DNA from: Escherichia phage cardinal
Reading direction: 5' to 3' (one strand)
DNA length: 64,000 nucleotides
Sequence record: PQ567651.1
Shown: piece by piece, positions 1 through 64,000 of the stretch
Position numbering within the stretch: the first letter of the stretch is position 1
Layout of the letters: the number at the start of each line of letters is the position of its first letter
Notes under the pieces: generated by a model
What the model saw: only the letters and a program-made list of their open reading frames with translations
Database searches by the model: none
Told to the model about the DNA's origin: nothing
Translations under genes and position numbers: made by a program

Positions 1-276
1 AGCACCTAATGCATTTTTAGACATACGATAAAATTTATTTACTGCTGCACTACGAGACATTTTAAAGAAGCTATCCCACATAGTTACAAGAGCATCAGTA
101 ACTGCTCGACGAATACCTAAAACAATTACACCACGTGCTTCACGATCTGCATAGTGTGCAAAGTTTTTATCATTACGAGGAGTTAAATTAGAGAAAATGA
201 GTTTTGTATTTTGGTTGTACATCTGCTTGTGACCAGGTTTATACCAATCAGTAGCAAAAGGTGCAAAAATATTCAT
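1..276 (-). CDS. NAMPT-family protein (NadV/Namat-like), N-terminal ~92 aa; gene continues past window start
   Basis: Minus-strand translation from ATG at ~276 gives MNIFAPFATDWYKPGHKQMY..., matching the NAMPT N-terminal TD(S/W)YK..H motif; RBS AAGGAGA upstream. Confidence 0.7.
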   Translation of the reverse strand, partial: MNIFAPFATDWYKPGHKQMYNQNTKLIFSNLTPRNDKNFAHYADREARGVIVLGIRRAVTDALVTMWDSFFKMSRSAAVNKFYRMSKNALGA

Positions 277-308
277 AGTTATGTCTCCTTGTTTGTTAGT
301 GTGGGAGT

Positions 309-337
309 ATCTTACTAAGCATACTCCCTATTGTCAA
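309..337 (-). promoter_or_regulatory. sigma70-like promoter (TTGACA-17-TAAGAT) overlapping hairpin gggagtat/atactccc
   Basis: Minus strand reads TTGACAATAGGGAGTATGCTTAGTAAGATACTCCC followed by AAGGAGA and ATG. Confidence 0.5.
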
Positions 338-347
338 CACTTATTAT

Positions 348-1241
348 TTAAAAATTCCACACGTATGGAGATACAATTTGTTGTTGCAAATCTGACTGAT
401 TCTTAACAAGAACACCGGAATCTTCTTGGATGTTATCTTCCCACACATTAAGAGAATGAATGCAGTCAAAGTGCTCACTTAACTCTTTAAGACCTTTAGA
501 AAAGATACCGTGTGTAACATATAACTCAATCTTACCTGCGTTACGAGCACGTAGCACTTTAGCCAATTCAATAAAAGTTCTACCGCCGTCACAGATATCA
601 TCTACGATCATCAGGTTACGCTTATTGAAATCCTGTACAGAAATGTCTGTACGAACAATAGCACCTGTTGCAGTATCTCTAACCTTCTCTGCACAGAACA
701 CATCTAAAGACATTTTCTTAGATAATTTAAATATTTTCTTAAGAGCACCACCATCAGGACTAACAAGAGCAAAATTCTCCATACGTAACTTCCACTTTAA
801 AGTTTCATAAGCAATCTCTTCTTGAGGTATTACACAGAGTCTGTCAAACACCGCTGGAGTAACATCACTATGTGGATCAGCAACGATAACACGTGAGAAA
901 TTTAATGAATTAATTATAGAAGCAAATGCTTTAACTCCGAATGCTTCACCAGGCTCACACACTCTGTCTTGTCGTGCATACGGTACATACAACATGAGCA
1001 AATCAACACAATATGGTTTATGATATAGCATATTGTCCAATGCATTCTTAGTCATAACCAAAGTCATCAAGTCTTTAGCAGATCTTACTTCTAAAGAGAG
1101 TAAGATTCTGTCTGTAGCATGATTGAAACCTGATAGATTCGTGTCTAGTTGAACATGTTGTTCTCCACCAGAGAATGTAAAGACTTTAACGTCTACATCA
1201 GTAACATAACAGTCAACACCATGTAGAATACTAACTTTCAT
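348..1241 (-). CDS. ribose-phosphate pyrophosphokinase (PRPP synthetase)-like protein; possibly Adps-like
   Basis: 297 aa; PRTase motif MIVDDICDGGRTF, SPDGG and THGIFS motifs typical of Prs. Confidence 0.75.
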   Translation of the reverse strand: MKVSILHGVDCYVTDVDVKVFTFSGGEQHVQLDTNLSGFNHATDRILLSLEVRSAKDLMTLVMTKNALDNMLYHKPYCVDLLMLYVPYARQDRVCEPGEAFGVKAFASIINSLNFSRVIVADPHSDVTPAVFDRLCVIPQEEIAYETLKWKLRMENFALVSPDGGALKKIFKLSKKMSLDVFCAEKVRDTATGAIVRTDISVQDFNKRNLMIVDDICDGGRTFIELAKVLRARNAGKIELYVTHGIFSKGLKELSEHFDCIHSLNVWEDNIQEDSGVLVKNQSDLQQQIVSPYVWNF

Positions 1242-1662
1242 TGTTTATCTCCTTAGTTGAGTTAGGACTTTATGTTCTCTACTCTACATACAGATAGATC
1301 TAAAGTCAATAGATATTTATTATTTAATTTATTATTTAATTAATAATAAAATTAATAAAGAATCTATTGTTAGTATAGAGTATGTATGTTAGTATTATAG
1401 ACATAACATAGTGCTATATGTAGACTACTCAGTTGTCTGTTAGATCATGTATCACAAGATTAGATAACACCCCCTCGCTGCGCTCGGCGTTTTTCGGGGG
1501 TTAGGGTAGCATACTTTTTTGCGTTTGTCAACACCTTTTTGGATTATTTTTAAGTACAACCTAAACCTCCTAAAAACGATTGTAACGAGTTTTACTGTGA
1601 GGTAAGGTGATTGCATATCTTAAAGGCTATTAGCTCGTTACAGAGCCGTACAGGAGGGAATA

Positions 1663-2031
1663 ATGAGGGTCACACGCTACGTTAGAAGTGAAACAATAGA
1701 TGGAAGCATAATGTATGCTTTCTACGATGATAAAACTTTTTGTTCTGCGTTCTATGAAGAAGACTTATCTACGGAATGGCAACAAATCATCTTCTTACTT
1801 GACATTTTGAAAAGAAGAGATAACTTTGAAGGTATTGAGTGGACAGTGGGAAGCAAAGTTATCATTCCAGGCTTAAGCAAACATGAGTTGCTTGACTTAG
1901 ATTGCAAACTTTGTAATTATCAATTCTCAAAACGTTTACCATTAGAAAGACAGTTAGGAGTTGAGATTCATGTTGACTTGGGCGATGGAGTATCCTATAC
2001 TCTCAACAAGCATAGTGCTGACGTTAATTAG
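1663..2031 (+). CDS. hypothetical protein
   Basis: track ORF, RBS AGGAGGG upstream; no recognisable motif. Confidence 0.55.
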   Translation: MRVTRYVRSETIDGSIMYAFYDDKTFCSAFYEEDLSTEWQQIIFLLDILKRRDNFEGIEWTVGSKVIIPGLSKHELLDLDCKLCNYQFSKRLPLERQLGVEIHVDLGDGVSYTLNKHSADVN

Positions 2032-2097
2032 TGGGATCACAAAGTGCGTCACGAGCATTTGCGATTGTTTAACACATTTTAAACAAAGGAAAAATAA

Positions 2098-2295
2098 ATG
2101 AATCAAACTATACAAACAAGCTATAGAGTAATTCTTGGTGAGTTCCATGTTGTTAAGTCAACATTGAATTATGAAGAAGCTAAAGAGAATTTCTTGCTTT
2201 GGGTTGAAGCATTCTCTGAAGTTGAAAAGGTAAGTTACAATTGTGTAACTTTGACTGCTGATCACGTACCTGTTTTGGAGTTTATTAAAAAATGA
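2098..2295 (+). CDS. hypothetical protein
   Basis: track ORF colinear with neighbours. Confidence 0.5.
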   Translation: MNQTIQTSYRVILGEFHVVKSTLNYEEAKENFLLWVEAFSEVEKVSYNCVTLTADHVPVLEFIKK

Positions 2296-2531
2296 AAAAA
2301 GAAATTTTAACTGATGTAACATATTCTTGTATTAGCAAAGGTGGTTTATATCGTGTAGTTGGCTTTCCTAAACCAGCGGGTGTATCTAAAGTATTTGATC
2401 CTGTTGTGATCTACGAAGATGTAAGGACTGGTCAACAGTATTGGCGATTCCAGCAAGATTTCTTACACCGTATGGAGGTTGTTGATGGCGAAAACACCGA
2501 AGAAGCGATCCGTAACAAAGCACGCATCTAA
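2292..2531 (+). CDS. hypothetical protein
   Basis: track ORF, start overlaps previous stop (ATGA). Confidence 0.5.
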   Translation: MKKEILTDVTYSCISKGGLYRVVGFPKPAGVSKVFDPVVIYEDVRTGQQYWRFQQDFLHRMEVVDGENTEEAIRNKARI

Positions 2532-2820
2532 AGATGGGGCGGCAAAGGCCGCTCCTAAGAAACAAAAATTTGACACAGAGGCTTTTGTCTTTGATACTCC
2601 AATAGAAAAGATAGAAGAAGCTCTTGCTAAATTTGAAGAACGTGAAGCAGATCCTATGGCAGATCCTTTCACAGAAGATGAATTGTATTGGTTTGGCTGG
2701 TGGGTTTTGAATCTACCAGAAGCTAAAAAACGAGGAATGAAATCAGTTCCTATTTGTGCAAAAGAGTCGGCTGTGTTAGGTTTATACGAGAAGCCTAAAA
2801 GAAGGAGCAAAAAGAAATGA
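2485..2820 (+). CDS. hypothetical lysine-rich protein
   Basis: ATG at 2485 preceded by GGAGG; track ORF 2479 uses TTG; basic N- and C-termini. Confidence 0.5.
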   Translation: MAKTPKKRSVTKHASKDGAAKAAPKKQKFDTEAFVFDTPIEKIEEALAKFEEREADPMADPFTEDELYWFGWWVLNLPEAKKRGMKSVPICAKESAVLGLYEKPKRRSKKK

Positions 2821-3095
2821 GAAAAACCTACCTGAAGTGTTTGTCTGTTGTGCAAAATGAATGGTATTCAGGTTTGCTGACAGCAGGTAAGAAATATGAA
2901 GTGCTCAATAAACCAGGGGCAAGGTTTTCATTAATTAAGAACGATGAAGGCACTGAAATGCTTATTTCAGTTGCAGATTCTGTGTATGGTACTTTTGAGT
3001 TTGTCTATGAACATGCACCAATTATTCTTGAATACAGCGGTACAAACAAACCTTACACAGCTTTAGATGTGATCAACAACAAAAGGAATAAATAA
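2817..3095 (+). CDS. hypothetical protein
   Basis: track ORF, colinear. Confidence 0.5.
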   Translation: MRKTYLKCLSVVQNEWYSGLLTAGKKYEVLNKPGARFSLIKNDEGTEMLISVADSVYGTFEFVYEHAPIILEYSGTNKPYTALDVINNKRNK

Positions 3096-3286
3096 TGTTC
3101 CTTATTTATTCAGGTAAAGCCAAATACATGCAAGGTGTAAAGCGTGTAGAAGTAGTAGATACTGTAACTATAGGAAAATCCTTTATTCTTTATCTGTTTT
3201 ATGTCAATGGAGAAAGATTTGCTGTTTCTAAGCAATTGGTAGATAAAGGTAAAACTTGGAAAGAAGAGAAACAGGAAGGGGGTTGA
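3095..3286 (+). CDS. hypothetical protein
   Basis: track ORF, colinear. Confidence 0.45.
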   Translation: MFLIYSGKAKYMQGVKRVEVVDTVTIGKSFILYLFYVNGERFAVSKQLVDKGKTWKEEKQEGG

Positions 3287-3288
3287 TA

Positions 3289-3630
3289 GTGGCTAAAATT
3301 CTTTGGTTAGACGATTTAAGAGATCCTAAAGATTATGGTTATGAGGATGCCATTTGGTTAAAATCTTTTGAGGATTGGTTATCTTTTGTTTCAGATGAAG
3401 ATAATTTCAATAATATCTCAGAGATACACTTCGATAATGATCTTGGAGAAGATCAAGAAGGATATCATGCGTTCTTAGACGTAGAATGTATGTTGTACGC
3501 GGGTGAATGGGATGCTCTTAAAACTATCTATGTTCATACATCAAATCCTTCTGCTGCTGGTAAATATATGTTAGCTAAGGAAAATTTTATTTCATCCTAT
3601 GGTATTGAAATTAAACGTGTTAACTATTAA
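3289..3630 (+). CDS. hypothetical protein
   Basis: GTG start after GGAAGGGGG RBS; track ORF starts at upstream TTG 3256. Confidence 0.5.
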   Translation: MAKILWLDDLRDPKDYGYEDAIWLKSFEDWLSFVSDEDNFNNISEIHFDNDLGEDQEGYHAFLDVECMLYAGEWDALKTIYVHTSNPSAAGKYMLAKENFISSYGIEIKRVNY

Positions 3631-3788
3631 GTAGGTATTATGCATTACTCAGTTTGGTCAGAGCAAGAAGAGGATGAAGGGCATTTTATCTATAAAGAGG
3701 AAGAAAACTGTAGCGATACGAGTAATGATCTTTTACTTCCTGATTACAGTTTTTTCGCTGATAGATTAAAAGAGTATGGGGAAAATTG

Positions 3789-4148
3789 ATGTGCGCTACT
3801 AATCAACATGATATTTGTTACCAACCTCTTACTTGGATTGGTGAGGATCACTATGCTCAACGTGTTATAGTCTGCGCTGCGAATAAGTATATTCTCAATA
3901 ATGGCGAAGAGTTAATTATTCCTTGTGTTAGGCATGCAAATCCTGTACTATCTGCACAACTTAATGTTTTAAAAGATGCAGGATTGATTGATAAACTGTT
4001 TTGCTTACCTGATAATCAAGGGTTTATTGATCAGTATTATAACTGGTGGAGTCGCAAAGATGCTTATATCATTGCAGATAACGCCAAACAAATTAACTAC
4101 GAAAGAAATGGTCACAACAGTGAACTATTCAGCGAGGGATTATACTAA
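3789..4148 (+). CDS. hypothetical protein
   Basis: track ORF; ATG at 3789. Confidence 0.5.
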   Translation: MCATNQHDICYQPLTWIGEDHYAQRVIVCAANKYILNNGEELIIPCVRHANPVLSAQLNVLKDAGLIDKLFCLPDNQGFIDQYYNWWSRKDAYIIADNAKQINYERNGHNSELFSEGLY

Positions 4149-4699
4149 TGTTTATTACAAGTGATTTGCATTTTATGCACAAACGTATCCGAGAGTTTGC
4201 TCCTGAATATCGCCCGTGGGAAGATATGGAGCATATGACAGAAGCACTGATCGAAGCATGGAATAAATGTGCCACAACACCAGGAGTAAAGATGTACCAT
4301 CTTGGGGACTTCTGTTTCGGGACTGAAGAAGATACCCGTAAGATTGCTTCCCGTCTCCAAGGGGATATTACTTACTGTGTTGGGAACCATGATTATAGTA
4401 AACACAGAAAAGTGCTTGCAGAGTATGGAGAAGTTGTGTATTATGACGAAGTGAAATATCAGAAGCTGTTCTTCGTCTTAAGCCATTACCCTATGGCTGC
4501 CTGGAATAAACAAGGGCATGGATCAATCATGCTACACGGACACTCTCACGGATCATTCCCTGATCATTTGTATGGGAAAATGTTGGATGTTGGTTGGGAT
4601 GCACACGGGAAAATCTTGCATTTTGACGAAATCATCTCTATTATGGATAAGCGTGATATTGTTGTTGTAGACCATCATAAGATAATCAAAGGAGATTAA
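4148..4699 (+). CDS. calcineurin-type metallophosphoesterase
   Basis: MPP motifs SDLHF, GDFCFG, GNHD, HGHSHG in order. Confidence 0.7.
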   Translation: MFITSDLHFMHKRIREFAPEYRPWEDMEHMTEALIEAWNKCATTPGVKMYHLGDFCFGTEEDTRKIASRLQGDITYCVGNHDYSKHRKVLAEYGEVVYYDEVKYQKLFFVLSHYPMAAWNKQGHGSIMLHGHSHGSFPDHLYGKMLDVGWDAHGKILHFDEIISIMDKRDIVVVDHHKIIKGD

Positions 4700-4700
4700 G

Positions 4701-5633
4701 GTGGCTAAGTTCAATTGTGATGACCTGATTGCAAAAGGTTTAGTGCATAAAAAAGAAGTTAAATCTGGAGAGTATGCTGGTCTTGCTGTGCTTAAATACA
4801 AAAACAATGTATTCTGGGATAATTTGTGGAACGTTGACAAACGACTTTTAGATTGTCGTGGGTTGGTTGTTGACTCAGAAGATAATGTTGTTATTTGGCC
4901 TTTTACTAAAATCTTTAATCGTTTTGAAAATGGTACAGATCTTCCAGCAGACGAAATTGTAGATGCTGTCCGTAAAGTAAACGGTTTTATGGCATCTGTA
5001 GGTGTGTACAAAGGGAAACTTGTTGTATCAACAACAGGGAGCCTAGAATCAGATTTCGCAATTATGGCAAAGAACCGTATTGTTTCCGAGTGTGACGACA
5101 TAGAGTATTTCATTAAGTGGACAGAGAGTGCAAAAGCAACTTTTCTTTTTGAAATCTGTGATCCTTCTGATCCACATATTGTCGAAGAAGAACCAGGCGC
5201 ATACTTAATTGGAGCAAGAATTCAAAATCTTGATGGAACAAGTTTCATGTTACCTGAAGGTGTTCTTGATGGGATTGCATCTATTACAAAGTTTAAACGT
5301 CCTGAAGTTTATCCGATGATTAAATTTTCAGATGTTGTTGAAATGTCTAAACATTGTAAACACGAAGGGTTTGTTGTTCGTGAAACAAACTATCCGTTTA
5401 ACTTACTCTTAAAGATTAAGTCACCATACTATCTTGCTAAGAAGTTCCTTATGCGTGGTGGCAATAAGAAGTGGGATATGATTTGGGACAACCCAAACAA
5501 TGCTAAACAAATTGTTGACGAAGAATATTATACTTTGTTAGAATGGCTTCGAAATAACTTTACGAAGGTTCAATGGGCTGCTCTAGATCCACAAGAGCGA
5601 CGTAAAGAAATAGAAAACTTCTTTGGAGGCTAA
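4701..5633 (+). CDS. RNA ligase, T4 Rnl1-like
   Basis: GTG start after AGGAGA; DCRGLVVD...FTKIFNRFENG and KVNG (motif I KxNG) and KIKSPYY resemble recalled T4 Rnl1 segments. Confidence 0.6.
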   Translation: MAKFNCDDLIAKGLVHKKEVKSGEYAGLAVLKYKNNVFWDNLWNVDKRLLDCRGLVVDSEDNVVIWPFTKIFNRFENGTDLPADEIVDAVRKVNGFMASVGVYKGKLVVSTTGSLESDFAIMAKNRIVSECDDIEYFIKWTESAKATFLFEICDPSDPHIVEEEPGAYLIGARIQNLDGTSFMLPEGVLDGIASITKFKRPEVYPMIKFSDVVEMSKHCKHEGFVVRETNYPFNLLLKIKSPYYLAKKFLMRGGNKKWDMIWDNPNNAKQIVDEEYYTLLEWLRNNFTKVQWAALDPQERRKEIENFFGG

Positions 5634-6038
5634 ATGAAACAACTTATCATTTTACGTGGTGTTTCAGGCGCAGGTAAATCTACAGTAGCAGAAATTATTT
5701 CTGAAGGTTATTGGCCTATCTGTGAGGCAGATCAATATCATTACACAGAAAACGGTGTTTACGATTGGAAGCCAGAAAATGTAGGTAAAGCACACTCATG
5801 GTGTCAGAGTATTGTTCGTGATGCTATGGCATCTAATATTAAAAAGATTATTGTCTCTAACACTTCAACCACAGAGAAAGAACTTAAACCTTATTTTACT
5901 ATTGCTGAAGAGTTTGGTTATCAAGTTATCTCTTTAGTTGTTGAAAATAGGCACGGTAACGACTCAATTCATGAGGTTCCACAACATATTCGTGATCAGC
6001 AAGAGAAACGTCTTCGCAGTTCACTTAAGCTACAATAA
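5634..6038 (+). CDS. polynucleotide kinase-like P-loop kinase (T4 Pnk kinase domain-like, no HAD phosphatase domain)
   Basis: N-terminus MKQLIILRGVSGAGKSTVA (Walker A) closely resembles T4 Pnk MKKIILTIGCPGSGKSTWA. Confidence 0.6.
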   Translation: MKQLIILRGVSGAGKSTVAEIISEGYWPICEADQYHYTENGVYDWKPENVGKAHSWCQSIVRDAMASNIKKIIVSNTSTTEKELKPYFTIAEEFGYQVISLVVENRHGNDSIHEVPQHIRDQQEKRLRSSLKLQ

Positions 6039-6047
6039 GGAGAGTGT

Positions 6048-6368
6048 ATGGAAATTTATTCTGGTGAAGGTAAGTATTTTACAGTAGTCGATAATGGTGA
6101 AATTATTATTTATCGCTACGGAAGTGAGTGGAGGAACGAGACAGGAGACGGCTATATCTTATCTTTGCTCAGTTTGATTAATGATCTTACGGAAGAACTT
6201 GAAGAAACAAAACGTTCGTATGATGATCAAGTAGATTCATTAGAAAACATTATTTCAGATCTAAACGAAGAAGTTTCTTGTTTGAATGAACAAGTTTCAG
6301 AATTAACACTGGAATGTGAAGATTTAGGTGATGTTATTGCAGATTTAAATGAACGTCTTAAGGATTAA
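6048..6368 (+). CDS. hypothetical acidic coiled-coil protein
   Basis: track ORF; heptad-like acidic C-terminus. Confidence 0.5.
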   Translation: MEIYSGEGKYFTVVDNGEIIIYRYGSEWRNETGDGYILSLLSLINDLTEELEETKRSYDDQVDSLENIISDLNEEVSCLNEQVSELTLECEDLGDVIADLNERLKD

Positions 6369-6371
6369 TAT

Positions 6372-6596
6372 ATGAGTACAGCTATCTATGTTAAAGGTGT
6401 AAGCGAAGATCAACAAATGTTATTCTCATTTGGTGAGAATACTGAAATGGAAGATATGTTTAATGATATCCTTGATGCCCTTTCTTCGGAAGGGTTCACA
6501 ATGATTACATACTTTATGGCAACATCTTCTGAATACGTTGATACAGATCTTGAAGACTTAATGGAAGAAATTCAAACTCTTGTGTATAATTGGTAA
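6372..6596 (+). CDS. hypothetical acidic protein
   Basis: track ORF, colinear. Confidence 0.5.
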   Translation: MSTAIYVKGVSEDQQMLFSFGENTEMEDMFNDILDALSSEGFTMITYFMATSSEYVDTDLEDLMEEIQTLVYNW

Positions 6597-6604
6597 GGGT
6601 AACT

Positions 6605-6793
6605 ATGACATTTATTGAAGAACTAACGAGAATTGCAAACGCACCTAACAGTAGCGAAGATCCTTACTTTATGGTGGATGATTACACTGGTGGTAATATT
6701 GATGATGCCTATGAACTAGGCAGACTACACGGTGAAATTGAAATGGCTAAATGGGTTCTTTCGCAACTGGAGGTTAAAGATGAAACAAACTAA
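6605..6793 (+). CDS. hypothetical protein
   Basis: ATG at 6605 within track ORF 6590..6793. Confidence 0.45.
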   Translation: MTFIEELTRIANAPNSSEDPYFMVDDYTGGNIDDAYELGRLHGEIEMAKWVLSQLEVKDETN

Positions 6794-7895
6794 TCCTACA
6801 TTATACGGCAAAACTTCTACAGGTAAAATTAAACAATGGTCAGTCTATACCGAAGGTAGTGTTGTAACTGTTGCTCATGGTCAATTAGGTGGAAAGATTA
6901 CTAGCAAATCTTATACAGCAGAACCTAAAAATATTGGTCGCTCAAATGAAACAACAGCAGAAGAACAAGCTGAAATAGAAGCTCTTGCCAAATGGACAAA
7001 GCAACTTAAGAGTGGGTATTATAAAACAAAAGAGGAAGCTGAAAATCATGTTCCTTCCACACCCATGAAATGTCAGGATTATAAAGATTATGCTGATCGT
7101 GTTTTGTTCCCAGGTTATGCACAATATAAATTGAATGGTCTACGTTCAATGATTAACATGCAAGGTGAATGTTTATCTAAAGCTGGGGAGGTATATAAAC
7201 TTCCACCTCACTGGGAAGAAATTCCAACCTTCATTAAAGAAGTAGTTGGTCATCCTCTTGACGGTGAAGTTTTTGCTGGTTTGGGTGTCCTTAGCCTTCA
7301 ACAAATTAATAGTGCGTGGAAAAAGCATAATGCTAACACACCACTTCTTAAATACTATGTATATGATGTTCCTGTGGCATCTGTACCATTTGAGAAGAGG
7401 GTTCAAGTTTTGGCTGCGCTAAAAGAAGTTGTTGAAGATAAAGGTTTAGATGAACTTATTTGTGTAGTACATACAGAGTACATTGAAAACCAAGAACAGT
7501 TTGATGCTTTCTATGCAAAAGCTCTACGTGAGAAAGCGGAAGGTGTGGTGTATCGTAACGCACAAGGTGTTTACGAGTTTGATAAACGTTCTTATGATGT
7601 TATTAAACGTAAACCACGACAGACGCTTGAAGTTAAAGTGGTAAGTGCAAAGCGTGATAAAAATGGTGACGGGGTATTGACAGGCGAGATGGAAAATGGT
7701 AAAGTAGTCGAATTCCTGATGCGTAAGGATTCAGATGAAACCATTAACTATCGTAAAGCAGAAAATGCCGAAATGTTAATTGGTAAATTTGTTGAGATTG
7801 AGTATGAAGAGTTTTCCGATGGTGGAATACCTACGAAACCAACAGGTGTCCGTTTACGTAAGATGATTCCAGGTACTTGGGAACCAGCAGAGTAA
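6780..7895 (+). CDS. ATP-dependent ligase-like nucleotidyltransferase (DNA or RNA ligase)
   Basis: ATG after GGAGG; candidate motif I YKLNGLR (KxNGxR); track ORF starts upstream at 6732. Confidence 0.5.
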   Translation: MKQTNPTLYGKTSTGKIKQWSVYTEGSVVTVAHGQLGGKITSKSYTAEPKNIGRSNETTAEEQAEIEALAKWTKQLKSGYYKTKEEAENHVPSTPMKCQDYKDYADRVLFPGYAQYKLNGLRSMINMQGECLSKAGEVYKLPPHWEEIPTFIKEVVGHPLDGEVFAGLGVLSLQQINSAWKKHNANTPLLKYYVYDVPVASVPFEKRVQVLAALKEVVEDKGLDELICVVHTEYIENQEQFDAFYAKALREKAEGVVYRNAQGVYEFDKRSYDVIKRKPRQTLEVKVVSAKRDKNGDGVLTGEMENGKVVEFLMRKDSDETINYRKAENAEMLIGKFVEIEYEEFSDGGIPTKPTGVRLRKMIPGTWEPAE

Positions 7896-7903
7896 GAGAT
7901 AAT

Positions 7904-8083
7904 ATGGTATTAGTAACAGTTCTTATGATGTTAATTGCTATTGCAATTATAATGTTAGCCTCGTTTCCAGTGGACAAATGGTACTGCAATTTTTGTAGAT
8001 TTGTTGTTTTCCTCTGTGCTGGGGTGTATATGGGCGAATCGGTAGTTCGCATTAGTGTTTTGTTAGAACAATATTTTAAATAA
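7904..8083 (+). CDS. hypothetical small membrane protein
   Basis: hydrophobic stretch VLVTVLMMLIAIAIIMLA; weak RBS. Confidence 0.35.
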   Translation: MVLVTVLMMLIAIAIIMLASFPVDKWYCNFCRFVVFLCAGVYMGESVVRISVLLEQYFK

Positions 8084-8092
8084 GGAGAAACA

Positions 8093-8815
8093 ATGATCGA
8101 GAATTTTTTCAAACAAGTAAAAGTGGACAATAGCTTCTTTATCAAAGCTGCCGATCAAATTGTTGCTTGGAATGCTAAGGCACGTGGTGGAGTAACCCCA
8201 GAATTTACTCAAGAGATGTTTGAAGCTCAACTTTCTTTTGTACGAGAAGAACTTAAAGAGTTTCAAGCAGCAGCACAGGAAAATGATCACGTTGAATTAC
8301 TTGATGCAGCAGCAGATATTTTTGTGGTAGCCTCCTACCTGGCATTTATGTTCTTTGGTAAAGAAGGTGTTGATAAAGCTCTGGAAATGCCGACAGGAGA
8401 TGTTCTGGCAGAAAACATTTACGATGTTATCATTGAATTTGATAAAATGGTAGAAAATGACTTGCAATTTGCCTTAATGTCTCTTACACTTACACGTATG
8501 GCACGAGATACTTTGGTGCGTTCTGTCTATAACGAGAAGAAGGTTATGCGTGAAGTGTTGAATAGCAATGAGTCCAAGTATCCTACCAAGAAGCAACTCC
8601 TGGCTATTTGGGAAACTAAGGATATTATTGAAGCTCTTGAAAAAGAGTGCGATGCTATCGAGATGCGAAGCAAAGATCGTGCAGAAGGTTCTTATACTGG
8701 GGTACATGCTGTATATAACGAAGTTCAAAAGGTGTACGTATTCTTTGATGACAAAGGTAAAATTATGAAACCATCTACCTTTGTTAAACCTAATATCGCA
8801 GCAATCATTGCTTAA
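8093..8815 (+). CDS. hypothetical protein, possibly MazG-like NTP pyrophosphohydrolase
   Basis: EELKEF...ELLDAAADIFVVASYLA resembles the MazG-type all-alpha NTP-PPase motif; weak. Confidence 0.4.
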   Translation: MIENFFKQVKVDNSFFIKAADQIVAWNAKARGGVTPEFTQEMFEAQLSFVREELKEFQAAAQENDHVELLDAAADIFVVASYLAFMFFGKEGVDKALEMPTGDVLAENIYDVIIEFDKMVENDLQFALMSLTLTRMARDTLVRSVYNEKKVMREVLNSNESKYPTKKQLLAIWETKDIIEALEKECDAIEMRSKDRAEGSYTGVHAVYNEVQKVYVFFDDKGKIMKPSTFVKPNIAAIIA

Positions 8816-8822
8816 GAAATAA

Positions 8823-8845
8823 AGCCCCTTCGGGGGCTTATTGGA
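8823..8845 (+). terminator. hairpin agcccc-ttcg-ggggct after gene end
   Basis: GC stem with UUCG loop right after stop; weak T-tract. Confidence 0.4.
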
Positions 8846-8851
8846 GGTATT

Positions 8852-9130
8852 ATGTTAACAGCAGAAGATATCTTTAAACACGGTTTGCGTCAGGTAATCA
8901 AATCCTTGAAGAATGCAGGTATTGAAGATATCACACAGGAAATTGTTGGTTTAGAAAAAGAAGGTAAGAGAACAGAGTTTAAGTTTTACACAGAAGAACA
9001 GTGGCTGAGTAATCCGCAAAACAAAGCTAATGAAGCTGTTAGTCTGTTTGGTAAATCTTATAAAGGATTTAAATATCCTGATCATATTGTCGAATATGAT
9101 GGTGTAAAATATTTTGTAGTTATTATTTGA
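8852..9130 (+). CDS. hypothetical protein
   Basis: track ORF, RBS GGAGG. Confidence 0.5.
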   Translation: MLTAEDIFKHGLRQVIKSLKNAGIEDITQEIVGLEKEGKRTEFKFYTEEQWLSNPQNKANEAVSLFGKSYKGFKYPDHIVEYDGVKYFVVII

Positions 9131-9140
9131 GGAGAAAACT

Positions 9141-10025
9141 ATGTTTGCTAAAAATTTCAAATCTTGCGTAACCCTGATTTCTGGTGATGGTCTGTCTATT
9201 TCCGCACTGAACACAGTAACAGACAAACCGCTGGATTTTGTTGTGGCACAGGGTCAACAAGCACATACCATTGGTCTTGTTCGTTTTGAAGATGATGGTT
9301 CCTATGTAAAAGTGTTCTCTGGTTTAGAGGTTATTAAAGTAGGGCAATCTGTTAAGAAAGTTAACAAGAAAAAAGTTAAACGCATTCTTAATGAAAAACT
9401 CCAAGAGATGGAACAAGAGTTTATTGCTGCAAATCCTACTAAAGAATTCTTCTTGGACAAAGAAAGTAAAAAAGCAATTGAGGCTGATATCGTGTTTTCT
9501 CTGCTCCCAGAAACAGAGGCAGATGATTTCTATAACTATGTTGTTGTAGACACTGAAAACAGTATTACCTACGTTCTTAATGGTTCTAAGAAAATTAGTG
9601 AAGATATTGCTGTATTTCTTCGTGAGGTGTTGGGTACTTTCCCAGTCCTGCCGTTTAGTGTACACGAAGAAGCCATTATTAAAGGTTTTGATACCATCTT
9701 AGAAGAACATGAGGCTGAACGACTGACCCTGGGTAATTATATTAAACTTGAAGATTCGGAAGGTGTGGTTGTATGGAGTAAAGAGTCCCTTTATGAATCT
9801 CGTGCAGTAGAACTTATGGAAGATGGTAAGCACGTCGTTGCCATTGGTCTGGAATATGACGGCTTCGTTAACTTTATTGTTGATAAAGAATTTAAGTTGA
9901 GTGGTATTAAATTCCCTAAATACTTTAATGATGAAGAAGGATCTTTTGAAGCATCTGTCCTTCTGTGCTTTAATGAAATCCGTGGTATTATGCAAGACCT
10001 TATCAAGTCAACTATTCAAAAATAA
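9141..10025 (+). CDS. RdgC-like recombination-associated protein
   Basis: FSLLPETE and LGTFPVLPF segments resemble RdgC conserved regions. Confidence 0.5.
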   Translation: MFAKNFKSCVTLISGDGLSISALNTVTDKPLDFVVAQGQQAHTIGLVRFEDDGSYVKVFSGLEVIKVGQSVKKVNKKKVKRILNEKLQEMEQEFIAANPTKEFFLDKESKKAIEADIVFSLLPETEADDFYNYVVVDTENSITYVLNGSKKISEDIAVFLREVLGTFPVLPFSVHEEAIIKGFDTILEEHEAERLTLGNYIKLEDSEGVVVWSKESLYESRAVELMEDGKHVVAIGLEYDGFVNFIVDKEFKLSGIKFPKYFNDEEGSFEASVLLCFNEIRGIMQDLIKSTIQK

Positions 10026-10099
10026 TACTTGACTTACTAATTTAATATGTGTTAATATGCCTACCTACTCAGTTAGGTGGGCTTTTAAGGAGACACACC

Positions 10100-10312
10100 A
10101 TGAAAAAACTTCTTGTCGGTTTACTTTTAGTAATCAGTTCTTATTCTTATGCTGGTCAAATAACTTTAATTAATTCTGGAGAACAAGTTTCTGGAAGTAC
10201 AAAATACTGTTTTTACTCTAACGGTATGTACGACAAGGTTATAGAGGTTTCTGCAAGTCGTCAGTGTCCCTACACACGAACATTCTCAACAGAGAGTTCA
10301 GATGATGAATAG
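10100..10312 (+). CDS. small secreted protein with signal peptide
   Basis: ATG after AAGGAGA; MKKLLVGLLLVISSYSYA signal-peptide-like N-terminus. Confidence 0.5.
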   Translation: MKKLLVGLLLVISSYSYAGQITLINSGEQVSGSTKYCFYSNGMYDKVIEVSASRQCPYTRTFSTESSDDE

Positions 10313-10404
10313 GAGGTAATATTAGCGGTTACATTTTAATCCAACCGGAAGACCTGCACAAATATGTTGACGAGAACACAATTCTTGCAATAGACTACGA
10401 TCAA

Positions 10405-11439
10405 GTGGCGTTCCAAGCGGCTTCAGCTTTAGAACAAAGAAAAATCCACGCTGTACACAAGGCTTCCGGTAATGTAAAAGAGTTTGAAACAAGAACAGAT
10501 TTTTGGGGTAAATCTTCAAAAAATATTGGAGGATGGTTAGGAGCACTTAACGCGCAACGCGAAGCTGCTGGTAAGAAGTTGTTCTCCAAGGAAGATTTTG
10601 AAATAAAAGATGTTCAAATAGTCCCAGAGAATATTTCTTTTACGTTTCAAGCTGCAAAGACAAAAATAACCCAGATGGTGGATCACCTAAAACTTCAAAA
10701 GTATTGCGGTGTCATCGGGGTAGGAAAAACCTTCCGGCATTCTTTCAAAATGCCAAAAGAATATAAATCAGAACGATCAGATTTAAGACCAATCCAATTA
10801 TCAGATACTAAAGATTATCTAGTTGAAAAACATAACGGTGACGTTGTTACTGGTATTGAGGCAGATGATGCTTTAGAAATCTATGGATATGCAGGGTATA
10901 AAGCCTACAAGGAAACTGGTAAGTTTTCTCATATTGTAGCATCTATCGACAAAGATAGCTTACACACACCAAGTTTACTCTTTAACTTTTATAAAGAGGA
11001 TGGTGTTTATAAAAATCCTTGTGTTATTCTGATTGATGAATCTATCGGTGATATCTGGATCGTAGAAAAAGGTAAGAAAAAAGAAGTTAAGGGTTGGGGT
11101 AGTTACTGGTTAGCTTATCAAATGCTAATGGGCGATAAGACAGATAGTATTCGACCTTACCAAGATTTCGATGTTAAGTTTGGAGATATTACTTGCTTTA
11201 ATCTTATTTCCAAATGTAAAACACAGGCTGAACTTTTTCAGACAGTTAAAGATCAGTATTATGAATGGTTCCCAGATGGCGTTAAATTTACTTCTTGGGA
11301 TGGTGAAGAAGTAGAAATGACAACTGATGAATGGATAGAGACAATTTTTCAGTTGGTATATATGAAACGTTGGGCGAATGATGAAACAACTTTTGAAAGT
11401 ATGCTACAAGCATATATTTCAGAGCAGGAGGAACATTGA
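10405..11439 (+). CDS. RNase H / 5'-3' flap exonuclease (T4 rnh-like); true start probably upstream near 10321
   Basis: GIEADDALEIYG and LMGDKTDSIRP (H3TH-like) motifs; in-frame upstream extension encodes ILAIDYDQVAF resembling T4 RNase H ICLIDFSQIAL. Confidence 0.65.
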   Translation: MAFQAASALEQRKIHAVHKASGNVKEFETRTDFWGKSSKNIGGWLGALNAQREAAGKKLFSKEDFEIKDVQIVPENISFTFQAAKTKITQMVDHLKLQKYCGVIGVGKTFRHSFKMPKEYKSERSDLRPIQLSDTKDYLVEKHNGDVVTGIEADDALEIYGYAGYKAYKETGKFSHIVASIDKDSLHTPSLLFNFYKEDGVYKNPCVILIDESIGDIWIVEKGKKKEVKGWGSYWLAYQMLMGDKTDSIRPYQDFDVKFGDITCFNLISKCKTQAELFQTVKDQYYEWFPDGVKFTSWDGEEVEMTTDEWIETIFQLVYMKRWANDETTFESMLQAYISEQEEH

Positions 11440-12398
11440 GTAAATTAACAGACGAACAGAAAGCCTTGATTGTATCTATGAAAGCACAAGGTTATTCTTC
11501 GCGTAAGATTGCACAAGAGGTGTTGGGAAGTTCTACTAAGAAGAGCACAGTAAATGATTACTTAGCTCGTGTAAATTCACCACATCGCGGTGCTCCGCAA
11601 GATAAAGGTGGGCCAGTAATTAAAATTATTGACGTAGAGACAGCACCGGAGATTGTGTATAGCTTCTCACGTTTCAAAGCCTTTATTGCACCTGAACAAG
11701 TTATTCGTCGAGGTTACTTGCTTTCCTATTCCTCTGCTGATTTAGAAACAGGGGAAGTAGAAGGTAAGAACCTTAGCAATTACCCTTTGTTTGACATAGA
11801 TCATACAGATGATTGGGAATTATGTCAAGATCTCTGGCACTTGCTTGATGATGCAGATATTGTGATCGCGCACAATGGTATTAAGTTTGATAAGGCTTAT
11901 ATTAACCAACGTTTTGCTTTTCACGGTATGGAGCCACCATCACATTACGTTGTAATTGATACACTCAAGGCAGCTAAGAAGCAGTTTGCACTACCTTCTA
12001 ATGCGATTAAAGAAATGTGTTTGTATTTTGATACAGAAAACTTTAAACTTGATAATGAAGGTTTTCCTTTGTGGAAAGCATGTTGTGAAGGAGATAGACA
12101 TGCCTTCTTCCGTATGCAAACATACAACGATGGTGATGTTGTTTCTCTTCGAGATCTTTACATCAAACTTCGTGCATGGATTCCACAACATCCTAACGTA
12201 TCTGCATTCTATGACGATGAAAAACTTCGTTGTCCTCGTTGCGGTAAAGAGCACCTTGAAGTTGTTCCTGGTAAGGTTTACACAACAGCGGTTAGTACAT
12301 TCCAAGTGCTAAGATGCACATCATGTAATAGCCTGTCTCGTGGACGTGTTAATTTGCGTAGCAAAGAGAAGCGTGTAAACACTGTTATTGGAATTTAA
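11436..12398 (+). CDS. DEDD-family 3'-5' exonuclease with N-terminal HTH and C-terminal Cys pairs
   Basis: TTG start after AGGAGG; IIDVETAPE (Exo I), IAHNGIKFD (Exo II), C-terminal CPRCG...CTSCN. Confidence 0.5.
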   Translation: MSKLTDEQKALIVSMKAQGYSSRKIAQEVLGSSTKKSTVNDYLARVNSPHRGAPQDKGGPVIKIIDVETAPEIVYSFSRFKAFIAPEQVIRRGYLLSYSSADLETGEVEGKNLSNYPLFDIDHTDDWELCQDLWHLLDDADIVIAHNGIKFDKAYINQRFAFHGMEPPSHYVVIDTLKAAKKQFALPSNAIKEMCLYFDTENFKLDNEGFPLWKACCEGDRHAFFRMQTYNDGDVVSLRDLYIKLRAWIPQHPNVSAFYDDEKLRCPRCGKEHLEVVPGKVYTTAVSTFQVLRCTSCNSLSRGRVNLRSKEKRVNTVIGI

Positions 12399-12403
12399 TA
12401 AAA

Positions 12404-12428
12404 AAGGGGCGAAAGCCCCTTTATTTTT
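12404..12428 (+). terminator. rho-independent terminator ggggc-gaaa-gcccc + T-tract
   Basis: aaaaaggggcgaaagcccctttattttt immediately after stop. Confidence 0.7.
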
Positions 12429-12437
12429 GGAGGATTT

Positions 12438-12839
12438 ATGACTACAGCACTGGATATTCAAATTGATGGTGATCACTACAAACGTATGCGTATGCAACCT
12501 TTGGAACTTGCATATCTAATTGGTGCAACTCCTTGTTTCACTAAGTTAGCTAAGTATGCTTGTCGAAACAAAGGTGATCGTGTGATCAACCTAAACAAAG
12601 CGATTCACGTTATTCATATTGAAAAAGAATTAAGTGATAAGTATTACAATATGTTGTATGAAGCCTACCCTAACTTAAAAAATCCTGTAAAAATTGAGTT
12701 AGCTAATCAGCTAATTGATTTATACACAGACGATGATCTTGTTCGTAAGGCTTTAAAAGCAATGTACAAAGGTAAGTATATTGAAGCAGCAGATGCTATT
12801 GAAACATTGAAGGAGAGTGTAGATGGCTTCTCACGGTAA
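12438..12839 (+). CDS. hypothetical protein
   Basis: track ORF, RBS GGAGG. Confidence 0.5.
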   Translation: MTTALDIQIDGDHYKRMRMQPLELAYLIGATPCFTKLAKYACRNKGDRVINLNKAIHVIHIEKELSDKYYNMLYEAYPNLKNPVKIELANQLIDLYTDDDLVRKALKAMYKGKYIEAADAIETLKESVDGFSR

Positions 12840-13017
12840 ACAATACGGAGAGGGTGAAGTATATAAAATATACAATAAACGTGGAGATAAACTCCTATAT
12901 ACAATCACAATCCCAGAAAACATGTGTAAAGCTGGTTTAGACCGTATGCTTTTCTTTAAATATAACATTCCACCAGGAGATTATGTAGCTAAAAAGGTGA
13001 GCACTATTGGAAAATAA
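12823..13017 (+). CDS. hypothetical protein
   Basis: track ORF, overlaps neighbours by a few codons. Confidence 0.45.
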   Translation: MASHGKQYGEGEVYKIYNKRGDKLLYTITIPENMCKAGLDRMLFFKYNIPPGDYVAKKVSTIGK

Positions 13018-13582
13018 AGAACCTAAAGTTATTTGGGGAGATGGAACACCTTGGAAAACTCAAGCAGCCTTTTATACATATTTAAGGGGTTGCTTAAGGA
13101 AAGCATGGGTGAGACACCCGAATAAAATAAAAAAGATCCAATCTGTACGATTTAAAGCGGATAGGTTGGATAAAGATGGAAATATAGTTTTAGATAAGAA
13201 AACAGGCAAACCGAAACAGGTTTGGAATTGTAAATGTGAATTGTGTGGACATACAGGAGGTATGAAAGACTTTCAAGTAGACCATATTAATGCAGCAGGT
13301 ACATTAACCTGTTATGAAGATATCCCAAGTTTTGTTTTACGCCTATTGTATGTAACAGAAGACGACCTGCGTGTAGTTTGTAAGCAGTGTAACGCTATCC
13401 TGGCTTATGCTGACAAGCACGATATGACATTCAGGGAAGCAAAAGCGGAGAAAGAAGCGATAGCTTTATGCCAATCTAAAAAGGATAAAAATTGGCTAAC
13501 GAAGCGCGGAATTTCACCAGAAAGTACAGTAAGTAAGCGAAGAAAACAAATAGTAAAAATTCTTCTTGACGAAGAGAAATAA
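13007..13582 (+). CDS. HNH endonuclease (homing-endonuclease-like)
   Basis: CKCELCG...DFQVDHINA...CKQCNA arrangement typical of HNH nucleases; TTG start. Confidence 0.5.
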   Translation: MENKEPKVIWGDGTPWKTQAAFYTYLRGCLRKAWVRHPNKIKKIQSVRFKADRLDKDGNIVLDKKTGKPKQVWNCKCELCGHTGGMKDFQVDHINAAGTLTCYEDIPSFVLRLLYVTEDDLRVVCKQCNAILAYADKHDMTFREAKAEKEAIALCQSKKDKNWLTKRGISPESTVSKRRKQIVKILLDEEK

Positions 13583-13627
13583 TAAAGTATTATCGCTCCC
13601 ACAAATGGGAGCGTTAGAGGAGAAAAT

Positions 13628-14191
13628 ATGGCTAAACTTTATTTCCGATATAGTCCGATGAACAGTGGTAAAAGCACACATTTGCTACAAACAGCTTGGA
13701 ACTATAAAGAAAGAAATATGAAAGTTCTTCTTTTAACTTCAGCTTTAGATACCAGATCTGGTTGTGCTATTGCTTCTAGGATAGGTATTAAAGAGGAAGC
13801 AAAACCAGTTAAAACAAAAGAAGATATGCTGGAAATTTATACACAACTTAAAGAAAATCCAGTAGATGCAGTATTTGTGGACGAATCACAATTCCTAACT
13901 AAAGATATGGTTGACATTCTTGGAGATGTGGTAGATAATTACGATATTCCTGTATTCTGTTATGGGCTTAAAACAGATTTTGCTACAGAATTGTTTGAAG
14001 GTTCTGAACGGTTATTAGCCATAGCAGATTCAATTACAGAATTGAAAAGCATTTGTAAATGTGGAAGAAAAGCTATTTTCAATGCTAGACTTATCGACTC
14101 TAAAGAACAGATTGTTATTGGAGGAGAAGACATTTACGAAACAATGTGTAGAAAATGTTATAACAGGAGAAATAATGCGTCTAGTATGTGA
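13628..14191 (+). CDS. tdk: thymidine kinase
   Basis: N-terminal YFRYSPMNSGKSTHLLQ P-loop and C-terminal CKCG...CRKCY zinc motif. Confidence 0.85.
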   Translation: MAKLYFRYSPMNSGKSTHLLQTAWNYKERNMKVLLLTSALDTRSGCAIASRIGIKEEAKPVKTKEDMLEIYTQLKENPVDAVFVDESQFLTKDMVDILGDVVDNYDIPVFCYGLKTDFATELFEGSERLLAIADSITELKSICKCGRKAIFNARLIDSKEQIVIGGEDIYETMCRKCYNRRNNASSM

Positions 14192-14765
14192 TTGGGATTT
14201 AGTAATAGCTCCTGCCGATGTAGAATGGTTGAGTTGGTTAAATGCGGTAAGTAGATCTAATATCAAATTTGATAAGACACATAAGACTGTGCATTATGAT
14301 ATTACGAAATATTTTCCTGATTTTAAAAAGCAATTTGGTGTAGATCCTTACTCTTTTTGGGATAACCAACATCTATATGATACTATGGGAGTAGTACCTA
14401 ATAGTACAGATGTTGTTCATCGTATAATTGCAAATGGAGCTAATATATCTATAGCAAGCCACACTAAAGGTGGACACCTTAGTTCTAAATATAGACACGT
14501 AACACGATCTTTAGATAAAGTGGACTTTAGTAGAACATCTGGTAATGGCTTTTTTGCAACAAAAGAAAAATACTTATTACCTTGCGACGTAACTATTGAC
14601 GATAGGGCTGAAAATCTTGTCCTATTTCCAGATGAAACGTTGAAAATATATTTCAACACTATTTACGAAGATCCATACTTGGAAGAGTTAAAGAAACTTC
14701 CTAATGTAATTATCACTGGTTTAGATAATCAGTGGGAAGAAATTGAAAGTATTTTACTACCTTAA
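14175..14765 (+). CDS. HAD-family 5'(3')-deoxyribonucleotidase-like protein
   Basis: ATG after GGAGAAATA; N-terminal VCDWDLVIA (DxD HAD motif I); track ORF starts upstream inside tdk. Confidence 0.5.
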   Translation: MRLVCDWDLVIAPADVEWLSWLNAVSRSNIKFDKTHKTVHYDITKYFPDFKKQFGVDPYSFWDNQHLYDTMGVVPNSTDVVHRIIANGANISIASHTKGGHLSSKYRHVTRSLDKVDFSRTSGNGFFATKEKYLLPCDVTIDDRAENLVLFPDETLKIYFNTIYEDPYLEELKKLPNVIITGLDNQWEEIESILLP

Positions 14766-14774
14766 GGAGAAATA

Positions 14775-15746
14775 ATGACAAACTCTATTTCAGCAAAAAT
14801 TATTGCACACTCTCAAACATCTGAAGGTAAGGATATTGTTACCTTTGAACTTGAATATCCTCGAATCATTCACTCTGAATTGATGACGCATCGTTTGTTT
14901 TCTCGTAATGCCGCATCAAGTCGAGCTATCCCTGTTAAAACTCTAATTGAAATGGTACGGCAATCTCCAGCACGTCCTTATCGTTTTGGTGCTAACCAAC
15001 CAGGTATGCAAGATAAAGGCACAGATCACGATGCCCTGATTGATGCAGGTTACACTGCAAAAGAATGGTGGGACTTGGCTGCACTAAGTGCTGCACGTTT
15101 TGCAGAAGAGTTTGCCCTTGCTGGTTATCATAAACAGGTTGCAAACCGCCTACTAGAACCATTCCAGCGTATGAAGACTGTAGTAACCACTACAGAGCTA
15201 GAAAACTTCTTGTGGTTGCGCGTAGATGCTGATGCAGATCCTACTATTGAGGCTCTTGCTAAAGAAATTAAAAAACTGTATGAATCTTCTGAACCATATC
15301 TTCTTTTCCCAGGGGAATGGCATACACCTTACGTTAATCGTGATCGAGATCCAGAAACTGGCATGATCCGTTATTTCTTGGGTGAAACCTTCTCCAACGA
15401 GAAAATGTTGACAGAAGAGGAAGCAAAAGCTATTTCAGCTTCTTGTTGCGCTCAGGTAAGTTATCGTAAATTGAATGATACTAAAGATAAAGCATTGGAC
15501 ATCTATTCTCGTTTGCTGTCTGGACAAAAGGTACATGCATCTCCGTTTGAACACCAGGCAACGCCAATGAAAGAAATGGATTTGTCAGGATTAAAACAAC
15601 AGAAAGGTGGTATTAATATTCCTCCGTTCCCTACTTCTTGGGAAGAAGGTATTACACACATGGATCGTAAACATCGTTTGTGGAGTGGAAACTTCTGTGG
15701 TTGGATTCAACATCGTCAACTTTTGACTAACCATACAAAATGGTGA
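14775..15746 (+). CDS. thyX: flavin-dependent thymidylate synthase ThyX
   Basis: ThyX signature ELMTHRLFSRNAASSRAIP (RHR...S...R). Confidence 0.85.
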   Translation: MTNSISAKIIAHSQTSEGKDIVTFELEYPRIIHSELMTHRLFSRNAASSRAIPVKTLIEMVRQSPARPYRFGANQPGMQDKGTDHDALIDAGYTAKEWWDLAALSAARFAEEFALAGYHKQVANRLLEPFQRMKTVVTTTELENFLWLRVDADADPTIEALAKEIKKLYESSEPYLLFPGEWHTPYVNRDRDPETGMIRYFLGETFSNEKMLTEEEAKAISASCCAQVSYRKLNDTKDKALDIYSRLLSGQKVHASPFEHQATPMKEMDLSGLKQQKGGINIPPFPTSWEEGITHMDRKHRLWSGNFCGWIQHRQLLTNHTKW

Positions 15747-15763
15747 TCAACTTAAAATTATAG

Positions 15764-15792
15764 TTGACTTTTAATTGAGATTCGTGTAGTAT
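15764..15792 (+). promoter_or_regulatory. sigma70-like promoter TTGACT-17-TAGTAT
   Basis: consensus-like -35/-10 with 17-nt spacer in intergenic gap, followed by hairpin ggagagc/gctctcc and RBS. Confidence 0.5.
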
Positions 15793-15843
15793 AGGCTAAC
15801 GTTAGGAGAGCTATGCTCTCCTTAAAAGAGAGAAGGAGAATTT

Positions 15844-16254
15844 ATGTCACTAATTAATACAACCATTTGGGCGACCGTAAGTATGTCTACCATTAAGGCT
15901 ACACCGATCTGGAAAGAAATGGCTAAAAAACACGGAGGAAAAATTCCTCACGAGTATCATAACACTACATTGCGAGCAGCATTAGTAATGCTTGGTATGT
16001 CTACCGATGGACATTATACAGTAGAACGTGGTGTTAATATTCGTAGTAACAACAATCGACGTGTGGTGTTTGCAAATACTACATTGTATACTTTCCCAGT
16101 TCGACAAGACTATAAATATAAGCGAATCTATCAAGGTGTAGATATTTTGCACTTTGGAGAAGAAGATTTTACAGGTTGGGGTAGCTCTCATATCAAAATG
16201 GAAGACTTCGGAAATGAACATGATCCATCACGAGATGATGATTCTGAATTCTAA
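15844..16254 (+). CDS. hypothetical protein
   Basis: track ORF, RBS AAGGAGA. Confidence 0.55.
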   Translation: MSLINTTIWATVSMSTIKATPIWKEMAKKHGGKIPHEYHNTTLRAALVMLGMSTDGHYTVERGVNIRSNNNRRVVFANTTLYTFPVRQDYKYKRIYQGVDILHFGEEDFTGWGSSHIKMEDFGNEHDPSRDDDSEF

Positions 16255-16266
16255 TTGAGAGGCCAA

Positions 16267-16515
16267 ATGACAGAAAGTAATAAATATGAAGGCTGTGAAA
16301 TTGAAGTCTATTTTGATGAAACATTAGGTTGCAATGTAACAGTTATTCTTGATACATCTAAAAGATTATCCCCAAAAAGACAAGAAGCAGACCGCAAAGC
16401 AAAGGCAAAAGGTTTTGAAGGTATAGATCATTTTGAAGGTTTTCTATACGCAAATGGCTTATATAATGAGATGCGTGGCGGTTATGATGTAGATGTTCTA
16501 AACATGCACAATTAA
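16267..16515 (+). CDS. hypothetical protein
   Basis: ATG at 16267 after GAGAGG. Confidence 0.5.
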   Translation: MTESNKYEGCEIEVYFDETLGCNVTVILDTSKRLSPKRQEADRKAKAKGFEGIDHFEGFLYANGLYNEMRGGYDVDVLNMHN

Positions 16516-16526
16516 TAGGAGAGGAA

Positions 16527-18791
16527 GTGACTCAGTATCTAAGCAAATCTATCCGTTATGTAACAAAAACAAACGGCAAGAAAGAAGAATTTAATCCAGA
16601 AAAACTTCGTAAATGGTCAGAGTTTGCTGCTGGTAAATTAAATTGGTCTGAAATTGAACTCGAAGCTGTTAAACGTTGTTACGACGGTGTGCCTACTCGT
16701 GATTTACATAAAGCTATGATAGCAGCATGTATTGATAAGAAAGATCAGGCATATAGTGATATGGCAGGTCGGTTACTTCTTGGTATGATTTATAAACAGG
16801 CTCATGGGGGATATCACAATATCCCCTCCCTCCTGGATTTCTACAATATGTCTGTAAGTAAAGGCTATTGGGGAAAAATGGATTATACAGAAGAAGAAAT
16901 TATTGAGATTGGTAAAATTGTCAATCATGATAAAAACCTAACTTATGGTTATTCCGTACTGCGCCAGATGGTTGATAAGTATCTTGTGAAAGATGCGATC
17001 AATGATGTGGTTTTTGAATCACCACAATTTTTATTCATTGGTGTAGCAATGAAGGTAATGGAAATTCAACCAAAAGATCGCAGAGTAGAAGACATTAAAC
17101 GTCTATATACCTACGTAAGTGATCTTAAGATTAATTTACCATCACCTTATTTAACAACGTTGCGTACTAAGATTAAAGGTAGTGCTTCTTGTTGTCTGTT
17201 TAGAGCAGATGATACAGCAGAATCTTTAGCAATTGCTAACTATCTTGCTCATGAATATACATTGAATAATGCAGGTATTGGTGTTAACCTCCAAACCCGT
17301 GCTACAGGACAAGGTGTTAAGAACAACCGTATCGTTCACGGTGGTCTTTTACCATATCTGAAATGGATGGAAACAAGTGTTGGAGCATCAAAACAAGCAA
17401 GCCGTGGTGGAAGTGCAACAGTAACGTTTACAATATTAGAACCTGATTTTGAAGATCTGGTACGTTTGAAAAACCCAACTACTGTTAGTGAAAAACGAGT
17501 AGATAAACTTGATTACTCTATTGTAGTAAACAATGCTTTCCTGCGCCGTGCAGCAAAAGGTAAAGATTGGATGCTAGTCAGTTATGACGAAGCACCAGAA
17601 CTCTATGAGGCGCTTTATAAAAGCGAGGAAGAGTTTGAAGAAGTATATGAAAAAGTTAGTCGCAAACGAATTAAGAAGAAGTTTGTAAAAGCACGAGATC
17701 TTCTGGCAGAAATTATTACACAAAGAGCAGAGACAGGACGTATTTATATGTTCTTTGCGGATAATGCTAATAAGCATACTCCGTTTAAGGATGTTATTTA
17801 TCAGTCCAACTTGTGCCAAGAAATTTTCTTACCTACGAAAGCATTTCACAGTATGACTGATCTTTTCACAGGTGAGAATACAGAAGACCAAGAATTGGCA
17901 TTATGCTTCCTGTCTTCTATTGTAGCTGGTCGTGTTACACCAGAAGAATATGAAGATGTTGCATATTATACCGTTCTAACTATTGATAATGTTATTGAAA
18001 CAATGCAGTATCCGTTTAAACATAACGAAATCACTGCTAAAGCACGTAGGTCTATCGGTGTAGGTATTACAAACCTGGCACATTATCTGGCAAGTAATTT
18101 TGTTACTTATTCAGATCCTTACGGCAAAAAACTAATTCACGAATTAGCAGAAAGACATTATTACTGGTTAGCAAGAGCTTCTCTTCGTTTGGCAAAAGAG
18201 AAAGGTAATGCAGAATGGATGCATAAAACCAAGTGGCCTGAAGGATGGTTGCCTATTGATACCTACGCTAAAGCTGTAGACGATATTGGCAATTTTAAAC
18301 TTAAAATGGATTGGGAAGGTTTACGACAAGATATCATTGCACAAGGTGGTATCCGAAATAGCGTATTAGCAGCTATTGCTCCAAATGAGTCCAGTAGTCT
18401 TGTAAGTAATACGACTAACTCTGTGTATCCTGTACGTGATACTATAGTTTATAAACAAAGCCAAAAGGGTAATGTTCTGTTTATTGTGCCAGACTACGAT
18501 AAACTAAAAGATATTTACCAATCGGCTTGGGATACACCAGATAAAGATATGGCTGAAGCATATGGACTGTTGACTAAATTCTTAGATCAAGGTGCATCAT
18601 GTGATAAGTGGATTGACTATTCTAAGATGGAAGGTGGTCGTTTATCCATTAAATCAGAAATGCAATATATTCTTCAGTTTGCAAAACTTGGTGGTAAATC
18701 TTTGTACTACCTAAATAGCAGAACAAAATCGGCATCCTCACTCGCTCAAGAAGATTCTGAAGACGAGGGGTGTAGCGCCTGTAAAATGTAA
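16527..18791 (+). CDS. nrdA: ribonucleoside-diphosphate reductase large subunit
   Basis: 754 aa; N-terminal ATP-cone-like region, C-terminal Cys pair CSACKM, overall class Ia NrdA organisation. Confidence 0.85.
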   Translation: MTQYLSKSIRYVTKTNGKKEEFNPEKLRKWSEFAAGKLNWSEIELEAVKRCYDGVPTRDLHKAMIAACIDKKDQAYSDMAGRLLLGMIYKQAHGGYHNIPSLLDFYNMSVSKGYWGKMDYTEEEIIEIGKIVNHDKNLTYGYSVLRQMVDKYLVKDAINDVVFESPQFLFIGVAMKVMEIQPKDRRVEDIKRLYTYVSDLKINLPSPYLTTLRTKIKGSASCCLFRADDTAESLAIANYLAHEYTLNNAGIGVNLQTRATGQGVKNNRIVHGGLLPYLKWMETSVGASKQASRGGSATVTFTILEPDFEDLVRLKNPTTVSEKRVDKLDYSIVVNNAFLRRAAKGKDWMLVSYDEAPELYEALYKSEEEFEEVYEKVSRKRIKKKFVKARDLLAEIITQRAETGRIYMFFADNANKHTPFKDVIYQSNLCQEIFLPTKAFHSMTDLFTGENTEDQELALCFLSSIVAGRVTPEEYEDVAYYTVLTIDNVIETMQYPFKHNEITAKARRSIGVGITNLAHYLASNFVTYSDPYGKKLIHELAERHYYWLARASLRLAKEKGNAEWMHKTKWPEGWLPIDTYAKAVDDIGNFKLKMDWEGLRQDIIAQGGIRNSVLAAIAPNESSSLVSNTTNSVYPVRDTIVYKQSQKGNVLFIVPDYDKLKDIYQSAWDTPDKDMAEAYGLLTKFLDQGASCDKWIDYSKMEGGRLSIKSEMQYILQFAKLGGKSLYYLNSRTKSASSLAQEDSEDEGCSACKM

Positions 18792-18798
18792 TGAAACT

Positions 18799-18822
18799 AG
18801 GGGGCTTTGTCCCCCTTTCTTA
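18799..18822 (+). terminator. hairpin aggggg-ctttgt-ccccct + T-rich tail
   Basis: located right after nrdA stop. Confidence 0.5.
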
Positions 18823-18831
18823 AGGAGGAAT

Positions 18832-19167
18832 ATGCCTACATTAGTTGTATTACCTGGAGCAACACCACAAAGACATTGGGGAAATTATACACTGGTAGAT
18901 AGTAAAGATTTTACATTCGATTGGTGTTGCCATTATATTGCAGGTTTTCAATTTTCCAGTGTTGAAATATGGGCTTCCAATGATCCAGAAGCTACCTGGT
19001 ATGCTTTAACCAGGGCAAGATATGATGGAGAGGTTACTGTACTACTCACAAAGAGTGTATGGAACGCATTAGAGAAGGCTTACATAGAGAATGGTATGGA
19101 GAGAAAACACATTGATACAATAAAAGCAATGTGTGATATTGTGGAGGATTTAAATGGCAGCGATTAA
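18832..19167 (+). CDS. hypothetical protein
   Basis: track ORF between nrdA and nrdB. Confidence 0.5.
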   Translation: MPTLVVLPGATPQRHWGNYTLVDSKDFTFDWCCHYIAGFQFSSVEIWASNDPEATWYALTRARYDGEVTVLLTKSVWNALEKAYIENGMERKHIDTIKAMCDIVEDLNGSD

Positions 19168-20239
19168 TTTATACAACGACACTTACAAAGAAGGTTTCTA
19201 CCCTGTATTTTTGGGAGAACAGTTAGGTATTTTTGATTCTATTAACGTAACATACCCAGAAATGCATCGTCTGTACAAACTACAAAAACAGCAAGATTGG
19301 GATGAAAACGAAGTAAACTTAGATCAGACACGAAAAGATTTCGTAGCTTGTTCTAAAAGCAACTATGATGTTATGATCAAAAACCTATCCTTCCAATGGG
19401 AAAATGATTCACTTGCTAAATCAATCATCACTTTGTTTGCACCATTTTTAAGCAACAACGAAGCATGTGCAATGATGATGAAGCAATCAGAAATGGAAGT
19501 TTTACACGCTTTGACATATTCTGAAATTATTCGTCAGTGTATCCCTAATCCAAATGAAGTTATCGATCAGATTATGGAGAACGAAAGAATCTTCCAGAGG
19601 ATGGGTATAGTTGAAGAGATAATGAGTGATCTGGCAGAGGCAGGGCATAAATATGCTCTAGGTCTGATTGAGAAGGATGATAACCTTCGTCTACTGATTC
19701 TGAAAGGAATGATTGCACTTATCGGTCTGGAAGGCATTCAATTCATATCATCTTTTGCTGCAACATTTGCCTTAGCAGAGCAGCAATTGTTTGTAGGTGC
19801 AGCTAAACTCATTCAAAAAATTATGTTGGATGAACTATTGCACGTTAAAATGGATTATGCTATTATTGATGCACTGCTGAAAGATCCTGTTTGGAGAAAA
19901 GTATACGAAGACAATATCGACGTTCTGACAGAAATTCTTGACACGGTAGTTGGACAAGAGGAAGATTGGTGTGACTATCTGTTTAGTGAAGGAAGGGTTA
20001 TCGTTGGTGGTAACGCAGAGTTGTTCAAACTTTGGGTTTACTTCAATGCCGCGCCTATCTATCGCAGACTGAAAATGAAACACAAATTCCGTGCACCGAA
20101 GAAAAGTCCACTGCCTTGGATGGATGTTTGGTTAAATCCAGATCAAATTCAAGCAGCAGCACAGGAGATCCAAATTACAGCTTACAAACTGAATTCAGCA
20201 AATAAAGATGTAAGTGATGACGAGGAGTTAGACTTCTAA
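19154..20239 (+). CDS. nrdB: ribonucleoside-diphosphate reductase small subunit
   Basis: 361 aa; position after nrdA and iron-ligand-like E/H-containing helices; C-terminal acidic tail DDEELDF. Confidence 0.8.
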   Translation: MAAINLYNDTYKEGFYPVFLGEQLGIFDSINVTYPEMHRLYKLQKQQDWDENEVNLDQTRKDFVACSKSNYDVMIKNLSFQWENDSLAKSIITLFAPFLSNNEACAMMMKQSEMEVLHALTYSEIIRQCIPNPNEVIDQIMENERIFQRMGIVEEIMSDLAEAGHKYALGLIEKDDNLRLLILKGMIALIGLEGIQFISSFAATFALAEQQLFVGAAKLIQKIMLDELLHVKMDYAIIDALLKDPVWRKVYEDNIDVLTEILDTVVGQEEDWCDYLFSEGRVIVGGNAELFKLWVYFNAAPIYRRLKMKHKFRAPKKSPLPWMDVWLNPDQIQAAAQEIQITAYKLNSANKDVSDDEELDF

Positions 20240-20457
20240 TGAAACTACTTTGTGTTGGATTAATTTCTGACTTCAAAGACGTTTTCGAAAAGGGAGCCTC
20301 TTATGAGGCTTCCGAATTACAGAATGGTTTCTGTGATGTTTACGGCAAACGTTTAAAAAAGAATGGTGATCATTGGCTAGGAGTTATGTCTTGCGGTCAT
20401 ATTATAGTTAATGGTGTAGCCAAGTTTGAAATTATCAAAGGAGAAAAAGATGATTGA
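20239..20457 (+). CDS. hypothetical protein
   Basis: track ORF. Confidence 0.45.
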   Translation: MKLLCVGLISDFKDVFEKGASYEASELQNGFCDVYGKRLKKNGDHWLGVMSCGHIIVNGVAKFEIIKGEKDD

Positions 20458-20632
20458 TTTTGTTGATGTAGATATTAATTCTGACTTAACAGAAGATGAA
20501 GGTGGTGCTTTTGTGTGTTCAGATGGAGAGAAATGTTTTACTCTGATGGTAGAAACTTATGATGGTATCACAGAAATTCTGTTAACAGAGAATGAGTTAA
20601 AACAGATGTTAGAAAAGATTGAGGAGCTTTAA
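20450..20632 (+). CDS. hypothetical protein
   Basis: ATG after GGAGAAAAAG within track ORF 20426..20632. Confidence 0.45.
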   Translation: MIDFVDVDINSDLTEDEGGAFVCSDGEKCFTLMVETYDGITEILLTENELKQMLEKIEEL

Positions 20633-20634
20633 TA

Positions 20635-20781
20635 ATGGACGATGTAAGTATTTGTCCTATCTGCGGCGGCACTGGGAATTTTATTGTTAGTATGGAACAA
20701 TTTATTCCTTGTTGGAATTGTAACGGTTTAGGTTTCGTTCATACGGAAGAAAAAGAAGAGGAGGAAGATAATGGGAACTAA
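20635..20781 (+). CDS. small Cys-pair (zinc-ribbon-like) protein
   Basis: 48 aa, CPICGG...CWNCNG; RBS GAGGAG; below track size cutoff. Confidence 0.35.
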   Translation: MDDVSICPICGGTGNFIVSMEQFIPCWNCNGLGFVHTEEKEEEEDNGN

Positions 20782-21097
20782 TATTGAATGGCGTATGTTA
20801 CAGGGTGCGCCTTTTAATAAATGGGAAGAGGCTGTAGGAGAAGATCCTAGAATTGAAGAAGAATTTGATGGAGATTTTAACTGGTTCTTACAAGAAGGTC
20901 TTGATTTAAGTCGTATCTCTCCTTTCTATGACGCTGATGAATCTTACTGCATATATGGCATTTATTTAGAAGGTGGCGAAGGAAGTATAGCTGTAGATCT
21001 TGAGCAACTAAATAAGAATGCAAAAGAAGCCTATGCACAACTTCTTGAAAAATATAACATTGAAACGGAAACTATTATTTCTCAACACGTTTGGTAA
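20771..21097 (+). CDS. hypothetical protein
   Basis: track ORF. Confidence 0.5.
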   Translation: MGTNIEWRMLQGAPFNKWEEAVGEDPRIEEEFDGDFNWFLQEGLDLSRISPFYDADESYCIYGIYLEGGEGSIAVDLEQLNKNAKEAYAQLLEKYNIETETIISQHVW

Positions 21098-21110
21098 GGA
21101 GGATAGTAGA

Positions 21111-21308
21111 ATGATGCTAGATCAACTGATCAATGCTCCTCGCGTAACAGTAAGTCCAAAAACATTTGCATCACTTTTAGAAGATGCTAGAGAGGTTTAT
21201 AACTTTACTGAAGAAGAGATTCCTGTTCCTGTTGAAAAAGGTTCCAGATGGTTGTTTTATGAAGGTATTATTTTTACTGAAGGGAATAATTGGAAGGAGA
21301 CTAAATGA
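21111..21308 (+). CDS. hypothetical protein
   Basis: ATG after AAGGAGG within track ORF 21018..21308. Confidence 0.45.
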   Translation: MMLDQLINAPRVTVSPKTFASLLEDAREVYNFTEEEIPVPVEKGSRWLFYEGIIFTEGNNWKETK

Positions 21309-22213
21309 AATACTTAGTAACAGGTGGTTTAGGCTTTATTGGAAGTGCGGTAGTTCGTTTCCTGGCTAAAAACACTAAGAATGATATTTACGTTATAGAT
21401 AAATGGAGTTACGCTTCAGACCCTAGAAATTTATCAGAAACACCTAATGTAAAGTTTTGTCGTGTTGACTTGACAAATGCTCAGTTAACTGCTAAGATTG
21501 TGGCAGATGTTAATCCAGATTATATAATGCATCTTGCAGCAGAAAGTCACGTAGATAACTCAATAGCATCACCGAGTGTTTTTATAAATTCAAATATTGT
21601 TGGAACATTTAATCTTCTAGAAGCTGTTCGTTTAATGGGAGATAAATCAAATCTTAAAATGTTTCATCATATTTCAACAGACTATGTTTTTGATGGGCAT
21701 GTTGCTGGCACAGAAGATAGTAAAACAAACCCCTTGAACACCTACGGTTACAGTAAACAATTAGGTGAAACTTTAGTACAAACAGTTTGTCCTACAGCAC
21801 TTATTATCAGAACAGCTTCTGTTTATAGTGAATTTGGACATAACTTTTTGAAAACTATGTTGGAACGCTACAACGGTGGTCAAAAAGAATTTAATGTAGT
21901 ATGTGATCATTTATCATGTCCTACTTATGCACCTGATCTTGCAGAAACAATTTTTAAACTTGTAAAAGATGGTGTAAATAGTAAAATTGTACACTATGCA
22001 GGTGCAGATTATATTTCTTGGTATGATTTTGCACGAAAGATATTTCTTGTTATAGATTTATCTGTTACAGTTAATCCTGTATCTGCTTCAACCTATAATT
22101 CCAAAGCAGTCAGACCAGCAACATCTTATTTAAGAACAGATCCTACTTTAAATCCGCGAAGTGTTGATAGCGGTATTGTAAGAGCTTTAACTATACTTTT
22201 AAACAAGGAGTGA
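21305..22213 (+). CDS. NAD(P)-dependent epimerase/reductase, RmlD (dTDP-4-dehydrorhamnose reductase)-like
   Basis: Rossmann VTGGLGFIGS and STDYVFDG motif characteristic of RmlD-type reductases. Confidence 0.5.
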   Translation: MKYLVTGGLGFIGSAVVRFLAKNTKNDIYVIDKWSYASDPRNLSETPNVKFCRVDLTNAQLTAKIVADVNPDYIMHLAAESHVDNSIASPSVFINSNIVGTFNLLEAVRLMGDKSNLKMFHHISTDYVFDGHVAGTEDSKTNPLNTYGYSKQLGETLVQTVCPTALIIRTASVYSEFGHNFLKTMLERYNGGQKEFNVVCDHLSCPTYAPDLAETIFKLVKDGVNSKIVHYAGADYISWYDFARKIFLVIDLSVTVNPVSASTYNSKAVRPATSYLRTDPTLNPRSVDSGIVRALTILLNKE

Positions 22214-22476
22214 AAATGAATTTTATTATCTACGGTAAACCAAATTGTCCTTTCTGCACTAACGCTAAGATTCTACTAGAACAGCGTGAACAGGATTTTA
22301 AATACCTTACCTTAGATGAAGACTATTCTTTAGATCAGATTCAGAATCTGGTTTTAGAGAAAACAGGTGTTCTACCACGCACATTTCCTCAGATTTTTGT
22401 GGAAGATGGTGAACAGCTAACCCACGTAGGAGGTTTTTCTGAACTACGTGAATTCATGGCTCAGATTGCGGAGTAA
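22210..22476 (+). CDS. glutaredoxin / NrdH-like redoxin
   Basis: 88 aa with CPFC active site and thioredoxin-fold length. Confidence 0.75.
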   Translation: MKMNFIIYGKPNCPFCTNAKILLEQREQDFKYLTLDEDYSLDQIQNLVLEKTGVLPRTFPQIFVEDGEQLTHVGGFSELREFMAQIAE

Positions 22477-22480
22477 CAAT

Positions 22481-22624
22481 ATGAAAGGTAAACAGAAACG
22501 TAAAATCTTTTCTCGTGCTTTGGCAACAGAGCTTAAGTCCCAAACTAAAAAGACGAAGCCTAAACGTGAAATGTCTCCTGAACACCTACTGTTTCAAGAG
22601 TTAGATCATGGGGAGGGCGACTGA
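22481..22624 (+). CDS. small basic protein
   Basis: 47 aa ORF with RBS GGAG; below track cutoff. Confidence 0.3.
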   Translation: MKGKQKRKIFSRALATELKSQTKKTKPKREMSPEHLLFQELDHGEGD

Positions 22625-22636
22625 TATAAGGAAAAC

Positions 22637-23137
22637 ATGGCTAAAGTAGTTGATGTGTTTGATATGTTACGTTTTGATGAAGGACTAAAGCTAACTGTGT
22701 ATCCTGATACCGAAGGGTATTGGACAGTTGGTATTGGACACCTTCTGACAAAACTCAAAGATAAAGCAGAAGCTATACGTATTCTTGATAACTTAGTAGG
22801 TAGAAAAACCAATGGGGTTATTACTGAAGCGGAAGCTAGAAGAATCTTTGAGAGTGACGTAAAGAAAGCGATACAACAAATCCATTCAAGTGCCATATTA
22901 TCTCCTATTTACGATAAAGTAAGTCCTAATCGTAAAATGGCTATTATTAATATGGTATTTCAAATGGGATTGAAAGGTGCAGAATCTTTCAAAAATAGCT
23001 TGACTTTAGTGAGTAATTCATATTATACTCAAGCCTCTATAAATTTACGTAAAAGTAAATGGTATCGCCAAACACCTAATCGCGCAGAGCGTGTAATTCA
23101 GGTACTTAAAACTGGAACATTAGACGCTTATAACTAA
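22637..23137 (+). CDS. T4-type lysozyme (GH24 endolysin)
   Basis: MLRFDEGLKLTVYPDTEGYWTVGIGHLLTK and WYRQTPNRAERVI closely match T4 lysozyme. Confidence 0.85.
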   Translation: MAKVVDVFDMLRFDEGLKLTVYPDTEGYWTVGIGHLLTKLKDKAEAIRILDNLVGRKTNGVITEAEARRIFESDVKKAIQQIHSSAILSPIYDKVSPNRKMAIINMVFQMGLKGAESFKNSLTLVSNSYYTQASINLRKSKWYRQTPNRAERVIQVLKTGTLDAYN

Positions 23138-23140
23138 ACA

Positions 23141-23162
23141 AAGGGGCGAAAGCCCCTTTTAT
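23141..23162 (+). terminator. rho-independent terminator ggggc-gaaa-gcccc + TTTT
   Basis: same hairpin sequence as at 12404 and 34425. Confidence 0.7.
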
Positions 23163-23175
23163 AAGGAGTGCAAAC

Positions 23176-23928
23176 ATGGGAAATAAAACCGCAAAGGCTC
23201 GTCGTCAATCAGCAGCCAATGATGACAAACGTGCCAGTCGTTATGCGGCTAAAGCAGTAGGAAATGATGATTACCGTCTTGATGAATTTACCCCTGTTGG
23301 GAATCAAGAAGCTATTGTAAGAAGCATGGTTTGGAATGATTTAACCATTGTTAATGCCCCAGCAGGAACAGGAAAAACGACAACAGCACTATGGAAAGCA
23401 TTGCAAATGCTTAAAGCTGGTGATTTCAGAAAGTTGATTTTCCTTAAAAACCCGACAGAAGTAGGTGATGATCAAATTGGTTTCTTATCTGGAGATAAGA
23501 CTGATAAACTAGCAGCACATTACGAATCAACTAAAAGAATTTTCCAACAGTTTATGACTGCAAATAAATTGGAAAACGATATTGCAAGTGGCAAAATTGA
23601 ACTTAATATTCCAAACTATGCACTAGGTGCTACGTGGGATAACAGCATTATTCTTATTGATGAAGTTCAACTTATGTCACCAAATACAGTAAAACTTCTC
23701 CTTGAGCGAGCAGGTCTTAATACACGTATTGTCATTATGGGTGATGTTAATCAAACATATGCAATTAAACGAAGAGCTAATGGGTTAGGTGATTTGTTAG
23801 ATCGTGTTGTTCCTATTAACGAAGAAGGAGAAAGGGAAGCTATTGTAGATTTTATTGGTTATGTTGAAATGACAACTGCTGATAACCAACGTTCCCGTTT
23901 GTCTCAGTTCATCACGGAAGTATATTAA
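23176..23928 (+). CDS. phoH: PhoH-like ATPase
   Basis: Walker A NAPAGTGKTTTAL and PhoH-like overall organisation. Confidence 0.8.
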   Translation: MGNKTAKARRQSAANDDKRASRYAAKAVGNDDYRLDEFTPVGNQEAIVRSMVWNDLTIVNAPAGTGKTTTALWKALQMLKAGDFRKLIFLKNPTEVGDDQIGFLSGDKTDKLAAHYESTKRIFQQFMTANKLENDIASGKIELNIPNYALGATWDNSIILIDEVQLMSPNTVKLLLERAGLNTRIVIMGDVNQTYAIKRRANGLGDLLDRVVPINEEGEREAIVDFIGYVEMTTADNQRSRLSQFITEVY

Positions 23929-23964
23929 TAATTACAAGGCAAGGATGCCTGTTATGGAGGTTAA

Positions 23965-24456
23965 ATGACGCTAATTGAGATTGATCGCAATGGTATTGAT
24001 GAATGCTATCAAGCTGGCTTAGTTAAGCCGAATGAGTTTAGACAGATTTATATTGACAAGATTGAAAAAGAAATATCTCTTCGTTTAGAGAACATGACAA
24101 CTTTGCAAAAAGTTCAGATGTTTTTTAGTTGGTTGAAAGGAGAGGATTGGCTAACTAAATATTACCAGGAATTATCTGATAGTCAAGAAGGCTTGTTTGA
24201 GTGTATAATAAATGTAGCTGGGTCTAATTCAGAGTTACTCCTGATTGATGAAGAAGATTCTAAACTTCTTTTTCTTAGCAGTATTTTTCACAAGAAATCT
24301 ATGTTAGTAAGAAATTGCAGTGATTTACTAAATCATCCACTAACAAGAACTAATAAAATTCTTGTGGATAAAGAAACACTAAGAGCTATTGATTACCTCC
24401 GTAAATATGTAAGCGGTGGTAAAGCAGTCCTTAAAACACTACAGGAGGAAGTATAA
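23965..24456 (+). CDS. hypothetical protein
   Basis: track ORF. Confidence 0.5.
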   Translation: MTLIEIDRNGIDECYQAGLVKPNEFRQIYIDKIEKEISLRLENMTTLQKVQMFFSWLKGEDWLTKYYQELSDSQEGLFECIINVAGSNSELLLIDEEDSKLLFLSSIFHKKSMLVRNCSDLLNHPLTRTNKILVDKETLRAIDYLRKYVSGGKAVLKTLQEEV

Positions 24457-25109
24457 TGACAACAATTATTGCAACACGTAACAAAATTTTGTCTGACGGT
24501 AAGGTAACAGTAGGTAGTCGTGTAGACACTTTAAACTTCAAGAAAGTGCGTAAAATTGGGGACTACCTTGTTGGTGGTGCAGGACGTCTGTCTTCTATCC
24601 TGACTTTCTTTTCTTGGTTTGAACAAAACTTACAATGCCAGGCAGCACAAGAGACAATCCCAGGTTTGGTGATCCAGTCAGATCCCGATAAAGAAGATGA
24701 AGAGTTTGTGGCATTGGTTGTTCATCCAGATGGTAAAATTTATATGCACGAGGGTAATAATCCAACGCGAGCATATCCTTTAACTGAAGATTATTATGCT
24801 GTTGGTAGTGGGGCAGATTTTGCTTTAGCAGCTTTAGATGCAGGGGCAACTCCAGAAGAAGCGATGGAAGTTGCAAAACTGCGAGATGCTTTTTCCGGCG
24901 GTGAAACTTTTATCGAAGAGATCGAAGAACAACTGGAGTTAACAGCGGAAGATATTCTGAACTTCAGCAAGGAGCAACTAATTAGTATGCTGTTGACTGG
25001 TGATCCTGATAGCGATGAAGCTGAAAGTATTTTAGCAGAAATGAAAGAATCACAAGAAAAAGTATTGACAGTCTCTGAAAAACTTGATAAAGTGTCCTCT
25101 GATAATTAA
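24456..25109 (+). CDS. HslV-like Ntn-hydrolase peptidase with acidic C-terminal extension
   Basis: MTTIIATR (Thr right after Met) and YAVGSGADFALAA resemble HslV TTIV.. and AIGSGG motifs. Confidence 0.5.
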   Translation: MTTIIATRNKILSDGKVTVGSRVDTLNFKKVRKIGDYLVGGAGRLSSILTFFSWFEQNLQCQAAQETIPGLVIQSDPDKEDEEFVALVVHPDGKIYMHEGNNPTRAYPLTEDYYAVGSGADFALAALDAGATPEEAMEVAKLRDAFSGGETFIEEIEEQLELTAEDILNFSKEQLISMLLTGDPDSDEAESILAEMKESQEKVLTVSEKLDKVSSDN

Positions 25110-25117
25110 TCTAGTAT

Positions 25118-25140
25118 AAACCCCCTCAAGGGGGTTATTA
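25118..25140 (+). terminator. hairpin accccct-caa-gggggt
   Basis: GC hairpin after stop; weak T-tract. Confidence 0.4.
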
Positions 25141-25149
25141 GGAGGAGAT

Positions 25150-25578
25150 ATGTTACCAGTACCTGTAACCTTTGTAGAAAAAGCCTACTACTCTTTAGAA
25201 CAAAACTGTAAAAGAGCTAAAAATTTTATTGAAAGTTTAGCAGAACAGCGTTACACTGTATCTAAAAAGGGATGGTTCAGAACTTCACAATATTCAGTCA
25301 ACCCTTTCGGAGAAGTTCGTGTGTTGTACGGCAACACAGAAAATATCTTAGAAAGAATGTTAGAACTAGATAGGATCTCCTCCTGTGATTATCAACTGTT
25401 GAAATTTTACGATTTGTCAGAAAACTTTAAAAACTTTCTTGACGATTTATGTAAACGAAAAACAGAAGAAGATACAATACCAGTATCTATGGAAGAATTA
25501 ACGTTCTTAAGAGATATTATGGTTTTTGAAGAAGACCCTGAAATCACAAAAGAGGAGATTTTAAGTAGTGGCAAATAA
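25150..25578 (+). CDS. hypothetical protein
   Basis: track ORF, RBS AGGAGGAG. Confidence 0.5.
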   Translation: MLPVPVTFVEKAYYSLEQNCKRAKNFIESLAEQRYTVSKKGWFRTSQYSVNPFGEVRVLYGNTENILERMLELDRISSCDYQLLKFYDLSENFKNFLDDLCKRKTEEDTIPVSMEELTFLRDIMVFEEDPEITKEEILSSGK

Positions 25579-26077
25579 GTATGATCGTCCACCAACTGAT
25601 TACTATCCTACTCCACAAAAATGTATAAATGCATTATTTAGTGTAATAGATTTTAATAACCTTAAAGAAGAAGGTTTTATTTTTGCAGAACCGTGTAAAG
25701 GCGCTGCTGCTGCAATTTATCAACATTTTCCAGAAGGATCAGAATATTGTGAGTTAGAAGAAGGGAAAGATTATTTTAACCACGAATGGCATACTAAGCC
25801 GGATATTATAATCACAAATCCCCCATTCAAACTTGCACTTGAGTTCTTGCAAAAGAGCTTAAAAGAAGCAGACGTTTGCATATACTTGTTGCGTCTTGGG
25901 TTCCTAGAGTCTATTAAACGAAGGGAATTCCATAAACAGAATCCACCAACAAATTTGATTGTTCTTTCTGAACGACCATCTTTTGTTGCAGGTGGTACTG
26001 ATAAGACAGCATATGCTTGGTACGTCTACGACCCAAAAAACAGGCTGGGTTTAACTCAACCTTTCTATTTTGTTTAA
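25568..26077 (+). CDS. small DNA N6-adenine methyltransferase-like protein (NPPF motif)
   Basis: EPCKGAAA (SAM-binding-like) and IITNPPF (motif IV). Confidence 0.45.
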   Translation: MANKYDRPPTDYYPTPQKCINALFSVIDFNNLKEEGFIFAEPCKGAAAAIYQHFPEGSEYCELEEGKDYFNHEWHTKPDIIITNPPFKLALEFLQKSLKEADVCIYLLRLGFLESIKRREFHKQNPPTNLIVLSERPSFVAGGTDKTAYAWYVYDPKNRLGLTQPFYFV

Positions 26078-26090
26078 GAGGAGCATTTTT

Positions 26091-26321
26091 ATGACCGAGA
26101 AATTTATTGTTACTATGGAACTCACCTTTGATGAAGAAGATTTTGATCTTCATGTATCAACTAAAGCAGATAACATTCACACAACACAGAGTGTTGCAAT
26201 CGCTATGTTCTTTAAACAAGCTATTGCAAAACAAGCTGAAGTATGTGCTGGTTTAGCTGTAGAGTATGCAGAAGTTGTCAAGGTTCTTGAAAGTGCTCGT
26301 AACGGCGATTGGGATGAATAG
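26091..26321 (+). CDS. hypothetical acidic protein; ends at TAG followed by in-frame open extension
   Basis: ATG after GGAGCA; TAG stop at 26319..26321. Confidence 0.5.
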   Translation: MTEKFIVTMELTFDEEDFDLHVSTKADNIHTTQSVAIAMFFKQAIAKQAEVCAGLAVEYAEVVKVLESARNGDWDE

Positions 26322-26528
26322 TGGCATACAATTACTATCTGGTATATTTTTAACGAAACTAAGAAAAAAGACACAGGAACTAATGTTTATGCGGAATCCG
26401 AAGAACACGCAAAAGCTATTGGTTCAGTGCTTCTTTCTAGAATAGCAGGTGAAGAAATTCCTGTAGAGGCTATCTTTGCAGAAGTTGACCCTAGTATTCA
26501 AGAGGATGGTATTACCACTACTTAACTG

Positions 26529-26557
26529 TTGACTTTAACATTAAGGTAGTGCATACT
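26529..26557 (+). promoter_or_regulatory. sigma70-like promoter TTGACT-17-CATACT upstream of recombinase gene
   Basis: -35/-10-like hexamers followed by AGGAGGG RBS. Confidence 0.4.
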
Positions 26558-26582
26558 TCCTGTAACAGAACAGGAGGGTATT

Positions 26583-27245
26583 ATGAAGTTTGTACTATAT
26601 CATCGACTTTCTAAGAAGAAACAACAAGGCAACCAGTATGGTATAGAATCACAGGAAGCAGATATTCAACGCTTCCTGGATTCACAAGAAAATTATACTA
26701 TTGTAGGTAGCTTTGCAGAGTTTTATTCGGGTAAAGGCGATTGGAAGCAACGTAGAGAGCTTGTAAAAGCTGTTAATCTTTGCAAAGAAACAGGTGCTAC
26801 ACTTGTTGTTGCTAAGGTTGACCGTCTTGGACGTAACACAGCTTCTGTTGCAACCTTGTTAGAGATGATCAATGTACGAATAGCAACTATGCCCTCCGCT
26901 GAAAATATGATAATAAATATTTTAGCAGTTCTGGCAGAAGAAGAGGCTCGTGCAATATCTGATCGTGTTAAGAAGAGCCTTAAGGTAGCAAAAGCGAAGG
27001 GAACGCTTCTTGGTGCAGCAAACCCTAAATACAAAAGAACAGATTATAAGAAAACGGAAGAAGCAAAACGCTCAAGAGAGTTTGCGCTTTCTTTAAAAGA
27101 TTCTTTAGTTGCATACAGAGCTTGTAAAACGCCATATATGACGATTGCAAAGCATCTGAATGAATCAGGAAAGAGAACTATTCGTGGGAGTTTGTTCGAT
27201 GCCAAAGCGGTACAACGTCTTTGTGCAAAATTGAATATTAAATAA
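26583..27245 (+). CDS. serine recombinase (resolvase/invertase family)
   Basis: YHRLS (catalytic Ser context), VAKVDRLGRN, EEEARAISDRVKKSL motifs. Confidence 0.75.
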   Translation: MKFVLYHRLSKKKQQGNQYGIESQEADIQRFLDSQENYTIVGSFAEFYSGKGDWKQRRELVKAVNLCKETGATLVVAKVDRLGRNTASVATLLEMINVRIATMPSAENMIINILAVLAEEEARAISDRVKKSLKVAKAKGTLLGAANPKYKRTDYKKTEEAKRSREFALSLKDSLVAYRACKTPYMTIAKHLNESGKRTIRGSLFDAKAVQRLCAKLNIK

Positions 27246-27254
27246 GGAGGAAAC

Positions 27255-27458
27255 ATGGCAGTTCAATCTTTTGAGGAGACTGTTAAAAAACAATTCCTAT
27301 CGAAGCGAGCGATGGTTGAATTTTTGCATTTTCTCGAAGTAGATAGGGTACTTATTGAGACTACACCAGATGGTAACTGGCAAGTCTCGTATATTGCCAC
27401 CAGGCATATCGTAGACAGTACGAAAGAAGAAAGTTCGGAAGTTACGGTTGCTAGTTAA
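27255..27458 (+). CDS. hypothetical protein
   Basis: track ORF, RBS AAGGAGG. Confidence 0.5.
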   Translation: MAVQSFEETVKKQFLSKRAMVEFLHFLEVDRVLIETTPDGNWQVSYIATRHIVDSTKEESSEVTVAS

Positions 27459-27469
27459 AGGAGTTAAGT

Positions 27470-28042
27470 ATGCGTTTAGCTTTTAACGGGAAGATAAGCA
27501 CAGCAAACATATTATCAGCCATAGGATTATTAGGTAAAAAATTCACACCTTTCAGTTTACCTGTTTGTGTAGATTTTGATCATGTATTTGATATTAATAA
27601 TCCTTCACGTTGTATCGCCAGAAGTAATATTGATAACCCAAGTGAAAATCTGTTTTATATTACTAAACCATCCCAGGCAATTTTGAATCAATGGGAAGCA
27701 GGTCTGATTAAACCAGGTAAATATTTTGCATTACTACCTTGTAAATCATTGGCTATAGAGGACAGTCTAAACTATGCAAACAATCTTGTTGTTACAGCAT
27801 TCATTGTCTCAGAAAAAGAAGAAACTGCGGCACTTGCAAACACTGTTAAATCTTTGTATGATGCTTTGGGTGTTACTTACACTACCTTCGTTTGTGAAGA
27901 TATTCCACATTGCGTTGAATTCGTGGTGAATGGTGTAACTGTATGTCGTGTAGAAACAACTCAAGACGAAGACGTTTTTATTACTGTAGCCGATGTAATA
28001 TCTGAACCTGTGTTTAGTTATGCAGTTTCATTAACACATTAA
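27470..28042 (+). CDS. hypothetical protein
   Basis: track ORF. Confidence 0.5.
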   Translation: MRLAFNGKISTANILSAIGLLGKKFTPFSLPVCVDFDHVFDINNPSRCIARSNIDNPSENLFYITKPSQAILNQWEAGLIKPGKYFALLPCKSLAIEDSLNYANNLVVTAFIVSEKEETAALANTVKSLYDALGVTYTTFVCEDIPHCVEFVVNGVTVCRVETTQDEDVFITVADVISEPVFSYAVSLTH

Positions 28043-28052
28043 GGAGAAGGGG

Positions 28053-28379
28053 ATGAAAATAACGACAGAACAGGCTTTAATAGACAAAGGAAGGGAAATC
28101 TTAGAAAGTCATTTGGAGGATATTCAAAGGACTCCAGGGTATCTCGGCTGGCGTATACAAGAAGCCGTCGATTTTCTACCCCGTAAAAATAAAGAGATTG
28201 AAGTAAGATCTCTATTCCTCCTTGTTAAAGTAGATGGTGACGCTATATACAAAGATGTAGCGTCTCACATTGAACAAATAGAAGAAAAAGCCTACAAAGA
28301 ATTTGCAGATCTTGTTGTAGAACATAATATAGAAGGTAAAGTTAATATCTTTATACTTATGGATTTTGAGGAGAGTTGA
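28053..28379 (+). CDS. hypothetical protein
   Basis: track ORF, RBS AAGGAGAAGGGG. Confidence 0.5.
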   Translation: MKITTEQALIDKGREILESHLEDIQRTPGYLGWRIQEAVDFLPRKNKEIEVRSLFLLVKVDGDAIYKDVASHIEQIEEKAYKEFADLVVEHNIEGKVNIFILMDFEES

Positions 28380-29121
28380 TGCTAGTATATCAAGAAATTA
28401 GTGTAAAAGATGATCAAGACCTGTTTATTATTGGTGATTTACATGGTTGCTTTGATTGTACCAGAAAGGTGTTAATACTTTAGGTATCCGAGATCAAGAT
28501 GTTGTTGTATCTTTAGGAGATCTTACAGATCGCGGCAAGCAGAATTTTCGTTGTGTTGTTGAATTCACCAGAAAGCTAAATCGTTATGGTATTCGTGGAA
28601 ACCATGAAGATATGATGATTAAAGGGTTGCTAGAAGGTGATAGACGATATTACGAATGTTGGTTTCAGAACGGAGGCCATACAGTTCTAGACGAGTGTGG
28701 AGAAGAGGGTGCAACTGCTCTTGCTTCGATGCTAGAAGATTTACCTGTTGTACTTGTTGTCAATTATCGTAATATGAAACTAGGCTTTATTCACGGTGGG
28801 TATCCTTCAGTTTTGGAACATTTGCCAATAACAGAAGTTTTGCCATTTTGTTTGAATATGAATAAAGAGCAAGTTTCTCGATTCACAGAATCTTTAATGT
28901 GGGATCGTGATATGATAGATTGCGCACTTGAAGGGATTCTTCTTCCTAGAGTTTCAGGAGTAGATTATGTATTTCACGGGCATTCTTATGTTCCTAAACC
29001 TGTGATTAGCAGTAATAGGGTATATATGGACACAGGATCTTGCTTCAATGGTAATTTAACCTTTGCATATTTTGATGATTCAAATACGTTACAATTTTAT
29101 TCTACTTTAGAGGAGGACTAA
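28379..29121 (+). pseudogene. lambda-type Ser/Thr protein phosphatase (PPP family) interrupted by apparent 1-nt frameshift near 28465..28483
   Basis: GDLHGC in frame of ATG 28379, then GDLTDRG, GNHE, HGG, GH in the track frame 28456..29121. Confidence 0.6.
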
Positions 29122-29441
29122 TGTATAAAATCACAATTAAAGAAACAGTAGGAGAACTTACGAAAGAAACTACTATTGAGACGGAAGATGTTGAGTTAGT
29201 CAAAGAGCTTTTATTTCCAAAACCAGAAATAAAAGATAATGATGAACAGTTGGATGAAGATAATGAGACAGCAAGGGATAAATGGAAGAAACAACTAGCG
29301 GAGATTTGGAAAAAGCCTGAAGTAACTCCTCCATTTGATCCTCGTAGACCTTATAATCCTTGGGAAATTGGAAGCCCTTGGTTTACGTACCCTATTACTC
29401 CAATTGTTAATCCAATTGTTACTCCCAATATTACTTGTTAA
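29121..29441 (+). CDS. hypothetical protein
   Basis: track ORF. Confidence 0.5.
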   Translation: MYKITIKETVGELTKETTIETEDVELVKELLFPKPEIKDNDEQLDEDNETARDKWKKQLAEIWKKPEVTPPFDPRRPYNPWEIGSPWFTYPITPIVNPIVTPNITC

Positions 29442-29451
29442 GGAGAAAACC

Positions 29452-30030
29452 ATGAGCGATTTATTCTACACAGGTGTTGGTAGCAGAGATATTACAGACG
29501 AAGAATGGGATACTATGGTATCTGTTGCAAAATGGCTATCTACATGGTTCATTTTGCGATCTGGTAAAGCAGAAGGTGCAGATTCCGCATTTGAATGCGG
29601 GGTATATGATAGTGGGAACAATACAAAGAAAGAAATATACATCCCTTGGCTCTCGTTTAAAGGTAATGAAATAGAGGGAGAGGTTATTGTTCTTGACAGA
29701 CCAGATAGTGTAAACTATGCTCTAACCTTGCAATATGCAAAAGAATTGCATCCAGCTTGGGACAGATTATCTCAAGGTGCTAAAAAATTACATCAAAGAA
29801 ATATCCACCAAGTTCTTGGAAGAGACCTTGAGAATCCAAAACCATCTTGTTTTCTTTTAGCTTGTGCAAATACAGATAAAAATGGAGATCCTTTAGGTGG
29901 TACAAGAACAGCTTGGATGTTGGCTAAAAAGTTTAATGTCCCTTGTTTTAATATTCGAGGTAAAAGTAAAAAACAAATTTTCGAATTTATTAAGCCTATT
30001 TTAGAGGAGAATGGTCTTGTCCAGAAATAA
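29452..30030 (+). CDS. SLOG/DprA-like Rossmann-fold protein
   Basis: ATG after AAGGAGA; YTGVGSRDIT and SGKAEGADSAFECG resemble DprA/YpsA-type motifs. Confidence 0.4.
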   Translation: MSDLFYTGVGSRDITDEEWDTMVSVAKWLSTWFILRSGKAEGADSAFECGVYDSGNNTKKEIYIPWLSFKGNEIEGEVIVLDRPDSVNYALTLQYAKELHPAWDRLSQGAKKLHQRNIHQVLGRDLENPKPSCFLLACANTDKNGDPLGGTRTAWMLAKKFNVPCFNIRGKSKKQIFEFIKPILEENGLVQK

Positions 30031-30535
30031 TATAAGCGTCATTAAAGATAGTTTTATTGATGTAACAAACGATATTGTACCTACAATACAATATATAGTT
30101 GAGGCACAAGGTTTAAACTTTATACGTGATAAAGTTAAGATTGTTTTTCATAACACTCCAGGTTTTGTAACAGTAGGTTCAACAAAAACGCCGTGCTCTA
30201 CAGATCTGATTACTTTAGACAAAAACTTAACACAAGAAGAAGTAGAAATTCTTAACCTCTATTGGCTAGGTTTTAAAAGATATGAGGATACAGCTTTATC
30301 CCGAATGTCAACTATTTTAGCTAACATTCTGGTTCGGAAAATTTCTAAACTATGGGATGAAGAAAACCCAGATGAAATAGTTTTACACTTTGCTAAACCG
30401 GAAGACGGGGCATATGATATAGACACATCTGAAATGGCTTATGGGTTTATTATTTCTGGTAATGTATTACAGATGGAATCTTTATTGTATGTTGAGACAG
30501 TAAAACACAATAACAATTACGAGGAGGTTGTATGA
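30011..30535 (+). CDS. hypothetical protein
   Basis: track ORF. Confidence 0.5.
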   Translation: MVLSRNNISVIKDSFIDVTNDIVPTIQYIVEAQGLNFIRDKVKIVFHNTPGFVTVGSTKTPCSTDLITLDKNLTQEEVEILNLYWLGFKRYEDTALSRMSTILANILVRKISKLWDEENPDEIVLHFAKPEDGAYDIDTSEMAYGFIISGNVLQMESLLYVETVKHNNNYEEVV

Positions 30536-30789
30536 AAGGTTTAGAGTTTAACTTTGTAGATGCGTGGGAAGGATGGGATGAACTAGGAGTAGGGGATTTA
30601 TGTTTTTATGATGTTACCTTGAAGGAAGAATACAAACATCTAGCTCCTAGTGAAGATTGCGATGTGATTCTAACTATCCTATTAAGTCAGTCTATAGTGC
30701 AATTTGATTTTCTAAAAGGTAGTGAGTGTATTGAAAGTAAAGCATTCCGTTTAGAAGTTTCTCTTGGTGAAGAAGTTCCTGTAGAATAA
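30532..30789 (+). CDS. hypothetical protein
   Basis: track ORF. Confidence 0.5.
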   Translation: MKGLEFNFVDAWEGWDELGVGDLCFYDVTLKEEYKHLAPSEDCDVILTILLSQSIVQFDFLKGSECIESKAFRLEVSLGEEVPVE

Positions 30790-30792
30790 TAT

Positions 30793-30817
30793 AAACCCGC
30801 TTCGGCGGGTTTTTTGT
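30793..30817 (+). terminator. rho-independent terminator cccgc-ttcg-gcggg + TTTTTT
   Basis: strong hairpin and T-tract after stop. Confidence 0.75.
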
Positions 30818-30845
30818 TGACAACACCAGTTTTTTCGAATAAACT
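30817..30845 (+). promoter_or_regulatory. sigma70-like promoter TTGACA-17-TAAACT
   Basis: directly after terminator, upstream of 30872 gene. Confidence 0.45.
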
Positions 30846-30871
30846 ACAGAAAAACAGAAGAGGAGTTTAGC

Positions 30872-31282
30872 ATGTATTATAGTGATTATTTTGTAAACCC
30901 AACAAAAGAACAACTTCAATCAGCAGTGGATAAGATGCAGATTGTAGTTAAAGAATGTGAAAAAATAAGAAAACAACTACAAGAAGAGACTGTTGTTGTT
31001 AATAAATGGTTTGGTCTTAGGAAGAAAGTTGTTAGTAAACACAATATCATCCTTGAAAAAGCAAAAACGACAGGAACTAGTTACGCCTTACAAGCCTTGT
31101 TACTAAATTACATTGATATAGAACAACATTCTCTTCTGCACTGTTGGCTTAACAGTCCTGGTATTGAGGATCTCTTGTTCTGGTTATCGTGTGAATCTGT
31201 ACTTTTAAATGAGAATGAGGCTTACCGTTTAAACTTCTGCCTCAAGGCAGAATTACCAGCTAGTGTTAAGGAGAAGAAGTAA
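30872..31282 (+). CDS. hypothetical protein
   Basis: track ORF, RBS GAGGAG. Confidence 0.5.
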   Translation: MYYSDYFVNPTKEQLQSAVDKMQIVVKECEKIRKQLQEETVVVNKWFGLRKKVVSKHNIILEKAKTTGTSYALQALLLNYIDIEQHSLLHCWLNSPGIEDLLFWLSCESVLLNENEAYRLNFCLKAELPASVKEKK

Positions 31283-31284
31283 TA

Positions 31285-32274
31285 ATGAAAGTTTTAAGTC
31301 TTTTTGATGGTATGTCAGGAGGAATGCTTGCGCTAAAAAGTGCAGGTATTGAAGTAGATACATATTATGCTTCAGAATTAGACAAATTCGCCATAGCTGA
31401 AAGCCAAGCAAATTTTCCAGATATTATTCAGTTAGGTGATGTTACAAAATGGAGAGAATGGGATATCCCGTGGGGAGAAATTGATCTTTTGTTAGGTGGT
31501 AGTCCGTGTCAAGGCTTCTCTTCTTCTGGTAAGGGTTTGAACTTTCAAGATCCGCGATCTAAGCTATTCTTCGAATATGTTGAGATTCTTGAACATATTA
31601 AAAAGTTTAACCCTAATGTTAAGTTCATGCTTGAAAACGTTAAGATGAAAGTGGAGTGGGAAAACGTGATCACAAGTTACTTAGGTGTTGATCCCGTATT
31701 CATTAACTCCGCAGATTTCACGGCACAGAATAGACAACGTTTATACTGGTGCAACTGGGAAATAAAGCCTTGGGATATTACCAATGCAGTGCTGCAAGAT
31801 ATCATTGAAGATGATAGTATTGTAGACAGAGATAAGGCTTATTGCATAGATGCAAATTATGCCAAAGGTGGTAATATAGAACAGTATTTTGAAAAGAGTC
31901 GCAGACAACTGGTTTTTTATCCGGCAGCAATATATGGGCGTAGAATTAATGAAAATGGCAAACGTAGTACATCTAAAACTGATCGTTTGGTACATTGTTT
32001 GGAAGTTCAGGACAGTGAAAAAACTCGTTGCCTCACGACTGTGCCTAAAGACGTACTATTAGCTTACATTCCACCTGGAAGATATCTAGATGCCTTTGAA
32101 AAATTAAGTGAAGGCGTACATTATAGAAAGTTAACGGTTAAAGAGTGTTGCCGCTTGCAAGGTGTGCCAGATGACTACTTTAAAGTGAGTAGTAACACAC
32201 AAGCATATAAGATGTTAGGTAACGGTTGGACTATACCTGTCATTGCACATATTCTTAAATGTATGGAGGAATAG
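31285..32274 (+). CDS. DNA (cytosine-5)-methyltransferase
   Basis: SLFDGMSGG (motif I), GGSPCQGFS (PCQ motif IV), ENV, CCRLQGVPDDY, GNGWTIPVI. Confidence 0.8.
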   Translation: MKVLSLFDGMSGGMLALKSAGIEVDTYYASELDKFAIAESQANFPDIIQLGDVTKWREWDIPWGEIDLLLGGSPCQGFSSSGKGLNFQDPRSKLFFEYVEILEHIKKFNPNVKFMLENVKMKVEWENVITSYLGVDPVFINSADFTAQNRQRLYWCNWEIKPWDITNAVLQDIIEDDSIVDRDKAYCIDANYAKGGNIEQYFEKSRRQLVFYPAAIYGRRINENGKRSTSKTDRLVHCLEVQDSEKTRCLTTVPKDVLLAYIPPGRYLDAFEKLSEGVHYRKLTVKECCRLQGVPDDYFKVSSNTQAYKMLGNGWTIPVIAHILKCMEE

Positions 32275-32397
32275 TGGAAACATTGTGGAAAGGCTGGAAG
32301 ACTGCTCTGATAGCTTTTATAATTCCATTAACTTTTCTTGGTTGGTGTTTTTGGGAATTTATCTTTTGGTTAATTTCCCATATACATTGGGGGTAAT

Positions 32398-33006
32398 ATG
32401 ACTCAAAAAGTTGCATATCAAGTAGATCGTGAAGATGGTGAAGGTAGTGTTGTAGTTTTTGATACACATGGTCTTGCAGCAAGACGCAAAGGCGCTTGTC
32501 TACTGGACATTGGTGGTGAAGATGAATACTGCACTGTACGTAGAGTAAAAGAATTTGATCAATATGCTGAAAAAGGTTTTGTACCCGTGAAAGCACTATT
32601 AGAAGCTGGATGGTGGATACCTAGTGCACATGATTATGATATTTTGGAAGATACAGATGAATTCAACAGTGAAGATTTTGTTTTTTCTCTGGATGAAAAA
32701 TGCGTTTGGAAAAACTGGGATGAAATGGAACGCCATGCTTATTTTATAAACGAAGCATTAGATCGTAAAACTTGGTTTGAAAATACAGTTAAAGCAGCGT
32801 ATCCTCAATTTACTTTTATACAGTTTTGGGGTGGCCCACATCATATTACTCATACAGCATATTTCGAGTTCCCAGGTTCACGTTATAAAGGTACTGTTTA
32901 TTGGGATTGGGACGAGGACAAAGAACCTTCTGCTCAAGACTTCCGTTGCTATGTTTGTCAAGGTGATCAAGAAGCCCTTGACAAGTACCTTAAAAGTCTG
33001 GTATAA
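32398..33006 (+). CDS. hypothetical protein
   Basis: track ORF. Confidence 0.5.
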   Translation: MTQKVAYQVDREDGEGSVVVFDTHGLAARRKGACLLDIGGEDEYCTVRRVKEFDQYAEKGFVPVKALLEAGWWIPSAHDYDILEDTDEFNSEDFVFSLDEKCVWKNWDEMERHAYFINEALDRKTWFENTVKAAYPQFTFIQFWGGPHHITHTAYFEFPGSRYKGTVYWDWDEDKEPSAQDFRCYVCQGDQEALDKYLKSLV

Positions 33007-33023
33007 TCCGTAAAACTTAACCA

Positions 33024-33050
33024 AAGCCCCCCAAGCAGGGGCTTTATTTG
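33024..33050 (+). terminator. hairpin agcccc-ccaagca-ggggct + T-rich tail
   Basis: after stop of 32398..33006. Confidence 0.55.
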
Positions 33051-33062
33051 TCTGGAGGATAT

Positions 33063-33617
33063 ATGGGTTTTGATGATATGTTATTATATGAGGAGGCTTG
33101 TGTGAAAGAAGCTATGGCTTTACCAGTTTTATCTATTGATATTACAACAGTAGACACTTTTTCAGATTGTGAAACGTGTGGATCGTATTCAAGTATTGTA
33201 CATGTGGTCTGTGGGGATTTAGGCACTTACGAAGATGGAGATTATGCAAGTTGTTTAGGTGATAATCAAGATGGTGAAGTGGCAAATGTTGCAAACTGGA
33301 TTGCTTCTAAGTTAAAAGAAAGAAATCGTCCGTTCCCTAATCTTCTTACACCAGAAGCTATGCTTAAAGCTGAACAAGAGATGTATGATTATGGTTATAA
33401 AGTAGATTATGACTATAATGATCCTAATTATAAAAAATTGAGTGACAAGTATTGGGAACTAGCTAACGCTTATGATAAATACTACTCTACAGAAAACATT
33501 GTTAAATTGTTTTTAGATTTTGGAGTAGAAATTAATTGGGATTTCGAAGAGGAAGAGCGTTACGACGCATCTTCTTGGGATGATGATTACGAAGAGGATA
33601 TTGAATGCGAAGAGTAA
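33063..33617 (+). CDS. hypothetical acidic protein
   Basis: ATG after GGAGG within track ORF 33048..33617. Confidence 0.5.
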   Translation: MGFDDMLLYEEACVKEAMALPVLSIDITTVDTFSDCETCGSYSSIVHVVCGDLGTYEDGDYASCLGDNQDGEVANVANWIASKLKERNRPFPNLLTPEAMLKAEQEMYDYGYKVDYDYNDPNYKKLSDKYWELANAYDKYYSTENIVKLFLDFGVEINWDFEEEERYDASSWDDDYEEDIECEE

Positions 33618-34417
33618 TTTTTGTTAGTGGCGCAGGACTATCTGTGGATAGCGGTATCCCAGCTTTTAGAACAGATACTTCTTCAGGGGAGGCGTTATGG
33701 TCTTCTTATGATCTTTCTGAGGTTTGTGACATTTTCAACTTCCGTGACGGTTATCAGCAAGAACAAGGTGTTCTTGATGCTATGGGTGGTTTAGATGCGG
33801 AAGGATATAACCTCTACCGTAAAACTCACGACTTTTACAATAAACGTCGCGTGGAATTAGAGAAAGTTGACCCGAATCCAGCACATCTTCAGATTGGAGA
33901 ATGGTTCAAAAAATATGGCCCAGAACGAATTATTAACATTACTACTAACGTGGATGACCTCCTTGAACGAGCAGGAGTAGATAGGGAAGAAGTGCTACAT
34001 GTGCACGGTTTTCTTCCTGAAATTACTTTTCAAAGAAAAGCCGGACAACCTACAATTGTAAAAGATGTTGGTTATCAAGCCATAGATGTAGATGACTACC
34101 ATTATGTAAAACCTAATGTAATTTTCTTTGGGGAAGCTGCTCCACTTTACACGGATATGTATTATATTTTTGATACACTGACGGCTCAAGATTTGGTTGT
34201 AGTAGTAGGATGTTCAAACCAAGTTATCAATTTTAATTGGGAATTATTCCCTGCACTTAATATGGGTACAAAAATGATCGTTGTTAACCCAGGAATTAAT
34301 TACGAAGAAACTCTTCTTTACGAAGATAGAGGAGTCTTTGTTTATCGAGAAAAGGCCGCAGATGCTTTTAGCAATCCTGCTTTCATAAAAATGATAGAAG
34401 ATCATTTGACTAAATAA
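33605..34417 (+). CDS. Sir2-family (sirtuin-like) NAD-dependent protein
   Basis: VSGAGLSVDSGIPAFR, TTNVDDL, HG, PNVIFFGE, VVGCS match sirtuin motifs. Confidence 0.7.
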   Translation: MRRVIFVSGAGLSVDSGIPAFRTDTSSGEALWSSYDLSEVCDIFNFRDGYQQEQGVLDAMGGLDAEGYNLYRKTHDFYNKRRVELEKVDPNPAHLQIGEWFKKYGPERIINITTNVDDLLERAGVDREEVLHVHGFLPEITFQRKAGQPTIVKDVGYQAIDVDDYHYVKPNVIFFGEAAPLYTDMYYIFDTLTAQDLVVVVGCSNQVINFNWELFPALNMGTKMIVVNPGINYEETLLYEDRGVFVYREKAADAFSNPAFIKMIEDHLTK

Positions 34418-34424
34418 CTTAACC

Positions 34425-34448
34425 AAGGGGCGAAAGCCCCTTTTCTTA
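34425..34448 (+). terminator. rho-independent terminator ggggc-gaaa-gcccc + TTTT
   Basis: third copy of the same terminator hairpin. Confidence 0.7.
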
Positions 34449-34460
34449 TAGGAGAATATT

Positions 34461-34718
34461 ATGACCACAGAACAAATCGTTAAAGACCATTTTATGATGC
34501 ACTACGTTTATTACTTCAATAATAATCAACAGAAAGGTGAGGGATTTTGTTATCTATCCGCACAACAAGGTTTTGGTATCCGTCAAGCAGATATTAACGG
34601 AGCAGTGGCTGGAATTACAAAAGGCTTGGTTGCAAACCTTAAAGACAATGTTGTTGTTGTCCCAACGTGCATCTCTTACCTCTCAACCTGCCCTGAAGAA
34701 GATTTTATGCATTCCTAA
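34461..34718 (+). CDS. hypothetical protein
   Basis: track ORF, last gene of plus block. Confidence 0.5.
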   Translation: MTTEQIVKDHFMMHYVYYFNNNQQKGEGFCYLSAQQGFGIRQADINGAVAGITKGLVANLKDNVVVVPTCISYLSTCPEEDFMHS

Positions 34719-34783
34719 AACCTCCTGTAACGAATTCTAACGCACTTTTTATTTTAGTAATACGTTTCCCTATCCAATGCAAA

Positions 34784-34820
34784 CAAAAGCCCCTAGAATC
34801 GCTTCTAGGGGCTTTATTTT
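34784..34820. terminator. bidirectional terminator at convergence of plus and minus blocks
   Basis: aaaagcccctagaatcgcttctaggggctttatttt: 9-bp stem flanked by A-tract and T-tract. Confidence 0.65.
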
Positions 34821-34893
34821 AGTCTTCTGTAAAATATCCTATGACAACAATGATAAAGATGATTAACACTACGATACTCTCTAGTAAAGTCAT

Positions 34894-35115
34894 CTATAAA
34901 TCTCGTTCATATAGTTCAATTATCAATTCATCCTCTGCTGTTATCGTACCAATTTGCCAAGTGTGAAGATAAACCTCTGTGTAAGAGTGTATCTTACTAT
35001 CTAACAAGCACAACCACGTATTGTTGCTTACCTTTTCTTGAATATGAACCTTAACCACGAAAGGGTGAGGGTTATCTACTAAGAAACCAATACTACCTTC
35101 TACAACTACAGACAT
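34894..35115 (-). CDS. hypothetical protein
   Basis: track ORF. Confidence 0.5.
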   Translation of the reverse strand: MSVVVEGSIGFLVDNPHPFVVKVHIQEKVSNNTWLCLLDSKIHSYTEVYLHTWQIGTITAEDELIIELYERDL

Positions 35116-35176
35116 AATACCTCCTATTATTTATGCTAAGAAAATACTTATAACAAATAAAGAACACACATACAAG

Positions 35177-35198
35177 AAAACCCGCCGAAGCGGGTTTA
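35177..35198 (-). terminator. hairpin cccgc-cgaag-gcggg flanked by A/T tracts
   Basis: identical core to hairpins at 30795 (reverse orientation) and 60976. Confidence 0.5.
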
Positions 35199-35202
35199 TG
35201 TG

Positions 35203-35526
35203 TTATACAATGTGTTTTGTTTTAACGTGCGAAGATTTAAAAATCTTATTATGTAATGAAATACGATTATCACGGAACACATAATAGTTAACAACATCTG
35301 GTTTATCAACACAGAGTGTAGCCACAACTTTCATAGGTATAGATACATTCTCACGAAGAGTAACACTACCTTTCAAACGTTCAGATGAAATGTGAATCAA
35401 ACCTTCTTTTTCATCAATGATAACTTCTTTAACATTTTTGAAATTATAACAAGAGTTGTCAACATAAGATACCCTTGCTTTTGTTTGCTTCTGTTTAGGA
35501 CGAGAACCAGTGTTTATTTTTTGCAT
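35203..35526 (-). CDS. hypothetical protein
   Basis: track ORF. Confidence 0.5.
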   Translation of the reverse strand: MQKINTGSRPKQKQTKARVSYVDNSCYNFKNVKEVIIDEKEGLIHISSERLKGSVTLRENVSIPMKVVATLCVDKPDVVNYYVFRDNRISLHNKIFKSSHVKTKHIV

Positions 35527-35534
35527 AGTTTTCC

Positions 35535-35822
35535 TTATTTGCTTTCACGAGCAAAATAATAATTTTCATATTCATTACGTGTAACGATTTCTGGATGATC
35601 AGGTTCACCGTAACTAAGTTTAATTTCAGGATACACTTTGGTGTTGAATAGACACGTAACACCTCTCATATAATATCCTGTAGGACTTAAAACAACATCA
35701 TCTTCACTTACACTTGAGAATTTTATTTCACCATTAGTATCTTTGACGACAATAAGAGCATGTTCAGGCCAATCAAGATTCTCTTCTTTCAGTTTTTCAT
35801 AAACTTCTTGCACTAGTTCCAT
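35535..35822 (-). CDS. hypothetical protein
   Basis: track ORF. Confidence 0.5.
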   Translation of the reverse strand: MELVQEVYEKLKEENLDWPEHALIVVKDTNGEIKFSSVSEDDVVLSPTGYYMRGVTCLFNTKVYPEIKLSYGEPDHPEIVTRNEYENYYFARESK

Positions 35823-35829
35823 ATTGCCT

Positions 35830-36005
35830 CCTCAGATTACAAATTTTTCTTCTTCTGGTTTCTCGTAGTTGGGAGAATAAACGTGGGATGGATTAAAACC
35901 TTTAAAGCTACCCCGCCCTTTTCGTGGACAATTGAATGTTTTAGCTTTGTGATCACCAAAAGATTTACCACAATGTACACATTTATAATTGGTATCTTTG
36001 AACAT
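35830..36005 (-). CDS. small Cys-rich protein (CxxC...C)
   Basis: 57 aa MFKDTNYKCVHCGKSFGDHK... with RBS GGAGAG; preferred over overlapping track ORF 35837..36034. Confidence 0.35.
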
Positions 36006-36160
36006 TTTACTCTCCTTTGAAAGATAGGCTGCACAGCAGTACAGCCTTTTAAAAATTAGTGTTTAAATTTTTCGATTACTTCGTCAACTTTAGCGATGAT
36101 AACATCTTGGTACTTGTGACCAAAATAACCAACAACAACACCAACAATAAACGTCATCAT

Positions 36161-36760
36161 TTACTTCTCCTTTTTAACTATAATTGCTTCTTCATTCAGG
36201 GTAAACAGCAAGGAAGATGTATCACCAACACACCTTGCACCTGGAATGAGTTCTAAAATCTTAGAGGATATAGCAATAGTATCTTCATCCAGTACATATT
36301 CTCCAGGTAACAATCTTAATGTTATTGGAAAATCTACGGATGCCAAACCAGAGAACATCCCATCATTAAGAAGAACAACTTCTAAACCGTTGCCTTCTTG
36401 TTGTGCATTATGCACTTTTTCAGGTAAGAAGTCAATACATTGATTTAAAATTTCCACATTTAATTCTACGCCAGTCCGAGCTTTATAAACTCTAGCCAAA
36501 TCTATGATCCGAGGATCAATACTGGCGTAAGGAGATTCTAGGTGTTTTGGGTCAATAGGAGCAACGCGCAATTTACCATCGAGAGATATCCACGTTACAA
36601 TCCACATTTCACCAACCCCAGGTTGATCTCGCTCAGTAAGGAATTCTACTAATGCTCCAGGGTTAGGCATTATGTAATCTTGTGTGATCAACATGTTCTT
36701 TACTCGCAAAAGCATTCCTGGCTTTAGTAAGCCCCTCTCACCACTCCAATATTCTTTCAT
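36161..36760 (-). CDS. hypothetical protein
   Basis: track ORF, start moved to ATG with AGGAG RBS. Confidence 0.5.
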   Translation of the reverse strand: MKEYWSGERGLLKPGMLLRVKNMLITQDYIMPNPGALVEFLTERDQPGVGEMWIVTWISLDGKLRVAPIDPKHLESPYASIDPRIIDLARVYKARTGVELNVEILNQCIDFLPEKVHNAQQEGNGLEVVLLNDGMFSGLASVDFPITLRLLPGEYVLDEDTIAISSKILELIPGARCVGDTSSLLFTLNEEAIIVKKEK

Positions 36761-36773
36761 TTTTACTCCTGAT

Positions 36774-37046
36774 TTAATGTCGTAGTTCACTAAACTTACA
36801 AACAAAGTGAACGTTAAGAAAAGTTAGTTTTCGATCTGGTGTAAACTCTGTTACTGTTTTATACACCTGTGCAATACCGAACCTGTTGATAGCAGGTACT
36901 GACAATTGGCTTATACATTTCATAGCTGACAGTTTTGCCTCTTCTTCAGATGCAAAATAAGTAAAGATACCTTCTTCGTCAACTATAATTTCTTGTGTAA
37001 CACAATCTACAAAACAAAAGAAAACATTAGGTAATTTTTCCGACAT
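36774..37046 (-). CDS. hypothetical protein
   Basis: track ORF. Confidence 0.5.
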   Translation of the reverse strand: MSEKLPNVFFCFVDCVTQEIIVDEEGIFTYFASEEEAKLSAMKCISQLSVPAINRFGIAQVYKTVTEFTPDRKLTFLNVHFVCKFSELRH

Positions 37047-37047
37047 A

Positions 37048-37260
37048 TTAGTTGTTCCTGTACTTAGAGAACAAAGTATTGACTAACCAGTCAGCAAACA
37101 GTAATCCAAGTGTACCAATACCGTAACCGATAAGCATAATGTAAGGCACTGCCTTATTTTCATTACCTGTCATTACTTCAGGAAAAATCAAAAACACAAT
37201 ACCGTTACCAACGATAATCCAGAACATAAGAAACACAAACATACGAAGCAACATTGTCAT
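37048..37260 (-). CDS. hypothetical membrane protein
   Basis: two hydrophobic segments. Confidence 0.5.
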   Translation of the reverse strand: MTMLLRMFVFLMFWIIVGNGIVFLIFPEVMTGNENKAVPYIMLIGYGIGTLGLLFADWLVNTLFSKYRNN

Positions 37261-37261
37261 A

Positions 37262-37444
37262 TTATTCTTCCTCCTTCACTTCTTCAACTTTACGAAGCAT
37301 ACGTTTATCAAATGTAGCTTTCTGTAGTTGTTCATTAACATCAAACCACACCACTTCGCAAGTATCGTAGGTAGATACCATTACAGTCATTAACATTTCT
37401 TCACTGGCAAGACGTACAATATCACCTGTTTTAATATTTACCAT
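37262..37444 (-). CDS. hypothetical protein
   Basis: track ORF. Confidence 0.45.
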   Translation of the reverse strand: MVNIKTGDIVRLASEEMLMTVMVSTYDTCEVVWFDVNEQLQKATFDKRMLRKVEEVKEEE

Positions 37445-37848
37445 AACTCCTCCAGAAGTTTACCAAGTTTAGTTTTAAATTCATTATCCCACGCTATACG
37501 AACTATGTCAAGATCACCTTGTGCATTACGTTTTGTATCTAAGTAGTAACCACCATGCTCATAGCGGTGTTTTATATGCTCGATCAGACGTTCTTTACCA
37601 CTCTTAGATAAATAATCATCAAATTCCCCATTGAAAAGGTCTAAGATTGTTTGTCTATTATCTCCTAATTGAGTGATTCTAAAGCTAATCAAACATCCCT
37701 GTAAACCTATATCTGTTTGTTTAAGAGAAAACTCATGACCAAAGCCGCCTGTAACTATAACAAGCGGTTTTCCTGTGATAGAGCTTTTAATAACATCTTG
37801 CTTAGGTTCTGCCAAAGATGTTAGAAACTCTTTTAACCATTTGAACAT
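37438..37848 (-). CDS. hypothetical protein
   Basis: track ORF. Confidence 0.5.
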   Translation of the reverse strand: MFKWLKEFLTSLAEPKQDVIKSSITGKPLVIVTGGFGHEFSLKQTDIGLQGCLISFRITQLGDNRQTILDLFNGEFDDYLSKSGKERLIEHIKHRYEHGGYYLDTKRNAQGDLDIVRIAWDNEFKTKLGKLLEELW

Positions 37849-38008
37849 AAACTCTCCTGTGTGGCGTGGCTTTGCCTAAGCGCCGAAGGCGCGGATCAAA
37901 TATAAGCTGAATTTATTACGCCCAGGTAGCCAGGGCGCATAAATATCAGAAATTTACCATCGAATAACTATTCGAGTAAAATTTTCATCGTAATGAGATG
38001 TTTCTGTA

Positions 38009-38203
38009 TCAATAAAAGTTGAAAAAACCTTCAGCATCCAAGCTAACTTTTGCGAAAGTTGGATAAAGCGTGTATATAGCAACTTCTCTGTCTCCATCTT
38101 TAGCTGCTCTCTCAATATACGCGTAGATATTTTGTAAACTCTCCTTTGCTTTGTTAAGTTCTGCGTTTTCTGCCAGTTCTCTCATTTTATCTGCTACAGT
38201 CAT
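38009..38203 (-). CDS. hypothetical protein
   Basis: track ORF. Confidence 0.45.
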   Translation of the reverse strand: MTVADKMRELAENAELNKAKESLQNIYAYIERAAKDGDREVAIYTLYPTFAKVSLDAEGFFNFY

Positions 38204-38472
38204 TTGTCAGTATCCTTTTCAATAAATCCTGTGGTTTTACAAGGCACACATTCATACATCTGTCCAACATCTGCAACTACCCAACCCATTCCATTGCAAT
38301 AAGGACAGATTGTTTTGTTCTCTTTAGCATACACAGCCAGAAGTCTTTCTTCTAGCTTGTTGTAATCAGCAAGAAGAACATAGTCTCCTTCTGGATCTGG
38401 TACAATATCACATTGACCAGCAGCACCTTGGCTGTACACCTCTAAATCATATCGTGTAACCATTATTCCCAC
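38200..38472 (-). CDS. hypothetical protein with two Cys pairs
   Basis: CPYCNG...CVPCK. Confidence 0.5.
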   Translation of the reverse strand: MGIMVTRYDLEVYSQGAAGQCDIVPDPEGDYVLLADYNKLEERLLAVYAKENKTICPYCNGMGWVVADVGQMYECVPCKTTGFIEKDTDK

Positions 38473-38681
38473 TCCGCAATCAGTTTTGGATTTTCTGCAC
38501 GAGAATAGAATGTTGTAATGTCACCGTAAGTGTACTCTTGTTCCGACAGTTTTACAAGAGAGATCATTTCACGATCTGGAGTACCAGGAATCCAATCAAA
38601 TACGGCAACGCCACGTGGTGTTACATAGAAACCAGATGTATTACCCGTAAACTTATCTTTTCCTTTATATAATTTGTACAC
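38463..38681 (-). CDS. hypothetical protein
   Basis: track ORF. Confidence 0.5.
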   Translation of the reverse strand: MYKLYKGKDKFTGNTSGFYVTPRGVAVFDWIPGTPDREMISLVKLSEQEYTYGDITTFYSRAENPKLIAEWE

Positions 38682-38888
38682 TTTCTACTCCTCATAGATA
38701 GAATCTATTAAAAACCTGCTATCAATCGGTATAAACAGTTTTACTTTTCGTAAAAAACATGCTACCCTAATCTTATATACCGAGCGATAGCGAGGTAGAG
38801 AATATTCCATGTTATACATGGAAAGAGTATATGTAATGTTACTAACTCTATAACTAACTATATACTCTTTATACCTTACTTACTACTC

Positions 38889-39152
38889 TTATTGAAGTTC
38901 AAAGATATCCCCATCTCCATCATATCCATACTCTAACTCTCCTGTATCATATAATACAATAAAGTCTGTATCATCTTCAATAAAAGATTTAGCATAATCT
39001 ACTAACTCTTCATTATCTTCATACCCTTCCAGGTACTCAATACGACCATTGATACATTTAGCTGCAACAACTCCTGGGCCATTGCTTGGAGTCCACTCAC
39101 TGTATACTCGCATACCTAATTCTTTAATCATTGTTTGTCTCCTCATAATCAA
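38889..39152 (-). CDS. hypothetical protein
   Basis: track ORF. Confidence 0.5.
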   Translation of the reverse strand: MIMRRQTMIKELGMRVYSEWTPSNGPGVVAAKCINGRIEYLEGYEDNEELVDYAKSFIEDDTDFIVLYDTGELEYGYDGDGDIFELQ

Positions 39153-39348
39153 TGTAGTTGTAACACTTATTCTTTAAGAAATCTTCTGCTTGTTTCTTGT
39201 GTTTTAGAATGATGCACTTCTCTTTATTCTGTTCTACATCATTATGTAGATTGTATAAGTTAGATGCACCATACAGAATACCAATTAACAAAAGCAAAAA
39301 GATTGCTGTTGATAACAAAAATTGTTGCAACTTGTTTACAGACTTCAT
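39124..39348 (-). CDS. small membrane-anchored protein (paralog of 44134..44343)
   Basis: N-terminal TM helix; C-terminal KCIILKHKKQAEDFLKNKCYNYIDYEE. Confidence 0.5.
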   Translation of the reverse strand: MKSVNKLQQFLLSTAIFLLLLIGILYGASNLYNLHNDVEQNKEKCIILKHKKQAEDFLKNKCYNYIDYEETNND

Positions 39349-39402
39349 AAACCCTCCTTATCGTTAGTACACATTGATACTAACAAGAAGTTAAGATCGT
39401 GT

Positions 39403-39575
39403 CAACATCTTTGTGTTAATTTTATCCACTGTTCACATTCTTCTTTTGTGTCGTACTCTACAGGCTTTCCTGTATCATTTCCACAACCATCTCCGAACGT
39501 AGCCCACCAGGAGAATAGAAAACAAGTTTCTCTTACTCTCCACTTATTGGCATAAGGTACAACATAATAACTCAT
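39403..39575 (-). CDS. small hypothetical protein
   Basis: 57 aa ORF below track cutoff; fills gap on coding strand. Confidence 0.3.
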
Positions 39576-39823
39576 AAGATTGTGATCCTTAGTTCATTTT
39601 CTAAGGTATGTCTCACACATTCTTTGAAATTGTTATCAATATAAACAACACGTACTCCATGAGGTGTTTCTTTACATTCAAACACATTATATACAGTGTC
39701 AGATAAGACATGTTGTACGTTTACTTGTCCAATACCATCTTTAACCACAACCATCACTTTCAGTAAACTTGTATGGTTTTTAACTTCATCTTCTACGTAT
39801 GCTACAACATCTTTGATATTCAT
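39572..39823 (-). CDS. hypothetical protein
   Basis: track ORF. Confidence 0.5.
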   Translation of the reverse strand: MNIKDVVAYVEDEVKNHTSLLKVMVVVKDGIGQVNVQHVLSDTVYNVFECKETPHGVRVVYIDNNFKECVRHTLENELRITIL

Positions 39824-40119
39824 TGTTTCTCCTGTTTAAGTACGATATAAGATTGACGAGATTTCCATCGTCCTATCTTAACAAGGCAAATAATGCCTCT
39901 CTTTAACAGATATTTCATATCTTCGTCATAAGCTGTTTGCAATTGCCACTTACTGTTAACAGGAAGAGAACCATGTACCCTTAAATGAGCTAACAGATAC
40001 TTTCTTCGCTCCTTCCCATAAGGCAGATATTGCCATTCTTTCTTTGATACAGGTTCATGTACTTTACGATGCCAGTAAGTAAGGTGTCTTCTTTTATGTA
40101 AACCCCTATTCCTTACCAT
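39820..40119 (-). CDS. hypothetical basic protein
   Basis: track ORF. Confidence 0.5.
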   Translation of the reverse strand: MVRNRGLHKRRHLTYWHRKVHEPVSKKEWQYLPYGKERRKYLLAHLRVHGSLPVNSKWQLQTAYDEDMKYLLKRGIICLVKIGRWKSRQSYIVLKQEKQ

Positions 40120-40358
40120 TATACCTCTACCTCCGTTACCCCAGGATCTCTAGTCCAGGTGTAGTAGAGCATACCATCTTCTTTCAGTGCAATGCGATCA
40201 CTTTCGTCTCGAAGATATAGGTCACATACTACGCGCAGTTGCGGATCTGATCCGAGTAGTTCTGAAACAATAAGGTCATCACCGCTCATACGAGCAACAA
40301 TCACTGCATATTGACCAGTATCTGCATCAAAAATTGGTTGTCCGATGTTTAATTGCAT
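40119..40358 (-). CDS. hypothetical protein
   Basis: track ORF. Confidence 0.5.
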   Translation of the reverse strand: MQLNIGQPIFDADTGQYAVIVARMSGDDLIVSELLGSDPQLRVVCDLYLRDESDRIALKEDGMLYYTWTRDPGVTEVEV

Positions 40359-40543
40359 TGTGTTGTCTCCTTATTCAGTACGTTGTTTTGTGCTGCGCAC
40401 CAGCACTCATAAAAACCTTGGGTTAATGGCATAGTGTAGTTTCCAGAAGGATCTCTTTCGAGATCCCCATCTGCATAACAACCACTACCTAAGAACCATT
40501 TTTCAAAATCGGATAAATCATCCCAATCTACACTATTTTTCAT
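40349..40543 (-). CDS. hypothetical protein
   Basis: internal ATG of track ORF 40349..40630, avoids overlap. Confidence 0.4.
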   Translation of the reverse strand: MKNSVDWDDLSDFEKWFLGSGCYADGDLERDPSGNYTMPLTQGFYECWCAAQNNVLNKETTQCN

Positions 40544-40544
40544 A

Positions 40545-41003
40545 TTATACTGTCTTATATCCGACAATAGCAACCTGATTCGTAGGCTTCCAACGACCAA
40601 TAATCTCACCAGAAATCTCTGTGCTACCATTTATGTATTGGTAATGGGTATCATCATGATTAACCCATGCCATAACGTCAAGAGTAGGGGTTTTGACGTG
40701 TACCAGTAGTGTAGCCCATTCTGGGGCTTCTTTAATATCCACAGAATCTTGCCAATCTTCTTCGATGTGCCAAGTAGGTTCGCCATCAACATCTGTAACG
40801 AAGAAACGAGCTTTCATACGTTTAAAGAACATTGGTGTATACCCATGATCGCACTCTGGGATAAAATCATCCATCGTTTCGTCATAGGTGAAATATTGTC
40901 CATCTTTATAATGAAAAGATGCACAAAACAGTTCATTACGAGCAGGAACATGCCATACAGCTACAAAACTACGACCATGTGGATAATGTTTAACCTCTTT
41001 CAT
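40545..41003 (-). CDS. hypothetical protein
   Basis: track ORF. Confidence 0.5.
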   Translation of the reverse strand: MKEVKHYPHGRSFVAVWHVPARNELFCASFHYKDGQYFTYDETMDDFIPECDHGYTPMFFKRMKARFFVTDVDGEPTWHIEEDWQDSVDIKEAPEWATLLVHVKTPTLDVMAWVNHDDTHYQYINGSTEISGEIIGRWKPTNQVAIVGYKTV

Positions 41004-41018
41004 AGTTTTCTCCTTATT

Positions 41019-41363
41019 TTATTCAAAAGAATCAATTCGATTTTGTTCTATGTCAATTGCAGCTTCTAAGATAAGTTTTAATGCTTCAAATTGCAAGTCT
41101 TCCTCTAAAGAGAAGACATATAAAACAACGGATTCCAAGTAAGACAGCACTCCAAGACTAAGCGTTGCAATCTCTACTCCTGCATCGGAGAAACCTGTTT
41201 GCAAAACTTCTTTGAAGAAACGTTGTTTATCAACAATAGCAGATAAGATAAGCGTTTTACGCTCGTCTGCTGATCGTACTGTGCAGTATATGTTGCTAAA
41301 AGAATCTAGCCACATTTTGATCATACCTTGTCGGTACATAAGGATTTCAATATCAGCCAACAT
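41019..41363 (-). CDS. hypothetical protein
   Basis: ATG with GGAGAG RBS within track ORF 41019..41462. Confidence 0.45.
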   Translation of the reverse strand: MLADIEILMYRQGMIKMWLDSFSNIYCTVRSADERKTLILSAIVDKQRFFKEVLQTGFSDAGVEIATLSLGVLSYLESVVLYVFSLEEDLQFEALKLILEAAIDIEQNRIDSFE

Positions 41364-41364
41364 A

Positions 41365-41532
41365 TTATCTCTCCTCTGGAGAAAGATTTGCATTAATTTG
41401 ATAGTAAAAATCAAAATCCTTGTGTTGATCGCACCATTCTTGAGCTTCTTTAAATGACGCAAATTGCATAGTGAATGTTGCCATCCACGTGTTCATACTT
41501 TTATTGAACTTGTCGATAAAAAATGTTTGCAT
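41365..41532 (-). CDS. hypothetical protein
   Basis: ATG with GGGAGG RBS within track ORF. Confidence 0.45.
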   Translation of the reverse strand: MQTFFIDKFNKSMNTWMATFTMQFASFKEAQEWCDQHKDFDFYYQINANLSPEER

Positions 41533-41750
41533 TATTCCTCCCATTTTATCCAAAGGCAGTATTCTGGAACATAAACCTCCTTCCCTTTGTTATTTACAAA
41601 GGTGTACTCCACAAATTCTGCTTTATATGTTTTGTTATATTCCTGTGCTGCTGGCACAGGACATTTTGTAATGCGCGTTTCAGTCCAACGGCGGTGTATA
41701 ACCGCCTTGTTCTTTGGATCAAACGGATGTATAAAGTGTGTTTTACTCAT
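41532..41750 (-). CDS. hypothetical protein
   Basis: track ORF, internal ATG. Confidence 0.45.
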   Translation of the reverse strand: MSKTHFIHPFDPKNKAVIHRRWTETRITKCPVPAAQEYNKTYKAEFVEYTFVNNKGKEVYVPEYCLWIKWEE

Positions 41751-42147
41751 GCGCCATTTCCACAAGATTTTTAATCATAGTTTCTCGACAGAGATTCCAC
41801 ATGTCCGAAGCAACCATAGCAGCATATTCATCGGGGTTGGATTCTGGTAAAATCTCTTTAACTGCTTCTGGTGTCGGGTTGCACATAGCAGGTAGTGCTT
41901 TAAGTGCATCTTCAATAGAGAGCTTTTTACCTTCACTGTAAATAACTTCGTAAGCATAGTCATTTACATCTTCTGGAATATCTTGATCCAGGTAACGCAC
42001 AGTAGAGTTATGCATTTTGTTCATAGCTTCACTAACACCAGCGCCACAAAGCTGTGCAACTTCTTTAGAGATACAGTCACAAATAACAACTTCGTAAGGC
42101 TTTCCACCATAATACTGCGCATTATATTTGATTTTAACAGACCACAT
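41743..42147 (-). CDS. hypothetical protein
   Basis: track ORF. Confidence 0.5.
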   Translation of the reverse strand: MWSVKIKYNAQYYGGKPYEVVICDCISKEVAQLCGAGVSEAMNKMHNSTVRYLDQDIPEDVNDYAYEVIYSEGKKLSIEDALKALPAMCNPTPEAVKEILPESNPDEYAAMVASDMWNLCRETMIKNLVEMAHE

Positions 42148-42157
42148 ATTACTCTCC

Positions 42158-42844
42158 TTATTTAACGTGTTTTAGCAATTCAATGTTGGCAGAATAGTTT
42201 TCACCACAATTAGTAACGCTCAACAGTGACCATTTACAAGAGAATACACCTTTTAGATGATCTGGAACACACATCAGCGGAACATAAACTGTTTCTGAAT
42301 CTTGTGTTTGCTCTGTTTTGTTAACATTGCAACAAAATGGCAATACATCATCATGAATCATTTTACATTCACTCAAATTATCTAACATATGTGAAACTTG
42401 TTCTGAAGTTTCAAACATTTGTGCTTCACAAGCCAGCGCACCAACCACTTGATAAGCCTCTCCACACAAATCTTCTAGTTCTAAAATACGTTCAGACATA
42501 GCTTCGATGATTGCTGATCGTGCTTTCACCTTAGTTTCTGCTTCTTTAATTTTCTTCTCAAGTTCTGTAATGTACTTCAGTAGTGCACTAACAACATCTG
42601 GAGTATTTTCTTGATCATCTTGGGAAATTTTTACCAAAGAAGAAGCTGCTTTGCAGCGCACTTTAGGCTCTACGTAGCCAAAAGTCATATTTTCCGAAGA
42701 AGATTGTTGTGAAAACCAGTGTTTGTTCGAAGAAAACACAGGTTCATCTTCAAACCAGAACACATCTCCAGTGATATCACGAGCCATGAAATTTGCATTG
42801 TCTGGAACTTCGTAACGATGCCCTTCAAACATAATCTCTTTCAT
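42158..42844 (-). CDS. hypothetical protein
   Basis: track ORF. Confidence 0.5.
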   Translation of the reverse strand: MKEIMFEGHRYEVPDNANFMARDITGDVFWFEDEPVFSSNKHWFSQQSSSENMTFGYVEPKVRCKAASSLVKISQDDQENTPDVVSALLKYITELEKKIKEAETKVKARSAIIEAMSERILELEDLCGEAYQVVGALACEAQMFETSEQVSHMLDNLSECKMIHDDVLPFCCNVNKTEQTQDSETVYVPLMCVPDHLKGVFSCKWSLLSVTNCGENYSANIELLKHVK

Positions 42845-43254
42845 TACACATCCTCCATTTGGAACATCTTCTTGTGGTTAGAATAGATCTGTTTGAAAAT
42901 CTTGTCAAGGCGTTCATATGATTCTTTATGCTCTTGTTTCCATCCATGATTTCGGATTTTATCTGCCAGGTCATAAGCCTCGCATAAAACTTTGGCAAAG
43001 TTGGTATTATCTATAGCACAAGCCTCAAAACCTTGAACTAAACCCTCTACATCATACCACGTATAGTCAGAGTCACTAGGAGTCTTTCCTGCATCGGCTA
43101 AACGTTGCCTCACCCATTCGATACGTTTTTCATTTAAATGGCACTTACCTTCTCTACACTCTTGTTCTAATTCTTCTTTAGATTCGTTGAATGGGTGAAG
43201 GACAGGAAGTTCTGCTTTTTGCAATTGCTCCAGGTATTCACCTACAATGCGCAT
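42844..43254 (-). CDS. hypothetical protein
   Basis: track ORF. Confidence 0.5.
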   Translation of the reverse strand: MRIVGEYLEQLQKAELPVLHPFNESKEELEQECREGKCHLNEKRIEWVRQRLADAGKTPSDSDYTWYDVEGLVQGFEACAIDNTNFAKVLCEAYDLADKIRNHGWKQEHKESYERLDKIFKQIYSNHKKMFQMEDV

Positions 43255-43258
43255 AGCT

Positions 43259-43426
43259 TCACTGTGTACACTTTCTGCCTGTGTGCCAATAACGGAAGAT
43301 ACTTTCTGTTAAACAGATGTTTTTACTAAACATCGCATTGTCTTTAACATTCGATCTATTAACCCAGTCTAAGTAATATACATAAAACTGCAATAATTCA
43401 TAACTGCTTGGTATAACTTTACTCAT
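43259..43426 (-). CDS. small hypothetical protein
   Basis: 55 aa ORF with AAGGAGA RBS, below track cutoff. Confidence 0.35.
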   Translation of the reverse strand: MSKVIPSSYELLQFYVYYLDWVNRSNVKDNAMFSKNICLTESIFRYWHTGRKCTQ

Positions 43427-43435
43427 AACCTCTCC

Positions 43436-43603
43436 TTAATTGTGCAAAATGTTATCGATCAGTATGACTAATAGTACGAGGATAGAAGGGAGTAGGAATA
43501 GAAATCTTAACATTATGTGATGCGTGTGAGAAGCGGCTTTAGCGCCAGCCGCCAATAAGCCTACTAATCCTACAATAAAGAGCAGTTGTTCAGGGACACC
43601 CAT
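43436..43603 (-). CDS. small hydrophobic membrane protein
   Basis: 55 aa ORF, start overlaps upstream stop (TAATATG). Confidence 0.3.
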   Translation of the reverse strand: MGVPEQLLFIVGLVGLLAAGAKAASHTHHIMLRFLFLLPSILVLLVILIDNILHN

Positions 43604-43607
43604 ATTA

Positions 43608-43829
43608 TGGAACACTTGGATACTCCGTAAGTTCGGCTAATAGTTGGATATGTGGACACGTGAATTGTTGTCCTGGATAGCGTGAGCTAATATCATCCAG
43701 TAAAGCAATCACAGCATTGTGCAATGCTTCGTAATCTTCATAATACACCATCTCTCCATTAGGATCTTCAACAATATCACAGTGGCAAGCGTGAGCAGTA
43801 CACGCATCCCATTCCAGACGTTTTACCAT
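43608..43829 (-). CDS. hypothetical protein
   Basis: track ORF. Confidence 0.5.
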
Positions 43830-43875
43830 AAACCCTCCTATTTATATATCAAGAAACACAAAAGAATAACATCTA

Positions 43876-44124
43876 TCACCAAACCGTTACTACTCCGGTA
43901 CGTAGCGTCTCTTCATGTCCCCAAATATCCGCTTCAATTGTAATTACAACCCACTCCGTGCTCCACTGAATACCAGTGATCTCTGTGAGATGTGCAGCTT
44001 CACGTTGTAGTGAGGCTGTGTCTGTAAGAGACGCACGTAAAGCATCCAATTCTTGTTCAATTTTGGTACGTTCTTCTTCGGTAATCGGTGTACCAACACG
44101 ATCAAAGGTAAAAATATCTAACAT
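43876..44124 (-). CDS. hypothetical protein
   Basis: track ORF. Confidence 0.5.
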   Translation of the reverse strand: MLDIFTFDRVGTPITEEERTKIEQELDALRASLTDTASLQREAAHLTEITGIQWSTEWVVITIEADIWGHEETLRTGVVTVW

Positions 44125-44133
44125 ACTTCCCTC

Positions 44134-44343
44134 CTAATTATAATTCACATAGCGCCCACAATCCTGTTCAAGAAATTTTTCAGCATCCCTTTGGTGCTTT
44201 AACACGATGCACTGTTCTTTTTTAGCTTCACTTTCACGAGCTTCTCTTGCCATATACTCACCTAAACGAATGATACTAGAGAATAACACGTATGCAAGAA
44301 TAAGACAAACAGTGATTGCACAGAAAGTTTTAAACTTAACCAT
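44134..44343 (-). CDS. small membrane-anchored protein (paralog of 39124..39348)
   Basis: ATG after GGAGG; TM helix; EQCIVLKHQRDAEKFLEQDCGRYVNY. Confidence 0.5.
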   Translation of the reverse strand: MVKFKTFCAITVCLILAYVLFSSIIRLGEYMAREARESEAKKEQCIVLKHQRDAEKFLEQDCGRYVNYN

Positions 44344-44686
44344 TGTATTCCTCCATATCACGAATACGATCAATCACCCATTGTACACGTTCTTTATTAA
44401 GGTGTGCAATGCCTAGTTCTGTTTCCGTAAAGTAGTGCGAGAAATCCGTATTAAACGGATGTAAATGGTTCAAACCCGCTTTCTTAAATTGTTCCTTCAT
44501 TTCCTCTCGTACAGAGGATTGGAGCTTTGATACATTCTCAACATCTTTTATCCAAGCAATATTGTACAAGAAGTCTACAAGACACGTGCAAAGACCATAA
44601 TGCTTTTTGCTAAAGTTTGTATCTTCTTGTTCTAACCACCACTCATAAAATTGTAGCAAATAGGAGCTGCTTTTCATGTTACACAC
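44336..44686 (-). CDS. hypothetical protein
   Basis: track ORF. Confidence 0.5.
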   Translation of the reverse strand: MCNMKSSSYLLQFYEWWLEQEDTNFSKKHYGLCTCLVDFLYNIAWIKDVENVSKLQSSVREEMKEQFKKAGLNHLHPFNTDFSHYFTETELGIAHLNKERVQWVIDRIRDMEEYNG

Positions 44687-44699
44687 TTTATTATTCTCC

Positions 44700-44999
44700 T
44701 TAATACCAGTCTACGATCACTGAATCTACAAAGCCCTCTTTGGTGTTTAAAGCATACACCTTACTAAGCCCATGCTCTCGTAGTGCTTCCATAGCAAGAT
44801 CAATCAAATCAACTTGTCGTTTCTTTGCTTGTTCATTTTTTGGATAGTCATCCAAACCGAAAACAGACGGTTTAAATGCTTTGGAGTATTTGCCAGTTTT
44901 AGCCTGATCATAACAGTCCTGAATAATTTCCTCAATAGGAAACCATAAACCTTCTCCACTTTGCTTTGCAATACAGCGCAGTTTTTCTGTAATAGTCAT
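44700..44999 (-). CDS. hypothetical protein
   Basis: track ORF. Confidence 0.5.
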   Translation of the reverse strand: MTITEKLRCIAKQSGEGLWFPIEEIIQDCYDQAKTGKYSKAFKPSVFGLDDYPKNEQAKKRQVDLIDLAMEALREHGLSKVYALNTKEGFVDSVIVDWY

Positions 45000-45208
45000 T
45001 CTTCCTCTCCTTTCAATTTACACTCAAAGATACCATTCTTAATGTTATCTGTCAAATAAAGGCTATCTTCTATCTCTTCTTTTGTATACACATAAGCCTC
45101 CTTTTCCACGTCTGTCAGACCTTGCATCGGAGCTAGTAGCCACCAGCCCCGCCAGTCAAACATAGGAGACTTATCAGATACACGAAGAATGTATCTGTCA
45201 TTACACAT
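44996..45208 (-). CDS. hypothetical protein
   Basis: track ORF. Confidence 0.45.
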   Translation of the reverse strand: MCNDRYILRVSDKSPMFDWRGWWLLAPMQGLTDVEKEAYVYTKEEIEDSLYLTDNIKNGIFECKLKGEEE

Positions 45209-45211
45209 ATA

Positions 45212-45664
45212 TTATACGATGTTCACACTAATATCTGCAACACCAACAAGAGAATAGACTTCAACTACACTTTGTGTACGATCCAGCTTGTAACGTTTCG
45301 CCTCTTTTTCAACTTCCTCACGGGAGATGGTTTCCATGATCGGAACTCCATCCACTACAAGCAGGTATTTCTCTTCGTGTTTACTTTTTGGTGCTTCCTC
45401 TAAGACTTCTACAAAATACTCAAACTCACTTTTTGCAAGCAACGTGTAACACTGAAGAAAGTCTCCTTCATTTTGAGCGATAATTTCTTGTTCTCCTGCT
45501 AAGGATTGCAAAGCAGTGACACCATACCAATCATCCACATCTAATACACGAAAATAAGAATCACCTAAAAAAGAAGCAATCCTGCTATTGCACTCAGACA
45601 CGTTAGCAAACTTACGGATATAAGATGGGTTTTTAAAACGATACACTTTACCAATTTCAAACAT
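45212..45664 (-). CDS. hypothetical protein
   Basis: track ORF. Confidence 0.5.
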   Translation of the reverse strand: MFEIGKVYRFKNPSYIRKFANVSECNSRIASFLGDSYFRVLDVDDWYGVTALQSLAGEQEIIAQNEGDFLQCYTLLAKSEFEYFVEVLEEAPKSKHEEKYLLVVDGVPIMETISREEVEKEAKRYKLDRTQSVVEVYSLVGVADISVNIV

Positions 45665-45674
45665 TACACAAATC

Positions 45675-45852
45675 CTTATTGTTCAAGAGTAAAAGGAATG
45701 ATTTCACCATAGCTGTATTGCATGGCATTCACTTCTGCTTCTGCACGTTGTGCTAGTTCTAATGTTGCACAGATTTTGTAAGGTACAGTGCTGCATTGGC
45801 TCCAGCCTGGGGTATTCTTTGTTACTAAGTACACAGTAGTCTCTTTATCCAT
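45675..45852 (-). CDS. small hypothetical protein
   Basis: 59 aa ORF with GAGGAAAAG RBS. Confidence 0.35.
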
Positions 45853-45866
45853 CTTCTTTTCCTCTT

Positions 45867-46082
45867 TTAAACAGTATATTCGTGTGGAAGGAAAACATAG
45901 TCTTCTCCTTCAACAACATCAACTACTTCCCACTTCCAGCCAGGTACTTGGCTCATTGTCTTGAATGACACATAAGCAACTCCGCTGTAAGCGATATCGG
46001 CATCTAACATAAGAGGGAAAGCAACGTGTGTCAATCCCAGATAACCACAATTATTTTCAATACACACCTGAATGCTTTTCAT
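45867..46082 (-). CDS. hypothetical protein
   Basis: internal ATG of track ORF 45867..46127 just after upstream stop. Confidence 0.45.
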   Translation of the reverse strand: MKSIQVCIENNCGYLGLTHVAFPLMLDADIAYSGVAYVSFKTMSQVPGWKWEVVDVVEGEDYVFLPHEYTV

Positions 46083-46083
46083 G

Positions 46084-46542
46084 TTATGCTCCATTAAAGA
46101 CGGGGCGTGTAGCATTACGTTCATCATTCACTGTAATAAGGTTTTTCATAACCATAACACCCTGAATATAGCCTAACCAACGATGGCGTTTGGTTTCAGA
46201 CATACCATTACACCCATCCTGAATTTCATTCAACATCCACAGTAAGTGGGAAGCACCTGTTTCACTGGTATCTGGATCTTCTACAGAACTAAGAATCGTT
46301 TCATAGCGTTCACAAATTTCTGGGTAGAATTCATAATCCTGTTGTACATCTCGCATTTCTCGAATGAAGTGACGAGCAATAGGCTTCCCACGAAAATATT
46401 CATTGATGAAATCAATAACACACATCTCACTGCCTGTCACCACGGAAGGCGTTCCTATGTTAAATTGAACACTCACACCGCATTCTTTTACAAGATTATG
46501 TACACGCTCAGTGTTAGCAAGATACAAAGATACAGTTTTCAT
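46084..46542 (-). CDS. hypothetical protein
   Basis: track ORF, first gene of minus block. Confidence 0.5.
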   Translation of the reverse strand: MKTVSLYLANTERVHNLVKECGVSVQFNIGTPSVVTGSEMCVIDFINEYFRGKPIARHFIREMRDVQQDYEFYPEICERYETILSSVEDPDTSETGASHLLWMLNEIQDGCNGMSETKRHRWLGYIQGVMVMKNLITVNDERNATRPVFNGA

Positions 46543-47000
46543 TTACACCTCTCATTAGTAGTTTGTTATGCGCGATATTGCATATTTTATGGAACACAGT
46601 GTACAGACATTTCTATTCAATGCAAGCATTATTTGCATCTTATAAATTTACGTCTCATGCCACACATCATACAGCGTCTTTTCATCTATTACAAGAACAG
46701 CAACCTAGGAACATCATTAATGGAGGGATTAGTATAGGGATTAGTATAGGATTTCCCTATCAATTATTCTATATATACCTAATATTTTTAACACACCCCT
46801 TTGTACATAATATAGACAAATAAATATCTATGCCACAAAAATTTTCTGGTATACCCGATTTATTTCGACACACCCCCTTTTCATAAGCGTAAAGTCAATA
46901 ATATCAATAACTTGCCGCAAAATACTGCTCGCTTGCGAGAGGTGCTTAACGCGATTTTCAGCGCCCCCCCGATTTCTGCCGACCGTCCCCCTCAAATATC

Positions 47001-47037
47001 AATGAGAATAATTATCATTTGCATTATCATTCAATGA
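47001..47037. promoter_or_regulatory. Fur-box-like AT palindrome cluster
   Basis: aatgagaataattatcatttgcattatcattcaatga. Confidence 0.35.
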
Positions 47038-47198
47038 CTTATAAGACTTTTGATTATTTTCTGAGCAAGAAAGGTACTACTCACAACAAAACAGATAAAT
47101 TCTAAGTAAATCAATGGCTTGGCAAGTCTAAACATCTATATACACCTTGCCAAATGAAATGATCTGGCGTGAAATAGTGCCACCCGTGGAAGATAGCT

Positions 47199-47219
47199 GA
47201 TAATGATTATCATTTGCAT
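47199..47219. promoter_or_regulatory. Fur-box-like palindrome
   Basis: gataatgattatcatttgcat vs Fur box GATAATGATAATCATTATC. Confidence 0.4.
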
Positions 47220-47451
47220 ACTTTCTGTACTATAAAACCGACTAAAAATCAAGATAATTCTGATTTATTGCGCTTTTAAGAGAGTAGGCTCAACAAATAA
47301 CAACAAATGAGGTATGTTATAGGGGCAATAGTATGAAAAATCATCTATTCAGATGTAAATAATTTTGCGCAATAGTGGTAATATTTTTCTTGACAAGAAA
47401 GATTTCTTTGTGTGCACATAGCGCCCCTGGAGGGTGGCGCATTATGATCAT

Positions 47452-47505
47452 CAGTGTCATTATTCATTTCAGTGTCATTATTCATTTCAGTGTCATTATT
47501 CACCA
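47452..47505. repeat. 3 tandem copies of 18-bp unit cagtgtcattattcattt
   Basis: perfect copies 1-2, third diverges at end. Confidence 0.8.
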
Positions 47506-48120
47506 TGTTTATTATTGCATAGCTTATTATATGGAGCTTATATTATAGCCAATGTTCTAAACATTAGCTAATAATAACGCACCGCAACAATGTAAGGGAT
47601 ACAATATACCATGTATATTGTTGCGCTTGCAATTGTTGCAAGCTACATAAGCACAAATAATAACTATCGGTGATGGTTATTATGTGGGGTGTGTAGTTGC
47701 GTTATTATTAGCCGCCTATGTGTCCGGCATAGGCTGCTAATGATACGCTTGCGAATTATATTTCTTGTTATAGTTATTGTATGGAATGATTACTACATGA
47801 AATGGTTACTGTATGAAATGATTATCTAAGTAATAGATAGGAAGGTAAAGATTAGATCATAAATAGATAGGATGTGAATTATTTAGTAATGTTACTAACA
47901 ATTTAATAGTTACTTTGTGCAACAATTCGATAGATTATAATTGTAGTTTTAAGGGTTAGATAGATTATATTTAGCTTAGTAATGATTTATATTAGTTATT
48001 ATTGTTTAATACAATGTTATCAATGAGATAGTAACAGTAAGTTATAAATAAAGGTGAGATAATTAGTTTTAATTTAGTTAGATAACTTATTATTTTATAG
48101 GTTAGATGGTCTTAAGTTAA

Positions 48121-48196
48121 GAATGATTCTCATTATTGCATTATGCAATTTATTGCATAAATAATCAGCTATAAATAAGAATGATTATCATTTAAG
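48121..48196. promoter_or_regulatory. Fur-box-like palindromes
   Basis: gaatgattctcattattgcattatgcaat...aagaatgattatcatttaag. Confidence 0.35.
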
Positions 48197-48406
48197 AGGA
48201 AAGACAAGAAAAAGGCTGTTTTTGCCAGGTAATTACATGAAGAAATTAAAAATAAGCGGTCTAAAACACGTTGTAAGCGCCTTATGATCTTCATGGTATG
48301 GTTGTTCATCTGCTCCTTGATTAGCTCGATACCGCGATCTATTCACTTTTTTCGGTGAACGTTTTTGATAGGTAAAAGCTATCATCTTTATTTAGGTAAA
48401 AAGAAA

Positions 48407-48423
48407 GGGCGCAATAAGCGCCC
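48407..48423 (-). terminator. terminator hairpin gggcgc-aataa-gcgccc at end of minus block
   Basis: minus strand reads hairpin then TTTCTTTTT; same hairpin (opposite orientation) at 52283. Confidence 0.6.
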
Positions 48424-48439
48424 TTGTTTGAAATGTTAT

Positions 48440-48811
48440 TTACTGATAAGCTGGATCGTTTGTTATATCAATCCAATGAGATAAATTAATTTTATTTTTT
48501 GCTTTCATTTTCTCGATCAAACGTTCGGCTAATGTTTCTGAACGAATATAAACATGCTCGCTAAAATCTTGCCCCGTTTCTTCGTCGATCATTTCTCTAT
48601 ATTCAACCTTGCCGATAAACGCATAAGTTTTACCCGTGTACCAGTTATGTAAATGGATCTCGCATTTATAATCATCGCTATACCCTTCGGTTGTTCTAAC
48701 TTCAACCAAGTCACCTTTAAACACTGATAAGCACCACATAGGATCACGATCTACAGCGCCGTTAAAATCTTTACCGTTTACAGTAGCCGCCAGGTTGATG
48801 ATATTGCTCAT
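48440..48811 (-). CDS. hypothetical protein
   Basis: track ORF. Confidence 0.5.
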   Translation of the reverse strand: MSNIINLAATVNGKDFNGAVDRDPMWCLSVFKGDLVEVRTTEGYSDDYKCEIHLHNWYTGKTYAFIGKVEYREMIDEETGQDFSEHVYIRSETLAERLIEKMKAKNKINLSHWIDITNDPAYQ

Positions 48812-48886
48812 GGTGATTCCTCGTTTACCGTTTAAAATGATTTGCCCTACACGATAACTATAAGTTAACAGAGGCTATAAAGCAAG

Positions 48887-49117
48887 TTATTTTTCAAAAA
48901 ATTTTTCTACTGTGATATTCTTCCCAGTGGGATTAGCTACTTTCAAAATTTTATCATGTACTGGACGCCCAAAAGAATAAGATCCGTATACAGTAAACCA
49001 ATAATCACCGTCAGGCTGTACTATCACCGCTGCATAGGGTACGCCTTTTTCGTTATTGCTGACAGAATAGATCACATTGCCGTTAATAGCTTCAGCGCGT
49101 TTAATTTGTTCGATCAT
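48887..49117 (-). CDS. hypothetical protein
   Basis: track ORF. Confidence 0.5.
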   Translation of the reverse strand: MIEQIKRAEAINGNVIYSVSNNEKGVPYAAVIVQPDGDYWFTVYGSYSFGRPVHDKILKVANPTGKNITVEKFFEK

Positions 49118-49136
49118 GATATGATTCCTATATTGA

Positions 49137-49196
49137 GCGGGAAACCACTTCCCGCCTTACGTGATACATCTTAGTATAAGGGCGATCCGGTGTCAA
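49137..49196 (-). promoter_or_regulatory. promoter + stem-loop cassette (PeSL-like)
   Basis: minus: TTGACA-17-TAAGAT-GTATCAC..GGCGGGAAGTGGTTTCCCGC. Confidence 0.55.
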
Positions 49197-49324
49197 TAGG
49201 TAGAATTGTAAAGATTTGATAGTTTATTTCTTTGATGTTTTGTTATTTGATAGGTGGAAGCTATCAATATATAATAAGATCGTCCGGTGATTATCTTCCC
49301 CTGCTCCCAGGTGCCGCCCGTTCA

Positions 49325-49365
49325 ATAAGCATAACAAAAAACAGGACAAAAACAAGCCCTGTTTT
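49325..49365 (-). terminator. rho-independent terminator after 49373..49576
   Basis: minus: ACAGG-loop-CCTGT followed by TTTTTTGTT. Confidence 0.5.
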
Positions 49366-49372
49366 GTAAAGA

Positions 49373-49576
49373 TTAGATGATCTGCATATCCTCCACGATA
49401 ATTTCTAATTTCCAAACAAGATGATCTAAGCTCCCTGATAAAAATGATTCCGATACATAACCGCCATCTGACACCGTAGCAAGGATCTCGCCATTTGCTT
49501 GCTCTTTGATTTGAACATCCAGGCGGTTAGCCTTTGCTTTATTCAGGACGGCGATCAGGCGGTTAGCTGTAGTCAT
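49373..49576 (-). CDS. hypothetical protein
   Basis: track ORF. Confidence 0.5.
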   Translation of the reverse strand: MTTANRLIAVLNKAKANRLDVQIKEQANGEILATVSDGGYVSESFLSGSLDHLVWKLEIIVEDMQII

Positions 49577-49598
49577 GGTGTTTTCCTTCCAGTTGTGA

Positions 49599-49654
49599 GC
49601 GGCACTATTGCCGCCCTACGAAATACATTCTACCCGATTTATAATTGTTGTCAA
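49599..49654 (-). promoter_or_regulatory. promoter + stem-loop cassette (PeSL-like)
   Basis: minus: TTGACA-16-TAGAAT...GGCGGCAATAGTGCCGC. Confidence 0.5.
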
Positions 49655-49655
49655 A

Positions 49656-49925
49656 CTATTTTTTCAAGCTCGACCAGTCAAAACACGGGGCGATCTCGTT
49701 AAAACTTGTACCATGTAAAGCACATAATTTTTTAGCAATAGCCGCCGTAACCTGGCGTTGTACGCGCGGATCTGCTACTGATTGGAGAAAATAGGCGGTT
49801 TTATATGTGATCATGCTTTCGCCTGTTTCCTTGTTAACGTGGTGCACGGTTTTAGCCTTATCATCTTTTACCAGGGTGTAACCGGATTCGATGGCCTTGA
49901 TTGCAACGTCCAAAGATATTTTCAT
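49656..49925 (-). CDS. hypothetical protein
   Basis: track ORF. Confidence 0.5.
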   Translation of the reverse strand: MKISLDVAIKAIESGYTLVKDDKAKTVHHVNKETGESMITYKTAYFLQSVADPRVQRQVTAAIAKKLCALHGTSFNEIAPCFDWSSLKK

Positions 49926-49945
49926 GATTTACCTCTTTATTGACG

Positions 49946-49965
49946 GCGGGGAATACTCCCCCGCC
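49946..49965 (-). promoter_or_regulatory. leader stem-loop ggcgggg/ccccgcc
   Basis: GC hairpin of cassette family upstream of 49656..49925; no clear -35. Confidence 0.4.
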
Positions 49966-49972
49966 TTATTAA

Positions 49973-50143
49973 TTACTCTTCATCGTCGCCGTTATAGTAT
50001 TCAATGCCGTTTTCATCGGTTACAGTAATGTTAACGCCACCGATAGCAACACGATCACGGGCAAACGTCATGGCTTCATTTAAATCTTCAGACCAAAAAA
50101 TATTGTGACCTTTGCGCGATACATAAAACATAGTTGGGATCAT
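49973..50143 (-). CDS. small hypothetical protein
   Basis: 57 aa ORF filling gap between cassettes. Confidence 0.35.
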   Translation of the reverse strand: MIPTMFYVSRKGHNIFWSEDLNEAMTFARDRVAIGGVNITVTDENGIEYYNGDDEE

Positions 50144-50165
50144 GATTTGTTTCTCTTCTGTTGTG

Positions 50166-50226
50166 AGCGGGAAACCATTTCCCGCCCTATGTGATAAACT
50201 TTACTACGTTGTTTGCCTAGTGTCAA
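50166..50226 (-). promoter_or_regulatory. promoter + stem-loop cassette (PeSL-like)
   Basis: plus: gcgggaaaccatttcccgccctatgtgata...tgtcaa. Confidence 0.5.
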
Positions 50227-50227
50227 A

Positions 50228-50512
50228 TTATTTTTTAATGTTTTGCCCTACAAAATTGATCACTTCCTTAAGCTGTTTCTCAGTCATGATCGTGCCTGGT
50301 AATTCTTCTTTGATTTCTTCCGGTAGATAGATATTACCGCGCCAGGTTAATAAACAACCGTTTTGATCTTCGCAGATAGAATAAGAGAAGATCCACTCAT
50401 TATCATTCTCAAGCTCCCAAAAGCACAAAAAATCTTCTTTCCCTAAATTTTCAACGGTTAAACATAATCCGCGACGTGCTGCATAGTTGGAAAGTGCTTT
50501 TGTGATCTTCAT
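50228..50512 (-). CDS. hypothetical protein
   Basis: track ORF. Confidence 0.5.
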   Translation of the reverse strand: MKITKALSNYAARRGLCLTVENLGKEDFLCFWELENDNEWIFSYSICEDQNGCLLTWRGNIYLPEEIKEELPGTIMTEKQLKEVINFVGQNIKK

Positions 50513-50531
50513 AGCTTATCTCTTCTGTTAA

Positions 50532-50594
50532 GGCGGGGAAACCATTTCCCCGCTCTATGAGATACAATATACTATCTGTTAGGTGTGCTGTCAA
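50532..50594 (-). promoter_or_regulatory. promoter + stem-loop cassette (PeSL-like)
   Basis: plus: ggcggggaaaccatttccccgc...tgtcaa. Confidence 0.5.
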
Positions 50595-50918
50595 TCAATA
50601 ATCTTTAAGATTTTCTACATTTACAAAAGTGCGTTTATTTTCTAAGTTTTCGCCGTACCATTGCCCCATGTTGATTTCTGCGGTGCGCAACCAGGACATG
50701 CCGCGCTCTATCTTTTTACTTGCAATCTCGATCCGGCTTTTGCATAGTGCTTTCGCTTGCAATGTAAAAACACTATTGCCCTGTAATGCTTCCAGGTCAT
50801 CATGTGCAAGGCGATACTCTTTAAAGCCTGATTCTATCATTTCAATAGCATCAAGTAAACGCGCGCGATGATAGAAAAAATCAGAGTTATCCAAATAAAC
50901 ACCGATCACAGATTTCAT
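50595..50918 (-). CDS. hypothetical protein
   Basis: track ORF, internal ATG start. Confidence 0.45.
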   Translation of the reverse strand: MKSVIGVYLDNSDFFYHRARLLDAIEMIESGFKEYRLAHDDLEALQGNSVFTLQAKALCKSRIEIASKKIERGMSWLRTAEINMGQWYGENLENKRTFVNVENLKDY

Positions 50919-51247
50919 AATTTTACCCTTTTGTTTGCGGCCTTTGCCGTTTTCAAGATATAGTTTAAAGCATAACAAAAAATTGTCAAGCCTTTAAAGC
51001 GTACAACTATAAAACCTATTAAAACACAATGTATAACAACATGGCTATAGTAGCAATACAACATAAAGCCATGCTTGTTTTCCTTCCTTCCTCGTATGCT
51101 GGATTTATTACGCTATATTGTACGGGAATAATTTTCATGCTGTTTCCTTAATGTCTTAAAACGTGGTTTACAATAGAAACAAGCATACAGAAGAAAAAAG
51201 ATCCTGTCAATAAGATACCGAAAAATAAATGTAAATAGGGCATGGTT

Positions 51248-51550
51248 TTACTCCTTAAAAAAATCATTGACAATTAAACTGATAACGCCCAGCACCAGAT
51301 CACCAGGTAGTGCCGCGCTTTCGTTGTTGCTTGTTTGCACTTCCTCACTAGTACCAGCACGATAGATTGCATGGTAAGCAATAGTATAATAACCTTTCGT
51401 TATTTCTTTAAGATTAATGATTAGCACGTTATTTGTTTCATCTTGAAACAATTTAGCGGTGATAGTATTGTTTTCTTTTACACTATCGACTTTTATTGAT
51501 GGATCATTTACACCAGAAAAAAGAAAAAACGTTTTAGCTATGCCGTTCAT
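51248..51550 (-). CDS. hypothetical protein
   Basis: track ORF. Confidence 0.5.
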   Translation of the reverse strand: MNGIAKTFFLFSGVNDPSIKVDSVKENNTITAKLFQDETNNVLIINLKEITKGYYTIAYHAIYRAGTSEEVQTSNNESAALPGDLVLGVISLIVNDFFKE

Positions 51551-51597
51551 GTAGTTCTCCTTTGTTGTGTGTATCTTATAACGTGCTTTCTATGTTG

Positions 51598-51999
51598 TCA
51601 ATCTTTTATCTCGGTGCATTTTGCCAGGGTATACGTTGCAAGTGCTGACACTAGTTTTTCATTGCTACGATCTGCGGCTGTACTGTGTACTTTTTGAATA
51701 CTTTTTAACCACGGCGTAAAATTTTGAGTAGTCAGCACACTGGTAATAATTTCACATGGCACATCTTCATTTAAGCCGTTAACAATAGATTTATCTATTT
51801 TTGCCGTTAGTTGTGTAACAGCACCATAAGCGATCATGTGTGAATCCTCCATGATTTCATCGGGGATCGCATTATTAATAAGCATGACGTTTTCCATTGC
51901 ATCAACGGCGCTTAATTCTGCTACTGTGGAGGATATCGCCGCGCTAGATGTTCCAACCATGCCAAAAGAGATTAAACCAGCGATCAATAATTTTTTCAT
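51598..51999 (-). CDS. secreted protein with signal peptide
   Basis: MKKLLIAGLISFGMVGTSSAA signal-peptide-like. Confidence 0.5.
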   Translation of the reverse strand: MKKLLIAGLISFGMVGTSSAAISSTVAELSAVDAMENVMLINNAIPDEIMEDSHMIAYGAVTQLTAKIDKSIVNGLNEDVPCEIITSVLTTQNFTPWLKSIQKVHSTAADRSNEKLVSALATYTLAKCTEIKD

Positions 52000-52007
52000 T
52001 TCTTGCC

Positions 52008-52190
52008 TCATATATGTTTTATTGAGATTATATTGTCACTATATACAACGTTTTTCAACGTGTCAATAAAAATCTTATTGCCTTCAATCCCCAGGATCAC
52101 GCCGCTAGTTATGAAGCCATATTGATCACGATATCGGGCGCATAACCTTTGCCCCTGGGCTAGTGCCTTGCTTATTTCGTCTAATTTCAT
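52008..52190 (-). CDS. hypothetical protein
   Basis: track ORF. Confidence 0.45.
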   Translation of the reverse strand: MKLDEISKALAQGQRLCARYRDQYGFITSGVILGIEGNKIFIDTLKNVVYSDNIISIKHI

Positions 52191-52282
52191 TTTTAAAGCT
52201 CCTGTAAAGCCGTCTAACGTTGATTTATAGGCTTATCCTGGCGTTACCATTGCCTATGGGTAACAAGCCTCTATATAAGCTA

Positions 52283-52310
52283 AAAGGGCGCTTATTGCGC
52301 CCTTTTTTGT
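52283..52310. terminator. bidirectional terminator hairpin gggcgc-ttatt-gcgccc
   Basis: aaaagggcgcttattgcgcccttttttg. Confidence 0.55.
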
Positions 52311-52447
52311 TATTCGTTCCAGTATCTTTTTGTGCTGCGATCTCTTTTTGTTTTGTTCCGCTTGTCGCCTTTTTTGGTGATCTCTTCGTTCCAATTTTTA
52401 CGCGCCTTGCTGCGGTTGAATTTTTCGATCTGCTGTGATGCGTTCAT
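52310..52447 (-). CDS. small basic protein
   Basis: 45 aa ORF with AAGAGGAAG RBS. Confidence 0.3.
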   Translation of the reverse strand: MNASQQIEKFNRSKARKNWNEEITKKGDKRNKTKRDRSTKRYWNE

Positions 52448-52462
52448 GTTTCTTCCTCTTAA

Positions 52463-52822
52463 TTACGCCACGTTATGCTGTTTTGCCAGGATTACGATCA
52501 TGCTTGCAATATATAACCAATAATTTTCCCGCTCACGGGTAACGGTTGTTTCTTTGCTTGTTTCTTTTATGTACTTCCATTCAATTAACAAGTGATCGAT
52601 CTCGTTATAATCAAAAGCAATATTGATTTCTGACGGTAAACCTTGTAACCAGGAGGCTATCGCCTTGATCATGTTGTGATTGTAACGTTTTTGATTATCG
52701 GGATACCAGTATTCAGATGTAAAACGGCGCATCAGTTCGGTGATCTTTTCTTTTTCTGTTGTAGTACCCTCAAAAGAAATAGCCGACACAATGTAAGTTT
52801 TAATTGCTTTTACTGATTTCAT
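52463..52822 (-). CDS. hypothetical protein
   Basis: track ORF. Confidence 0.5.
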   Translation of the reverse strand: MKSVKAIKTYIVSAISFEGTTTEKEKITELMRRFTSEYWYPDNQKRYNHNMIKAIASWLQGLPSEINIAFDYNEIDHLLIEWKYIKETSKETTVTRERENYWLYIASMIVILAKQHNVA

Positions 52823-52842
52823 AATCTTATCTCTTTATTGTT

Positions 52843-52901
52843 GGCGGGAAACCATTCCCCGCCGTTGTTGTTACTTTACTTATAAATGATGCTACTGTCA
52901 A
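52843..52901 (-). promoter_or_regulatory. promoter + stem-loop cassette (PeSL-like)
   Basis: plus: ggcgggaaaccattccccgcc...tgtcaa. Confidence 0.5.
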
Positions 52902-52908
52902 ACGGATA

Positions 52909-53079
52909 TTATTTGTTTTTTAACGTTAATGTTCCCAGCTTATCAGCGTGACGCAGACCAGGAAAGATCCATTTTCCTGATTCATCTTTTACCGGGGCTT
53001 TAAGCGTAGCGCCCAGGTTGGCGGCATTAACTTTACGTGCAACGTTGCGAGCGGCTTCACGGGTAGCGAAAGTGATCAT
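52909..53079 (-). CDS. small hypothetical protein
   Basis: 56 aa ORF with GAAGAGGAAA RBS. Confidence 0.35.
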   Translation of the reverse strand: MITFATREAARNVARKVNAANLGATLKAPVKDESGKWIFPGLRHADKLGTLTLKNK

Positions 53080-53103
53080 GATGTTTTCCTCTTCTCTTTG
53101 TTA

Positions 53104-53188
53104 GGCGGTGGGCTATTCCACCGCCTTGATGAATACAGTTTACTTTATTTTTGCAGTATTGCAAGCGGTTTTATGAAATAAATGTCAA
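53104..53188 (-). promoter_or_regulatory. stem-loop + TTGACA element (cassette variant)
   Basis: plus: ggcggtgggctattccaccgcc...tgtcaa. Confidence 0.4.
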
Positions 53189-53386
53189 AGTAAAATCATA
53201 ATCTTTTGACAGTTTATATTGCACCTTGTTACCGTATATGTCACCTTTACGTAAAGATCCGCGAATACCTATTACATCCTTTACATCTTTAAGATTTTTC
53301 ACGCCTGTAATGTCTTTATTGAAATGATCGTGATCAGAAAATAAAACCTGCTTTGCATTTTTTAACAGTGTGCGGATATTAGCCAT
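53171..53386 (-). CDS. hypothetical protein
   Basis: track ORF. Confidence 0.5.
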   Translation of the reverse strand: MANIRTLLKNAKQVLFSDHDHFNKDITGVKNLKDVKDVIGIRGSLRKGDIYGNKVQYKLSKDYDFTLTFIS

Positions 53387-53407
53387 TTGATAATCTCTCT
53401 TACTAGG

Positions 53408-53464
53408 GGCGGCACTATTGCCGCCCTATGCATTACATTTTACTGATTTTAGTTATCTTGTCAA
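53408..53464 (-). promoter_or_regulatory. promoter + stem-loop cassette (PeSL-like)
   Basis: plus: ggcggcactattgccgcc...tgtcaa. Confidence 0.5.
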
Positions 53465-53472
53465 TATTATTT

Positions 53473-53700
53473 TTAGTTTAATTGATCCAGGCACAACAAG
53501 CGATCAACATTCAGATCGGTTAGGCTAATCGTTGGCACCTGGTAGGATTCGATGTACTCAACGCTCGACCATTGCCCGAAGTTAGCGACCGCCCAGCTAT
53601 TCAAGGAAGAGTGAAGATCATCCCCTTTCTTCTCGGTGATAACTGCTACTACCTGGGAGCTTCCAACCGTACCGGATACGCGAACAATAACGATAGCCAT
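53473..53700 (-). CDS. hypothetical protein
   Basis: track ORF. Confidence 0.5.
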   Translation of the reverse strand: MAIVIVRVSGTVGSSQVVAVITEKKGDDLHSSLNSWAVANFGQWSSVEYIESYQVPTISLTDLNVDRLLCLDQLN

Positions 53701-53722
53701 AATGATAACCTTTCTTTGATTT

Positions 53723-53782
53723 GGCGGGAAACCATTTCCCGCCCTATGTGATATATCTTACACTAATTTAAAACGTTGTCAA
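53723..53782 (-). promoter_or_regulatory. promoter + stem-loop cassette (PeSL-like)
   Basis: plus: ggcgggaaaccatttcccgccctatgtgatatatctta...tgtcaa. Confidence 0.55.
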
Positions 53783-53877
53783 ATTATTTTCTATTTCTTC
53801 CGTAATAGCCCAATTTATGATCTAAGCTAAAACGTTTTGTGAGATAGGTCGAACGATGTTTCATTTTTATGTCTCCT

Positions 53878-54117
53878 TTACATTCCAACCATAGCGGCAC
53901 GGATCGCGGTTTTACTGAACTTGAATCCGTCTGGCGTTTTATCTTGATCCATACTTTCAAGAAATAACATCATATCCCGCGCTGCGTCATTCTTATTGGT
54001 GTTAGCTGCGATAAATTCACGCGCAAGATTATAAAAACCTTCATCGTTGTTGATCCAAAGGCTTACATTCCAATGAGTTTTGTTTTTGTGACCTAAGAAC
54101 ATTTTAGATTTAGCCAT
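53878..54117 (-). CDS. hypothetical protein
   Basis: track ORF. Confidence 0.5.
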   Translation of the reverse strand: MAKSKMFLGHKNKTHWNVSLWINNDEGFYNLAREFIAANTNKNDAARDMMLFLESMDQDKTPDGFKFSKTAIRAAMVGM

Positions 54118-54141
54118 GATGTTAATCTCTTTTTCAGTGAG

Positions 54142-54199
54142 GCGGGAACTATTCCCGCTCTCGATATAAGTATTATATGCTTTTTATTCGTGCTGTCAA
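54142..54199 (-). promoter_or_regulatory. promoter + stem-loop cassette (PeSL-like)
   Basis: plus: gcgggaactattcccgc...tgtcaa. Confidence 0.5.
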
Positions 54200-54205
54200 T
54201 GCTTT

Positions 54206-54571
54206 TTATAAATCTTTTTTACGTTTAACATCGCTTGCATGACTGTATACAGCGATCCCATTATCACGGCAAAAACGGGAAAGATACGCGCCGCGTGAAA
54301 ACTCTTTGCCCTCCAGGTTGATAACCTTGCTAAACTCTTCCAGGGCGACGGTATCAAAATGATCCCCATAACCATATTGAAACGGAACGTTAACGACTTC
54401 AATCAGTTTACCGCCGATCTCAACGTCAACCATCAAAGAGAAATAAGTATTACCATAAGACTTTTGAAACCAGCGACGGGCGCTAATATGTACCGCTTCA
54501 ATGCTGGATAGTTCAATTTTAGCAGTGTTAGCCAGGGTAGCATAAGCAGAAACATTGATATTTTTAGCCAT
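54206..54571 (-). CDS. hypothetical protein
   Basis: track ORF; preferred over overlapping 54196..54402. Confidence 0.5.
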   Translation of the reverse strand: MAKNINVSAYATLANTAKIELSSIEAVHISARRWFQKSYGNTYFSLMVDVEIGGKLIEVVNVPFQYGYGDHFDTVALEEFSKVINLEGKEFSRGAYLSRFCRDNGIAVYSHASDVKRKKDL

Positions 54572-54666
54572 AGTCTTTAATCTCTTTTGATTAGTTAGGA
54601 GTATTCCCGATAAAAGTTATTATGCTTGTACTATCGTTCGTTGTCAATAGCACAAGACTAAAACTT

Positions 54667-54848
54667 TTAACGATAATCATCATAGGCTTTATTGACCTGG
54701 CGAATATAGCATTCAAAAGCTAGATCAATAGATTTATATTCACGGATATAATCACCATAGGAAACCACATACATTTCTATAGCTTCCTCATATGCCAGGA
54801 TGATAGAATCTAAACCTACGATCTCAGTCTTTGCAATAATAGCCATGC
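54667..54848 (-). CDS. small hypothetical protein
   Basis: 59 aa ORF with TAAGGAA RBS. Confidence 0.35.
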
Positions 54849-54932
54849 TTTTATTCCTTAGTAATGTTTCAATCTATATAAGCATTATAGCTTACTGATT
54901 TCAGGTGTCAAGTGATTTTTTATTTCACCTTA

Positions 54933-54989
54933 TGGGGCGTTGCCCCGCTTTATGTGGTACATATTACGGGGCTTGTTCGCATATGTCAA
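54933..54989 (-). promoter_or_regulatory. stem-loop + TTGACA element (cassette variant)
   Basis: plus: ggggcgttgccccgc...tgtcaa. Confidence 0.4.
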
Positions 54990-54992
54990 GCC

Positions 54993-55547
54993 TTACACAA
55001 GACAATTTTCATAATTTTTTAGGGCTTGTCTTTTTTCCTCTTCCGTCGGCATGTATGGCTGGATCTCTTCCTCTTCCAGGGTAGGCATGATTTCTTCCTC
55101 TTCCTCCTGGTCGTCCTGGTCTTCCTCTTGCGCTACTGCAACAAGTTTATTGATCTTCTCCTGGGCTTTAATCAATTTTGCATCTAGCACCATTTTAGCG
55201 GTGTTGTATACCGTCCATGCCATGCGTTTTTCTTCGTATGCTTTATCTAGTGCGGCTAATTTAGCGGGATACTCTTCCAACACCTTAAAAGCCGGATCAA
55301 TGCTGTATAAGGGATTATTTTTAGCGTCATCGCTTGGATCTGCGGCGCTTGCAATGTCAGCGTTGCCATTCGCCAGCCATCCAGGGCGAACGGATCGCGC
55401 CTTTGTGTTGCCGTTGCTCTTTGCCGCTCGATTTCCTATCTGCTCCCCGCTATACCCTACCATGTGATCGATCATGTCATCTGGTATTATGCGCGGATCA
55501 TTAGCGTCATGCTTTACCCAGGACTGGATCACATATTCACGCCCCAT
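54993..55547 (-). CDS. hypothetical protein with acidic C-terminus
   Basis: track ORF. Confidence 0.5.
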   Translation of the reverse strand: MGREYVIQSWVKHDANDPRIIPDDMIDHMVGYSGEQIGNRAAKSNGNTKARSVRPGWLANGNADIASAADPSDDAKNNPLYSIDPAFKVLEEYPAKLAALDKAYEEKRMAWTVYNTAKMVLDAKLIKAQEKINKLVAVAQEEDQDDQEEEEEIMPTLEEEEIQPYMPTEEEKRQALKNYENCLV

Positions 55548-55809
55548 GTTCGTTCGCCTCTTCTGTTAGTAGTTTACATACCTTAAACATGCTTGCCGCG
55601 TCTTTTGACGGTAGCCAGCCTATGCGATACACTCCAGGATCTGGATTCGTTATATCTGTTAATTGAGCGTTACGATGATTAAAAATAGTGTAACCGCCGC
55701 CAGCACGGGGATAAACATTATCTTTAAACCTGATAGCGTATCTCGCCAGGTTGAACGTTGTAGCATGTTCAAAAGCGATCACATTATCAAAAACTTTTAG
55801 AAAAAACAA
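55537..55809 (-). CDS. hypothetical protein
   Basis: track ORF. Confidence 0.5.
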   Translation of the reverse strand: MFFLKVFDNVIAFEHATTFNLARYAIRFKDNVYPRAGGGYTIFNHRNAQLTDITNPDPGVYRIGWLPSKDAASMFKVCKLLTEEANEHGA

Positions 55810-55810
55810 G

Positions 55811-55957
55811 ATTATCCTCCCCAGCGTTTAAAGCCCGTTGCACGGTTATTTTTTAACTCTCGTTTTAGTCTCTTGCAACGGTTTACAAGTGCAAACCGTG
55901 CCGGAGTGGTAACAGTAGCGCCGTTTTTGGTGTGAATACTCATTACATATTGTTTCA
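55811..55957 (-). CDS. small basic protein
   Basis: 48 aa ORF with AGGA RBS. Confidence 0.3.
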
Positions 55958-55976
55958 TAAAGTTTTATCCTATGTA

Positions 55977-56030
55977 AGCGGGAACTATTCCCGCTTTAAG
56001 ATAGCTTATCAGGTTTTAGTGCAATGTCAA
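55977..56030 (-). promoter_or_regulatory. promoter + stem-loop cassette (PeSL-like)
   Basis: plus: gcgggaactattcccgctttaagatagc...tgtcaa. Confidence 0.5.
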
Positions 56031-56036
56031 CCGTTT

Positions 56037-56399
56037 TTATTCGTAAATTTTACCGCTTTCTACCCATACCATAACGCGGCGCATATTATCCCATGCATCT
56101 TGTCGCAGATTTAAGGCATGCAATTCTTCGGTTGTGCTCATACCTGGTACGGGCTTGCTATATGTTACAAAGAGATCGCCAGCATATTCATAAGCCAGGG
56201 TAAGATCACATTGAATCATCTTTTTAAGCATAGCATTAAGCATCATATTAGCGGCATGTTGATCACGTTTTAGCGGTAGCGTTGCGATCTGTGAGCGATA
56301 GCTTTCGATCCGTGCATCCACTGCATCACGTGGAAGATTTTTCACGTCGTCGCGGAAAGATACCAGGTTTAACATGATAGTATTGATTTGCTTGCTCAT
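56037..56399 (-). CDS. hypothetical protein
   Basis: track ORF. Confidence 0.5.
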   Translation of the reverse strand: MSKQINTIMLNLVSFRDDVKNLPRDAVDARIESYRSQIATLPLKRDQHAANMMLNAMLKKMIQCDLTLAYEYAGDLFVTYSKPVPGMSTTEELHALNLRQDAWDNMRRVMVWVESGKIYE

Positions 56400-56424
56400 T
56401 GTGTTACCCTTTCTTTGATGGCCT

Positions 56425-56484
56425 GGCGGGAAACCATTTCCCGCCCTATGTGATACATCTTATCAGATTAAAAAACGTTGTCAA
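56425..56484 (-). promoter_or_regulatory. promoter + stem-loop cassette (PeSL-like), best consensus copy
   Basis: minus: TTGACA-16-TAAGAT-GTATCACATAG-GGCGGGAAATGGTTTCCCGCC, about 25 nt before ATG. Confidence 0.6.
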
Positions 56485-56503
56485 GAATATTTTTTAGATA
56501 ATT

Positions 56504-56785
56504 TTAACTATATGATCCACATTGTTCGCAGTAGTGATCATCGTCGCCATCAGCTACCTGGCTGATAAAGTGATCTACTTTTGCTTTTAGGTTATTATAA
56601 TTGTTTTCTACTTCCTTTAATCGCTCCTGATAGTAGCCCAGGGCTTTAATATACGCCGCCTCTTCTGTTTTTTCACGCATGGCTAAATTCATGCCGCGCG
56701 TATCATCATACAGCCAAAAGCCATCGGTACATTCACTCATTGAAAGGGTAGGGCTTAACTCTTTATGATTAATTACCTTGCTCAT
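56504..56785 (-). CDS. hypothetical protein
   Basis: track ORF, internal ATG start; C-terminal CEQCG. Confidence 0.45.
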   Translation of the reverse strand: MSKVINHKELSPTLSMSECTDGFWLYDDTRGMNLAMREKTEEAAYIKALGYYQERLKEVENNYNNLKAKVDHFISQVADGDDDHYCEQCGSYS

Positions 56786-56796
56786 AGTGTGCGCCT

Positions 56797-56901
56797 TATA
56801 GAATGATTGAAACAACAATTGCTACAGTGATCCACACTGGAACGGCTAACAAAATAGCGTTAATCGTTCCAACCGTCAAGCTGTTTTCTTTCTTGATCAT
56901 C
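56797..56901 (-). CDS. small membrane peptide
   Basis: 34 aa hydrophobic ORF with AAAAGG RBS. Confidence 0.3.
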
Positions 56902-57169
56902 GTTATCAACCTTTTATAAGTAATGTTATTGTGACGGTGGATTGTGGAGATCCTCACCTTTGCCCGTCCTGCATTGCGCCCTCCTTTTGTTTATTGTCGT
57001 TGTGCCTCGCCCCCCTCGACAAGATGAATAATACGCTACCAGGTGAGGAACGTCAACCCCTTTTTTAATCTTTTTTTCATTTCTTTTTTTTGCTTGCTAT
57101 CTATAAAGGAAAGGGCTATTATCTTTCTACCACGCCAACCAGGGCGCACATCAAAGAAAGGGCGATACC

Positions 57170-57436
57170 ATGACAAATACTACTTTACACCTCATGCACT
57201 CATTAGGCTGGCAAGGCGGCACGGTGCACCAGGTAGCAAGCGCAACGGGCTTAAAGGTTGAAACCGTTCTCAACCTGGGCGATCATAAGGTGGAAGAAAT
57301 AGATCATTTTGATACGTTCGCAAATGGTTATCTATGGGCTTGCAGTGGCGGCGGGGAAAGCAAGATCCCACCAGGGGCGCGGGGTGATATATATTTTTGG
57401 TTAGGTGTCCTATCCTGGCAAGAAAACAAAAAATAA
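57170..57436 (+). CDS. hypothetical protein
   Basis: track ORF. Confidence 0.5.
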   Translation: MTNTTLHLMHSLGWQGGTVHQVASATGLKVETVLNLGDHKVEEIDHFDTFANGYLWACSGGGESKIPPGARGDIYFWLGVLSWQENKK

Positions 57437-57438
57437 TA

Positions 57439-57467
57439 TTGACAAGCCCAGGGATCGGGCTTATACT
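57439..57467 (+). promoter_or_regulatory. sigma70-like promoter TTGACA-17-TATACT with palindromic spacer
   Basis: TTGACAagcccagggatcgggctTATACT. Confidence 0.5.
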
Positions 57468-57586
57468 GTTTTACATACAGAAGAGGAAGCGCCACCCCCA
57501 CGGCGTAAAGGCGGGGCTAACATACCAGGGCACTACTGGTTGGAAGGTTGATCGCTGGTACAACGTATTTACAAAGGAGGTTAGCA

Positions 57587-58180
57587 ATGAAAAAAGTTTT
57601 TGGAGTAGGCATTAACGATAGTGCAAAGCCGATCAAAGGTTGTCGATTCTATGCAACATGGCGCAACATGTTACAACGTTGTTATAGTGAATCATATCAG
57701 GACAAAAGGCCATCTTATAAAGGTTGTAGTGTTTGTGATGAATGGTTGACGTTTAGCACTTTTCGTGCTTGGATGGAACAGCAGGATCACCAGGGAAAAC
57801 AATTAGATAAAGATATAATAACACCGGGTAATAAACTCTATTGTCCTGATCGTTGCGTATTTGTAACGCAAGAAATGAATAGTTTGTTAACAGTTACAAA
57901 GAGTAACAAAGGGGATCATCCTTTGGGTGTTTCATTTTTGAATCATAAACCATTGCCGCGCCCTTATTTAGCAACAATACGTTATAATAACGTAGTGGAA
58001 AGATTAGGGTACTATGTAGATCCTTTATCCGCTCATTTGGCCTGGAATAGGCGCAAACGTGAAATAATCATAGAGATTATTAGTAATGAAACGGATTCAA
58101 GGATCGCCGCTGGCTTGGCTTTACGTGTTGACGCTCTCGATCTGGCTTATGAAAATAAAGCGGAAATAACTTGCTTATGA
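57587..58180 (+). CDS. putative homing-endonuclease-like DNA-binding protein
   Basis: ATG after AAGGAGG; N-terminal FYATWRNMLQRCYSESY...GCSVCDEW motif and AP2-like GVSF...RLGYY segment. Confidence 0.4.
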   Translation: MKKVFGVGINDSAKPIKGCRFYATWRNMLQRCYSESYQDKRPSYKGCSVCDEWLTFSTFRAWMEQQDHQGKQLDKDIITPGNKLYCPDRCVFVTQEMNSLLTVTKSNKGDHPLGVSFLNHKPLPRPYLATIRYNNVVERLGYYVDPLSAHLAWNRRKREIIIEIISNETDSRIAAGLALRVDALDLAYENKAEITCL

Positions 58181-58183
58181 CGC

Positions 58184-58212
58184 TTGACAAGCGCCCGACA
58201 AGGGCGCATAAT
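58184..58212 (+). promoter_or_regulatory. TTGACA + palindrome + CATAAT element at start of non-coding region
   Basis: cTTGACAagcgcccgacaagggcgCATAATc. Confidence 0.4.
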
Positions 58213-58436
58213 CTCTTACATAGACAGGAACGCCTACCAATGGCGCTAAACTTGGTGATGATAGCCGCAGGGCATCGACAGCTATAATCGCCGGTAGCTC
58301 GTCTAAAATAAATTTGTAAAGAAATGTAAAGATAAAAATAATCGCTTGCTTTTGTTGTTGGTTATGCTATTCTTATTGTATGGCGAGGGGACACGGGAGC
58401 GCGAGACAAACACCGCCCCTGCGCGTTATTTTCTAA

Positions 58437-58546
58437 ATGAGAAAATTCTCATTTGCTAATGATTCTCATTCTCTTACTGAGAATGATTATCACTTACATA
58501 ATTAAATGATAATGATTCTCATTTACAAATGAGAATGATTATCATA
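58437..58546. promoter_or_regulatory. cluster of Fur-box-like palindromes
   Basis: repeated aatgattctcatt / gagaatgattatcat units. Confidence 0.4.
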
Positions 58547-58569
58547 CGCATACCTATAAAAACACGAAA

Positions 58570-58766
58570 TTGAACTTTTCATTTTTGATTTTTCTACGGA
58601 AAAAGGCAAAAAAACTTTAAATAAACTGGGGAATTTTTAAAAAATTGAAGTTTTCATTTTCAAAATCTGGATAGAAATACGTACAAAAACTTTAAATAAT
58701 TTTGACCAAACTTGAACTTTTCATTTTCAAAATTTGTACCCAAAAATCTGTAAAAACTTTAAATAA
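58570..58766. repeat. 3 direct repeats of ~55-bp unit TTGAACttttcattttcaaaat...aaaaactttaaataa
   Basis: three similar units at about 70-bp period. Confidence 0.7.
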
Positions 58767-59082
58767 TTTTGTACTTTTTATAAAAATGATTTTACTGTTC
58801 TGTTATAAGTAGTAGTTAAGAGATAGTATGCCTTTTAAAGATCAGATACCATAGTCAAACAAACAAATTAAATACTTTATTAACAGAGTACAGAATAATA
58901 TTTACTCTGGATATATTATTCAGAGGGTGGATTTCCGTACATGAAACCCACACCCCTTTTTATAAAAATAAAAATTTTCAAAATATCAGTAAATATCAGA
59001 TTGTGCTTTTAGATAAACAGCAAGGTCTGTATGCCATTTTCCTAAAAGATTTTGTCCTTTCCAACAGTCCTTATTTTCCACA

Positions 59083-59538
59083 TCACGATCCCACATTCCC
59101 ATTTTTGATACCATAAATAGAATCATAAGGGCTTGCCTCTACGAACTCCTTATCTGCGTAAGCGATAAGTTTATTTTTGAGATCTTCATTTTGTGTGTAT
59201 TTAAGATACAAACCACGTTTGACAATCTTCTCCCGTAAAGAAGTCCAGGTATCTTCATCATAATCTTTAACTAATCTGCCTAGACGTTTATAATATGCTT
59301 GTTCTTTTTCTCCTGTATATCTTAGATCTCCGGTTAAAATAGAAGATGCAATATTGTAATCATAAAACAAACATGCTTTTCTCCACATCATATATTGTTC
59401 CACACAAGTAAATTCGACAGAACTTGTGATAGAATTATTATACTTGGGAGCTAAAGGTTCAATAAAAGATGATAGATACCAGTTGCTAAATTCATCTTTT
59501 GCCGAGAAAAAGAACACATACTTGTCAGTAATCCGCAT
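59083..59538 (-). CDS. NADAR (YbiA-like, DUF1768) domain protein; C-terminus apparently frameshifted
   Basis: FTCVEQYMMWRKACLF, RLGRLVKDYDEDTW, EFVEASPYDSIYGI match NADAR; conserved C-terminal WKGQNLLG lies in +1 frame. Confidence 0.6.
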   Translation of the reverse strand: MRITDKYVFFFSAKDEFSNWYLSSFIEPLAPKYNNSITSSVEFTCVEQYMMWRKACLFYDYNIASSILTGDLRYTGEKEQAYYKRLGRLVKDYDEDTWTSLREKIVKRGLYLKYTQNEDLKNKLIAYADKEFVEASPYDSIYGIKNGNVGS

Positions 59539-60936
59539 TTACACCTCCTTATTGTATACTAATTTGCCACCATATTGTGTAACAATTTTTTGAAGATTTT
59601 CCAAATCAGAAACACTTACTGTTTCTGTATGACCATCTTTCAACTCTCTTGCCGTTAAAATACCAGTTTTTAATTTTTTCTTTATAGCTCTTTCAGCAGC
59701 CTTACATTGTTTCACTGTGCTAAAATCATATAAACAAATACGCTCCATAGGAAACATATTACAGCTATTTTGACGTTTTAATCGACTATCACTATTTTTA
59801 GCTATACCAAACTTAAGAGCAACTATAATATTATCATCCTTAACAATATTAATATATAACTGCTGCTGACTATGACCAGCACACATAGGACAACCTCGAC
59901 CGTGGCTTAATAAGGCATTAGCCCTCCCTGTCTGTTCCCCATGCACAAGACAAAGATATTTAAACTTACCGTGACTTCTAGACGGTTTACCGATCCAACC
60001 TACCCAGACATACCCTTTCCCTTCTACTTCCTTTTTTACCCTGTAGGTAATCTGATTTTCTGTATAGTGATAACTAGTTGCACAGCGGCAAGGGATACTT
60101 CCTTGTTTTAGGGGCCACCCTTTAGAGTAAAATTTACCATCGCAAACACCTGCTTGAACATATTCATCATGGGAGCAAACAGGACACTCAACCATCCATA
60201 CTGCATCACGCTTGTTACGTTTCCCTGTATTGGTGAAGATAGTGCCTTCCTTAAATTTCCCTGTAGAAAAGAAATCTGCAATATGTTGATCGTCGGACAT
60301 TGTTAGTGCCTTCCTTGTATTCTCATACCTACATAAAGGACAACCATAACCACGTTTAAAATTGTTAATACTTGTAGTATCCCATTTATAACCACAGTGA
60401 CACAACAAATCAAGTTTTGTTTTATGTCCTTTCCATTTTCCAACGTACCCTAACACCTGATACCCCTTCTTCTGTGCTATCTCTTCCAAGATCGGTAATT
60501 CTGTTTCCCATGCTAACGGTTTATTACTTGCACATGCCGGACAACCACGTCCATTCCTAAAATCAATAATGTTTGTGGTGTTCCACTCTCCATGTTTAGG
60601 GCAAATTATGCGAATTTTTGTTCGCACACCTCGCCACTCCTCGGCAAGACCTATAAAAGTAAACCCTCTTTCTTTAGCAATATCAACAAGGGAGATACAT
60701 TCCTTTTCTTCTGTTACTTTTCTATGACCATTGCAATCGGAGCAACATTTACCGCCTTTAGTTTTAAATACATTGATTATGGTACTTTCCCACTCTCCAT
60801 GATCAGAGCAAGATAGCTTAAGCCTAGTCCTGCTACCTTTCCATTCACCAACATAACCCAAGATTTGAATATTGTGATTTTTAGCAAGGGGTATTAATTC
60901 TTCTTTATATTGTTCCCATGATTTTAGTGCTACCAT
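59539..60936 (-). CDS. protein with five N-terminal Cys-rich (zinc-ribbon-like) repeats and C-terminal T5orf172/GIY-YIG-like domain
   Basis: repeats of LGYVGEWKG..TKL.L.C..HGEW.TT.IN.F..G.GCP.C; C-terminal LYINIV...FGIAKNSDSRLKRQ. Confidence 0.5.
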   Translation of the reverse strand: MVALKSWEQYKEELIPLAKNHNIQILGYVGEWKGSRTRLKLSCSDHGEWESTIINVFKTKGGKCCSDCNGHRKVTEEKECISLVDIAKERGFTFIGLAEEWRGVRTKIRIICPKHGEWNTTNIIDFRNGRGCPACASNKPLAWETELPILEEIAQKKGYQVLGYVGKWKGHKTKLDLLCHCGYKWDTTSINNFKRGYGCPLCRYENTRKALTMSDDQHIADFFSTGKFKEGTIFTNTGKRNKRDAVWMVECPVCSHDEYVQAGVCDGKFYSKGWPLKQGSIPCRCATSYHYTENQITYRVKKEVEGKGYVWVGWIGKPSRSHGKFKYLCLVHGEQTGRANALLSHGRGCPMCAGHSQQQLYINIVKDDNIIVALKFGIAKNSDSRLKRQNSCNMFPMERICLYDFSTVKQCKAAERAIKKKLKTGILTARELKDGHTETVSVSDLENLQKIVTQYGGKLVYNKEV

Positions 60937-60973
60937 CTACTACTCCTTTTATTAAATCTGGCATCAATACAAG

Positions 60974-61000
60974 AAAACCCGCCGAAGCGGGTTTTTATTT
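60974..61000. terminator. terminator hairpin cccgc-cgaag-gcggg with A/T flanks
   Basis: caagaaaacccgccgaagcgggtttttattt; identical core at 35177. Confidence 0.6.
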
Positions 61001-61010
61001 GCTGGCTTAC

Positions 61011-62045
61011 TTAAAACACACTTGCCAAAGTTGCACCATTGGTGATAGTTGGTTCCAGAACAATACGGAAAGAATCTTCTGGATCATCACTAAACACAAC
61101 GATTTTACCGCCTGTAATAAGGTCTGCTTTCATTTTTGTCGCATTCAATGGAATTCGAGCATCTCCTTCATCATCAAAAACCACGTAAGAGCTATTAGCA
61201 AGGGCTTCTTTAGAGTCTGCATCACTTGGAGATGACAAGTACACGTCTAGTGTGCACGAACCACCTAAAAAGATTGCAGGTGTGAAGTTATGCCAACTAG
61301 ATACCCAGCTAACTTTCTGAAGTTTTCCATTAATAACAACGCTGCTGATATCCCATTTATTACCACCACCTAAAGAAACACCCATCATAGAGATGCATTC
61401 TTTAAAGGATAAATCAGGGTAGAAATTAAGTTCTTCTACTATACCTTGGATCACATCAAAGGACAACTCTAAACTTACATCCCAAAGTCTTTGGAAATTA
61501 TCAAAGTGTGCTTTGTTATCCAGGTTTTTATCTAAATAGTCAATCATAGTTTCTAGTGAGATTTTATCATAATTAAAATTATAAAACACACGACTAGGAC
61601 GATTTAAAAAGAATTCAGAGATAAAACCACTGTTTTTAGTCAGAATAAACAGTTTATTACCACTGCCAGTACCATCTAACAAAGTGAGAAGTGCTTCTTG
61701 ATCTTGTTTCTTCTCATACACTTTATCAAACTCGTCAAAAATAATCACTGCTTTGTCGGTGATCTTGCTAATAAGTTCAATGAAATTAGCATCGCTGTAG
61801 GCTTGAGTAACCATAATAGTTGGAATACCTTCTTCTACAAGGTCACGACTAATGAGTTTGGCTAACATAGTTTTACCACTGCCCTTAGTTCCTGTCAGGA
61901 GCAAACCTGTATTTTTACCTTGTGCACTCCGGCGATGGAATGTACGAATAACGTGATTTGCTCGTTTTTCTGTTTCACCATACAGAACATCCGGTACACC
62001 TGTTAGATTACCACGGCTTAAAAAAATAATTGCCAAGGGGATCAC
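61011..62045 (-). CDS. AAA+/P-loop ATPase; N-terminus may extend to ATG near 62140 through a frameshift at an A7/T7 run
   Basis: Walker A GTKGSGKTML, Walker B VIIFDEFD; GTG start lacks RBS while upstream ATG has AAGGGG RBS in +1 frame. Confidence 0.6.
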   Translation of the reverse strand: MIPLAIIFLSRGNLTGVPDVLYGETEKRANHVIRTFHRRSAQGKNTGLLLTGTKGSGKTMLAKLISRDLVEEGIPTIMVTQAYSDANFIELISKITDKAVIIFDEFDKVYEKKQDQEALLTLLDGTGSGNKLFILTKNSGFISEFFLNRPSRVFYNFNYDKISLETMIDYLDKNLDNKAHFDNFQRLWDVSLELSFDVIQGIVEELNFYPDLSFKECISMMGVSLGGGNKWDISSVVINGKLQKVSWVSSWHNFTPAIFLGGSCTLDVYLSSPSDADSKEALANSSYVVFDDEGDARIPLNATKMKADLITGGKIVVFSDDPEDSFRIVLEPTITNGATLASVF

Positions 62046-62151
62046 GACTAACAGTATAGAATCCAGGTGGAAGATAGTTAGATTCCACGCCCATATCTTT
62101 ATTTACACTTACAATATCACCATAAATCGTGTATTTCATTTTAAACCCCTT

Positions 62152-62589
62152 TTATTTTTGTTGAGATGAACGAATTAAATCAGCAGCAAATTCAATCAGA
62201 TACACTTTTGGTGCAATAATGATTTTTAGCCAATCAAAATTCGAAAAGAAAATAACAAATCCTAAAAAGAAAAAGAAAGCACAGACAACAAGACCAACAA
62301 TAGGTAAAGCAGATACTTCACCATAGCGATCTCGTGACCACAGGCATTCTTTATCTTTAATTGCTTTTACGAGGTTCCGTACAGCAATAAAAGTAATAAA
62401 CATAAAGCAAATACTAAAAAGTTGCCATAAACCTGCGGATACTGCTTTCCACAATAACAATTGATGGATTACTTCTGGAATTTGTTGTTTTCCAAACTCC
62501 ACAACATCACTCATTGTTTGAATAGTGACGTTAACCATGTTCAGAAGTACATCCGTTGCTTTATCTGCGATTGCGTTTGTTTTACTCAT
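62152..62589 (-). CDS. hypothetical membrane protein
   Basis: two or three hydrophobic helices. Confidence 0.5.
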   Translation of the reverse strand: MSKTNAIADKATDVLLNMVNVTIQTMSDVVEFGKQQIPEVIHQLLLWKAVSAGLWQLFSICFMFITFIAVRNLVKAIKDKECLWSRDRYGEVSALPIVGLVVCAFFFFLGFVIFFSNFDWLKIIIAPKVYLIEFAADLIRSSQQK

Positions 62590-62603
62590 TCTTTATTCCT
62601 CAC

Positions 62604-62778
62604 TTACCTTTTAAGGAAACCAATCATAATGAAGAACCACATCCAGGCAGGAGAGATAATAAAGCCAAAGAAACCGCAAATAACCGCTTTCTTAATCTCT
62701 TCCAGACAACCCACCAGGAAAAGACCGAGTGAGACTACAATCCAGATAGCCATAAATACTGTAACAAAGAAACTCATA
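62604..62778 (-). CDS. small membrane protein
   Basis: 58 aa hydrophobic ORF with GGGAGAAAGG RBS. Confidence 0.35.
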
Positions 62779-62797
62779 CCTTTCTCCCGTCTGTATT

Positions 62798-63049
62798 TTA
62801 AAATTCAACCACCACTTTATCGAGGTGCTCTGCTTCAACTTGATCTAATGTTAACACCTCAACTAAACCCTTGTCAATACCTAATTTAATAACATCAACA
62901 TATTGTCCAAACAGATCCTGAATAGATATCTTGTGTTCGACAACAACCACTACTTCATTCCCTTTTGTGAATTCTCTCCATACACGTCCACATTTGAAAA
63001 TAAAGTCTGCTTCATCTGCTGTTATCATTTTAGGTTTGATACTTAACAT
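62798..63049 (-). CDS. hypothetical protein
   Basis: track ORF. Confidence 0.5.
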   Translation of the reverse strand: MLSIKPKMITADEADFIFKCGRVWREFTKGNEVVVVVEHKISIQDLFGQYVDVIKLGIDKGLVEVLTLDQVEAEHLDKVVVEF

Positions 63050-63600
63050 TATAAAACTCCGTATTCCGGCTCAAAATCATATTTTTCACAAATCATGTCC
63101 CAGCGTTCGTTGCCGAAGCTGCGACCACAAATTGCATCGTAAGCATAATGCTCTGCTAACCATTTTACAACAGTGTCTACATCGTTATCAAGTGGTAATC
63201 TGAATTCTTTGCCATATCGCATACGAAGAACAAATTCATCCCCTTCTTCAAACAAGTGCATATGGCTTTTTGCATAAGAAGCCAAGTTGAAAAAAGATAC
63301 CTCTTCCCAGCATTCTTTTTCCACTGCAATCCCGTGATCAACAACTAAAGCACCGATAACGCGATACATAATAGGGCTAAACAGTGCGCTTGAGCTAGGC
63401 TGCTCTTCAACTACAGACCAACCTGTTCCCTGCCAAATTTCATTTTTGAACCATTGTTGCATGTCATTCCCTTTTTCATCTACAAGGGATCGGTTACGCA
63501 TTTCAAACCATTCTCCTTCGCAAAAGTATTTATGTTTAACACGTTTGCCTTTTAACATTGCTTCTTTGGCTTCTATCCAAGTCAGATCGGTGTTTTGCAT
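63049..63600 (-). CDS. DUF2829-like (Tad2-fold-like) N-terminal domain fused to unknown C-terminal domain
   Basis: ATG after GGAGATAAACGA; TWIEAKEAMLKGKRVKH...EIWQGTGWSVVEE resembles DUF2829 consensus. Confidence 0.4.
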   Translation of the reverse strand: MQNTDLTWIEAKEAMLKGKRVKHKYFCEGEWFEMRNRSLVDEKGNDMQQWFKNEIWQGTGWSVVEEQPSSSALFSPIMYRVIGALVVDHGIAVEKECWEEVSFFNLASYAKSHMHLFEEGDEFVLRMRYGKEFRLPLDNDVDTVVKWLAEHYAYDAICGRSFGNERWDMICEKYDFEPEYGVL

Positions 63601-63719
63601 TCGTTTATCTCCTCTCATTTGTGTATGCATTAAGATTAGCACAATAAAACAGTATGTCAATACTTGATCTGAAATTAATTTCTGGTATTCTGTGTGTATC
63701 GTAACAAAAGAGGTTAGAT

Positions 63720-64000
63720 ATGAACATCACACTAGCAACTAAGAATATTACAGAAACTTTTGATGGTTTTGGCATTATTATTGCTGTTCATGGGCATAAC
63801 GAAAAATGGTTAGCCTCTTTTGAAGAGGACAAAGAACGCAATGTACGTTTGAATGCACCAATCAAAGTTTTACACCAGGTAGGTGAGAATAAGAAACAAT
63901 GGAGATCATACAAAGAGTGGAACATTACGAACGAGTTAATACACAAACTTGACAAAGTGATAAACATGTTCGACAATGCACCAAGCAGTGCAAAACGTGT
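63720..64000 (+). CDS. hypothetical protein, 5' part; continues past window end
   Basis: ATG after AAGAGG, open to window end; absent from track because no stop in window. Confidence 0.4.
   Translation, partial: MNITLATKNITETFDGFGIIIAVHGHNEKWLASFEEDKERNVRLNAPIKVLHQVGENKKQWRSYKEWNITNELIHKLDKVINMFDNAPSSAKR

What the first reader, a model, noticed from the sequence alone, without database searches (positions are those of the whole stretch)
10310..10410. RNase H/FEN gene has conserved N-terminal codons upstream of any ATG/GTG/TTG: possible AUU initiation
The first canonical start in frame is GTG at 10405, but the frame is open back to 10309 and encodes ...ILAIDYDQVAF, resembling the active-site-containing N-terminus of T4 RNase H. 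AGGAGG sits 4 nt upstream of ATT at 10321; in-frame codons from there to 10405 include only ATT, ATC, ATA and CTG as possible starts.
Basis: seen in the sequence. Interest (0 to 1): 0.5.

Follow-up and report, generated by a model that had tools for sequence, protein, structure and literature searches.

The report
Phage flap-endonuclease gene starting at AUU
A DNA-replication nuclease gene of a phi92-like E. coli phage almost certainly begins at the rare, weak start codon AUU, a feature kept across many related phages, while public records start the gene too late and cut off part of its active site.

Summary
In-frame TGA stops end at 10308, AGGAGGT lies at 10311-10317, ATT at 10321, and there is no ATG/GTG/TTG before GTG 10405.

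The window is a Justusliebigvirus (phi92-like), and the gene is phi92 gp085.

Comparative evidence strongly supports initiation at ATT 10321:
- The 28 extra codons are under purifying selection.
- They contain two Asp residues (D25, D27) invariant in 66 homologues.
- Ten related lineages have ATT, ATC or CTG at this position, each 4-5 nt after AGGAGG or GGGGG. One has an in-frame TAA directly before its ATC.
- More distant relatives have annotated TTG, GTG or ATG starts at the same position.
- GTG 10405 is not conserved and has no Shine-Dalgarno sequence.

Every Justusliebigvirus record I checked annotates the truncated GTG form. Only one sister-genus record, ESCO13, starts at ATT.

The likely function is translation-limited, IF3-sensitive expression of a nuclease. 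This is a new member of a known kind (E. coli infC and pcnB). It has not been shown experimentally.

The parts
10100..10312 (+). Upstream gene (phi92 gp086, a small protein with a signal peptide). Its TAG stop (10310-10312) overlaps the Shine-Dalgarno sequence of the nuclease gene and lies 8 nt before the ATT.
   Evidence: ORF list; phi92, PaulScherrer and muut annotations; no terminator-like site between the two genes.
10303..10308 (+). Two in-frame stop codons (TGA TGA) that close the nuclease reading frame upstream.
10311..10317 (+). Shine-Dalgarno sequence AGGAGGT, a 7-nt perfect match to the anti-SD (duplex -11.5 kcal/mol), followed by the 4-nt spacer TAAT.
   Evidence: The same SD and spacing occur in all near-cognate lineages.
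10321..10323 (+). Proposed initiation codon ATT (AUU).
   Evidence: It aligns with ATT, ATC or CTG in 10 related lineages and with annotated TTG, GTG or ATG starts in more distant ones. In L016 the aligned ATC directly follows an in-frame TAA. The ESCO13 record annotates the orthologue from this ATT.
10321..11439 (+). Full flap endonuclease / 5'-3' exonuclease coding sequence: 372 codons plus the TGA stop.
10324..10404 (+). N-terminal extension (codons 2-28) that is missing from database proteins. It contains strand 21-25 and the start of helix 26-37.
   Evidence: Purifying selection: dS is saturated and dN is 0.1-0.45. Against phAPEC8 there are 13 synonymous and 5 non-synonymous codon differences. 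Ser2 is encoded by AGC in some lineages and by TCA in others. Secondary structure.
10393..10401 (+). Codons for D25 (GAC 10393-10395) and D27 (GAT 10399-10401), the first metal-binding Asp motif of the FEN fold.
   Evidence: Invariant in 66 of 66 sequences. They align with D6 and D8 ('DGD') of the Pfam-positive 5'-3' exonucleases P0090 and P0091. Coordinates.
10405..10407 (+). GTG, the start used in public annotations. Here it is interpreted as the internal codon Val29.
   Evidence: The phi92 record notes 'No RBS identified; weak Prodigal statistics'. The codon is ATC, ATA, ATT, GTC or GTT in sister lineages. It falls inside helix 26-37.
10858..11145 (+). The remaining conserved acidic residues of the nuclease: E180, D182 (10858-10866), D210, D212 (10948-10956), D272, D275 (11134-11145).
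   Evidence: Invariant columns of alignment A2; coordinates.
11426..11438 (+). AGGAGG, a 4-nt spacer and the TTG start (11436) of the downstream DnaQ-like exonuclease gene. The TTG overlaps the nuclease stop codon (ATTGA).

Best explanation
The gene at 10321-11439 encodes a 372-residue flap endonuclease / 5'-3' exonuclease of a phi92-like phage. Its translation starts at the near-cognate codon AUU (10321).

Shown by sequence and comparison:
- A perfect 7-nt Shine-Dalgarno sequence sits 4 nt upstream of the AUU.
- No canonical start exists between the in-frame stop at 10306-10308 and conserved, selected coding sequence.
- The same SD-N4/5-AUU, AUC or CUG architecture is retained in at least ten diverged lineages.

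Inferred from established knowledge of E. coli initiation:
- The 30S subunit is anchored by the strong SD, and fMet-tRNA pairs with AUU through its first two bases.
- The protein therefore begins with Met. This Met is probably removed before Ser2.
- IF3 discriminates against such complexes, so output is a few percent to roughly 15% of what an AUG would give, and it depends on the IF3:ribosome ratio.

Inferred purpose: to keep a potentially harmful replication nuclease at a low, fixed dose. Ribosomes terminating at the gp086 stop codon 8 nt upstream may add to the output by re-initiating.

Public annotations that begin at GTG 10405, or at a far-downstream ATG in phAPEC8-type genomes, describe a truncated protein that would most likely be inactive.
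For: Anatomy.

Identity: the window is a Justusliebigvirus and the gene is phi92 gp085.

The extension is coding. tblastn matches reach query residue 1-2 in phAPEC8, 05F01, rV5-like, Aeromonas and Erwinia phages. dS is saturated with dN 0.1-0.45 over codons 2-28, and the L018/L020 comparison gives 8 synonymous against 1 non-synonymous change. Ser2 switches between AGC and TCA codons.

The start position is pinned. The aligned codon is ATT in Justusliebigvirus, Phapecoctavirus, 05F01/L024, L018-25, L059, L061 and L062. It is ATC in the phi1_175008/L014/L016/L049 lineage and in L017, and CTG in L060. All have AGGAGG, GGGAGG or GGGGG 4-5 nt upstream. L016 has TAA immediately before its ATC. No lineage has a canonical codon between the upstream stop and this codon. 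Distant relatives have annotated TTG, GTG or ATG starts at the same aligned position.

Gene callers produce ragged N-termini (229-373 aa) throughout this clade, but uniform 'MGYP' starts in the TTG/GTG/ATG clade.

AGGAGG-N4 is the most common arrangement before genes in this window. SD duplexes are uniformly strong in the near-cognate lineages (-9.3 to -11.5 kcal/mol).

One curated record, ESCO13 KX552041.2, already annotates the orthologue from the ATT.

Mechanistic background:
- Only infC and pcnB are confirmed AUU starts in E. coli. AUU, AUC, AUA and CUG initiate at about 1-2% of AUG, with N-terminal Met (10.1101/063800).
- UUG and AUU initiated 6-8-fold less than AUG and GUG (PMC3592434).
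- IF3 selectively represses AUU (PMC5499595; PMC2268962).
- Non-canonical starts paired with extended SDs give about 10% of AUG in S. aureus (PMC13009471).
Against: There is no direct evidence: no N-terminal peptide, ribosome profiling or reporter data for this or any orthologous gene. I found no paper that mentions this start.

All five Justusliebigvirus annotations I inspected use GTG 10405.

The 4-nt spacer after AGGAGG is at the short end of the E. coli optimum, although it is the norm in this phage.

The 'dosage control' purpose is an inference. The wider family also includes ATG starts, so a weak start is not obligatory for this enzyme. The SD-strength comparison (p=0.012) is not corrected for phylogeny.
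Confidence: 0.88

Rival explanations
1. Translation starts at GTG 10405, as annotated in GenBank, and yields a 344-aa protein. On this view the open frame upstream is untranslated and open by chance.
For: GTG is the first canonical start codon. It is the annotated start in phi92, PaulScherrer, muut, ESCO32 and ZYD. P0001, the 344-aa form, is how gene callers read the gene.
Against: There is no SD before the GTG, and the phi92 annotators themselves wrote 'No RBS identified; weak Prodigal statistics'. The codon is ATC, ATA, ATT, GTC or GTT in sister lineages, some of which have no canonical start for about 147 codons. The upstream 27 codons are under purifying selection. A GTG start would delete the invariant D25 and D27 and a core beta-strand, and would cut helix 26-37.
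Confidence: 0.03
2. Initiation occurs at a different near-cognate codon inside the extension (ATT 10333, ATC 10339, CTG 10354 or ATA 10390) rather than at ATT 10321.
For: These codons exist in frame. Any of them would still retain D25 and D27.
Against: They lie 16 to 73 nt from the only SD, and none is preceded by another SD. Canonical starts in distant homologues align with 10321, not with these codons. Residues 2-4 (S-G-Y/F) are conserved at the protein level, with Ser encoded by both AGC and TCA. Codon 2 is therefore translated.
Confidence: 0.04
3. The AUU is used mainly by ribosomes that have just terminated at the gp086 TAG stop (10310-10312) and re-initiate 8 nt downstream. Expression of the nuclease would then be coupled to gp086 translation. 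This is a refinement of the best explanation, not an alternative start site.
For: The upstream stop lies 0-13 nt before the start in every near-cognate lineage, and it often forms the TAG of TAGGAGG. There is no terminator between the genes. infC's AUU likewise sits 3 nt after the thrS stop. For such junctions, re-initiation and de novo initiation contributed about equally in reporters (PMC3592434).
Against: The strong SD by itself is enough for de novo 30S binding. Close gene packing is general in this phage, so proximity is not specific evidence. The upstream gene differs between lineages (HNH endonuclease, methyltransferase, small ORFs) while the near-cognate start persists.
Confidence: 0.3
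4. The nuclease is made as a fusion with the upstream ORF, through stop-codon readthrough or programmed frameshifting.
For: In the phi1_175008/L049 lineage the two ORFs are in the same frame, separated only by TAG. One metagenome gene caller produced a 444-aa fusion, P0002.
Against: In this window the upstream ORF is in a different frame, and two in-frame TGA codons precede the nuclease frame. The frame relationship varies between lineages. P0002 arises from a caller reading TAG as Gln. The upstream protein carries a signal peptide, which makes no sense on a replication nuclease. There is no slippery run.
Confidence: 0.01
5. The missing start codon is a sequencing or assembly error, or the gene is a decaying pseudogene.
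For: None beyond the absence of a canonical start.
Against: There are 55 independent genomes at 95% identity or higher, 53 of them at 99% or higher, across the site. The exact 26-mer occurs in 7 of 7 fetched loci. The same architecture is found in about 10 diverged lineages from isolates and metagenomes. Purifying selection is strong and the predicted fold is intact.
Confidence: 0.01

Closest known systems
E. coli infC (IF3) AUU start codon
   Same: It is an AUU initiation codon conserved across species and placed a few nucleotides after the stop codon of the upstream gene. It limits translation and makes it sensitive to IF3 (PMC5499595; PMC3592434).
   Different: In infC the product is IF3 itself, so the AUU creates an autoregulatory loop. 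Here the product is a nuclease, so any IF3 dependence would be one-way sensing with no feedback. The phage site has a much stronger SD, and it tolerates AUC and CUG variants in sister lineages.
E. coli pcnB (poly(A) polymerase I) AUU start codon
   Same: An inefficient AUU start is used to keep a nucleic-acid enzyme at a low level (Binns & Masters 2002, as cited). This is the best functional analogy.
   Different: pcnB is a host chromosomal gene. There is no evidence here for the additional transcriptional controls described for pcnB.
S. aureus cvfC1 (AUU) and ccpN (AUA) non-canonical starts with extended SD
   Same: A conserved near-cognate start is paired with a strong or extended SD at a fixed short spacing, and output is about 10% of AUG (PMC13009471).
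   Different: Those are Gram-positive host genes, validated by start-site ribosome profiling and reporters. The phage case rests on comparative evidence only.
T5 D15 flap endonuclease, T4 RNase H, E. coli ExoIX and mycobacterial FEN (5'-3' exonuclease / FEN family)
   Different: Identity to solved members is only 12-22%. There is no PDB or Pfam sequence hit for the window protein. An extra segment of roughly 60-100 residues lies between helix 1 and the rest of the core (residues about 38-125).
GenBank KX552041.2 (Escherichia phage ESCO13, Phapecoctavirus), CDS ESCO13_00118
   Same: It is the orthologue (about 78% aa identity class), annotated from the equivalent ATT as a 372-aa protein with an RBS feature.
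   Different: It is a database annotation only. The accompanying paper does not mention it. It is in a sister genus. The other records I inspected start at a canonical codon and none uses the ATT or ATC: the five Justusliebigvirus records use GTG 10405, and the phAPEC8, nepoznato and phi1_175008 records use a downstream ATG.

Membership tests
Genes initiated at a non-canonical AUU-class codon (infC / pcnB type) | No ATG, GTG or TTG between the upstream in-frame stop and coding sequence that is demonstrably conserved. | tested here: met
   for the window. The same holds in all near-cognate lineages.
Genes initiated at a non-canonical AUU-class codon (infC / pcnB type) | A Shine-Dalgarno sequence at functional spacing from the near-cognate codon. 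| tested here: met
   AGGAGGT lies 4 nt upstream, with a duplex energy of -11.5 kcal/mol. The same spacing is the most common one before ATG genes in this window.
Genes initiated at a non-canonical AUU-class codon (infC / pcnB type) | The near-cognate codon is conserved among orthologues, and it aligns with canonical starts in others. | tested here: met
   About 10 lineages have ATT, ATC or CTG. Distant relatives have TTG, GTG or ATG at the same column.
Genes initiated at a non-canonical AUU-class codon (infC / pcnB type) | Protein N-terminus or ribosome initiation peak mapped to the codon. | not testable with these tools
   I found no proteomic or ribosome-profiling data.
Genes initiated at a non-canonical AUU-class codon (infC / pcnB type) | Expression rises when the codon is changed to AUG, and responds to the IF3 level. 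| not testable with these tools
   This requires reporter fusions and infC mutants or IF3 overexpression.
FEN / 5'-3' exonuclease (PIN-like) family | The characteristic fold. | tested here: met
FEN / 5'-3' exonuclease (PIN-like) family | A conserved cluster of carboxylates for two metal ions, including the first Asp on strand 1. | tested here: met
   D25, D27, E180, D182, D210, D212, D272 and D275 are invariant in 66 sequences and align with Pfam-positive exonucleases. Their spatial clustering in the model was not measured.
FEN / 5'-3' exonuclease (PIN-like) family | A match to Pfam PF02739 / PF01367 above the gathering threshold. | tested here: not met
   The window protein has no hit. The homologues P0039, P0040 and P0066 hit PF02739 below threshold (16-27 bits against 34.3). 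Among the proteins scanned, only the distant homologue P0091 reaches the PF02739 threshold. Membership therefore rests on fold and motifs, not on the Pfam model.
FEN / 5'-3' exonuclease (PIN-like) family | 5' flap or 5'-3' exonuclease activity. | not testable with these tools
   This needs a biochemical assay.

The most novel reading that the evidence does not exclude
The near-cognate start (AUU, AUC or CUG, never AUG) has been held by selection through the whole divergence of a multi-genus phage clade. The reason proposed here is that it makes synthesis of the replication nuclease a read-out of the host's initiation fidelity state, that is, the IF3:ribosome ratio. On this reading it acts as a timer or dosage valve during infection. 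It might work together with a phage-encoded initiator-like tRNA. That tRNA has a CAU anticodon and a 1:72 mismatch, but lacks the three anticodon-stem G:C pairs checked by IF3. It is seen in the near-identical genome OZ035773.1.
Probability: 0.15. Interest if true: 0.65.

Novelty: new member of a known kind. Interest (0 to 1): 0.48.

Why it matters
E. coli itself has only two confirmed AUU-initiated genes, infC and pcnB. This would be a third well-supported case translated by E. coli ribosomes. It is encoded by a phage, conserved across many genera, and has natural AUC and CUG variants. That makes it a ready-made evolutionary series for studying how SD strength compensates for weak start codons and how IF3 fidelity shapes phage gene expression.

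There is also a practical consequence. Every Justusliebigvirus record I inspected, and most of the related records I inspected, carry a truncated protein for this gene. These include 344-aa forms that lack the first catalytic Asp, and 229-aa fragments accompanied by spurious small ORFs. The errors propagate into protein databases, structure predictions and defence/anti-defence studies that use BASEL-collection phages such as PaulScherrer. Gene finders limited to ATG, GTG and TTG will keep making this error.

Tried and rejected
- **Sequence searches against known families.** Plain and profile searches of the 372-aa protein against PDB, Pfam and NCBIfam gave nothing useful. The only PDB hit was a spurious RacA match at E=0.9. 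Family assignment therefore needed PHROGs, distant homologues with Pfam hits and fold comparison.
- **RNA structure around the start.** Folding 10281-10380 gave z=-0.89, which is unremarkable. Rfam gave no match in 9900-10700. I found no evidence for a riboswitch or a structured regulator.
- **Promoters and terminators.** Counts were at chance level, and there is no terminator between gp086 and the nuclease gene. I considered a -10-like TAATAT overlapping the start, but rejected it because the spacer is not conserved between lineages.
- **Fusion or readthrough.** The 444-aa P0002 looked like a gp086-nuclease fusion. It is an artefact of a gene caller translating TAG as Gln.
- **A special tRNA decoding AUU at initiation.** The window has no tRNA. 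The near-identical VEcB genome encodes a tRNA-Ile(GAU), but it has an ordinary elongator shape. I rejected it as an explanation. An initiator-like CAU tRNA in the same genome is recorded under things noticed.
- **Family-wide weak start codons.** This is only partly true. Distant members include ATG starts (CR9, J2-1, RP15, PAK_P1, L033, L034, L042). I therefore restrict the claim to the clade with at least about 47% identity.
- **Literature.** I found no paper describing this start. The T4 genome review, the phi92 genome paper and the published Hecht et al. article are not held in the library. I used the Hecht preprint instead.
Full report
**What is in the sequence**

The window matches Justusliebigvirus genomes (phi92-like E. 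coli myoviruses, subfamily Stephanstirmvirinae). Over 10000-11500 it is 99.8% identical to phages ESCO32 and ZYD and 99.3% identical to phi92. The gene in question is phi92 gp085, annotated as a 'putative 5'-exonuclease'.

- TGA TGA at 10303-10308 closes the frame.
- AGGAGGT lies at 10311-10317, followed by the spacer TAAT.
- ATT is at 10321, and there are then 27 codons with no ATG, GTG or TTG.
- GTG is at 10405 and the stop codon at 11437-11439.
- The upstream gene gp086 ends with TAG at 10310-10312, inside the Shine-Dalgarno sequence.

**It is not an error and not a chance pattern**

The 151 nt around the site are at least 99% identical in 53 GenBank genomes and 95-99% identical in two more. 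The exact 26-mer is present in all seven Justusliebigvirus loci I fetched.

A 28-codon stretch free of canonical starts is not unusual in itself. My estimate of its chance probability is about 0.24. What is unusual is the combination of features:
- It is the only long ORF in the 64-kb window with a canonical-start-free leader of at least 25 codons plus a strong SD and a near-cognate codon.
- The window has 36 AGGAGG sites. Most of them sit directly before a real gene start, and a 4-nt spacer is the most common arrangement.

**The 28 extra codons are translated and needed**

Evidence that they are coding:
- tblastn matches extend to residue 1-2 of the extended protein. This holds in phAPEC8 (72% identity), Klebsiella phage 05F01, rV5-like phages, Aeromonas phiA009 and Erwinia pEp_SNUABM_01.
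- Between Stephanstirmvirinae-like lineages, synonymous sites in codons 2-28 are saturated while dN is 0.1-0.45. The window against phAPEC8 shows 13 synonymous and 5 non-synonymous codon differences. L018 against L020 shows 8 and 1.
- Ser2 is encoded by AGC in some lineages and by TCA in others. That switch happens only under selection on the amino acid.

Evidence that they are needed for function:
- In a 66-sequence alignment, D25 and D27 are invariant, together with E180, D182, D210, D212, D272 and D275.
- D25 and D27 align with the N-terminal 'DGD' of distant homologues that hit the Pfam 5'-3' exonuclease domains.
- An AlphaFold2 model built on that alignment is very confident (pLDDT 96.6, pTM 0.90). 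Residues 21-25 form a strand and 26-37 a helix.

A protein starting at GTG 10405 (residue 29) would lack the first catalytic Asp and a core strand, and it would begin in the middle of a helix.

**Where homologues start**

In distant relatives the aligned codon is an annotated canonical start:
- TTG in rV5-like LL12, Aeromonas phiA009 and Erwinia pEp_SNUABM_01.
- GTG in KpS11-like phages.
- ATG in CR9 and some metagenomic lineages.

In every lineage with roughly 47% amino-acid identity or more, the aligned codon is a near-cognate:
- ATT in Justusliebigvirus, Phapecoctavirus, 05F01/L024, L018-25, L059, L061 and L062.
- ATC in phi1_175008/L014/L016/L049 and in L017.
- CTG in L060.

Each of these is preceded by AGGAGG, GGGAGG or GGGGG at 4-5 nt. 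In L016 an in-frame TAA directly abuts the ATC (taggaggagtaa ATC). There, nothing upstream can be the start.

The codon equivalent to GTG 10405 is ATC, ATA, ATT, GTC or GTT in these lineages. The annotated start therefore does not exist in sister genera. phAPEC8-type records fall back on an ATG about 147 codons downstream and annotate only a 229-aa fragment.

Gene callers give ragged N-termini (229-373 aa) throughout this clade. They give uniform 'MGYP...' starts in the clade with canonical starts.

**Prior recognition**

All five Justusliebigvirus records I inspected use GTG.

One Phapecoctavirus record, ESCO13 (KX552041.2), annotates the orthologue from the ATT as a 372-aa protein with an RBS feature. 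Its genome announcement does not mention this. I found no paper that describes it.

**Mechanism**

Shown here: the strong SD, the fixed short spacing, the near-cognate codon, its deep conservation, and the proximity of the upstream stop codon.

Inferred from established E. coli initiation biology:
- fMet-tRNA reads AUU through its first two bases, so the product starts with Met. Hecht et al. found N-terminal Met for AUC, and measured AUA, AUC, AUU and CUG at about 1-2% of AUG (10.1101/063800).
- Another reporter study found UUG and AUU 6-8-fold below AUG and GUG (PMC3592434).
- IF3 selectively represses AUU (PMC5499595; PMC2268962).
- In S. aureus, conserved non-canonical starts come with extended SDs and give about 10% of AUG (PMC13009471).

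SD-anti-SD duplexes are uniformly strong in the near-cognate lineages (-9.3 to -11.5 kcal/mol). In the ATG lineages they are more variable and weaker on average (-8.8 kcal/mol; Mann-Whitney p=0.012, not corrected for phylogeny).

ATT to ATG is a single-base change, and synonymous sites are saturated. I therefore read the persistence of ATT, ATC or CTG across about ten lineages as selection for weak initiation, that is, for a low dose of a 5' nuclease. This purpose is an inference. The wider family also contains ATG starts.

Re-initiation by ribosomes terminating at gp086 may contribute, as it does at infC-type junctions. It is not required, given the strong SD.

**Rivals**

| Rival | Outcome | Key calls |
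|---|---|---|
| Start at GTG 10405 | Rejected: no SD, not conserved, removes invariant residues | 5, 16, 33, 44, 52 |
| Another near-cognate inside the extension | Rejected: too far from the SD, and residues 2-4 are conserved | 1, 16, 33, 46 |
| Readthrough or frameshift fusion with gp086 | Rejected: frames are inconsistent between lineages and two in-frame TGA codons intervene; the P0002 'fusion' is a gene-caller artefact | 16, 42 |
| Sequencing error or pseudogene | Rejected | 20, 46, 52, 87 |
| Structured RNA, known RNA family, promoter or a special tRNA | No support | 48, 49, 89, 95, 96 |

**Verdict**

Both the protein and the mechanism belong to known kinds. The protein is a FEN-family 5' nuclease. 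The mechanism is AUU-type translation-limited initiation, as in infC and pcnB. This is therefore a new member of a known kind.

Three points add to its interest:
- The deep conservation of the near-cognate start.
- The natural AUC and CUG variants.
- The systematic misannotation in public phage genomes: every Justusliebigvirus record and most related records I inspected are affected.

No direct experimental evidence exists yet.

Noticed in passing
window 11426-11439: The downstream DnaQ-like 3'-5' exonuclease gene (11436-12398) starts with TTG. The TTG overlaps the nuclease stop codon (ATTGA) and is preceded by AGGAGG plus a 4-nt spacer. The two nuclease genes therefore look translationally coupled, and both use weak start codons. 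The ZYD, 05F01 and phi1_175008 records place this gene's start about 40 nt further downstream.
   Followed up: partly
L065 47120-47198 (OZ035773.1, Justusliebigvirus VEcB; outside the window): The phage tRNA cluster has 16 tRNAs, including three with a CAU anticodon. One of these has a 1:72 mismatch and an acceptor stem like that of E. coli tRNA-fMet, but it lacks the three consecutive G:C pairs in the anticodon stem that IF3 and the 30S P-site check. The cluster also encodes a tRNA-Ile(GAU) with an ordinary elongator shape. A link to relaxed start-codon selection is speculative.
   Followed up: partly
L004 (phAPEC8) 842-964 and 1042-1731; L006 (phi1_175008) 675-1040: Gene finders cannot see the ATT or ATC start. 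As a result, these records annotate only a 229-aa C-terminal fragment of the nuclease. They fill the rest of the gene with spurious small ORFs, one in the sense direction in phAPEC8 and two antisense in phi1_175008.
   Followed up: yes
L049 1501-2835 (Logan SRR30397360): A metagenome gene caller produced a 444-aa protein (P0002, 48 member sequences) by reading the TAG between the gp086-like ORF and the nuclease as Gln. This looks like an automatic switch to an alternative genetic code, not a real fusion.
   Followed up: yes
L018-L023, L025 around 1490-1503: In one metagenomic lineage an out-of-frame ATG sits between the SD and the ATT (ctaggaggATGttATT), only 1 nt after AGGAGG. It opens a short ORF of about 17 codons. 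It is probably too close to the SD to be used, but it could compete with the ATT.
   Followed up: no
Records PQ110661.1, MG065639.1 and MG065656.1: Phage ZYD is filed under Vequintavirinae/Vequintavirus, although it is 99.8% identical to Justusliebigvirus in this region. 'Campylobacter phage A150' and 'C3' are 100% identical to these E. coli phages over 150 nt. The taxonomy or host labels are probably wrong.
   Followed up: no
window 10049-10312: The upstream small gene (phi92 gp086) encodes a protein with a predicted signal peptide (MKKLLVGLLLVISSYSYA...) and conserved Cys residues. It sits between the RdgC-like recombination gene (9141-10025) and the nuclease genes, which is an odd neighbour for a replication and recombination cluster. 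Relatives have unrelated genes at this position (HNH endonuclease, methyltransferase).
   Followed up: no

What the first reader, a model, noticed from the sequence alone, without database searches (positions are those of the whole stretch)
21305..22476. RmlD-like NAD(P)-dependent sugar reductase next to glutaredoxin in the nucleotide-metabolism block
A protein with a Rossmann GxxGxxG motif and the RmlD-type STDYVFDG motif lies between the nrdAB-containing gene cluster and a CPFC glutaredoxin. Sugar-nucleotide reductases are unusual in phage nucleotide operons and could relate to DNA sugar modification or cofactor metabolism.
Basis: inference. Interest (0 to 1): 0.4.

Follow-up and report, generated by a model that had tools for sequence, protein, structure and literature searches.

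The report
Deletion-made RmlB–RmlD hybrid gene in phage
The supposed phage "sugar reductase" is a hybrid gene left when 2,353 bases were deleted between two related genes, which removed the phage's four-gene rhamnose-sugar pathway; the same deletion seems to have happened several times in related phages.

Summary
The ORF at 21305-22213 (302 aa) is real and carries the reported motifs, but it is not an ordinary RmlD. The window is a phi92/muut-like E. coli myovirus (Justusliebigvirus, about 99% identical). In 53 of 55 database relatives this position holds an intact rmlB-rmlA-rmlC-rmlD cluster, a feature already noted in the literature.

The window lacks 2,353 bp of that cluster. The breakpoints lie in a 14-bp direct repeat, CATATTTCAACAGA, which encodes the shared active-site motif H-I-S-T-D and is the longest exact direct repeat in the cluster. 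The result is an in-frame fusion of RmlB residues 1-121 to RmlD residues 96-276. rmlA and rmlC are gone, as are the catalytic and substrate-binding part of RmlB and the Rossmann half of RmlD.

The same junction occurs in at least three other sequencing runs, in phage strains about 2% diverged. Their haplotypes differ 1-4 nt from the repeat, which suggests recurrent independent deletions. Two other deletions hit the same cluster: Eryne (rmlB::rmlA, at a 12-bp repeat) and DRR502128 (out of frame).

The hybrid models as a confident SDR fold with the Thr/Tyr/Lys triad. It is most likely a by-product with no selected function. The neighbouring CPFC glutaredoxin belongs to the nrdAB module. Interest is modest.

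The parts
21305..22213 (+). Hybrid ORF (302 aa): RmlB N-terminal part fused in frame to RmlD C-terminal part.
   Evidence: ORF. Two blastn pieces against muut overlap by 14 bp. Protein identities to muut are 125/126 (RmlB part) and 180/182 (RmlD part). Split family hits in NCBIfam and PDB.
21295..21299 (+). AGGAG ribosome-binding site inherited from rmlB. The start codon overlaps the stop of the upstream ORF.
   Evidence: Sequence. The same site is annotated as the RBS of phi92 gene 067.
21305..21667 (+). rmlB-derived segment (codons 1-121). It carries the Rossmann beta1-beta5 half with GGLGFIG (aa 7-13, nt 21323-21343) and the HLAAESHVD motif.
   Evidence: 99.3% nucleotide identity to muut rmlB, L001 4306-4668. 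PDB phmmer gives aa 1-146 against RmlB 1g1a, E 3.8e-31.
21668..21681 (+). Deletion junction: the 14-bp sequence CATATTTCAACAGA (codons H122-I-S-T-D126). Intact relatives have it once in rmlB and once in rmlD, 2,353 bp apart.
   Evidence: family D2, spacing 2353. It is the longest exact direct repeat in the cluster. No variable site falls in either copy among 16 other alleles.
21682..22213 (+). rmlD-derived segment (RmlD residues 101-276 plus stop). It carries YVFDG, the catalytic Y147-xxx-K151 (nt 21743-21757) and the substrate-binding domain.
   Evidence: 99.4% nucleotide identity to muut rmlD, L001 7036-7567. PDB phmmer gives aa 54-276 against RmlD 3sc6, E 8.6e-33. S124, T125, D126, Y147 and K151 are invariant in alignment A1.
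22216..22476 (+). Glutaredoxin (86 aa, CPFC at aa 11-14), nrdC-like. It belongs to the nucleotide-reductase module, not to the sugar gene.
   Evidence: Pfam PF00462, E 9.4e-12. NCBIfam glutaredoxin models match below their cutoffs. The same gene follows rmlD in muut, ESCO9 and phi92. RBS and ATG seen.
16527..20239 (+). Context: nrdA (16527-18791), a polymorphic small ORF (18832-19167) and nrdB (19154-20239).
   Evidence: Pfam families on the identical Logan contig L002, the ORF list and the muut annotation.

Best explanation
The ORF is the scar of a 2,353-bp deletion inside the phage's rmlB-rmlA-rmlC-rmlD (dTDP-L-rhamnose) cluster.

**How the deletion formed.** Slipped mispairing or illegitimate recombination between two copies of a 14-bp direct repeat joined rmlB codon 121/126 to rmlD codon 96/101. 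The repeat exists because both genes are paralogous extended SDRs and encode the same active-site motif H-I-S-T-D with the same codons. The breakpoints therefore sit at homologous codons, so the fusion is automatically in frame and the crossover falls at a structurally equivalent position, the end of strand beta5.

**What was lost.** rmlA and rmlC are gone entirely. So are RmlB's Asp-Glu/Tyr-xxx-Lys catalytic part and substrate domain, and RmlD's own dinucleotide-binding half. The phage can no longer make dTDP-rhamnose itself.

**What the hybrid probably does (inferred).** It is probably still translated, because rmlB's RBS and translational coupling are intact. It is most likely a by-product with no selected function.

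**Recurrence.** The same junction is found in at least four different strain backgrounds. This points to a recurrent deletion hot spot in a cluster that is conserved but dispensable.

**Shown and inferred.** Shown: the hybrid origin, the junction, the loss of genes, and recurrence of the junction in distinct haplotypes. Inferred: the slippage or recombination mechanism, expression, and lack of function.
For: **Hybrid origin and junction**
- Relatives at about 99% identity have 6,354 bp where the window has 4,001 bp. The muut annotation shows rmlB, rmlA, rmlC, rmlD and grx in that order.
- The two blastn pieces overlap on 14 identical bases, and both breakpoints are at codon position 1 of their genes.
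- The hybrid is 125/126 identical to RmlB(1-126) and 180/182 identical to RmlD(96-276).
- tblastn finds no rmlA or rmlC anywhere in the 64-kb window.
- The 14-mer is the longest exact direct repeat in the cluster. The third longest, a 12-mer, is exactly the junction of the separate Eryne deletion.

**Rarity and recurrence**
- 53 of 55 Justusliebigvirus records keep the cluster contiguous at 98-100% identity, and none has this junction.
- The same 302-aa hybrid exists as 4 distinct sequences on contigs from SRR33749226 (identical to the window), SRR15051506, SRR21291464 and SRR33086886. Those contigs are about 98.1-98.4% identical to the window.
- In a 20-allele SNP table the four junction-bearing alleles are not each other's nearest neighbours. 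They differ 4 nt to the left (muut 4665) and 1 nt to the right (7036) of the repeat, and each matches a different intact haplotype. No substitution is shared only by deletion alleles.

**Evidence that the hybrid protein is not the selected product**
- An out-of-frame deletion of nearly the same interval exists (DRR502128: RmlB' 145 aa plus 'RmlD 235 aa).
- The window's allele has 3 nonsynonymous and 1 synonymous private changes, against 9 nonsynonymous to 34 synonymous among the other alleles (Fisher p = 0.046).
Against: - The hybrid keeps an intact reading frame in all four variants.
- It retains GxxGxxG and the Ser/Thr-Tyr-Lys catalytic residues.
- AlphaFold2 models it as one compact SDR fold (pLDDT 92.3, pTM 0.90) that superposes on RmlD structures (TM 0.84/0.90 to 1vl0). 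Residual reductase activity therefore cannot be excluded.
- Repeated recovery of one junction could reflect selection for the hybrid rather than a mutational hot spot.
- The relaxed-constraint signal rests on four substitutions and a 16-allele panel.
- Raw reads were not inspected, so a mixed population of intact and deleted genomes cannot be excluded.
- Only 64 kb of a roughly 146-kb genome was visible.
Confidence: 0.8

Rival explanations
1. The hybrid is a working enzyme. It would combine an RmlB-type NAD-binding half with an RmlD catalytic and substrate half, and reduce host-made dTDP-4-keto-6-deoxyhexose or a related sugar. Under this reading the recurrent in-frame deletion is an adaptive switch rather than a neutral scar.
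For: - The fusion is in frame in four backgrounds.
- The catalytic S124/T125/Y147/K151 and GxxGxxG are retained.
- The AF2 model is confident and resembles RmlD.
- The crossover is at a structurally equivalent position in the two paralogues.
- rmlB's RBS is kept.
Against: - The frame is preserved automatically at this repeat, so it does not indicate selection.
- An out-of-frame deletion of the same interval is also found in nature.
- The swapped 121 residues are only 33% identical to RmlD's own 95, with 27 extra residues, so the helix and sheet interfaces are non-native.
- E. coli hosts usually have their own RmlD (from general knowledge; not tested here).
- The window's allele carries an excess of private nonsynonymous changes.
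- AF2 confidence does not measure the stability of chimeras.
Confidence: 0.12
2. It is an ordinary phage-encoded RmlD, a dedicated NAD(P)H sugar-nucleotide reductase.
For: Pfam RmlD_sub_bind covers aa 1-279 with E 1.6e-54. The top NCBIfam hit is rmlD. Foldseek's top hits are RmlD structures.
Against: - The score is below the NCBIfam rmlD equivalog cutoff (187.1 against 224.05).
- The N-terminal 126 residues are 125/126 identical to the phage's RmlB and only about 33% identical to its RmlD.
- True RmlD in relatives is 276 aa and sits after rmlC.
Confidence: 0.02
3. The junction is an assembly or library artefact, and the real genome has the intact cluster.
For: The junction falls in a repeat. 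No GenBank isolate among 55 shows it. It has no hits in IMG/VR, JGI metagenomes or GTDB genomes.
Against: - A 14-15-bp repeat is shorter than the k-mers that assemblers normally use (from general knowledge; not tested here).
- The identical junction appears in assemblies from four different sequencing runs with different flanking SNPs.
- The P0122 variant is also held in ENA as well as Logan.
Confidence: 0.02
4. The deletion arose once and spread to other strains by homologous recombination or gene conversion during co-infection. This is a rival only to the claim of recurrence.
For: These phages are mosaic and recombine readily; a recombinant between two related phages is documented in PMC10269720. 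The window and SRR21291464 share the same haplotype within about 100 nt of the junction.
Against: SRR15051506 differs at the first base after the repeat and SRR33086886 at 4 nt before it, and each matches alleles seen in intact phages. A single origin would need crossovers or conversion tracts ending within 1-4 nt of the junction. No derived substitution is shared by all deletion alleles.
Confidence: 0.25

Closest known systems
rmlB-rmlA-rmlC-rmlD cluster of phi92-like phages (Justusliebigvirus; phi92 gp067-gp064, muut_55-58)
   Same: Same locus, between the nrdB-proximal small ORFs and the glutaredoxin. The retained parts are 98-99% identical at nucleotide level.
   Different: The window lacks 2,353 bp: the 3' two-thirds of rmlB, all of rmlA and rmlC, and the 5' third of rmlD. 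One hybrid ORF stands in place of four genes.
RmlD, dTDP-4-dehydrorhamnose reductase (PF04321/TIGR01214; structures 1vl0, 3sc6, 1kbz, 4wpg)
   Same: Residues 122-302 are RmlD, with STDYVFDG, Y-xxx-K and the substrate-binding domain. The model has TM 0.84/0.90 to 1vl0.
   Different: The N-terminal dinucleotide-binding half comes from a different enzyme. The equivalog cutoff is not reached. No rmlA, rmlB or rmlC partners remain.
RmlB, dTDP-glucose 4,6-dehydratase (TIGR01181; structures 1g1a, 1bxk)
   Same: Residues 1-121 (up to 126 counting the shared motif) include GGLGFIG and HLAAESHVD. PDB E-values are about 1e-31 over aa 1-146.
   Different: After ISTD the sequence reads YVFDG instead of RmlB's EVYGD. 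RmlB's own Tyr-xxx-Lys and C-terminal substrate domain are missing.
Other natural deletions in the same cluster: Eryne (PQ529420) rmlB::rmlA fusion; DRR502128 contig with rmlB'/'rmlD; Phapecoctavirus ESCO37, which lacks rmlA and rmlB
   Same: All are independent losses of the phage rhamnose pathway. Eryne's junction is also an exact direct repeat (12 bp, in frame) (PMC10269720).
   Different: They have different breakpoints. DRR502128 has only 2 bp of microhomology and is out of frame.
Deletions between short direct repeats in lytic phages (T4 rII, T7). This comparison is from my own knowledge of the classical literature and was not checked here.
   Same: One repeat copy and the intervening DNA are lost, and the longest repeats are hot spots.
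   Different: Here the repeat is a conserved active-site motif shared by two paralogous enzymes, so the product is a structurally registered hybrid protein.

Membership tests
RmlD (dTDP-4-dehydrorhamnose reductase, NCBIfam TIGR01214 equivalog) | Whole-protein score at or above the curated equivalog cutoff (224.05 bits). | tested here: not met
   187.1 bits.
RmlD (Pfam PF04321 RmlD_sub_bind) | Score above the Pfam gathering threshold. | tested here: met
   185.3 bits against 27, aa 1-279. The Pfam model is broad and also scores the RmlB-derived Rossmann part.
RmlD | Catalytic Thr, Tyr-xxx-Lys and the STDYVFDG motif. | tested here: met
   T125, Y147, K151 and STDYVFDG at aa 124-131. S124, T125, D126, Y147 and K151 are invariant in A1.
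RmlD | The N-terminal dinucleotide-binding half is orthologous to RmlD. | tested here: not met
   Residues 1-126 are 125/126 identical to phage RmlB. RmlB(1-121) is 33% identical (31/94) to RmlD(1-95), with 27 extra residues.
RmlD | NAD(P)H-dependent reduction of dTDP-4-dehydrorhamnose. | not testable with these tools
   Needs an enzyme assay.
RmlB (dTDP-glucose 4,6-dehydratase, TIGR01181) | Whole-protein score at or above the cutoff (365.1 bits), with full-length alignment. | tested here: not met
   137.8 bits, with only aa 2-164 aligned to model positions 1-168 of 321.
RmlB | TDE catalytic motif (Asp-Glu after Thr) and the RmlB C-terminal substrate domain. | tested here: not met
   The sequence reads ISTDYVFDG, not ISTDEVYGD. 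Everything after D126 is RmlD.
Complete rml (dTDP-L-rhamnose) pathway | rmlA, rmlB, rmlC and rmlD are all present. | tested here: not met
   tblastn of muut RmlA and RmlC finds nothing in the window, and 2,353 bp are missing. Genome outside the window was not seen. Relatives hold one place per record, apart from one split by a record start.
Glutaredoxin (PF00462), neighbouring gene at 22216-22476 | Pfam score above gathering threshold and a CxxC active site. | tested here: met
   45.4 bits against 22.9, with CPFC. The NCBIfam equivalog models (Grx3, GrxA) score below their cutoffs.
Phage DNA sugar-hypermodification system | A glycosyltransferase and/or a base hydroxymethylase encoded alongside the sugar-nucleotide genes. 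| tested here: not met
   No glycosyltransferase family was found at E <= 1e-4 among the 34 largest ORFs (about 150 aa or more) of the window. Only a C5 cytosine methylase and ThyX appeared. The scan was limited to 64 kb and to Pfam.

The most novel reading that the evidence does not exclude
The 14-15-bp active-site repeat acts as a built-in, recurrent off-switch for the phage's rhamnose pathway. Under this reading the resulting RmlB::RmlD hybrid is a folded, NAD(H)-binding protein with a new or residual activity, for example reducing or sequestering host dTDP-4-keto sugars, and it is favoured on some hosts.
Probability: 0.1. Interest if true: 0.6.

Novelty: new variant of a known kind. Interest (0 to 1): 0.3.

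Why it matters
**The intact cluster is an open question.** It is conserved in phi92-like phages and under purifying selection (9 nonsynonymous to 34 synonymous polymorphisms in the segments compared). Its purpose is unknown. The published guess, DNA glycosylation, sits badly with these phages' sensitivity to restriction systems.

**Natural knock-outs are available.** At least three junction types now mark natural loss of the pathway, and the one in this window has been recovered repeatedly. These phages are near-isogenic material for finding out what phage-made dTDP-rhamnose is for.

**A caution for annotation.** Pipelines will label this ORF "dTDP-4-dehydrorhamnose reductase" or "nucleotide-sugar epimerase" and so imply a pathway that is not there.

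**A small point for protein engineers.** The hybrid is a natural, structurally registered crossover between two extended-SDR enzymes.

Tried and rejected
- **Junction searches in public collections.** A 26-29-mer spanning the junction gave 0 hits in IMG/VR, JGI metagenomes and GTDB genomes.
- **Base rate from the intact rmlB site.** This failed. The FHHISTDEV-encoding 26-mer hits at least 120 unrelated environmental contigs and only 4 IMG/VR contigs, so it is not specific to this genus.
- **Origin of the sequencing runs.** A literature search for the SRA/ENA accessions found nothing, so the sample types are unknown.
- **Function of phage rml clusters.** Literature searches returned only the speculative remarks in PMC7552041 and PMC8594841.
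- **Promoter and terminator scan.** The scan around the gene gave no more sites than shuffled sequence.
- **Glycosyltransferase search in the window.** Negative.
- **Assembly artefact.** Considered and rejected (see rivals).
- **Hybrid as the ancestral state.** Considered and rejected. Its two halves are about 99% identical at nucleotide level to rmlB and rmlD of relatives, 53 of 55 of which have the four-gene cluster.
- **Structure prediction.** It was run, but it cannot decide whether the chimera is stable or active.
Full report
**1. What is at the coordinates**

The + strand holds an ORF at 21305-22213 (302 aa, ATG start). An AGGAG site lies 6 nt upstream, and the start codon overlaps the stop of the preceding small ORF.

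Next comes a glutaredoxin with CPFC (Pfam PF00462, E 9.4e-12). The ORF listing begins it at a GTG at 22210. The ATG at 22216, preceded by AAGGAG, matches the 86-aa gene annotated in relatives.

nrdA (16527-18791) and nrdB (19154-20239) lie upstream, with five small ORFs in between.

**2. The family hits are split**

- Pfam gives RmlD_sub_bind over aa 1-279 (E 1.6e-54).
- NCBIfam's rmlD equivalog scores 187 bits, below its cutoff of 224.
- The second-best model is dTDP-glucose 4,6-dehydratase (RmlB), which aligns only to aa 2-164.
- Against PDB sequences, aa 1-146 match RmlB (1g1a, E 3.8e-31; 1bxk) and aa 54-280 match RmlD (3sc6, E 8.6e-33; 1vl0; 1kbz).

**3. Where the window comes from, and what relatives have here**

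Window 20000-24000 is 98.7-99.3% identical to phi92-like E. coli myoviruses (Stephanstirmvirinae, Justusliebigvirus: ESCO9, muut, EmilieFrey, arall, phi92 and others). In every listed hit the 4,001-bp query maps as two pieces, and in nearly all of them they span about 6,354 bp.

In muut the interval holds rmlB (329 aa), rmlA (289 aa), rmlC (184 aa), rmlD (276 aa) and then the glutaredoxin. phi92, ESCO9 and eight other records show the same order.

**4. The junction**

blastn of the window against muut gives two pieces: window 21000-21681 to L001 4001-4682, and window 21668-22600 to L001 7022-7954. They overlap on 14 bases.

The 14-mer CATATTTCAACAGA occurs in muut in rmlB (4669-4682) and in rmlD (7022-7035), 2,353 bp apart. 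In both genes it starts at codon position 1 and encodes H-I-S-T-D.

The window therefore carries RmlB(1-121) + HISTD + RmlD(101-276), which totals 302 aa. The hybrid is identical to muut RmlB at 125 of 126 residues and to muut RmlD at 180 of 182 residues. tblastn with muut RmlA and RmlC finds nothing in the 64-kb window.

The 14-mer is the longest exact direct repeat in the cluster. Only 4.5% of mononucleotide shuffles reach 14 (also family D2). It is invariant in all 16 other alleles examined.

**5. Is it unique?**

None of the 55 Justusliebigvirus records in the phage collection holds the hybrid ORF contiguously; all split it into two places.

- 53 records carry the muut cluster contiguous at 98-100% identity.
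- One record (Paula) is merely cut by the record start.
- One record (Eryne) has a different deletion.

The hybrid is nevertheless not a one-off. The exact protein lies on a Logan contig of SRR33749226 that is 100% identical to the window over 12.9 kb. Its 90%-identity cluster holds four distinct 302-aa sequences. They come from SRR33749226, SRR15051506 (this variant is also held in ENA; longest contig 139,645 bp), SRR21291464 and SRR33086886.

All have the identical junction. Their flanks are only 98.1-98.4% identical to the window. One of them (L008) even has a different gene between nrdA and nrdB.

**6. One origin or several?**

I compared 583 nt to the left and 827 nt to the right of the junction in 20 alleles: 4 with this deletion, 2 with other deletions and 14 intact.

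- The four junction-bearing alleles are not each other's nearest neighbours. Each is closest to some intact phage.
- They differ right at the junction. At muut 4665, 4 nt before the repeat, SRR33086886 has C and the others T. At 7036, the first base after the repeat, SRR15051506 has T and the others C; that T extends the repeat to 15 bp. There are further differences at 7052, 7072 and 7095.
- Every one of these states is seen in intact phages.
- No substitution is shared only by the deletion alleles.

The parsimonious reading is at least three independent deletions at the same repeat. A single origin followed by recombination would need exchange tracts ending within 1-4 nt of the junction. I cannot exclude it and give it about 0.25.

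**7. Other deletions in the same cluster**

- Eryne (PQ529420) lacks 557 bp between two copies of an exact 12-mer, TTGAAGAAAAAC. This gives an in-frame RmlB::RmlA ORF of 436 aa.
- A contig from DRR502128 lacks 2,120 bp (muut 4721/6840) with only 2 bp of overlap and is out of frame. It leaves a 145-aa RmlB fragment and a 235-aa RmlD fragment.
- A paper reports a Phapecoctavirus (ESCO37) without rmlA and rmlB (PMC10269720).

The pathway is therefore repeatedly lost, and preserving a hybrid reading frame is not required.

**8. Can the hybrid work?**

In its favour, it keeps rmlB's translation signals. It keeps GxxGxxG and the residues S124, T125, D126, Y147 and K151, which are invariant in a 39-sequence alignment of RmlD and RmlB homologues. 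AlphaFold2 models it as one compact fold (pLDDT 92.3, pTM 0.90), with the crossover at the end of strand 119-124. Foldseek places the model nearest to RmlD structures (1vl0, TM 0.84/0.90) and close to RmlB as well.

Against it, the substituted half is only 33% identical (31/94) to RmlD's own and has 27 extra residues. The window's allele carries four private substitutions, three of them nonsynonymous (G35S, K277R, T294A), against 9 nonsynonymous to 34 synonymous polymorphisms among the other alleles (Fisher p = 0.046; small numbers). Without RmlA, RmlB and RmlC, a reductase would depend on host intermediates, and E. coli normally has its own RmlD (general knowledge, not tested here).

I therefore rate a selected function at about 0.1-0.15 and a by-product at about 0.8.

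**9.

The full rml cluster in the nucleotide-metabolism region of these phages has already been called "peculiar", with DNA glycosylation suggested as its role (PMC7552041). The BASEL study found these phages exceptionally sensitive to restriction-modification systems despite the "putative dTDP glycosylation machinery" (PMC8594841).

In the window, none of the 34 largest ORFs (about 150 aa or more) matches a glycosyltransferase family. The scan found a C5 cytosine methylase, ThyX, Sir2, NADAR, PhoH, ligases and others. I found no experimental work on the function of the cluster.

The glutaredoxin follows rmlD in every relative and is annotated as nrdC-like. It belongs with nrdAB.

**10. Verdict**

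The feature is real, but the reading "RmlD-like reductase" is only partly right. It is a hybrid gene formed by deletion. It marks loss of a known, conserved but dispensable phage rhamnose pathway at a recurrent microhomology hot spot.

The novelty is a new variant of a known kind. The interest is modest: it offers natural knock-outs for an unexplained phage pathway, an annotation trap, and a natural SDR chimera.

**Limits of this analysis**

- No raw reads were inspected.
- Only 64 kb of the genome was visible.
- The sample origins are unknown.
- The allele panel is small.
- Junction searches in IMG/VR, JGI metagenomes and GTDB genomes were negative.
- No genus-specific base rate could be obtained.

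Noticed in passing
L005 (Escherichia phage Eryne PQ529420) 1707-3017; junction near L005 2626-2637: A separate 557-bp in-frame deletion fuses rmlB to rmlA into a 436-aa ORF annotated 'nucleotide-sugar epimerase'. Its junction is an exact 12-bp direct repeat, TTGAAGAAAAAC.
   Followed up: yes
L013 (Logan DRR502128 contig, 124 kb) 4567-5708: A third deletion type in the same cluster: 2,120 bp, 2-bp microhomology, out of frame. It leaves a 145-aa RmlB fragment and a 235-aa RmlD fragment (protein P0005, whose cluster has 8 member sequences).
   Followed up: partly
window 348-1241 (-): A PRPP-synthetase-like protein (PF00156, PF14572). In muut the same gene sits next to one annotated nicotinate phosphoribosyltransferase (muut_13/14). 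The pair looks like a phage NAD+ salvage or reconstitution module, which from memory is a possible counter-defence function.
   Followed up: no
window 18790-19137 (ORF 18832-19167): The slot between nrdA and nrdB is polymorphic. The window, L007 and L010 have a 111-aa ORF there. ESCO9 and L008 have an unrelated 218-aa ORF.
   Followed up: partly
window 24456-25109 (+): A 217-aa protein with a weak match to the proteasome subunit family (PF00227, E 1.6e-5), conserved in relatives as a 'hypothetical protein'.
   Followed up: no
window 59539-60936 (-): A 465-aa protein with four CapR homology domains (PF21817, E 8.6e-50) plus a C-terminal T5orf172 domain.
   Followed up: no
window 31285-32274 and 33605-34417 (+): A C-5 cytosine DNA methyltransferase and a Sir2-family protein lie in the same early/metabolic arm. 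A NADAR-domain protein is also among the 34 ORFs scanned, but its position was not determined.
   Followed up: no
window 26200-26600 compared with L007 11017-11220: The window (and L002) lacks a 67-aa ORF that L007, L008 and muut carry just upstream of the resolvase/invertase gene (window 26583-27245). Other mosaic indels relative to ESCO9 lie at 33636-34106, 43839-44159, 45852-46736, 49351-49574, 56470-56830 and 57560-58287.
   Followed up: no
GenBank MG065639, MG065645, MG065656, MG065689 (L024): Four UNVERIFIED records labelled 'Campylobacter phage' (A150, A145, C3, A110a) are 98.5% identical to E. coli Justusliebigvirus across this locus. The host label looks doubtful.
   Followed up: no
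metagenome loci L029-L108: The 26-mer encoding FHHISTDEV of RmlB occurs verbatim in at least 120 contigs from marine, sediment and other metagenomes. This active-site stretch is conserved at nucleotide level in many AT-rich genomes and is not a marker for this phage genus.
   Followed up: no

What the first reader, a model, noticed from the sequence alone, without database searches (positions are those of the whole stretch)
24456..25109. HslV-like Ntn-hydrolase without an HslU partner
The N-terminus MTTIIATR places Thr immediately after Met as in HslV/proteasome beta subunits, and YAVGSGADFALAA matches the HslV GSGG region. There is a long acidic C-terminal tail and no AAA+ HslU-like gene nearby, so it may recruit a host unfoldase or act in capsid or host-protein processing.
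Basis: inference. Interest (0 to 1): 0.45.

Follow-up and report, generated by a model that had tools for sequence, protein, structure and literature searches.

The report
Phage proteasome-like peptidase, no ATPase partner
This gene in a phi92-like E. coli phage encodes a small proteasome/HslV-type threonine peptidase with no unfolding-ATPase partner; the family is already catalogued in phages, but nobody has tested what it does.

Summary
ORF 24456..25109 (+, 217 aa) begins MTT and carries the full proteasome catalytic set: Thr2, Asp14, Lys30, Gly40/43, Ser118-Gly119 and Asp144/Ser147. These residues are invariant or nearly so across 151 family representatives. The structure model is a proteasome-beta/HslV fold. 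E. coli HslU finds nothing in the window or in a complete relative genome.

The window is a phi92-like Escherichia myovirus, and the gene is the ortholog of Phi92_gp058. That gene was annotated 'putative 20S proteasome' in the original phi92 record and is now labelled 'peptidase HslV family' (PHROG 1040).

It is not a true HslV. It scores 34 bits against an equivalog cutoff of 137, and it lacks helix H2. An acidic KEDEE loop replaces the HslV pore motif. It matches the PPH/RPC 'phage proteasome homolog' group described by Fuchs, Alva and Lupas (2021). That group lacks H2, has no co-occurring AAA+ protein, and has unknown function.

The 60-aa C-terminal extension contains a conserved helical module, followed by a variable acidic tail.

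The most likely role is an accessory, ATPase-independent intracellular peptidase. A capsid-maturation role is unlikely, and use of host HslU is untested. Known family, moderate-to-low interest.

The parts
24456..25109 (+). Phage proteasome-homolog gene (PPH/RPC-type 'HslV family peptidase'), 217 aa; ortholog of Phi92_gp058
   Evidence: ORF; Pfam, PHROG, PDB and NCBIfam hits; AF2 model and Foldseek; 99-100% identical to annotated genes in 55 Justusliebigvirus records.
24456..24920 (+). Catalytic Ntn core (aa 1-155) with Thr2, Asp14, Lys30, Gly40/Gly43, Ser118-Gly119, Asp144, Ser147-Gly148
   Evidence: Residues are invariant or nearly so in 22 close and 151 distant family representatives. They align to HslV T1/D17/K33/G45/G48/S124. 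Model pLDDT is 88-98 over most of the core.
24657..24707 (+). Acidic loop (aa 68-84, IPGLVIQSDPDKEDEEF) in place of helix H2 and the HslV pore motif
   Evidence: The model has no helix between H1 (45-67) and strand 85-89. K79-E83 aligns to EcHslV R86-K90. PPH/RPC are defined as lacking H2 (PMC8665760).
24921..25001 (+). Conserved post-core module (aa 156-182: acidic linker, LTAED helix, SKEQLISMLLTG helix)
   Evidence: The motif LT(K/R)E...(S/T)K(E/D)(E/Q)L(L/I)..(L/I)(F/L)G recurs in most of the 94 long family members. Model helices are at 164-168 and 172-181.
25002..25106 (+). Variable acidic, helical C-terminal tail (aa 183-217)
   Evidence: 20 D/E against 5 K/R in aa 150-217. Length and sequence vary among relatives, some of which carry extra domains.
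24443..24448 (+). Shine-Dalgarno AGGAGG, 7 nt before the ATG
   Evidence: Read from the sequence. The phi92 record annotates the same ribosome-binding site.
23965..24456 (+). Translationally coupled upstream gene (Phi92_gp059-like, 163 aa, all-alpha, unknown function); candidate partner
23937..23950 (.). GC-rich intergenic hairpin upstream of the two-gene unit
   Evidence: Terminator-like scan. Not above the shuffle expectation, so function is not shown.
25121..25134 (.). GC-rich hairpin CCCCC-TCAA-GGGGG just after the stop codon
   Evidence: Sequence and scan. Function is not shown.
23176..23928 (+). PhoH-like P-loop ATPase; a conserved neighbour, not an unfoldase
   Evidence: Pfam PhoH 1.4e-35. 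PhoH lies upstream of the protease gene also in Vibrio and Aeromonas phages.
61011..62139 (-). Generic phage AAA+ ATPase (phrog_2376); considered and rejected as a partner; frameshifted in this window
   Evidence: PHROG and Pfam hits. No pore-loop motif. Its distribution is unrelated to the protease. Extra T near 62026 relative to muut.

Best explanation
The gene encodes a phage-lineage proteasome homolog. It matches the PPH/RPC group of Fuchs et al. 2021 and PHROG 1040. It is an N-terminal-threonine peptidase.

The following steps are shown:
- It is homologous to HslV and 20S beta subunits and is predicted to have their fold.
- Every catalytic residue is conserved. Thr2 directly follows Met1, so host methionine aminopeptidase can expose the nucleophile without a propeptide.
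- The core is compact and lacks helix H2. An acidic loop (KEDEE) sits where HslV has its pore motif.
- A conserved helical module and an acidic tail follow the core.
- Neither the window nor a complete relative genome encodes HslU or any unfoldase-like AAA+ protein.
- The gene lies in the non-structural nucleotide-metabolism block and is translationally coupled to a small all-alpha protein.

The following steps are inferred:
- The protein assembles into a ring-shaped, self-compartmentalised particle.
- In the infected cytoplasm it works as an ATPase-independent peptidase on unfolded proteins or peptides, in the manner proposed for BPH and the uncapped 20S proteasome.
- The acidic loop restricts access to the chamber.
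- The C-terminal extension, which should face away from the ring, serves as a docking or targeting arm, possibly for the co-translated gp059-like protein.
- It is an accessory function rather than an essential one.
For: Homology and fold: HslV 8e-12, then 20S beta5 4e-6, then BPH 2e-4; pLDDT 83.9; HslV top hits, TM 0.63-0.66 on target length.

Catalytic set conserved in 151 representatives at 50% identity: Thr2 138/142, Asp14 147, Lys30 150/150, Gly43 150, Gly117 151, Ser/Thr118 146, Gly119 149, Asp144 140, Ser/Thr147 137.

No unfoldase: HslU tblastn is empty at E<=10. The full muut annotation has no Clp, Hsl, Lon or FtsH gene. The two AAA+ paralogs resemble clamp or helicase loaders and lack a pore loop. 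Their family occurs in 378 phage records, including Enterococcus, Bacillus and Staphylococcus phages, genera absent from the listed hosts of the protease family.

Relatives occur in 42-kb siphoviruses, genomes with little room for a dedicated unfoldase; their gene content was not examined here.

H2 is absent and the loop is acidic, matching the published PPH/RPC definition and the BPH analogy (PMC8665760).

Accessory status: phage VEcB (MT932211) carries a deletion that removes Thr2-Gly43 and all of gp059. Related rV5-like and PVP-SE1-like phages are not among the listed hits, although not every hit was listed.

Non-structural location, with a separate prohead protease elsewhere.
Against: There is no biochemical, structural or expression evidence for this protein or any PPH/RPC member. 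Five searches of the held full-text library found no functional study.

Oligomeric state cannot be predicted with the tools available. Loss of H2 could alter or prevent ring stacking, and Fuchs et al. warn that some homologs may have novel quaternary structures.

Proteasome-fold proteins are not always proteases; connectase is a ligase.

All named hosts seen in the listings for this family are Proteobacteria, which as a rule encode HslUV (my own knowledge). Dependence on host HslU is therefore not excluded.

The VEcB deletion could be an assembly artefact. Another VEcB record (OZ035773) is intact.
Confidence: 0.55

Rival explanations
1. Host-unfoldase hijack. The phage protein forms rings that dock onto host HslU (or another host AAA+ such as ClpX). 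This would create a hybrid ATP-dependent protease that redirects host proteolysis, or would titrate HslU away from host HslV.
For: HslV is the closest solved relative. Every named host seen in the listings for the long and core-only branches is a proteobacterium, a group that as a rule has HslUV. Two hydrophobic pocket positions on H1 are retained in kind: EcHslV F54 and F57 correspond to L49 and F52 (pocket residues from PMC6429459).
Against: The other pocket elements (A79, K80) lie in helix H2, which is missing. That region is a variable, often gapped loop in the family. Q114 corresponds to Tyr, Phe or an aliphatic residue. HslV equivalog scores are far below cutoff: 34 against 137 bits. The HslV pore motif is replaced by KEDEE. 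Identity to host HslV is only 28%, so this is not a recent host capture. Fuchs et al. found no AAA+ co-occurrence.
Confidence: 0.25
2. Targeted counter-defence or host-takeover protease. The variable C-terminal extension recruits specific host proteins, such as defence or nucleoid proteins, for cleavage. In relatives with HeH/SAP-like ends, the enzyme would be tethered to nucleic acid.
For: The tail varies in length and carries extra domains in relatives, while the proximal module is conserved. Five of 22 tails give weak hits to the HeH-class families Rho_N, Ish1 and SAP, with a best E of 0.0013. An 'HslVU family' protease of Erwinia phage RAY localises with phage DNA, and its authors suggest an anti-defence role (bioRxiv 10.1101/2023.02.24.529968). 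C-termini are expected to face away from the ring (PMC8665760).
Against: The Pfam hits are all below the gathering scores, and none is in the window's own tail. It was not shown that RAY gp116 belongs to this subfamily. No substrate is known. Core-only relatives lack any tail.
Confidence: 0.12
3. The partner is one of the phage's own AAA+ ATPases (phrog_2376; window 61011..62139, plus a paralog elsewhere in the genome).
For: Both proteins pass the Pfam AAA PF00004 threshold, with weak similarity to p97, fidgetin and spastin AAA domains.
Against: They are about 36 kb away and on the opposite strand. Their best secondary PHROG hits are clamp loaders and DnaC-like helicase loaders. There is no aromatic-hydrophobic-Gly pore loop between Walker A and Walker B. 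The family is in 378 phage records, including Gram-positive phage groups absent from the protease listings, and Vibrio phages are not among its top host genera. The window's copy is frameshifted.
Confidence: 0.04
4. Virion-associated or prohead maturation protease (the capsid processing suggested by the first reader).
For: Many large phages need a head-maturation protease.
Against: The gene sits among nucleotide-metabolism, PhoH and methylase genes, far from the structural module. A separate XkdF/Peptidase_S78_2 homolog (E=2.5e-11) lies between the portal and major capsid genes in the relative muut. The phi92 virion proteome paper could not be read, so absence from virions is not directly confirmed.
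Confidence: 0.03

Closest known systems
PPH / RPC proteasome homologs (Fuchs, Alva & Lupas 2021, Bioinformatics 37:4694; PMC8665760)
   Same: Both have a compact proteasome-like core of about 140-155 aa with the Thr1/Asp17/Lys33/Gly47 set and no propeptide. Helix H2 is missing. Both are found in tailed phages of Proteobacteria and their prophages. No AAA+ protein co-occurs. [quoted passage not shown]
   Different: Assignment to the PPH or the RPC cluster was not tested against their reference sequences (WP_042125023.1, WP_140207863), which could not be fetched. In their Table 1, RPC is listed for Proteobacteria but not for phages, whereas this long form is clearly phage-borne. The conserved post-core LTxE...SKEQLL module is not mentioned in the passages of that paper that I read.
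HslV (ClpQ), the peptidase of the HslUV protease
   Same: HslV is the closest solved relative in sequence and fold. Both have an MTT N-terminus with no propeptide and share the T1, D17, K33, G45/G48 and GSG(S124) positions.
   Different: Identity to E. coli HslV is only 28%, and the score is 34 bits against the 137-bit equivalog cutoff. There is no hslU gene. H2 and the pocket residues A79 and K80 are absent. The pore motif RMLRK is replaced by KEDEE. There are deletions in the first hairpin (4 aa) and between H3 and H4 (9 aa). The protein retains the 20S-type RDxxSGG motif, which HslV lacks, and it adds a 60-aa C-terminal extension.
BPH (Betaproteobacteria proteasome homologue, PDB 5OVS)
   Same: BPH is a stand-alone proteasome homolog with no known unfoldase and a long acidic pore loop. 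It is the best functional analogy for an ATPase-independent peptidase.
   Different: Sequence similarity is weaker (profile E=1.7e-4). BPH is a cellular protein and, per PMC8665760, retains both helix pairs. Its heptameric double ring (my own knowledge) cannot be assumed here.
20S proteasome beta subunits
   Same: Same fold and full catalytic apparatus, including the Asp166/Ser169-type RDxxSGG motif.
   Different: There is no propeptide, no alpha-subunit partner, no S12/H5 C-terminal elements and no H2. The profile E-value is only about 4e-6.

Membership tests
Proteasome-like Ntn hydrolase superfamily (Pfam PF00227) | Score above the curated Pfam gathering threshold | tested here: met
   25.1 bits against a 22.4 cutoff, E=1.6e-5. 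The profile against PDB HslV gives 8e-12.
Proteasome-like Ntn hydrolase superfamily (Pfam PF00227) | Alpha-beta-beta-alpha sandwich fold | tested here: met
   AF2 model with pLDDT 83.9. Foldseek probability 1.0 to HslV, 20S beta and BPH.
Proteasome-like Ntn hydrolase superfamily (Pfam PF00227) | N-terminal Thr/Ser nucleophile plus Asp17, Lys33, the Gly47 oxyanion hole and Ser129 | tested here: met
   Thr2, Asp14, Lys30, Gly40/43 and Ser118 align to the HslV residues. They are conserved in 151 representatives.
Proteasome-like Ntn hydrolase superfamily (Pfam PF00227) | Peptidase activity dependent on Thr1 | not testable with these tools
   This needs an enzyme assay with a T2A control.
HslV (ClpQ) proper | Score above the NCBIfam equivalog cutoffs (NF003964, TIGR03692) | tested here: not met
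   34.0 against 137 bits, and 31.6 against 157.75 bits.
HslV (ClpQ) proper | Encoded with hslU in the same operon or genome | tested here: not met
   tblastn of EcHslU gives no hit at E<=10 in the window or the full muut genome. The annotation shows none. HslV is almost always in an operon with HslU (PMC3235984).
HslV (ClpQ) proper | HslU C-tail docking pocket (EcHslV F54, F57, A79, K80, Q114) on the H1/H2 face | tested here: inconclusive
   F54 and F57 correspond to L49 and F52, so the hydrophobic character is kept. A79 and K80 correspond to Q74 and S75 in a non-helical, variable, often gapped loop. Q114 corresponds to Y107 (residues from PMC6429459). No complex modelling was possible.
HslV (ClpQ) proper | Short pore loop with the R86-K90 motif | tested here: not met
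   It aligns to the acidic K79-E83 KEDEE segment within a 17-residue loop.
PPH/RPC (Fuchs et al. 2021) | Lacks helix H2 | tested here: met
   The model has H1 at 45-67, then coil at 68-84, then a strand. The definition is in PMC8665760. Loop pLDDT is only 67-82.
PPH/RPC (Fuchs et al. 2021) | Compact core of about 140 aa without S12/H5; RPC has a C-terminal extension | tested here: met
   The core ends near aa 155. Of 151 relatives, 57 are core-only (130-160 aa) and 94 carry extensions.
PPH/RPC (Fuchs et al. 2021) | Found in tailed phages of Proteobacteria and their prophages | tested here: met
   171, 210 and 568 phage records in three searches, with all named hosts in the listings proteobacterial. 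The bacterial-genome scan found only one 425-bp contig.
PPH/RPC (Fuchs et al. 2021) | Clusters with the reference sequences WP_042125023.1 (PPH) or WP_140207863 (RPC) | not tested
   The reference sequences could not be fetched with the tools available.
Phage prohead (capsid maturation) protease | Located in the head module next to the portal, scaffold and capsid genes; S78, S80, U9 or U35-type fold | tested here: not met
   The gene lies in the metabolic block. A separate Peptidase_S78_2 homolog occupies the head-module position.

The most novel reading that the evidence does not exclude
The long branch of this phage family may be a self-sufficient 'one-gene proteasome'. Under this reading, the conserved post-core helical module (LTxE...SKEQLL..LFG) acts in cis or in trans on the ring. 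It could substitute for the activating HslU C-terminal peptide, or it could gate the acidic pore. The variable tail, or the co-translated gp059-like protein, would select specific host targets such as defence or nucleoid proteins. This would be a compact, ATP-independent, targeted protease used for host takeover.
Probability: 0.12. Interest if true: 0.7.

Novelty: already known. Interest (0 to 1): 0.3.

Why it matters
Proteasome-like peptidases without any unfoldase are a standing puzzle. BPH, Anbu and the roughly twenty groups catalogued in 2021 all lack known functions. The phage-borne PPH/RPC branch is the most tractable of these. It sits in easily manipulated coliphages: the phi92 and phAPEC8 groups, and BASEL collection members such as EmilieFrey, JohannJBalmer and PaulScherrer. 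The host has clean hslU and hslV knockouts, and a natural deletion variant (VEcB) may already exist.

Working out what this enzyme degrades could show one of two things. It might show how a proteasome fold works without an ATPase, or it might reveal a new way for phages to exploit host AAA+ machines. As a genome-scan finding, however, it re-identifies an already annotated and published family.

Tried and rejected

2. I tested the phage AAA+ ATPases as partners. This was rejected on family similarity, the missing pore loop and an unrelated distribution.

3. I considered a prohead protease role. It was rejected on gene location and the presence of a separate S78-type protease.

4. I considered a recent capture of the host hslV gene. 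It was rejected: identity to EcHslV is 28%, no closer than to Thermotoga HslV.

5. I searched bacterial genomes for relatives with informative neighbours. Only one 425-bp contig was found. The pattern-based scan is limited to close relatives.

6. I tested the tail as a SAP/HeH domain. There are weak sub-threshold hits in some distant relatives, and none in this protein.

7. I tried to read the phi92 genome and proteome paper (Schwarzer 2012) for virion mass-spectrometry data. It is not held.

8. The promoter and terminator scans were not above the shuffle expectation, so no transcription-unit claim rests on them.

9. From memory, I recalled that HslV Lys28 contacts the HslU C-terminus. I could not confirm this in the papers held, so it is not used.
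Full report
**Observation.** The ORF is at exactly 24456..25109 on the + strand and encodes 217 aa. It has an AGGAGG ribosome-binding site 7 nt upstream. Its ATG overlaps the stop codon of the preceding ORF, 23965..24456, as TAATG. The N-terminus is MTTIIATR, and YAVGSGADFALAA occupies aa 113-125. The last 68 residues hold 20 Asp/Glu against 5 Lys/Arg.

**Where the window comes from.** The region is 99% identical to phi92-like Escherichia myoviruses of the genus Justusliebigvirus, subfamily Stephanstirmvirinae. The protein is 100% identical to the products of phages muut, EmilieFrey, JohannJBalmer and others, and 99% identical to Phi92_gp058. Public records already call it 'putative 20S proteasome' (the original phi92 record), 'putative proteasome component', 'nucleophile aminohydrolase' or 'peptidase HslV family'.

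**Homology and fold.**
- Pfam Proteasome (PF00227) is passed at 25.1 bits against a cutoff of 22.4.
- PHROG 1040 'peptidase HslV family' matches at 1.3e-61.
- phmmer against PDB sequences puts HslV first: T. maritima 5e-8 and E. coli 1e-5.
- A profile of 22 family members ranks HslV at 8e-12 to 2e-8, then 20S beta5 at 4e-6, then BPH at 2e-4.
- An AlphaFold2 model (mean pLDDT 83.9) shows the Ntn beta-sandwich for residues 1-155, followed by three C-terminal helices.
- Foldseek against the PDB returns HslV from S. aureus, T. maritima, B. anthracis and E. coli at probability 1.0. TM-scores are 0.63-0.66 on target length. [quoted passage not shown]

**Catalytic apparatus.** In the HMMER alignment to E. 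coli HslV, the phage residues map as follows:

| Phage residue | HslV residue |
|---|---|
| Thr2 | T1 |
| Asp14 | D17 |
| Lys30 | K33 |
| Gly40 / Gly43 | G45 / G48 |
| Ser118 | S124 |

An exhaustive HMMER search of 1.84 billion cluster representatives found 2034 relatives at E<=1e-3. In an alignment of the best 150 plus the query, these positions are almost invariant:

| Position | Count conserved (151 sequences aligned) |
|---|---|
| Thr2 | 138 of 142 that have an N-terminus (4 are Ser) |
| Asp14 | 147 |
| Lys30 | 150 of 150 |
| Gly43 | 150 |
| Gly117 | 151 |
| Ser/Thr118 | 146 |
| Gly119 | 149 |
| Asp144 | 140 |
| Ser/Thr147 | 137 |
| Gly148 | 138 |

Asp144 and Ser147-Gly148 form an RDxxSGG motif. 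From established knowledge of 20S beta subunits (Asp166, Ser169), this motif supports the active site. In the profile alignment, T. maritima HslV does not have it. A pseudo-enzyme is therefore unlikely. Thr directly after Met, with no propeptide, means host methionine aminopeptidase can expose the nucleophile, as in HslV. This last point is an inference.

**Not a true HslV.**
- The two NCBIfam HslV equivalog models score 34 and 31.6 bits against cutoffs of 137 and 157.75.
- Identity to the host's own HslV is 28% over 127 residues.
- The model has helix H1 (45-67) but no H2. Residues 68-84 (IPGLVIQSDPDKEDEEF) are coil with pLDDT 67-82.
- The residues reported to accommodate the HslU C-terminus in E. 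coli and H. influenzae HslV are F54, F57, A79, K80 and Q114 (PMC6429459). Here they map to L49, F52, Q74, S75 and Y107. Positions 74 and 75 fall in a segment that is variable and often gapped across the family.
- The HslV pore motif R86-K90 aligns to K79-E83, KEDEE.

**No unfoldase.**
- tblastn of genuine E. coli HslU, taken from NC_000913, against the window and the complete 146-kb genome of phage muut gave no hit at E<=10. E. coli HslV hit only this ORF.
- The muut annotation contains no Clp, Hsl, Lon or FtsH-type gene.
- Two paralogous AAA+ proteins exist (phrog_2376). One is in this window at 61011..62139 (-). They pass Pfam AAA, but their next-best similarities are to clamp loaders and DnaC-like loaders.
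- Those paralogs have Walker A and B motifs but no aromatic-hydrophobic-Gly pore loop between them.
- Their family occurs in 378 phage records, including Enterococcus, Bacillus and Staphylococcus phages. Those genera are absent from the listed hosts of the protease.
- PhoH, two genes upstream (23176..23928), is a P-loop ATPase and not an unfoldase.

**Not the head protease.** In muut, the gene between portal and major capsid is annotated 'DNA methyltransferase', but it matches Peptidase_S78_2 (XkdF) at 2.5e-11. The HslV-like gene instead lies among dTDP-rhamnose, glutaredoxin, lysozyme, PhoH, methylase and recombinase genes.

**Family structure.**
- tblastn finds the long form in 171 phage records: Escherichia, Klebsiella, Vibrio, Aeromonas, Shewanella, Caulobacter and Erythrobacter phages.
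- Of the 151 representatives, 57 are core-only (130-160 aa) and 94 carry extensions.
- Core-only members hit 210 and 568 phage records. These include 42-kb Jersey-like Salmonella siphoviruses and Caulobacter, Rhizobium, Pseudomonas, Xanthomonas and Ruegeria phages. All named hosts in the listings are Proteobacteria.
- A pattern scan of 185,579 bacterial and archaeal species genomes returned only one 425-bp contig.
- BFVD holds 46 viral cluster representatives with this fold.

**The C-terminal extension.** Most long members share a module directly after the core: an acidic linker, LT(K/R)E, then (S/T)K(E/D)(E/Q)L(L/I)..(L/I)(F/L)G. Here it reads ELTAEDILNFSKEQLISMLLTG, with model helices at 164-168 and 172-181. 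Variable acidic tails or extra domains follow it. Several distant members end in a motif like LGVKYAHNIs.EKL. Five of 22 tails give weak hits to HeH-class families: Rho_N at 0.0018, Ish1 at 0.0013 and SAP_new25 at 0.088. All are below the gathering scores, and none is in this protein.

**Neighbour.**
- The upstream ORF (Phi92_gp059-like) is translationally coupled to the HslV-like gene. The same 1-nt overlap occurs in the phAPEC8-like phage ESCO5.
- GC hairpins at 23937-23950 and 25121-25134 bracket the pair. The scan was not above chance, so this is descriptive only.
- The protein is a confident all-alpha bundle (pLDDT 92.3). It has no informative structural match and no relation to the protease family. 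It is confined to the phi92/phAPEC8 lineage.
- It is a candidate partner but not a universal one.

**Prior knowledge.**
[quoted passage not shown] - They state that PPH/RPC 'lacks the second helix (H2)'. They note that C-termini face away from the assumed rings and could be interaction sites. They found no co-occurring AAA+ interactors, and the function is unknown.
- They also note that the pore loop is short in HslU-gated HslV but long and acidic in BPH, which has no unfoldase.
- The features found here match that description: no H2, a compact core, phage distribution, no AAA+ protein and a C-terminal extension.
- A Salmonella jumbo-phage paper had already remarked on HslV genes without HslU (PMC7823757).
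- An 'HslVU family' protease of Erwinia phage RAY localises with phage DNA (bioRxiv 10.1101/2023.02.24.529968). I did not show that it belongs to this subfamily.
- Five searches of the held full-text library turned up no functional study.

**Mechanism.**
- The following are shown: a catalytically equipped proteasome-fold protein, no phage unfoldase, a non-structural location and a conserved tail module.
- The following are inferred: the protein forms a ring and acts as an ATPase-independent peptidase on unfolded proteins or peptides. In this it would resemble what has been proposed for BPH and the uncapped 20S. The acidic loop would limit access, and the extension would dock partners or targets.
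- Host-HslU hijacking remains a live rival at about 0.25. The family's hosts all appear to belong to a group that has HslUV. However, the docking face has diverged.
- The gene is probably accessory. The VEcB record MT932211 carries a deletion that fuses PhoH residues 1-113 to protease residues 64-217. This removes gp059 and the catalytic N-terminus. Another VEcB record and 53 other Justusliebigvirus records are intact, so an assembly artefact is not excluded.

**Verdict.**
The protein is a PPH/RPC-type phage proteasome homolog, not HslV proper and not a capsid protease.
- The family and its orphan status are already published and annotated, so novelty is 'already known'.
- What remains interesting is the complete lack of functional data for a widespread, experimentally accessible phage enzyme.

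Noticed in passing
L010 (MT932211.1 Escherichia phage VEcB) 1501-2304; corresponds to window 23176..25109: One published Justusliebigvirus genome has a deletion of about 1.1 kb. It fuses PhoH residues 1-113 in frame to residues 64-217 of the HslV-like protein (vecB_055, 267 aa). The deletion removes all of the gp059-like gene and the catalytic N-terminus. A second VEcB record (OZ035773.1) is intact. This is either a viable natural deletion mutant or an assembly error.
   Followed up: partly
window 61011..62139 (-), around 62026: The AAA+ ATPase gene (muut gp102 ortholog) has an extra T in a T-run plus a C-to-T change relative to phage muut. This breaks the reading frame after about 31 codons. 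It could be a homopolymer sequencing error or a real frameshift.
   Followed up: partly
L005 (Aeromonas phage 4L372D) 3432-3983 and 4001-4885: Two adjacent proteasome-like genes. The first is a 183-aa paralog beginning MTCIIAL, with GCG in place of GSG (Pfam Proteasome E=0.013). The second is the 294-aa ortholog of the window's gene. This may be a two-subunit phage particle.
   Followed up: partly
L001 (phage muut) 2398-2877 (-): The gene between portal and major capsid is annotated 'DNA methyltransferase', but it matches Peptidase_S78_2 (XkdF-type prohead protease) at E=2.5e-11. The public annotation is probably wrong.
   Followed up: partly
Distant relatives P0086, P0088, P0092, P0095, P0096, P0102, P0105 and others (C-termini): Many long family members end in a recurring motif, L..(I/V)A..LG(V/I)KY(A/S)HNI(G/S).EKL..(R/K)(I/L). 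It gives weak hits to Rho_N, Ish1 and SAP (helix-extended-loop-helix class). This hints that some of these peptidases are tethered to nucleic acid.
   Followed up: partly
window 23176..25109; L004, L005, L007: PhoH lies upstream of the proteasome-like gene in E. coli, Vibrio and Aeromonas phages whose protease proteins are only about 35% identical. It lies 1-2 genes upstream in the E. coli and Vibrio phages and about seven genes upstream in the Aeromonas phage. This could be conserved synteny or a functional link.
   Followed up: no
Phage records MG065639, MG065645, MG065656, MG065689 ('Campylobacter phage' A150, A145, C3, A110a): These records are labelled as Campylobacter jejuni phages. Over this region they are 98.5% identical to phi92-like coliphages and about 146 kb long. 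The host labels are probably wrong, or the preparations were contaminated.
   Followed up: no
window 23140-23159, 23937-23950, 25121-25134: Short GC-rich palindromic hairpins sit in successive intergenic gaps of this otherwise AT-rich gene block, after the lysozyme, PhoH and protease genes. They may be transcript-processing, stability or terminator elements. The scan was not above the shuffle expectation.
   Followed up: no
window 21305..22213 and muut 35398-38659: The phage carries a full dTDP-rhamnose pathway (RmlA, B, C and D homologs) next to glutaredoxin and ribonucleotide reductase genes. The purpose is unknown; DNA or glycan modification are possibilities.
   Followed up: no
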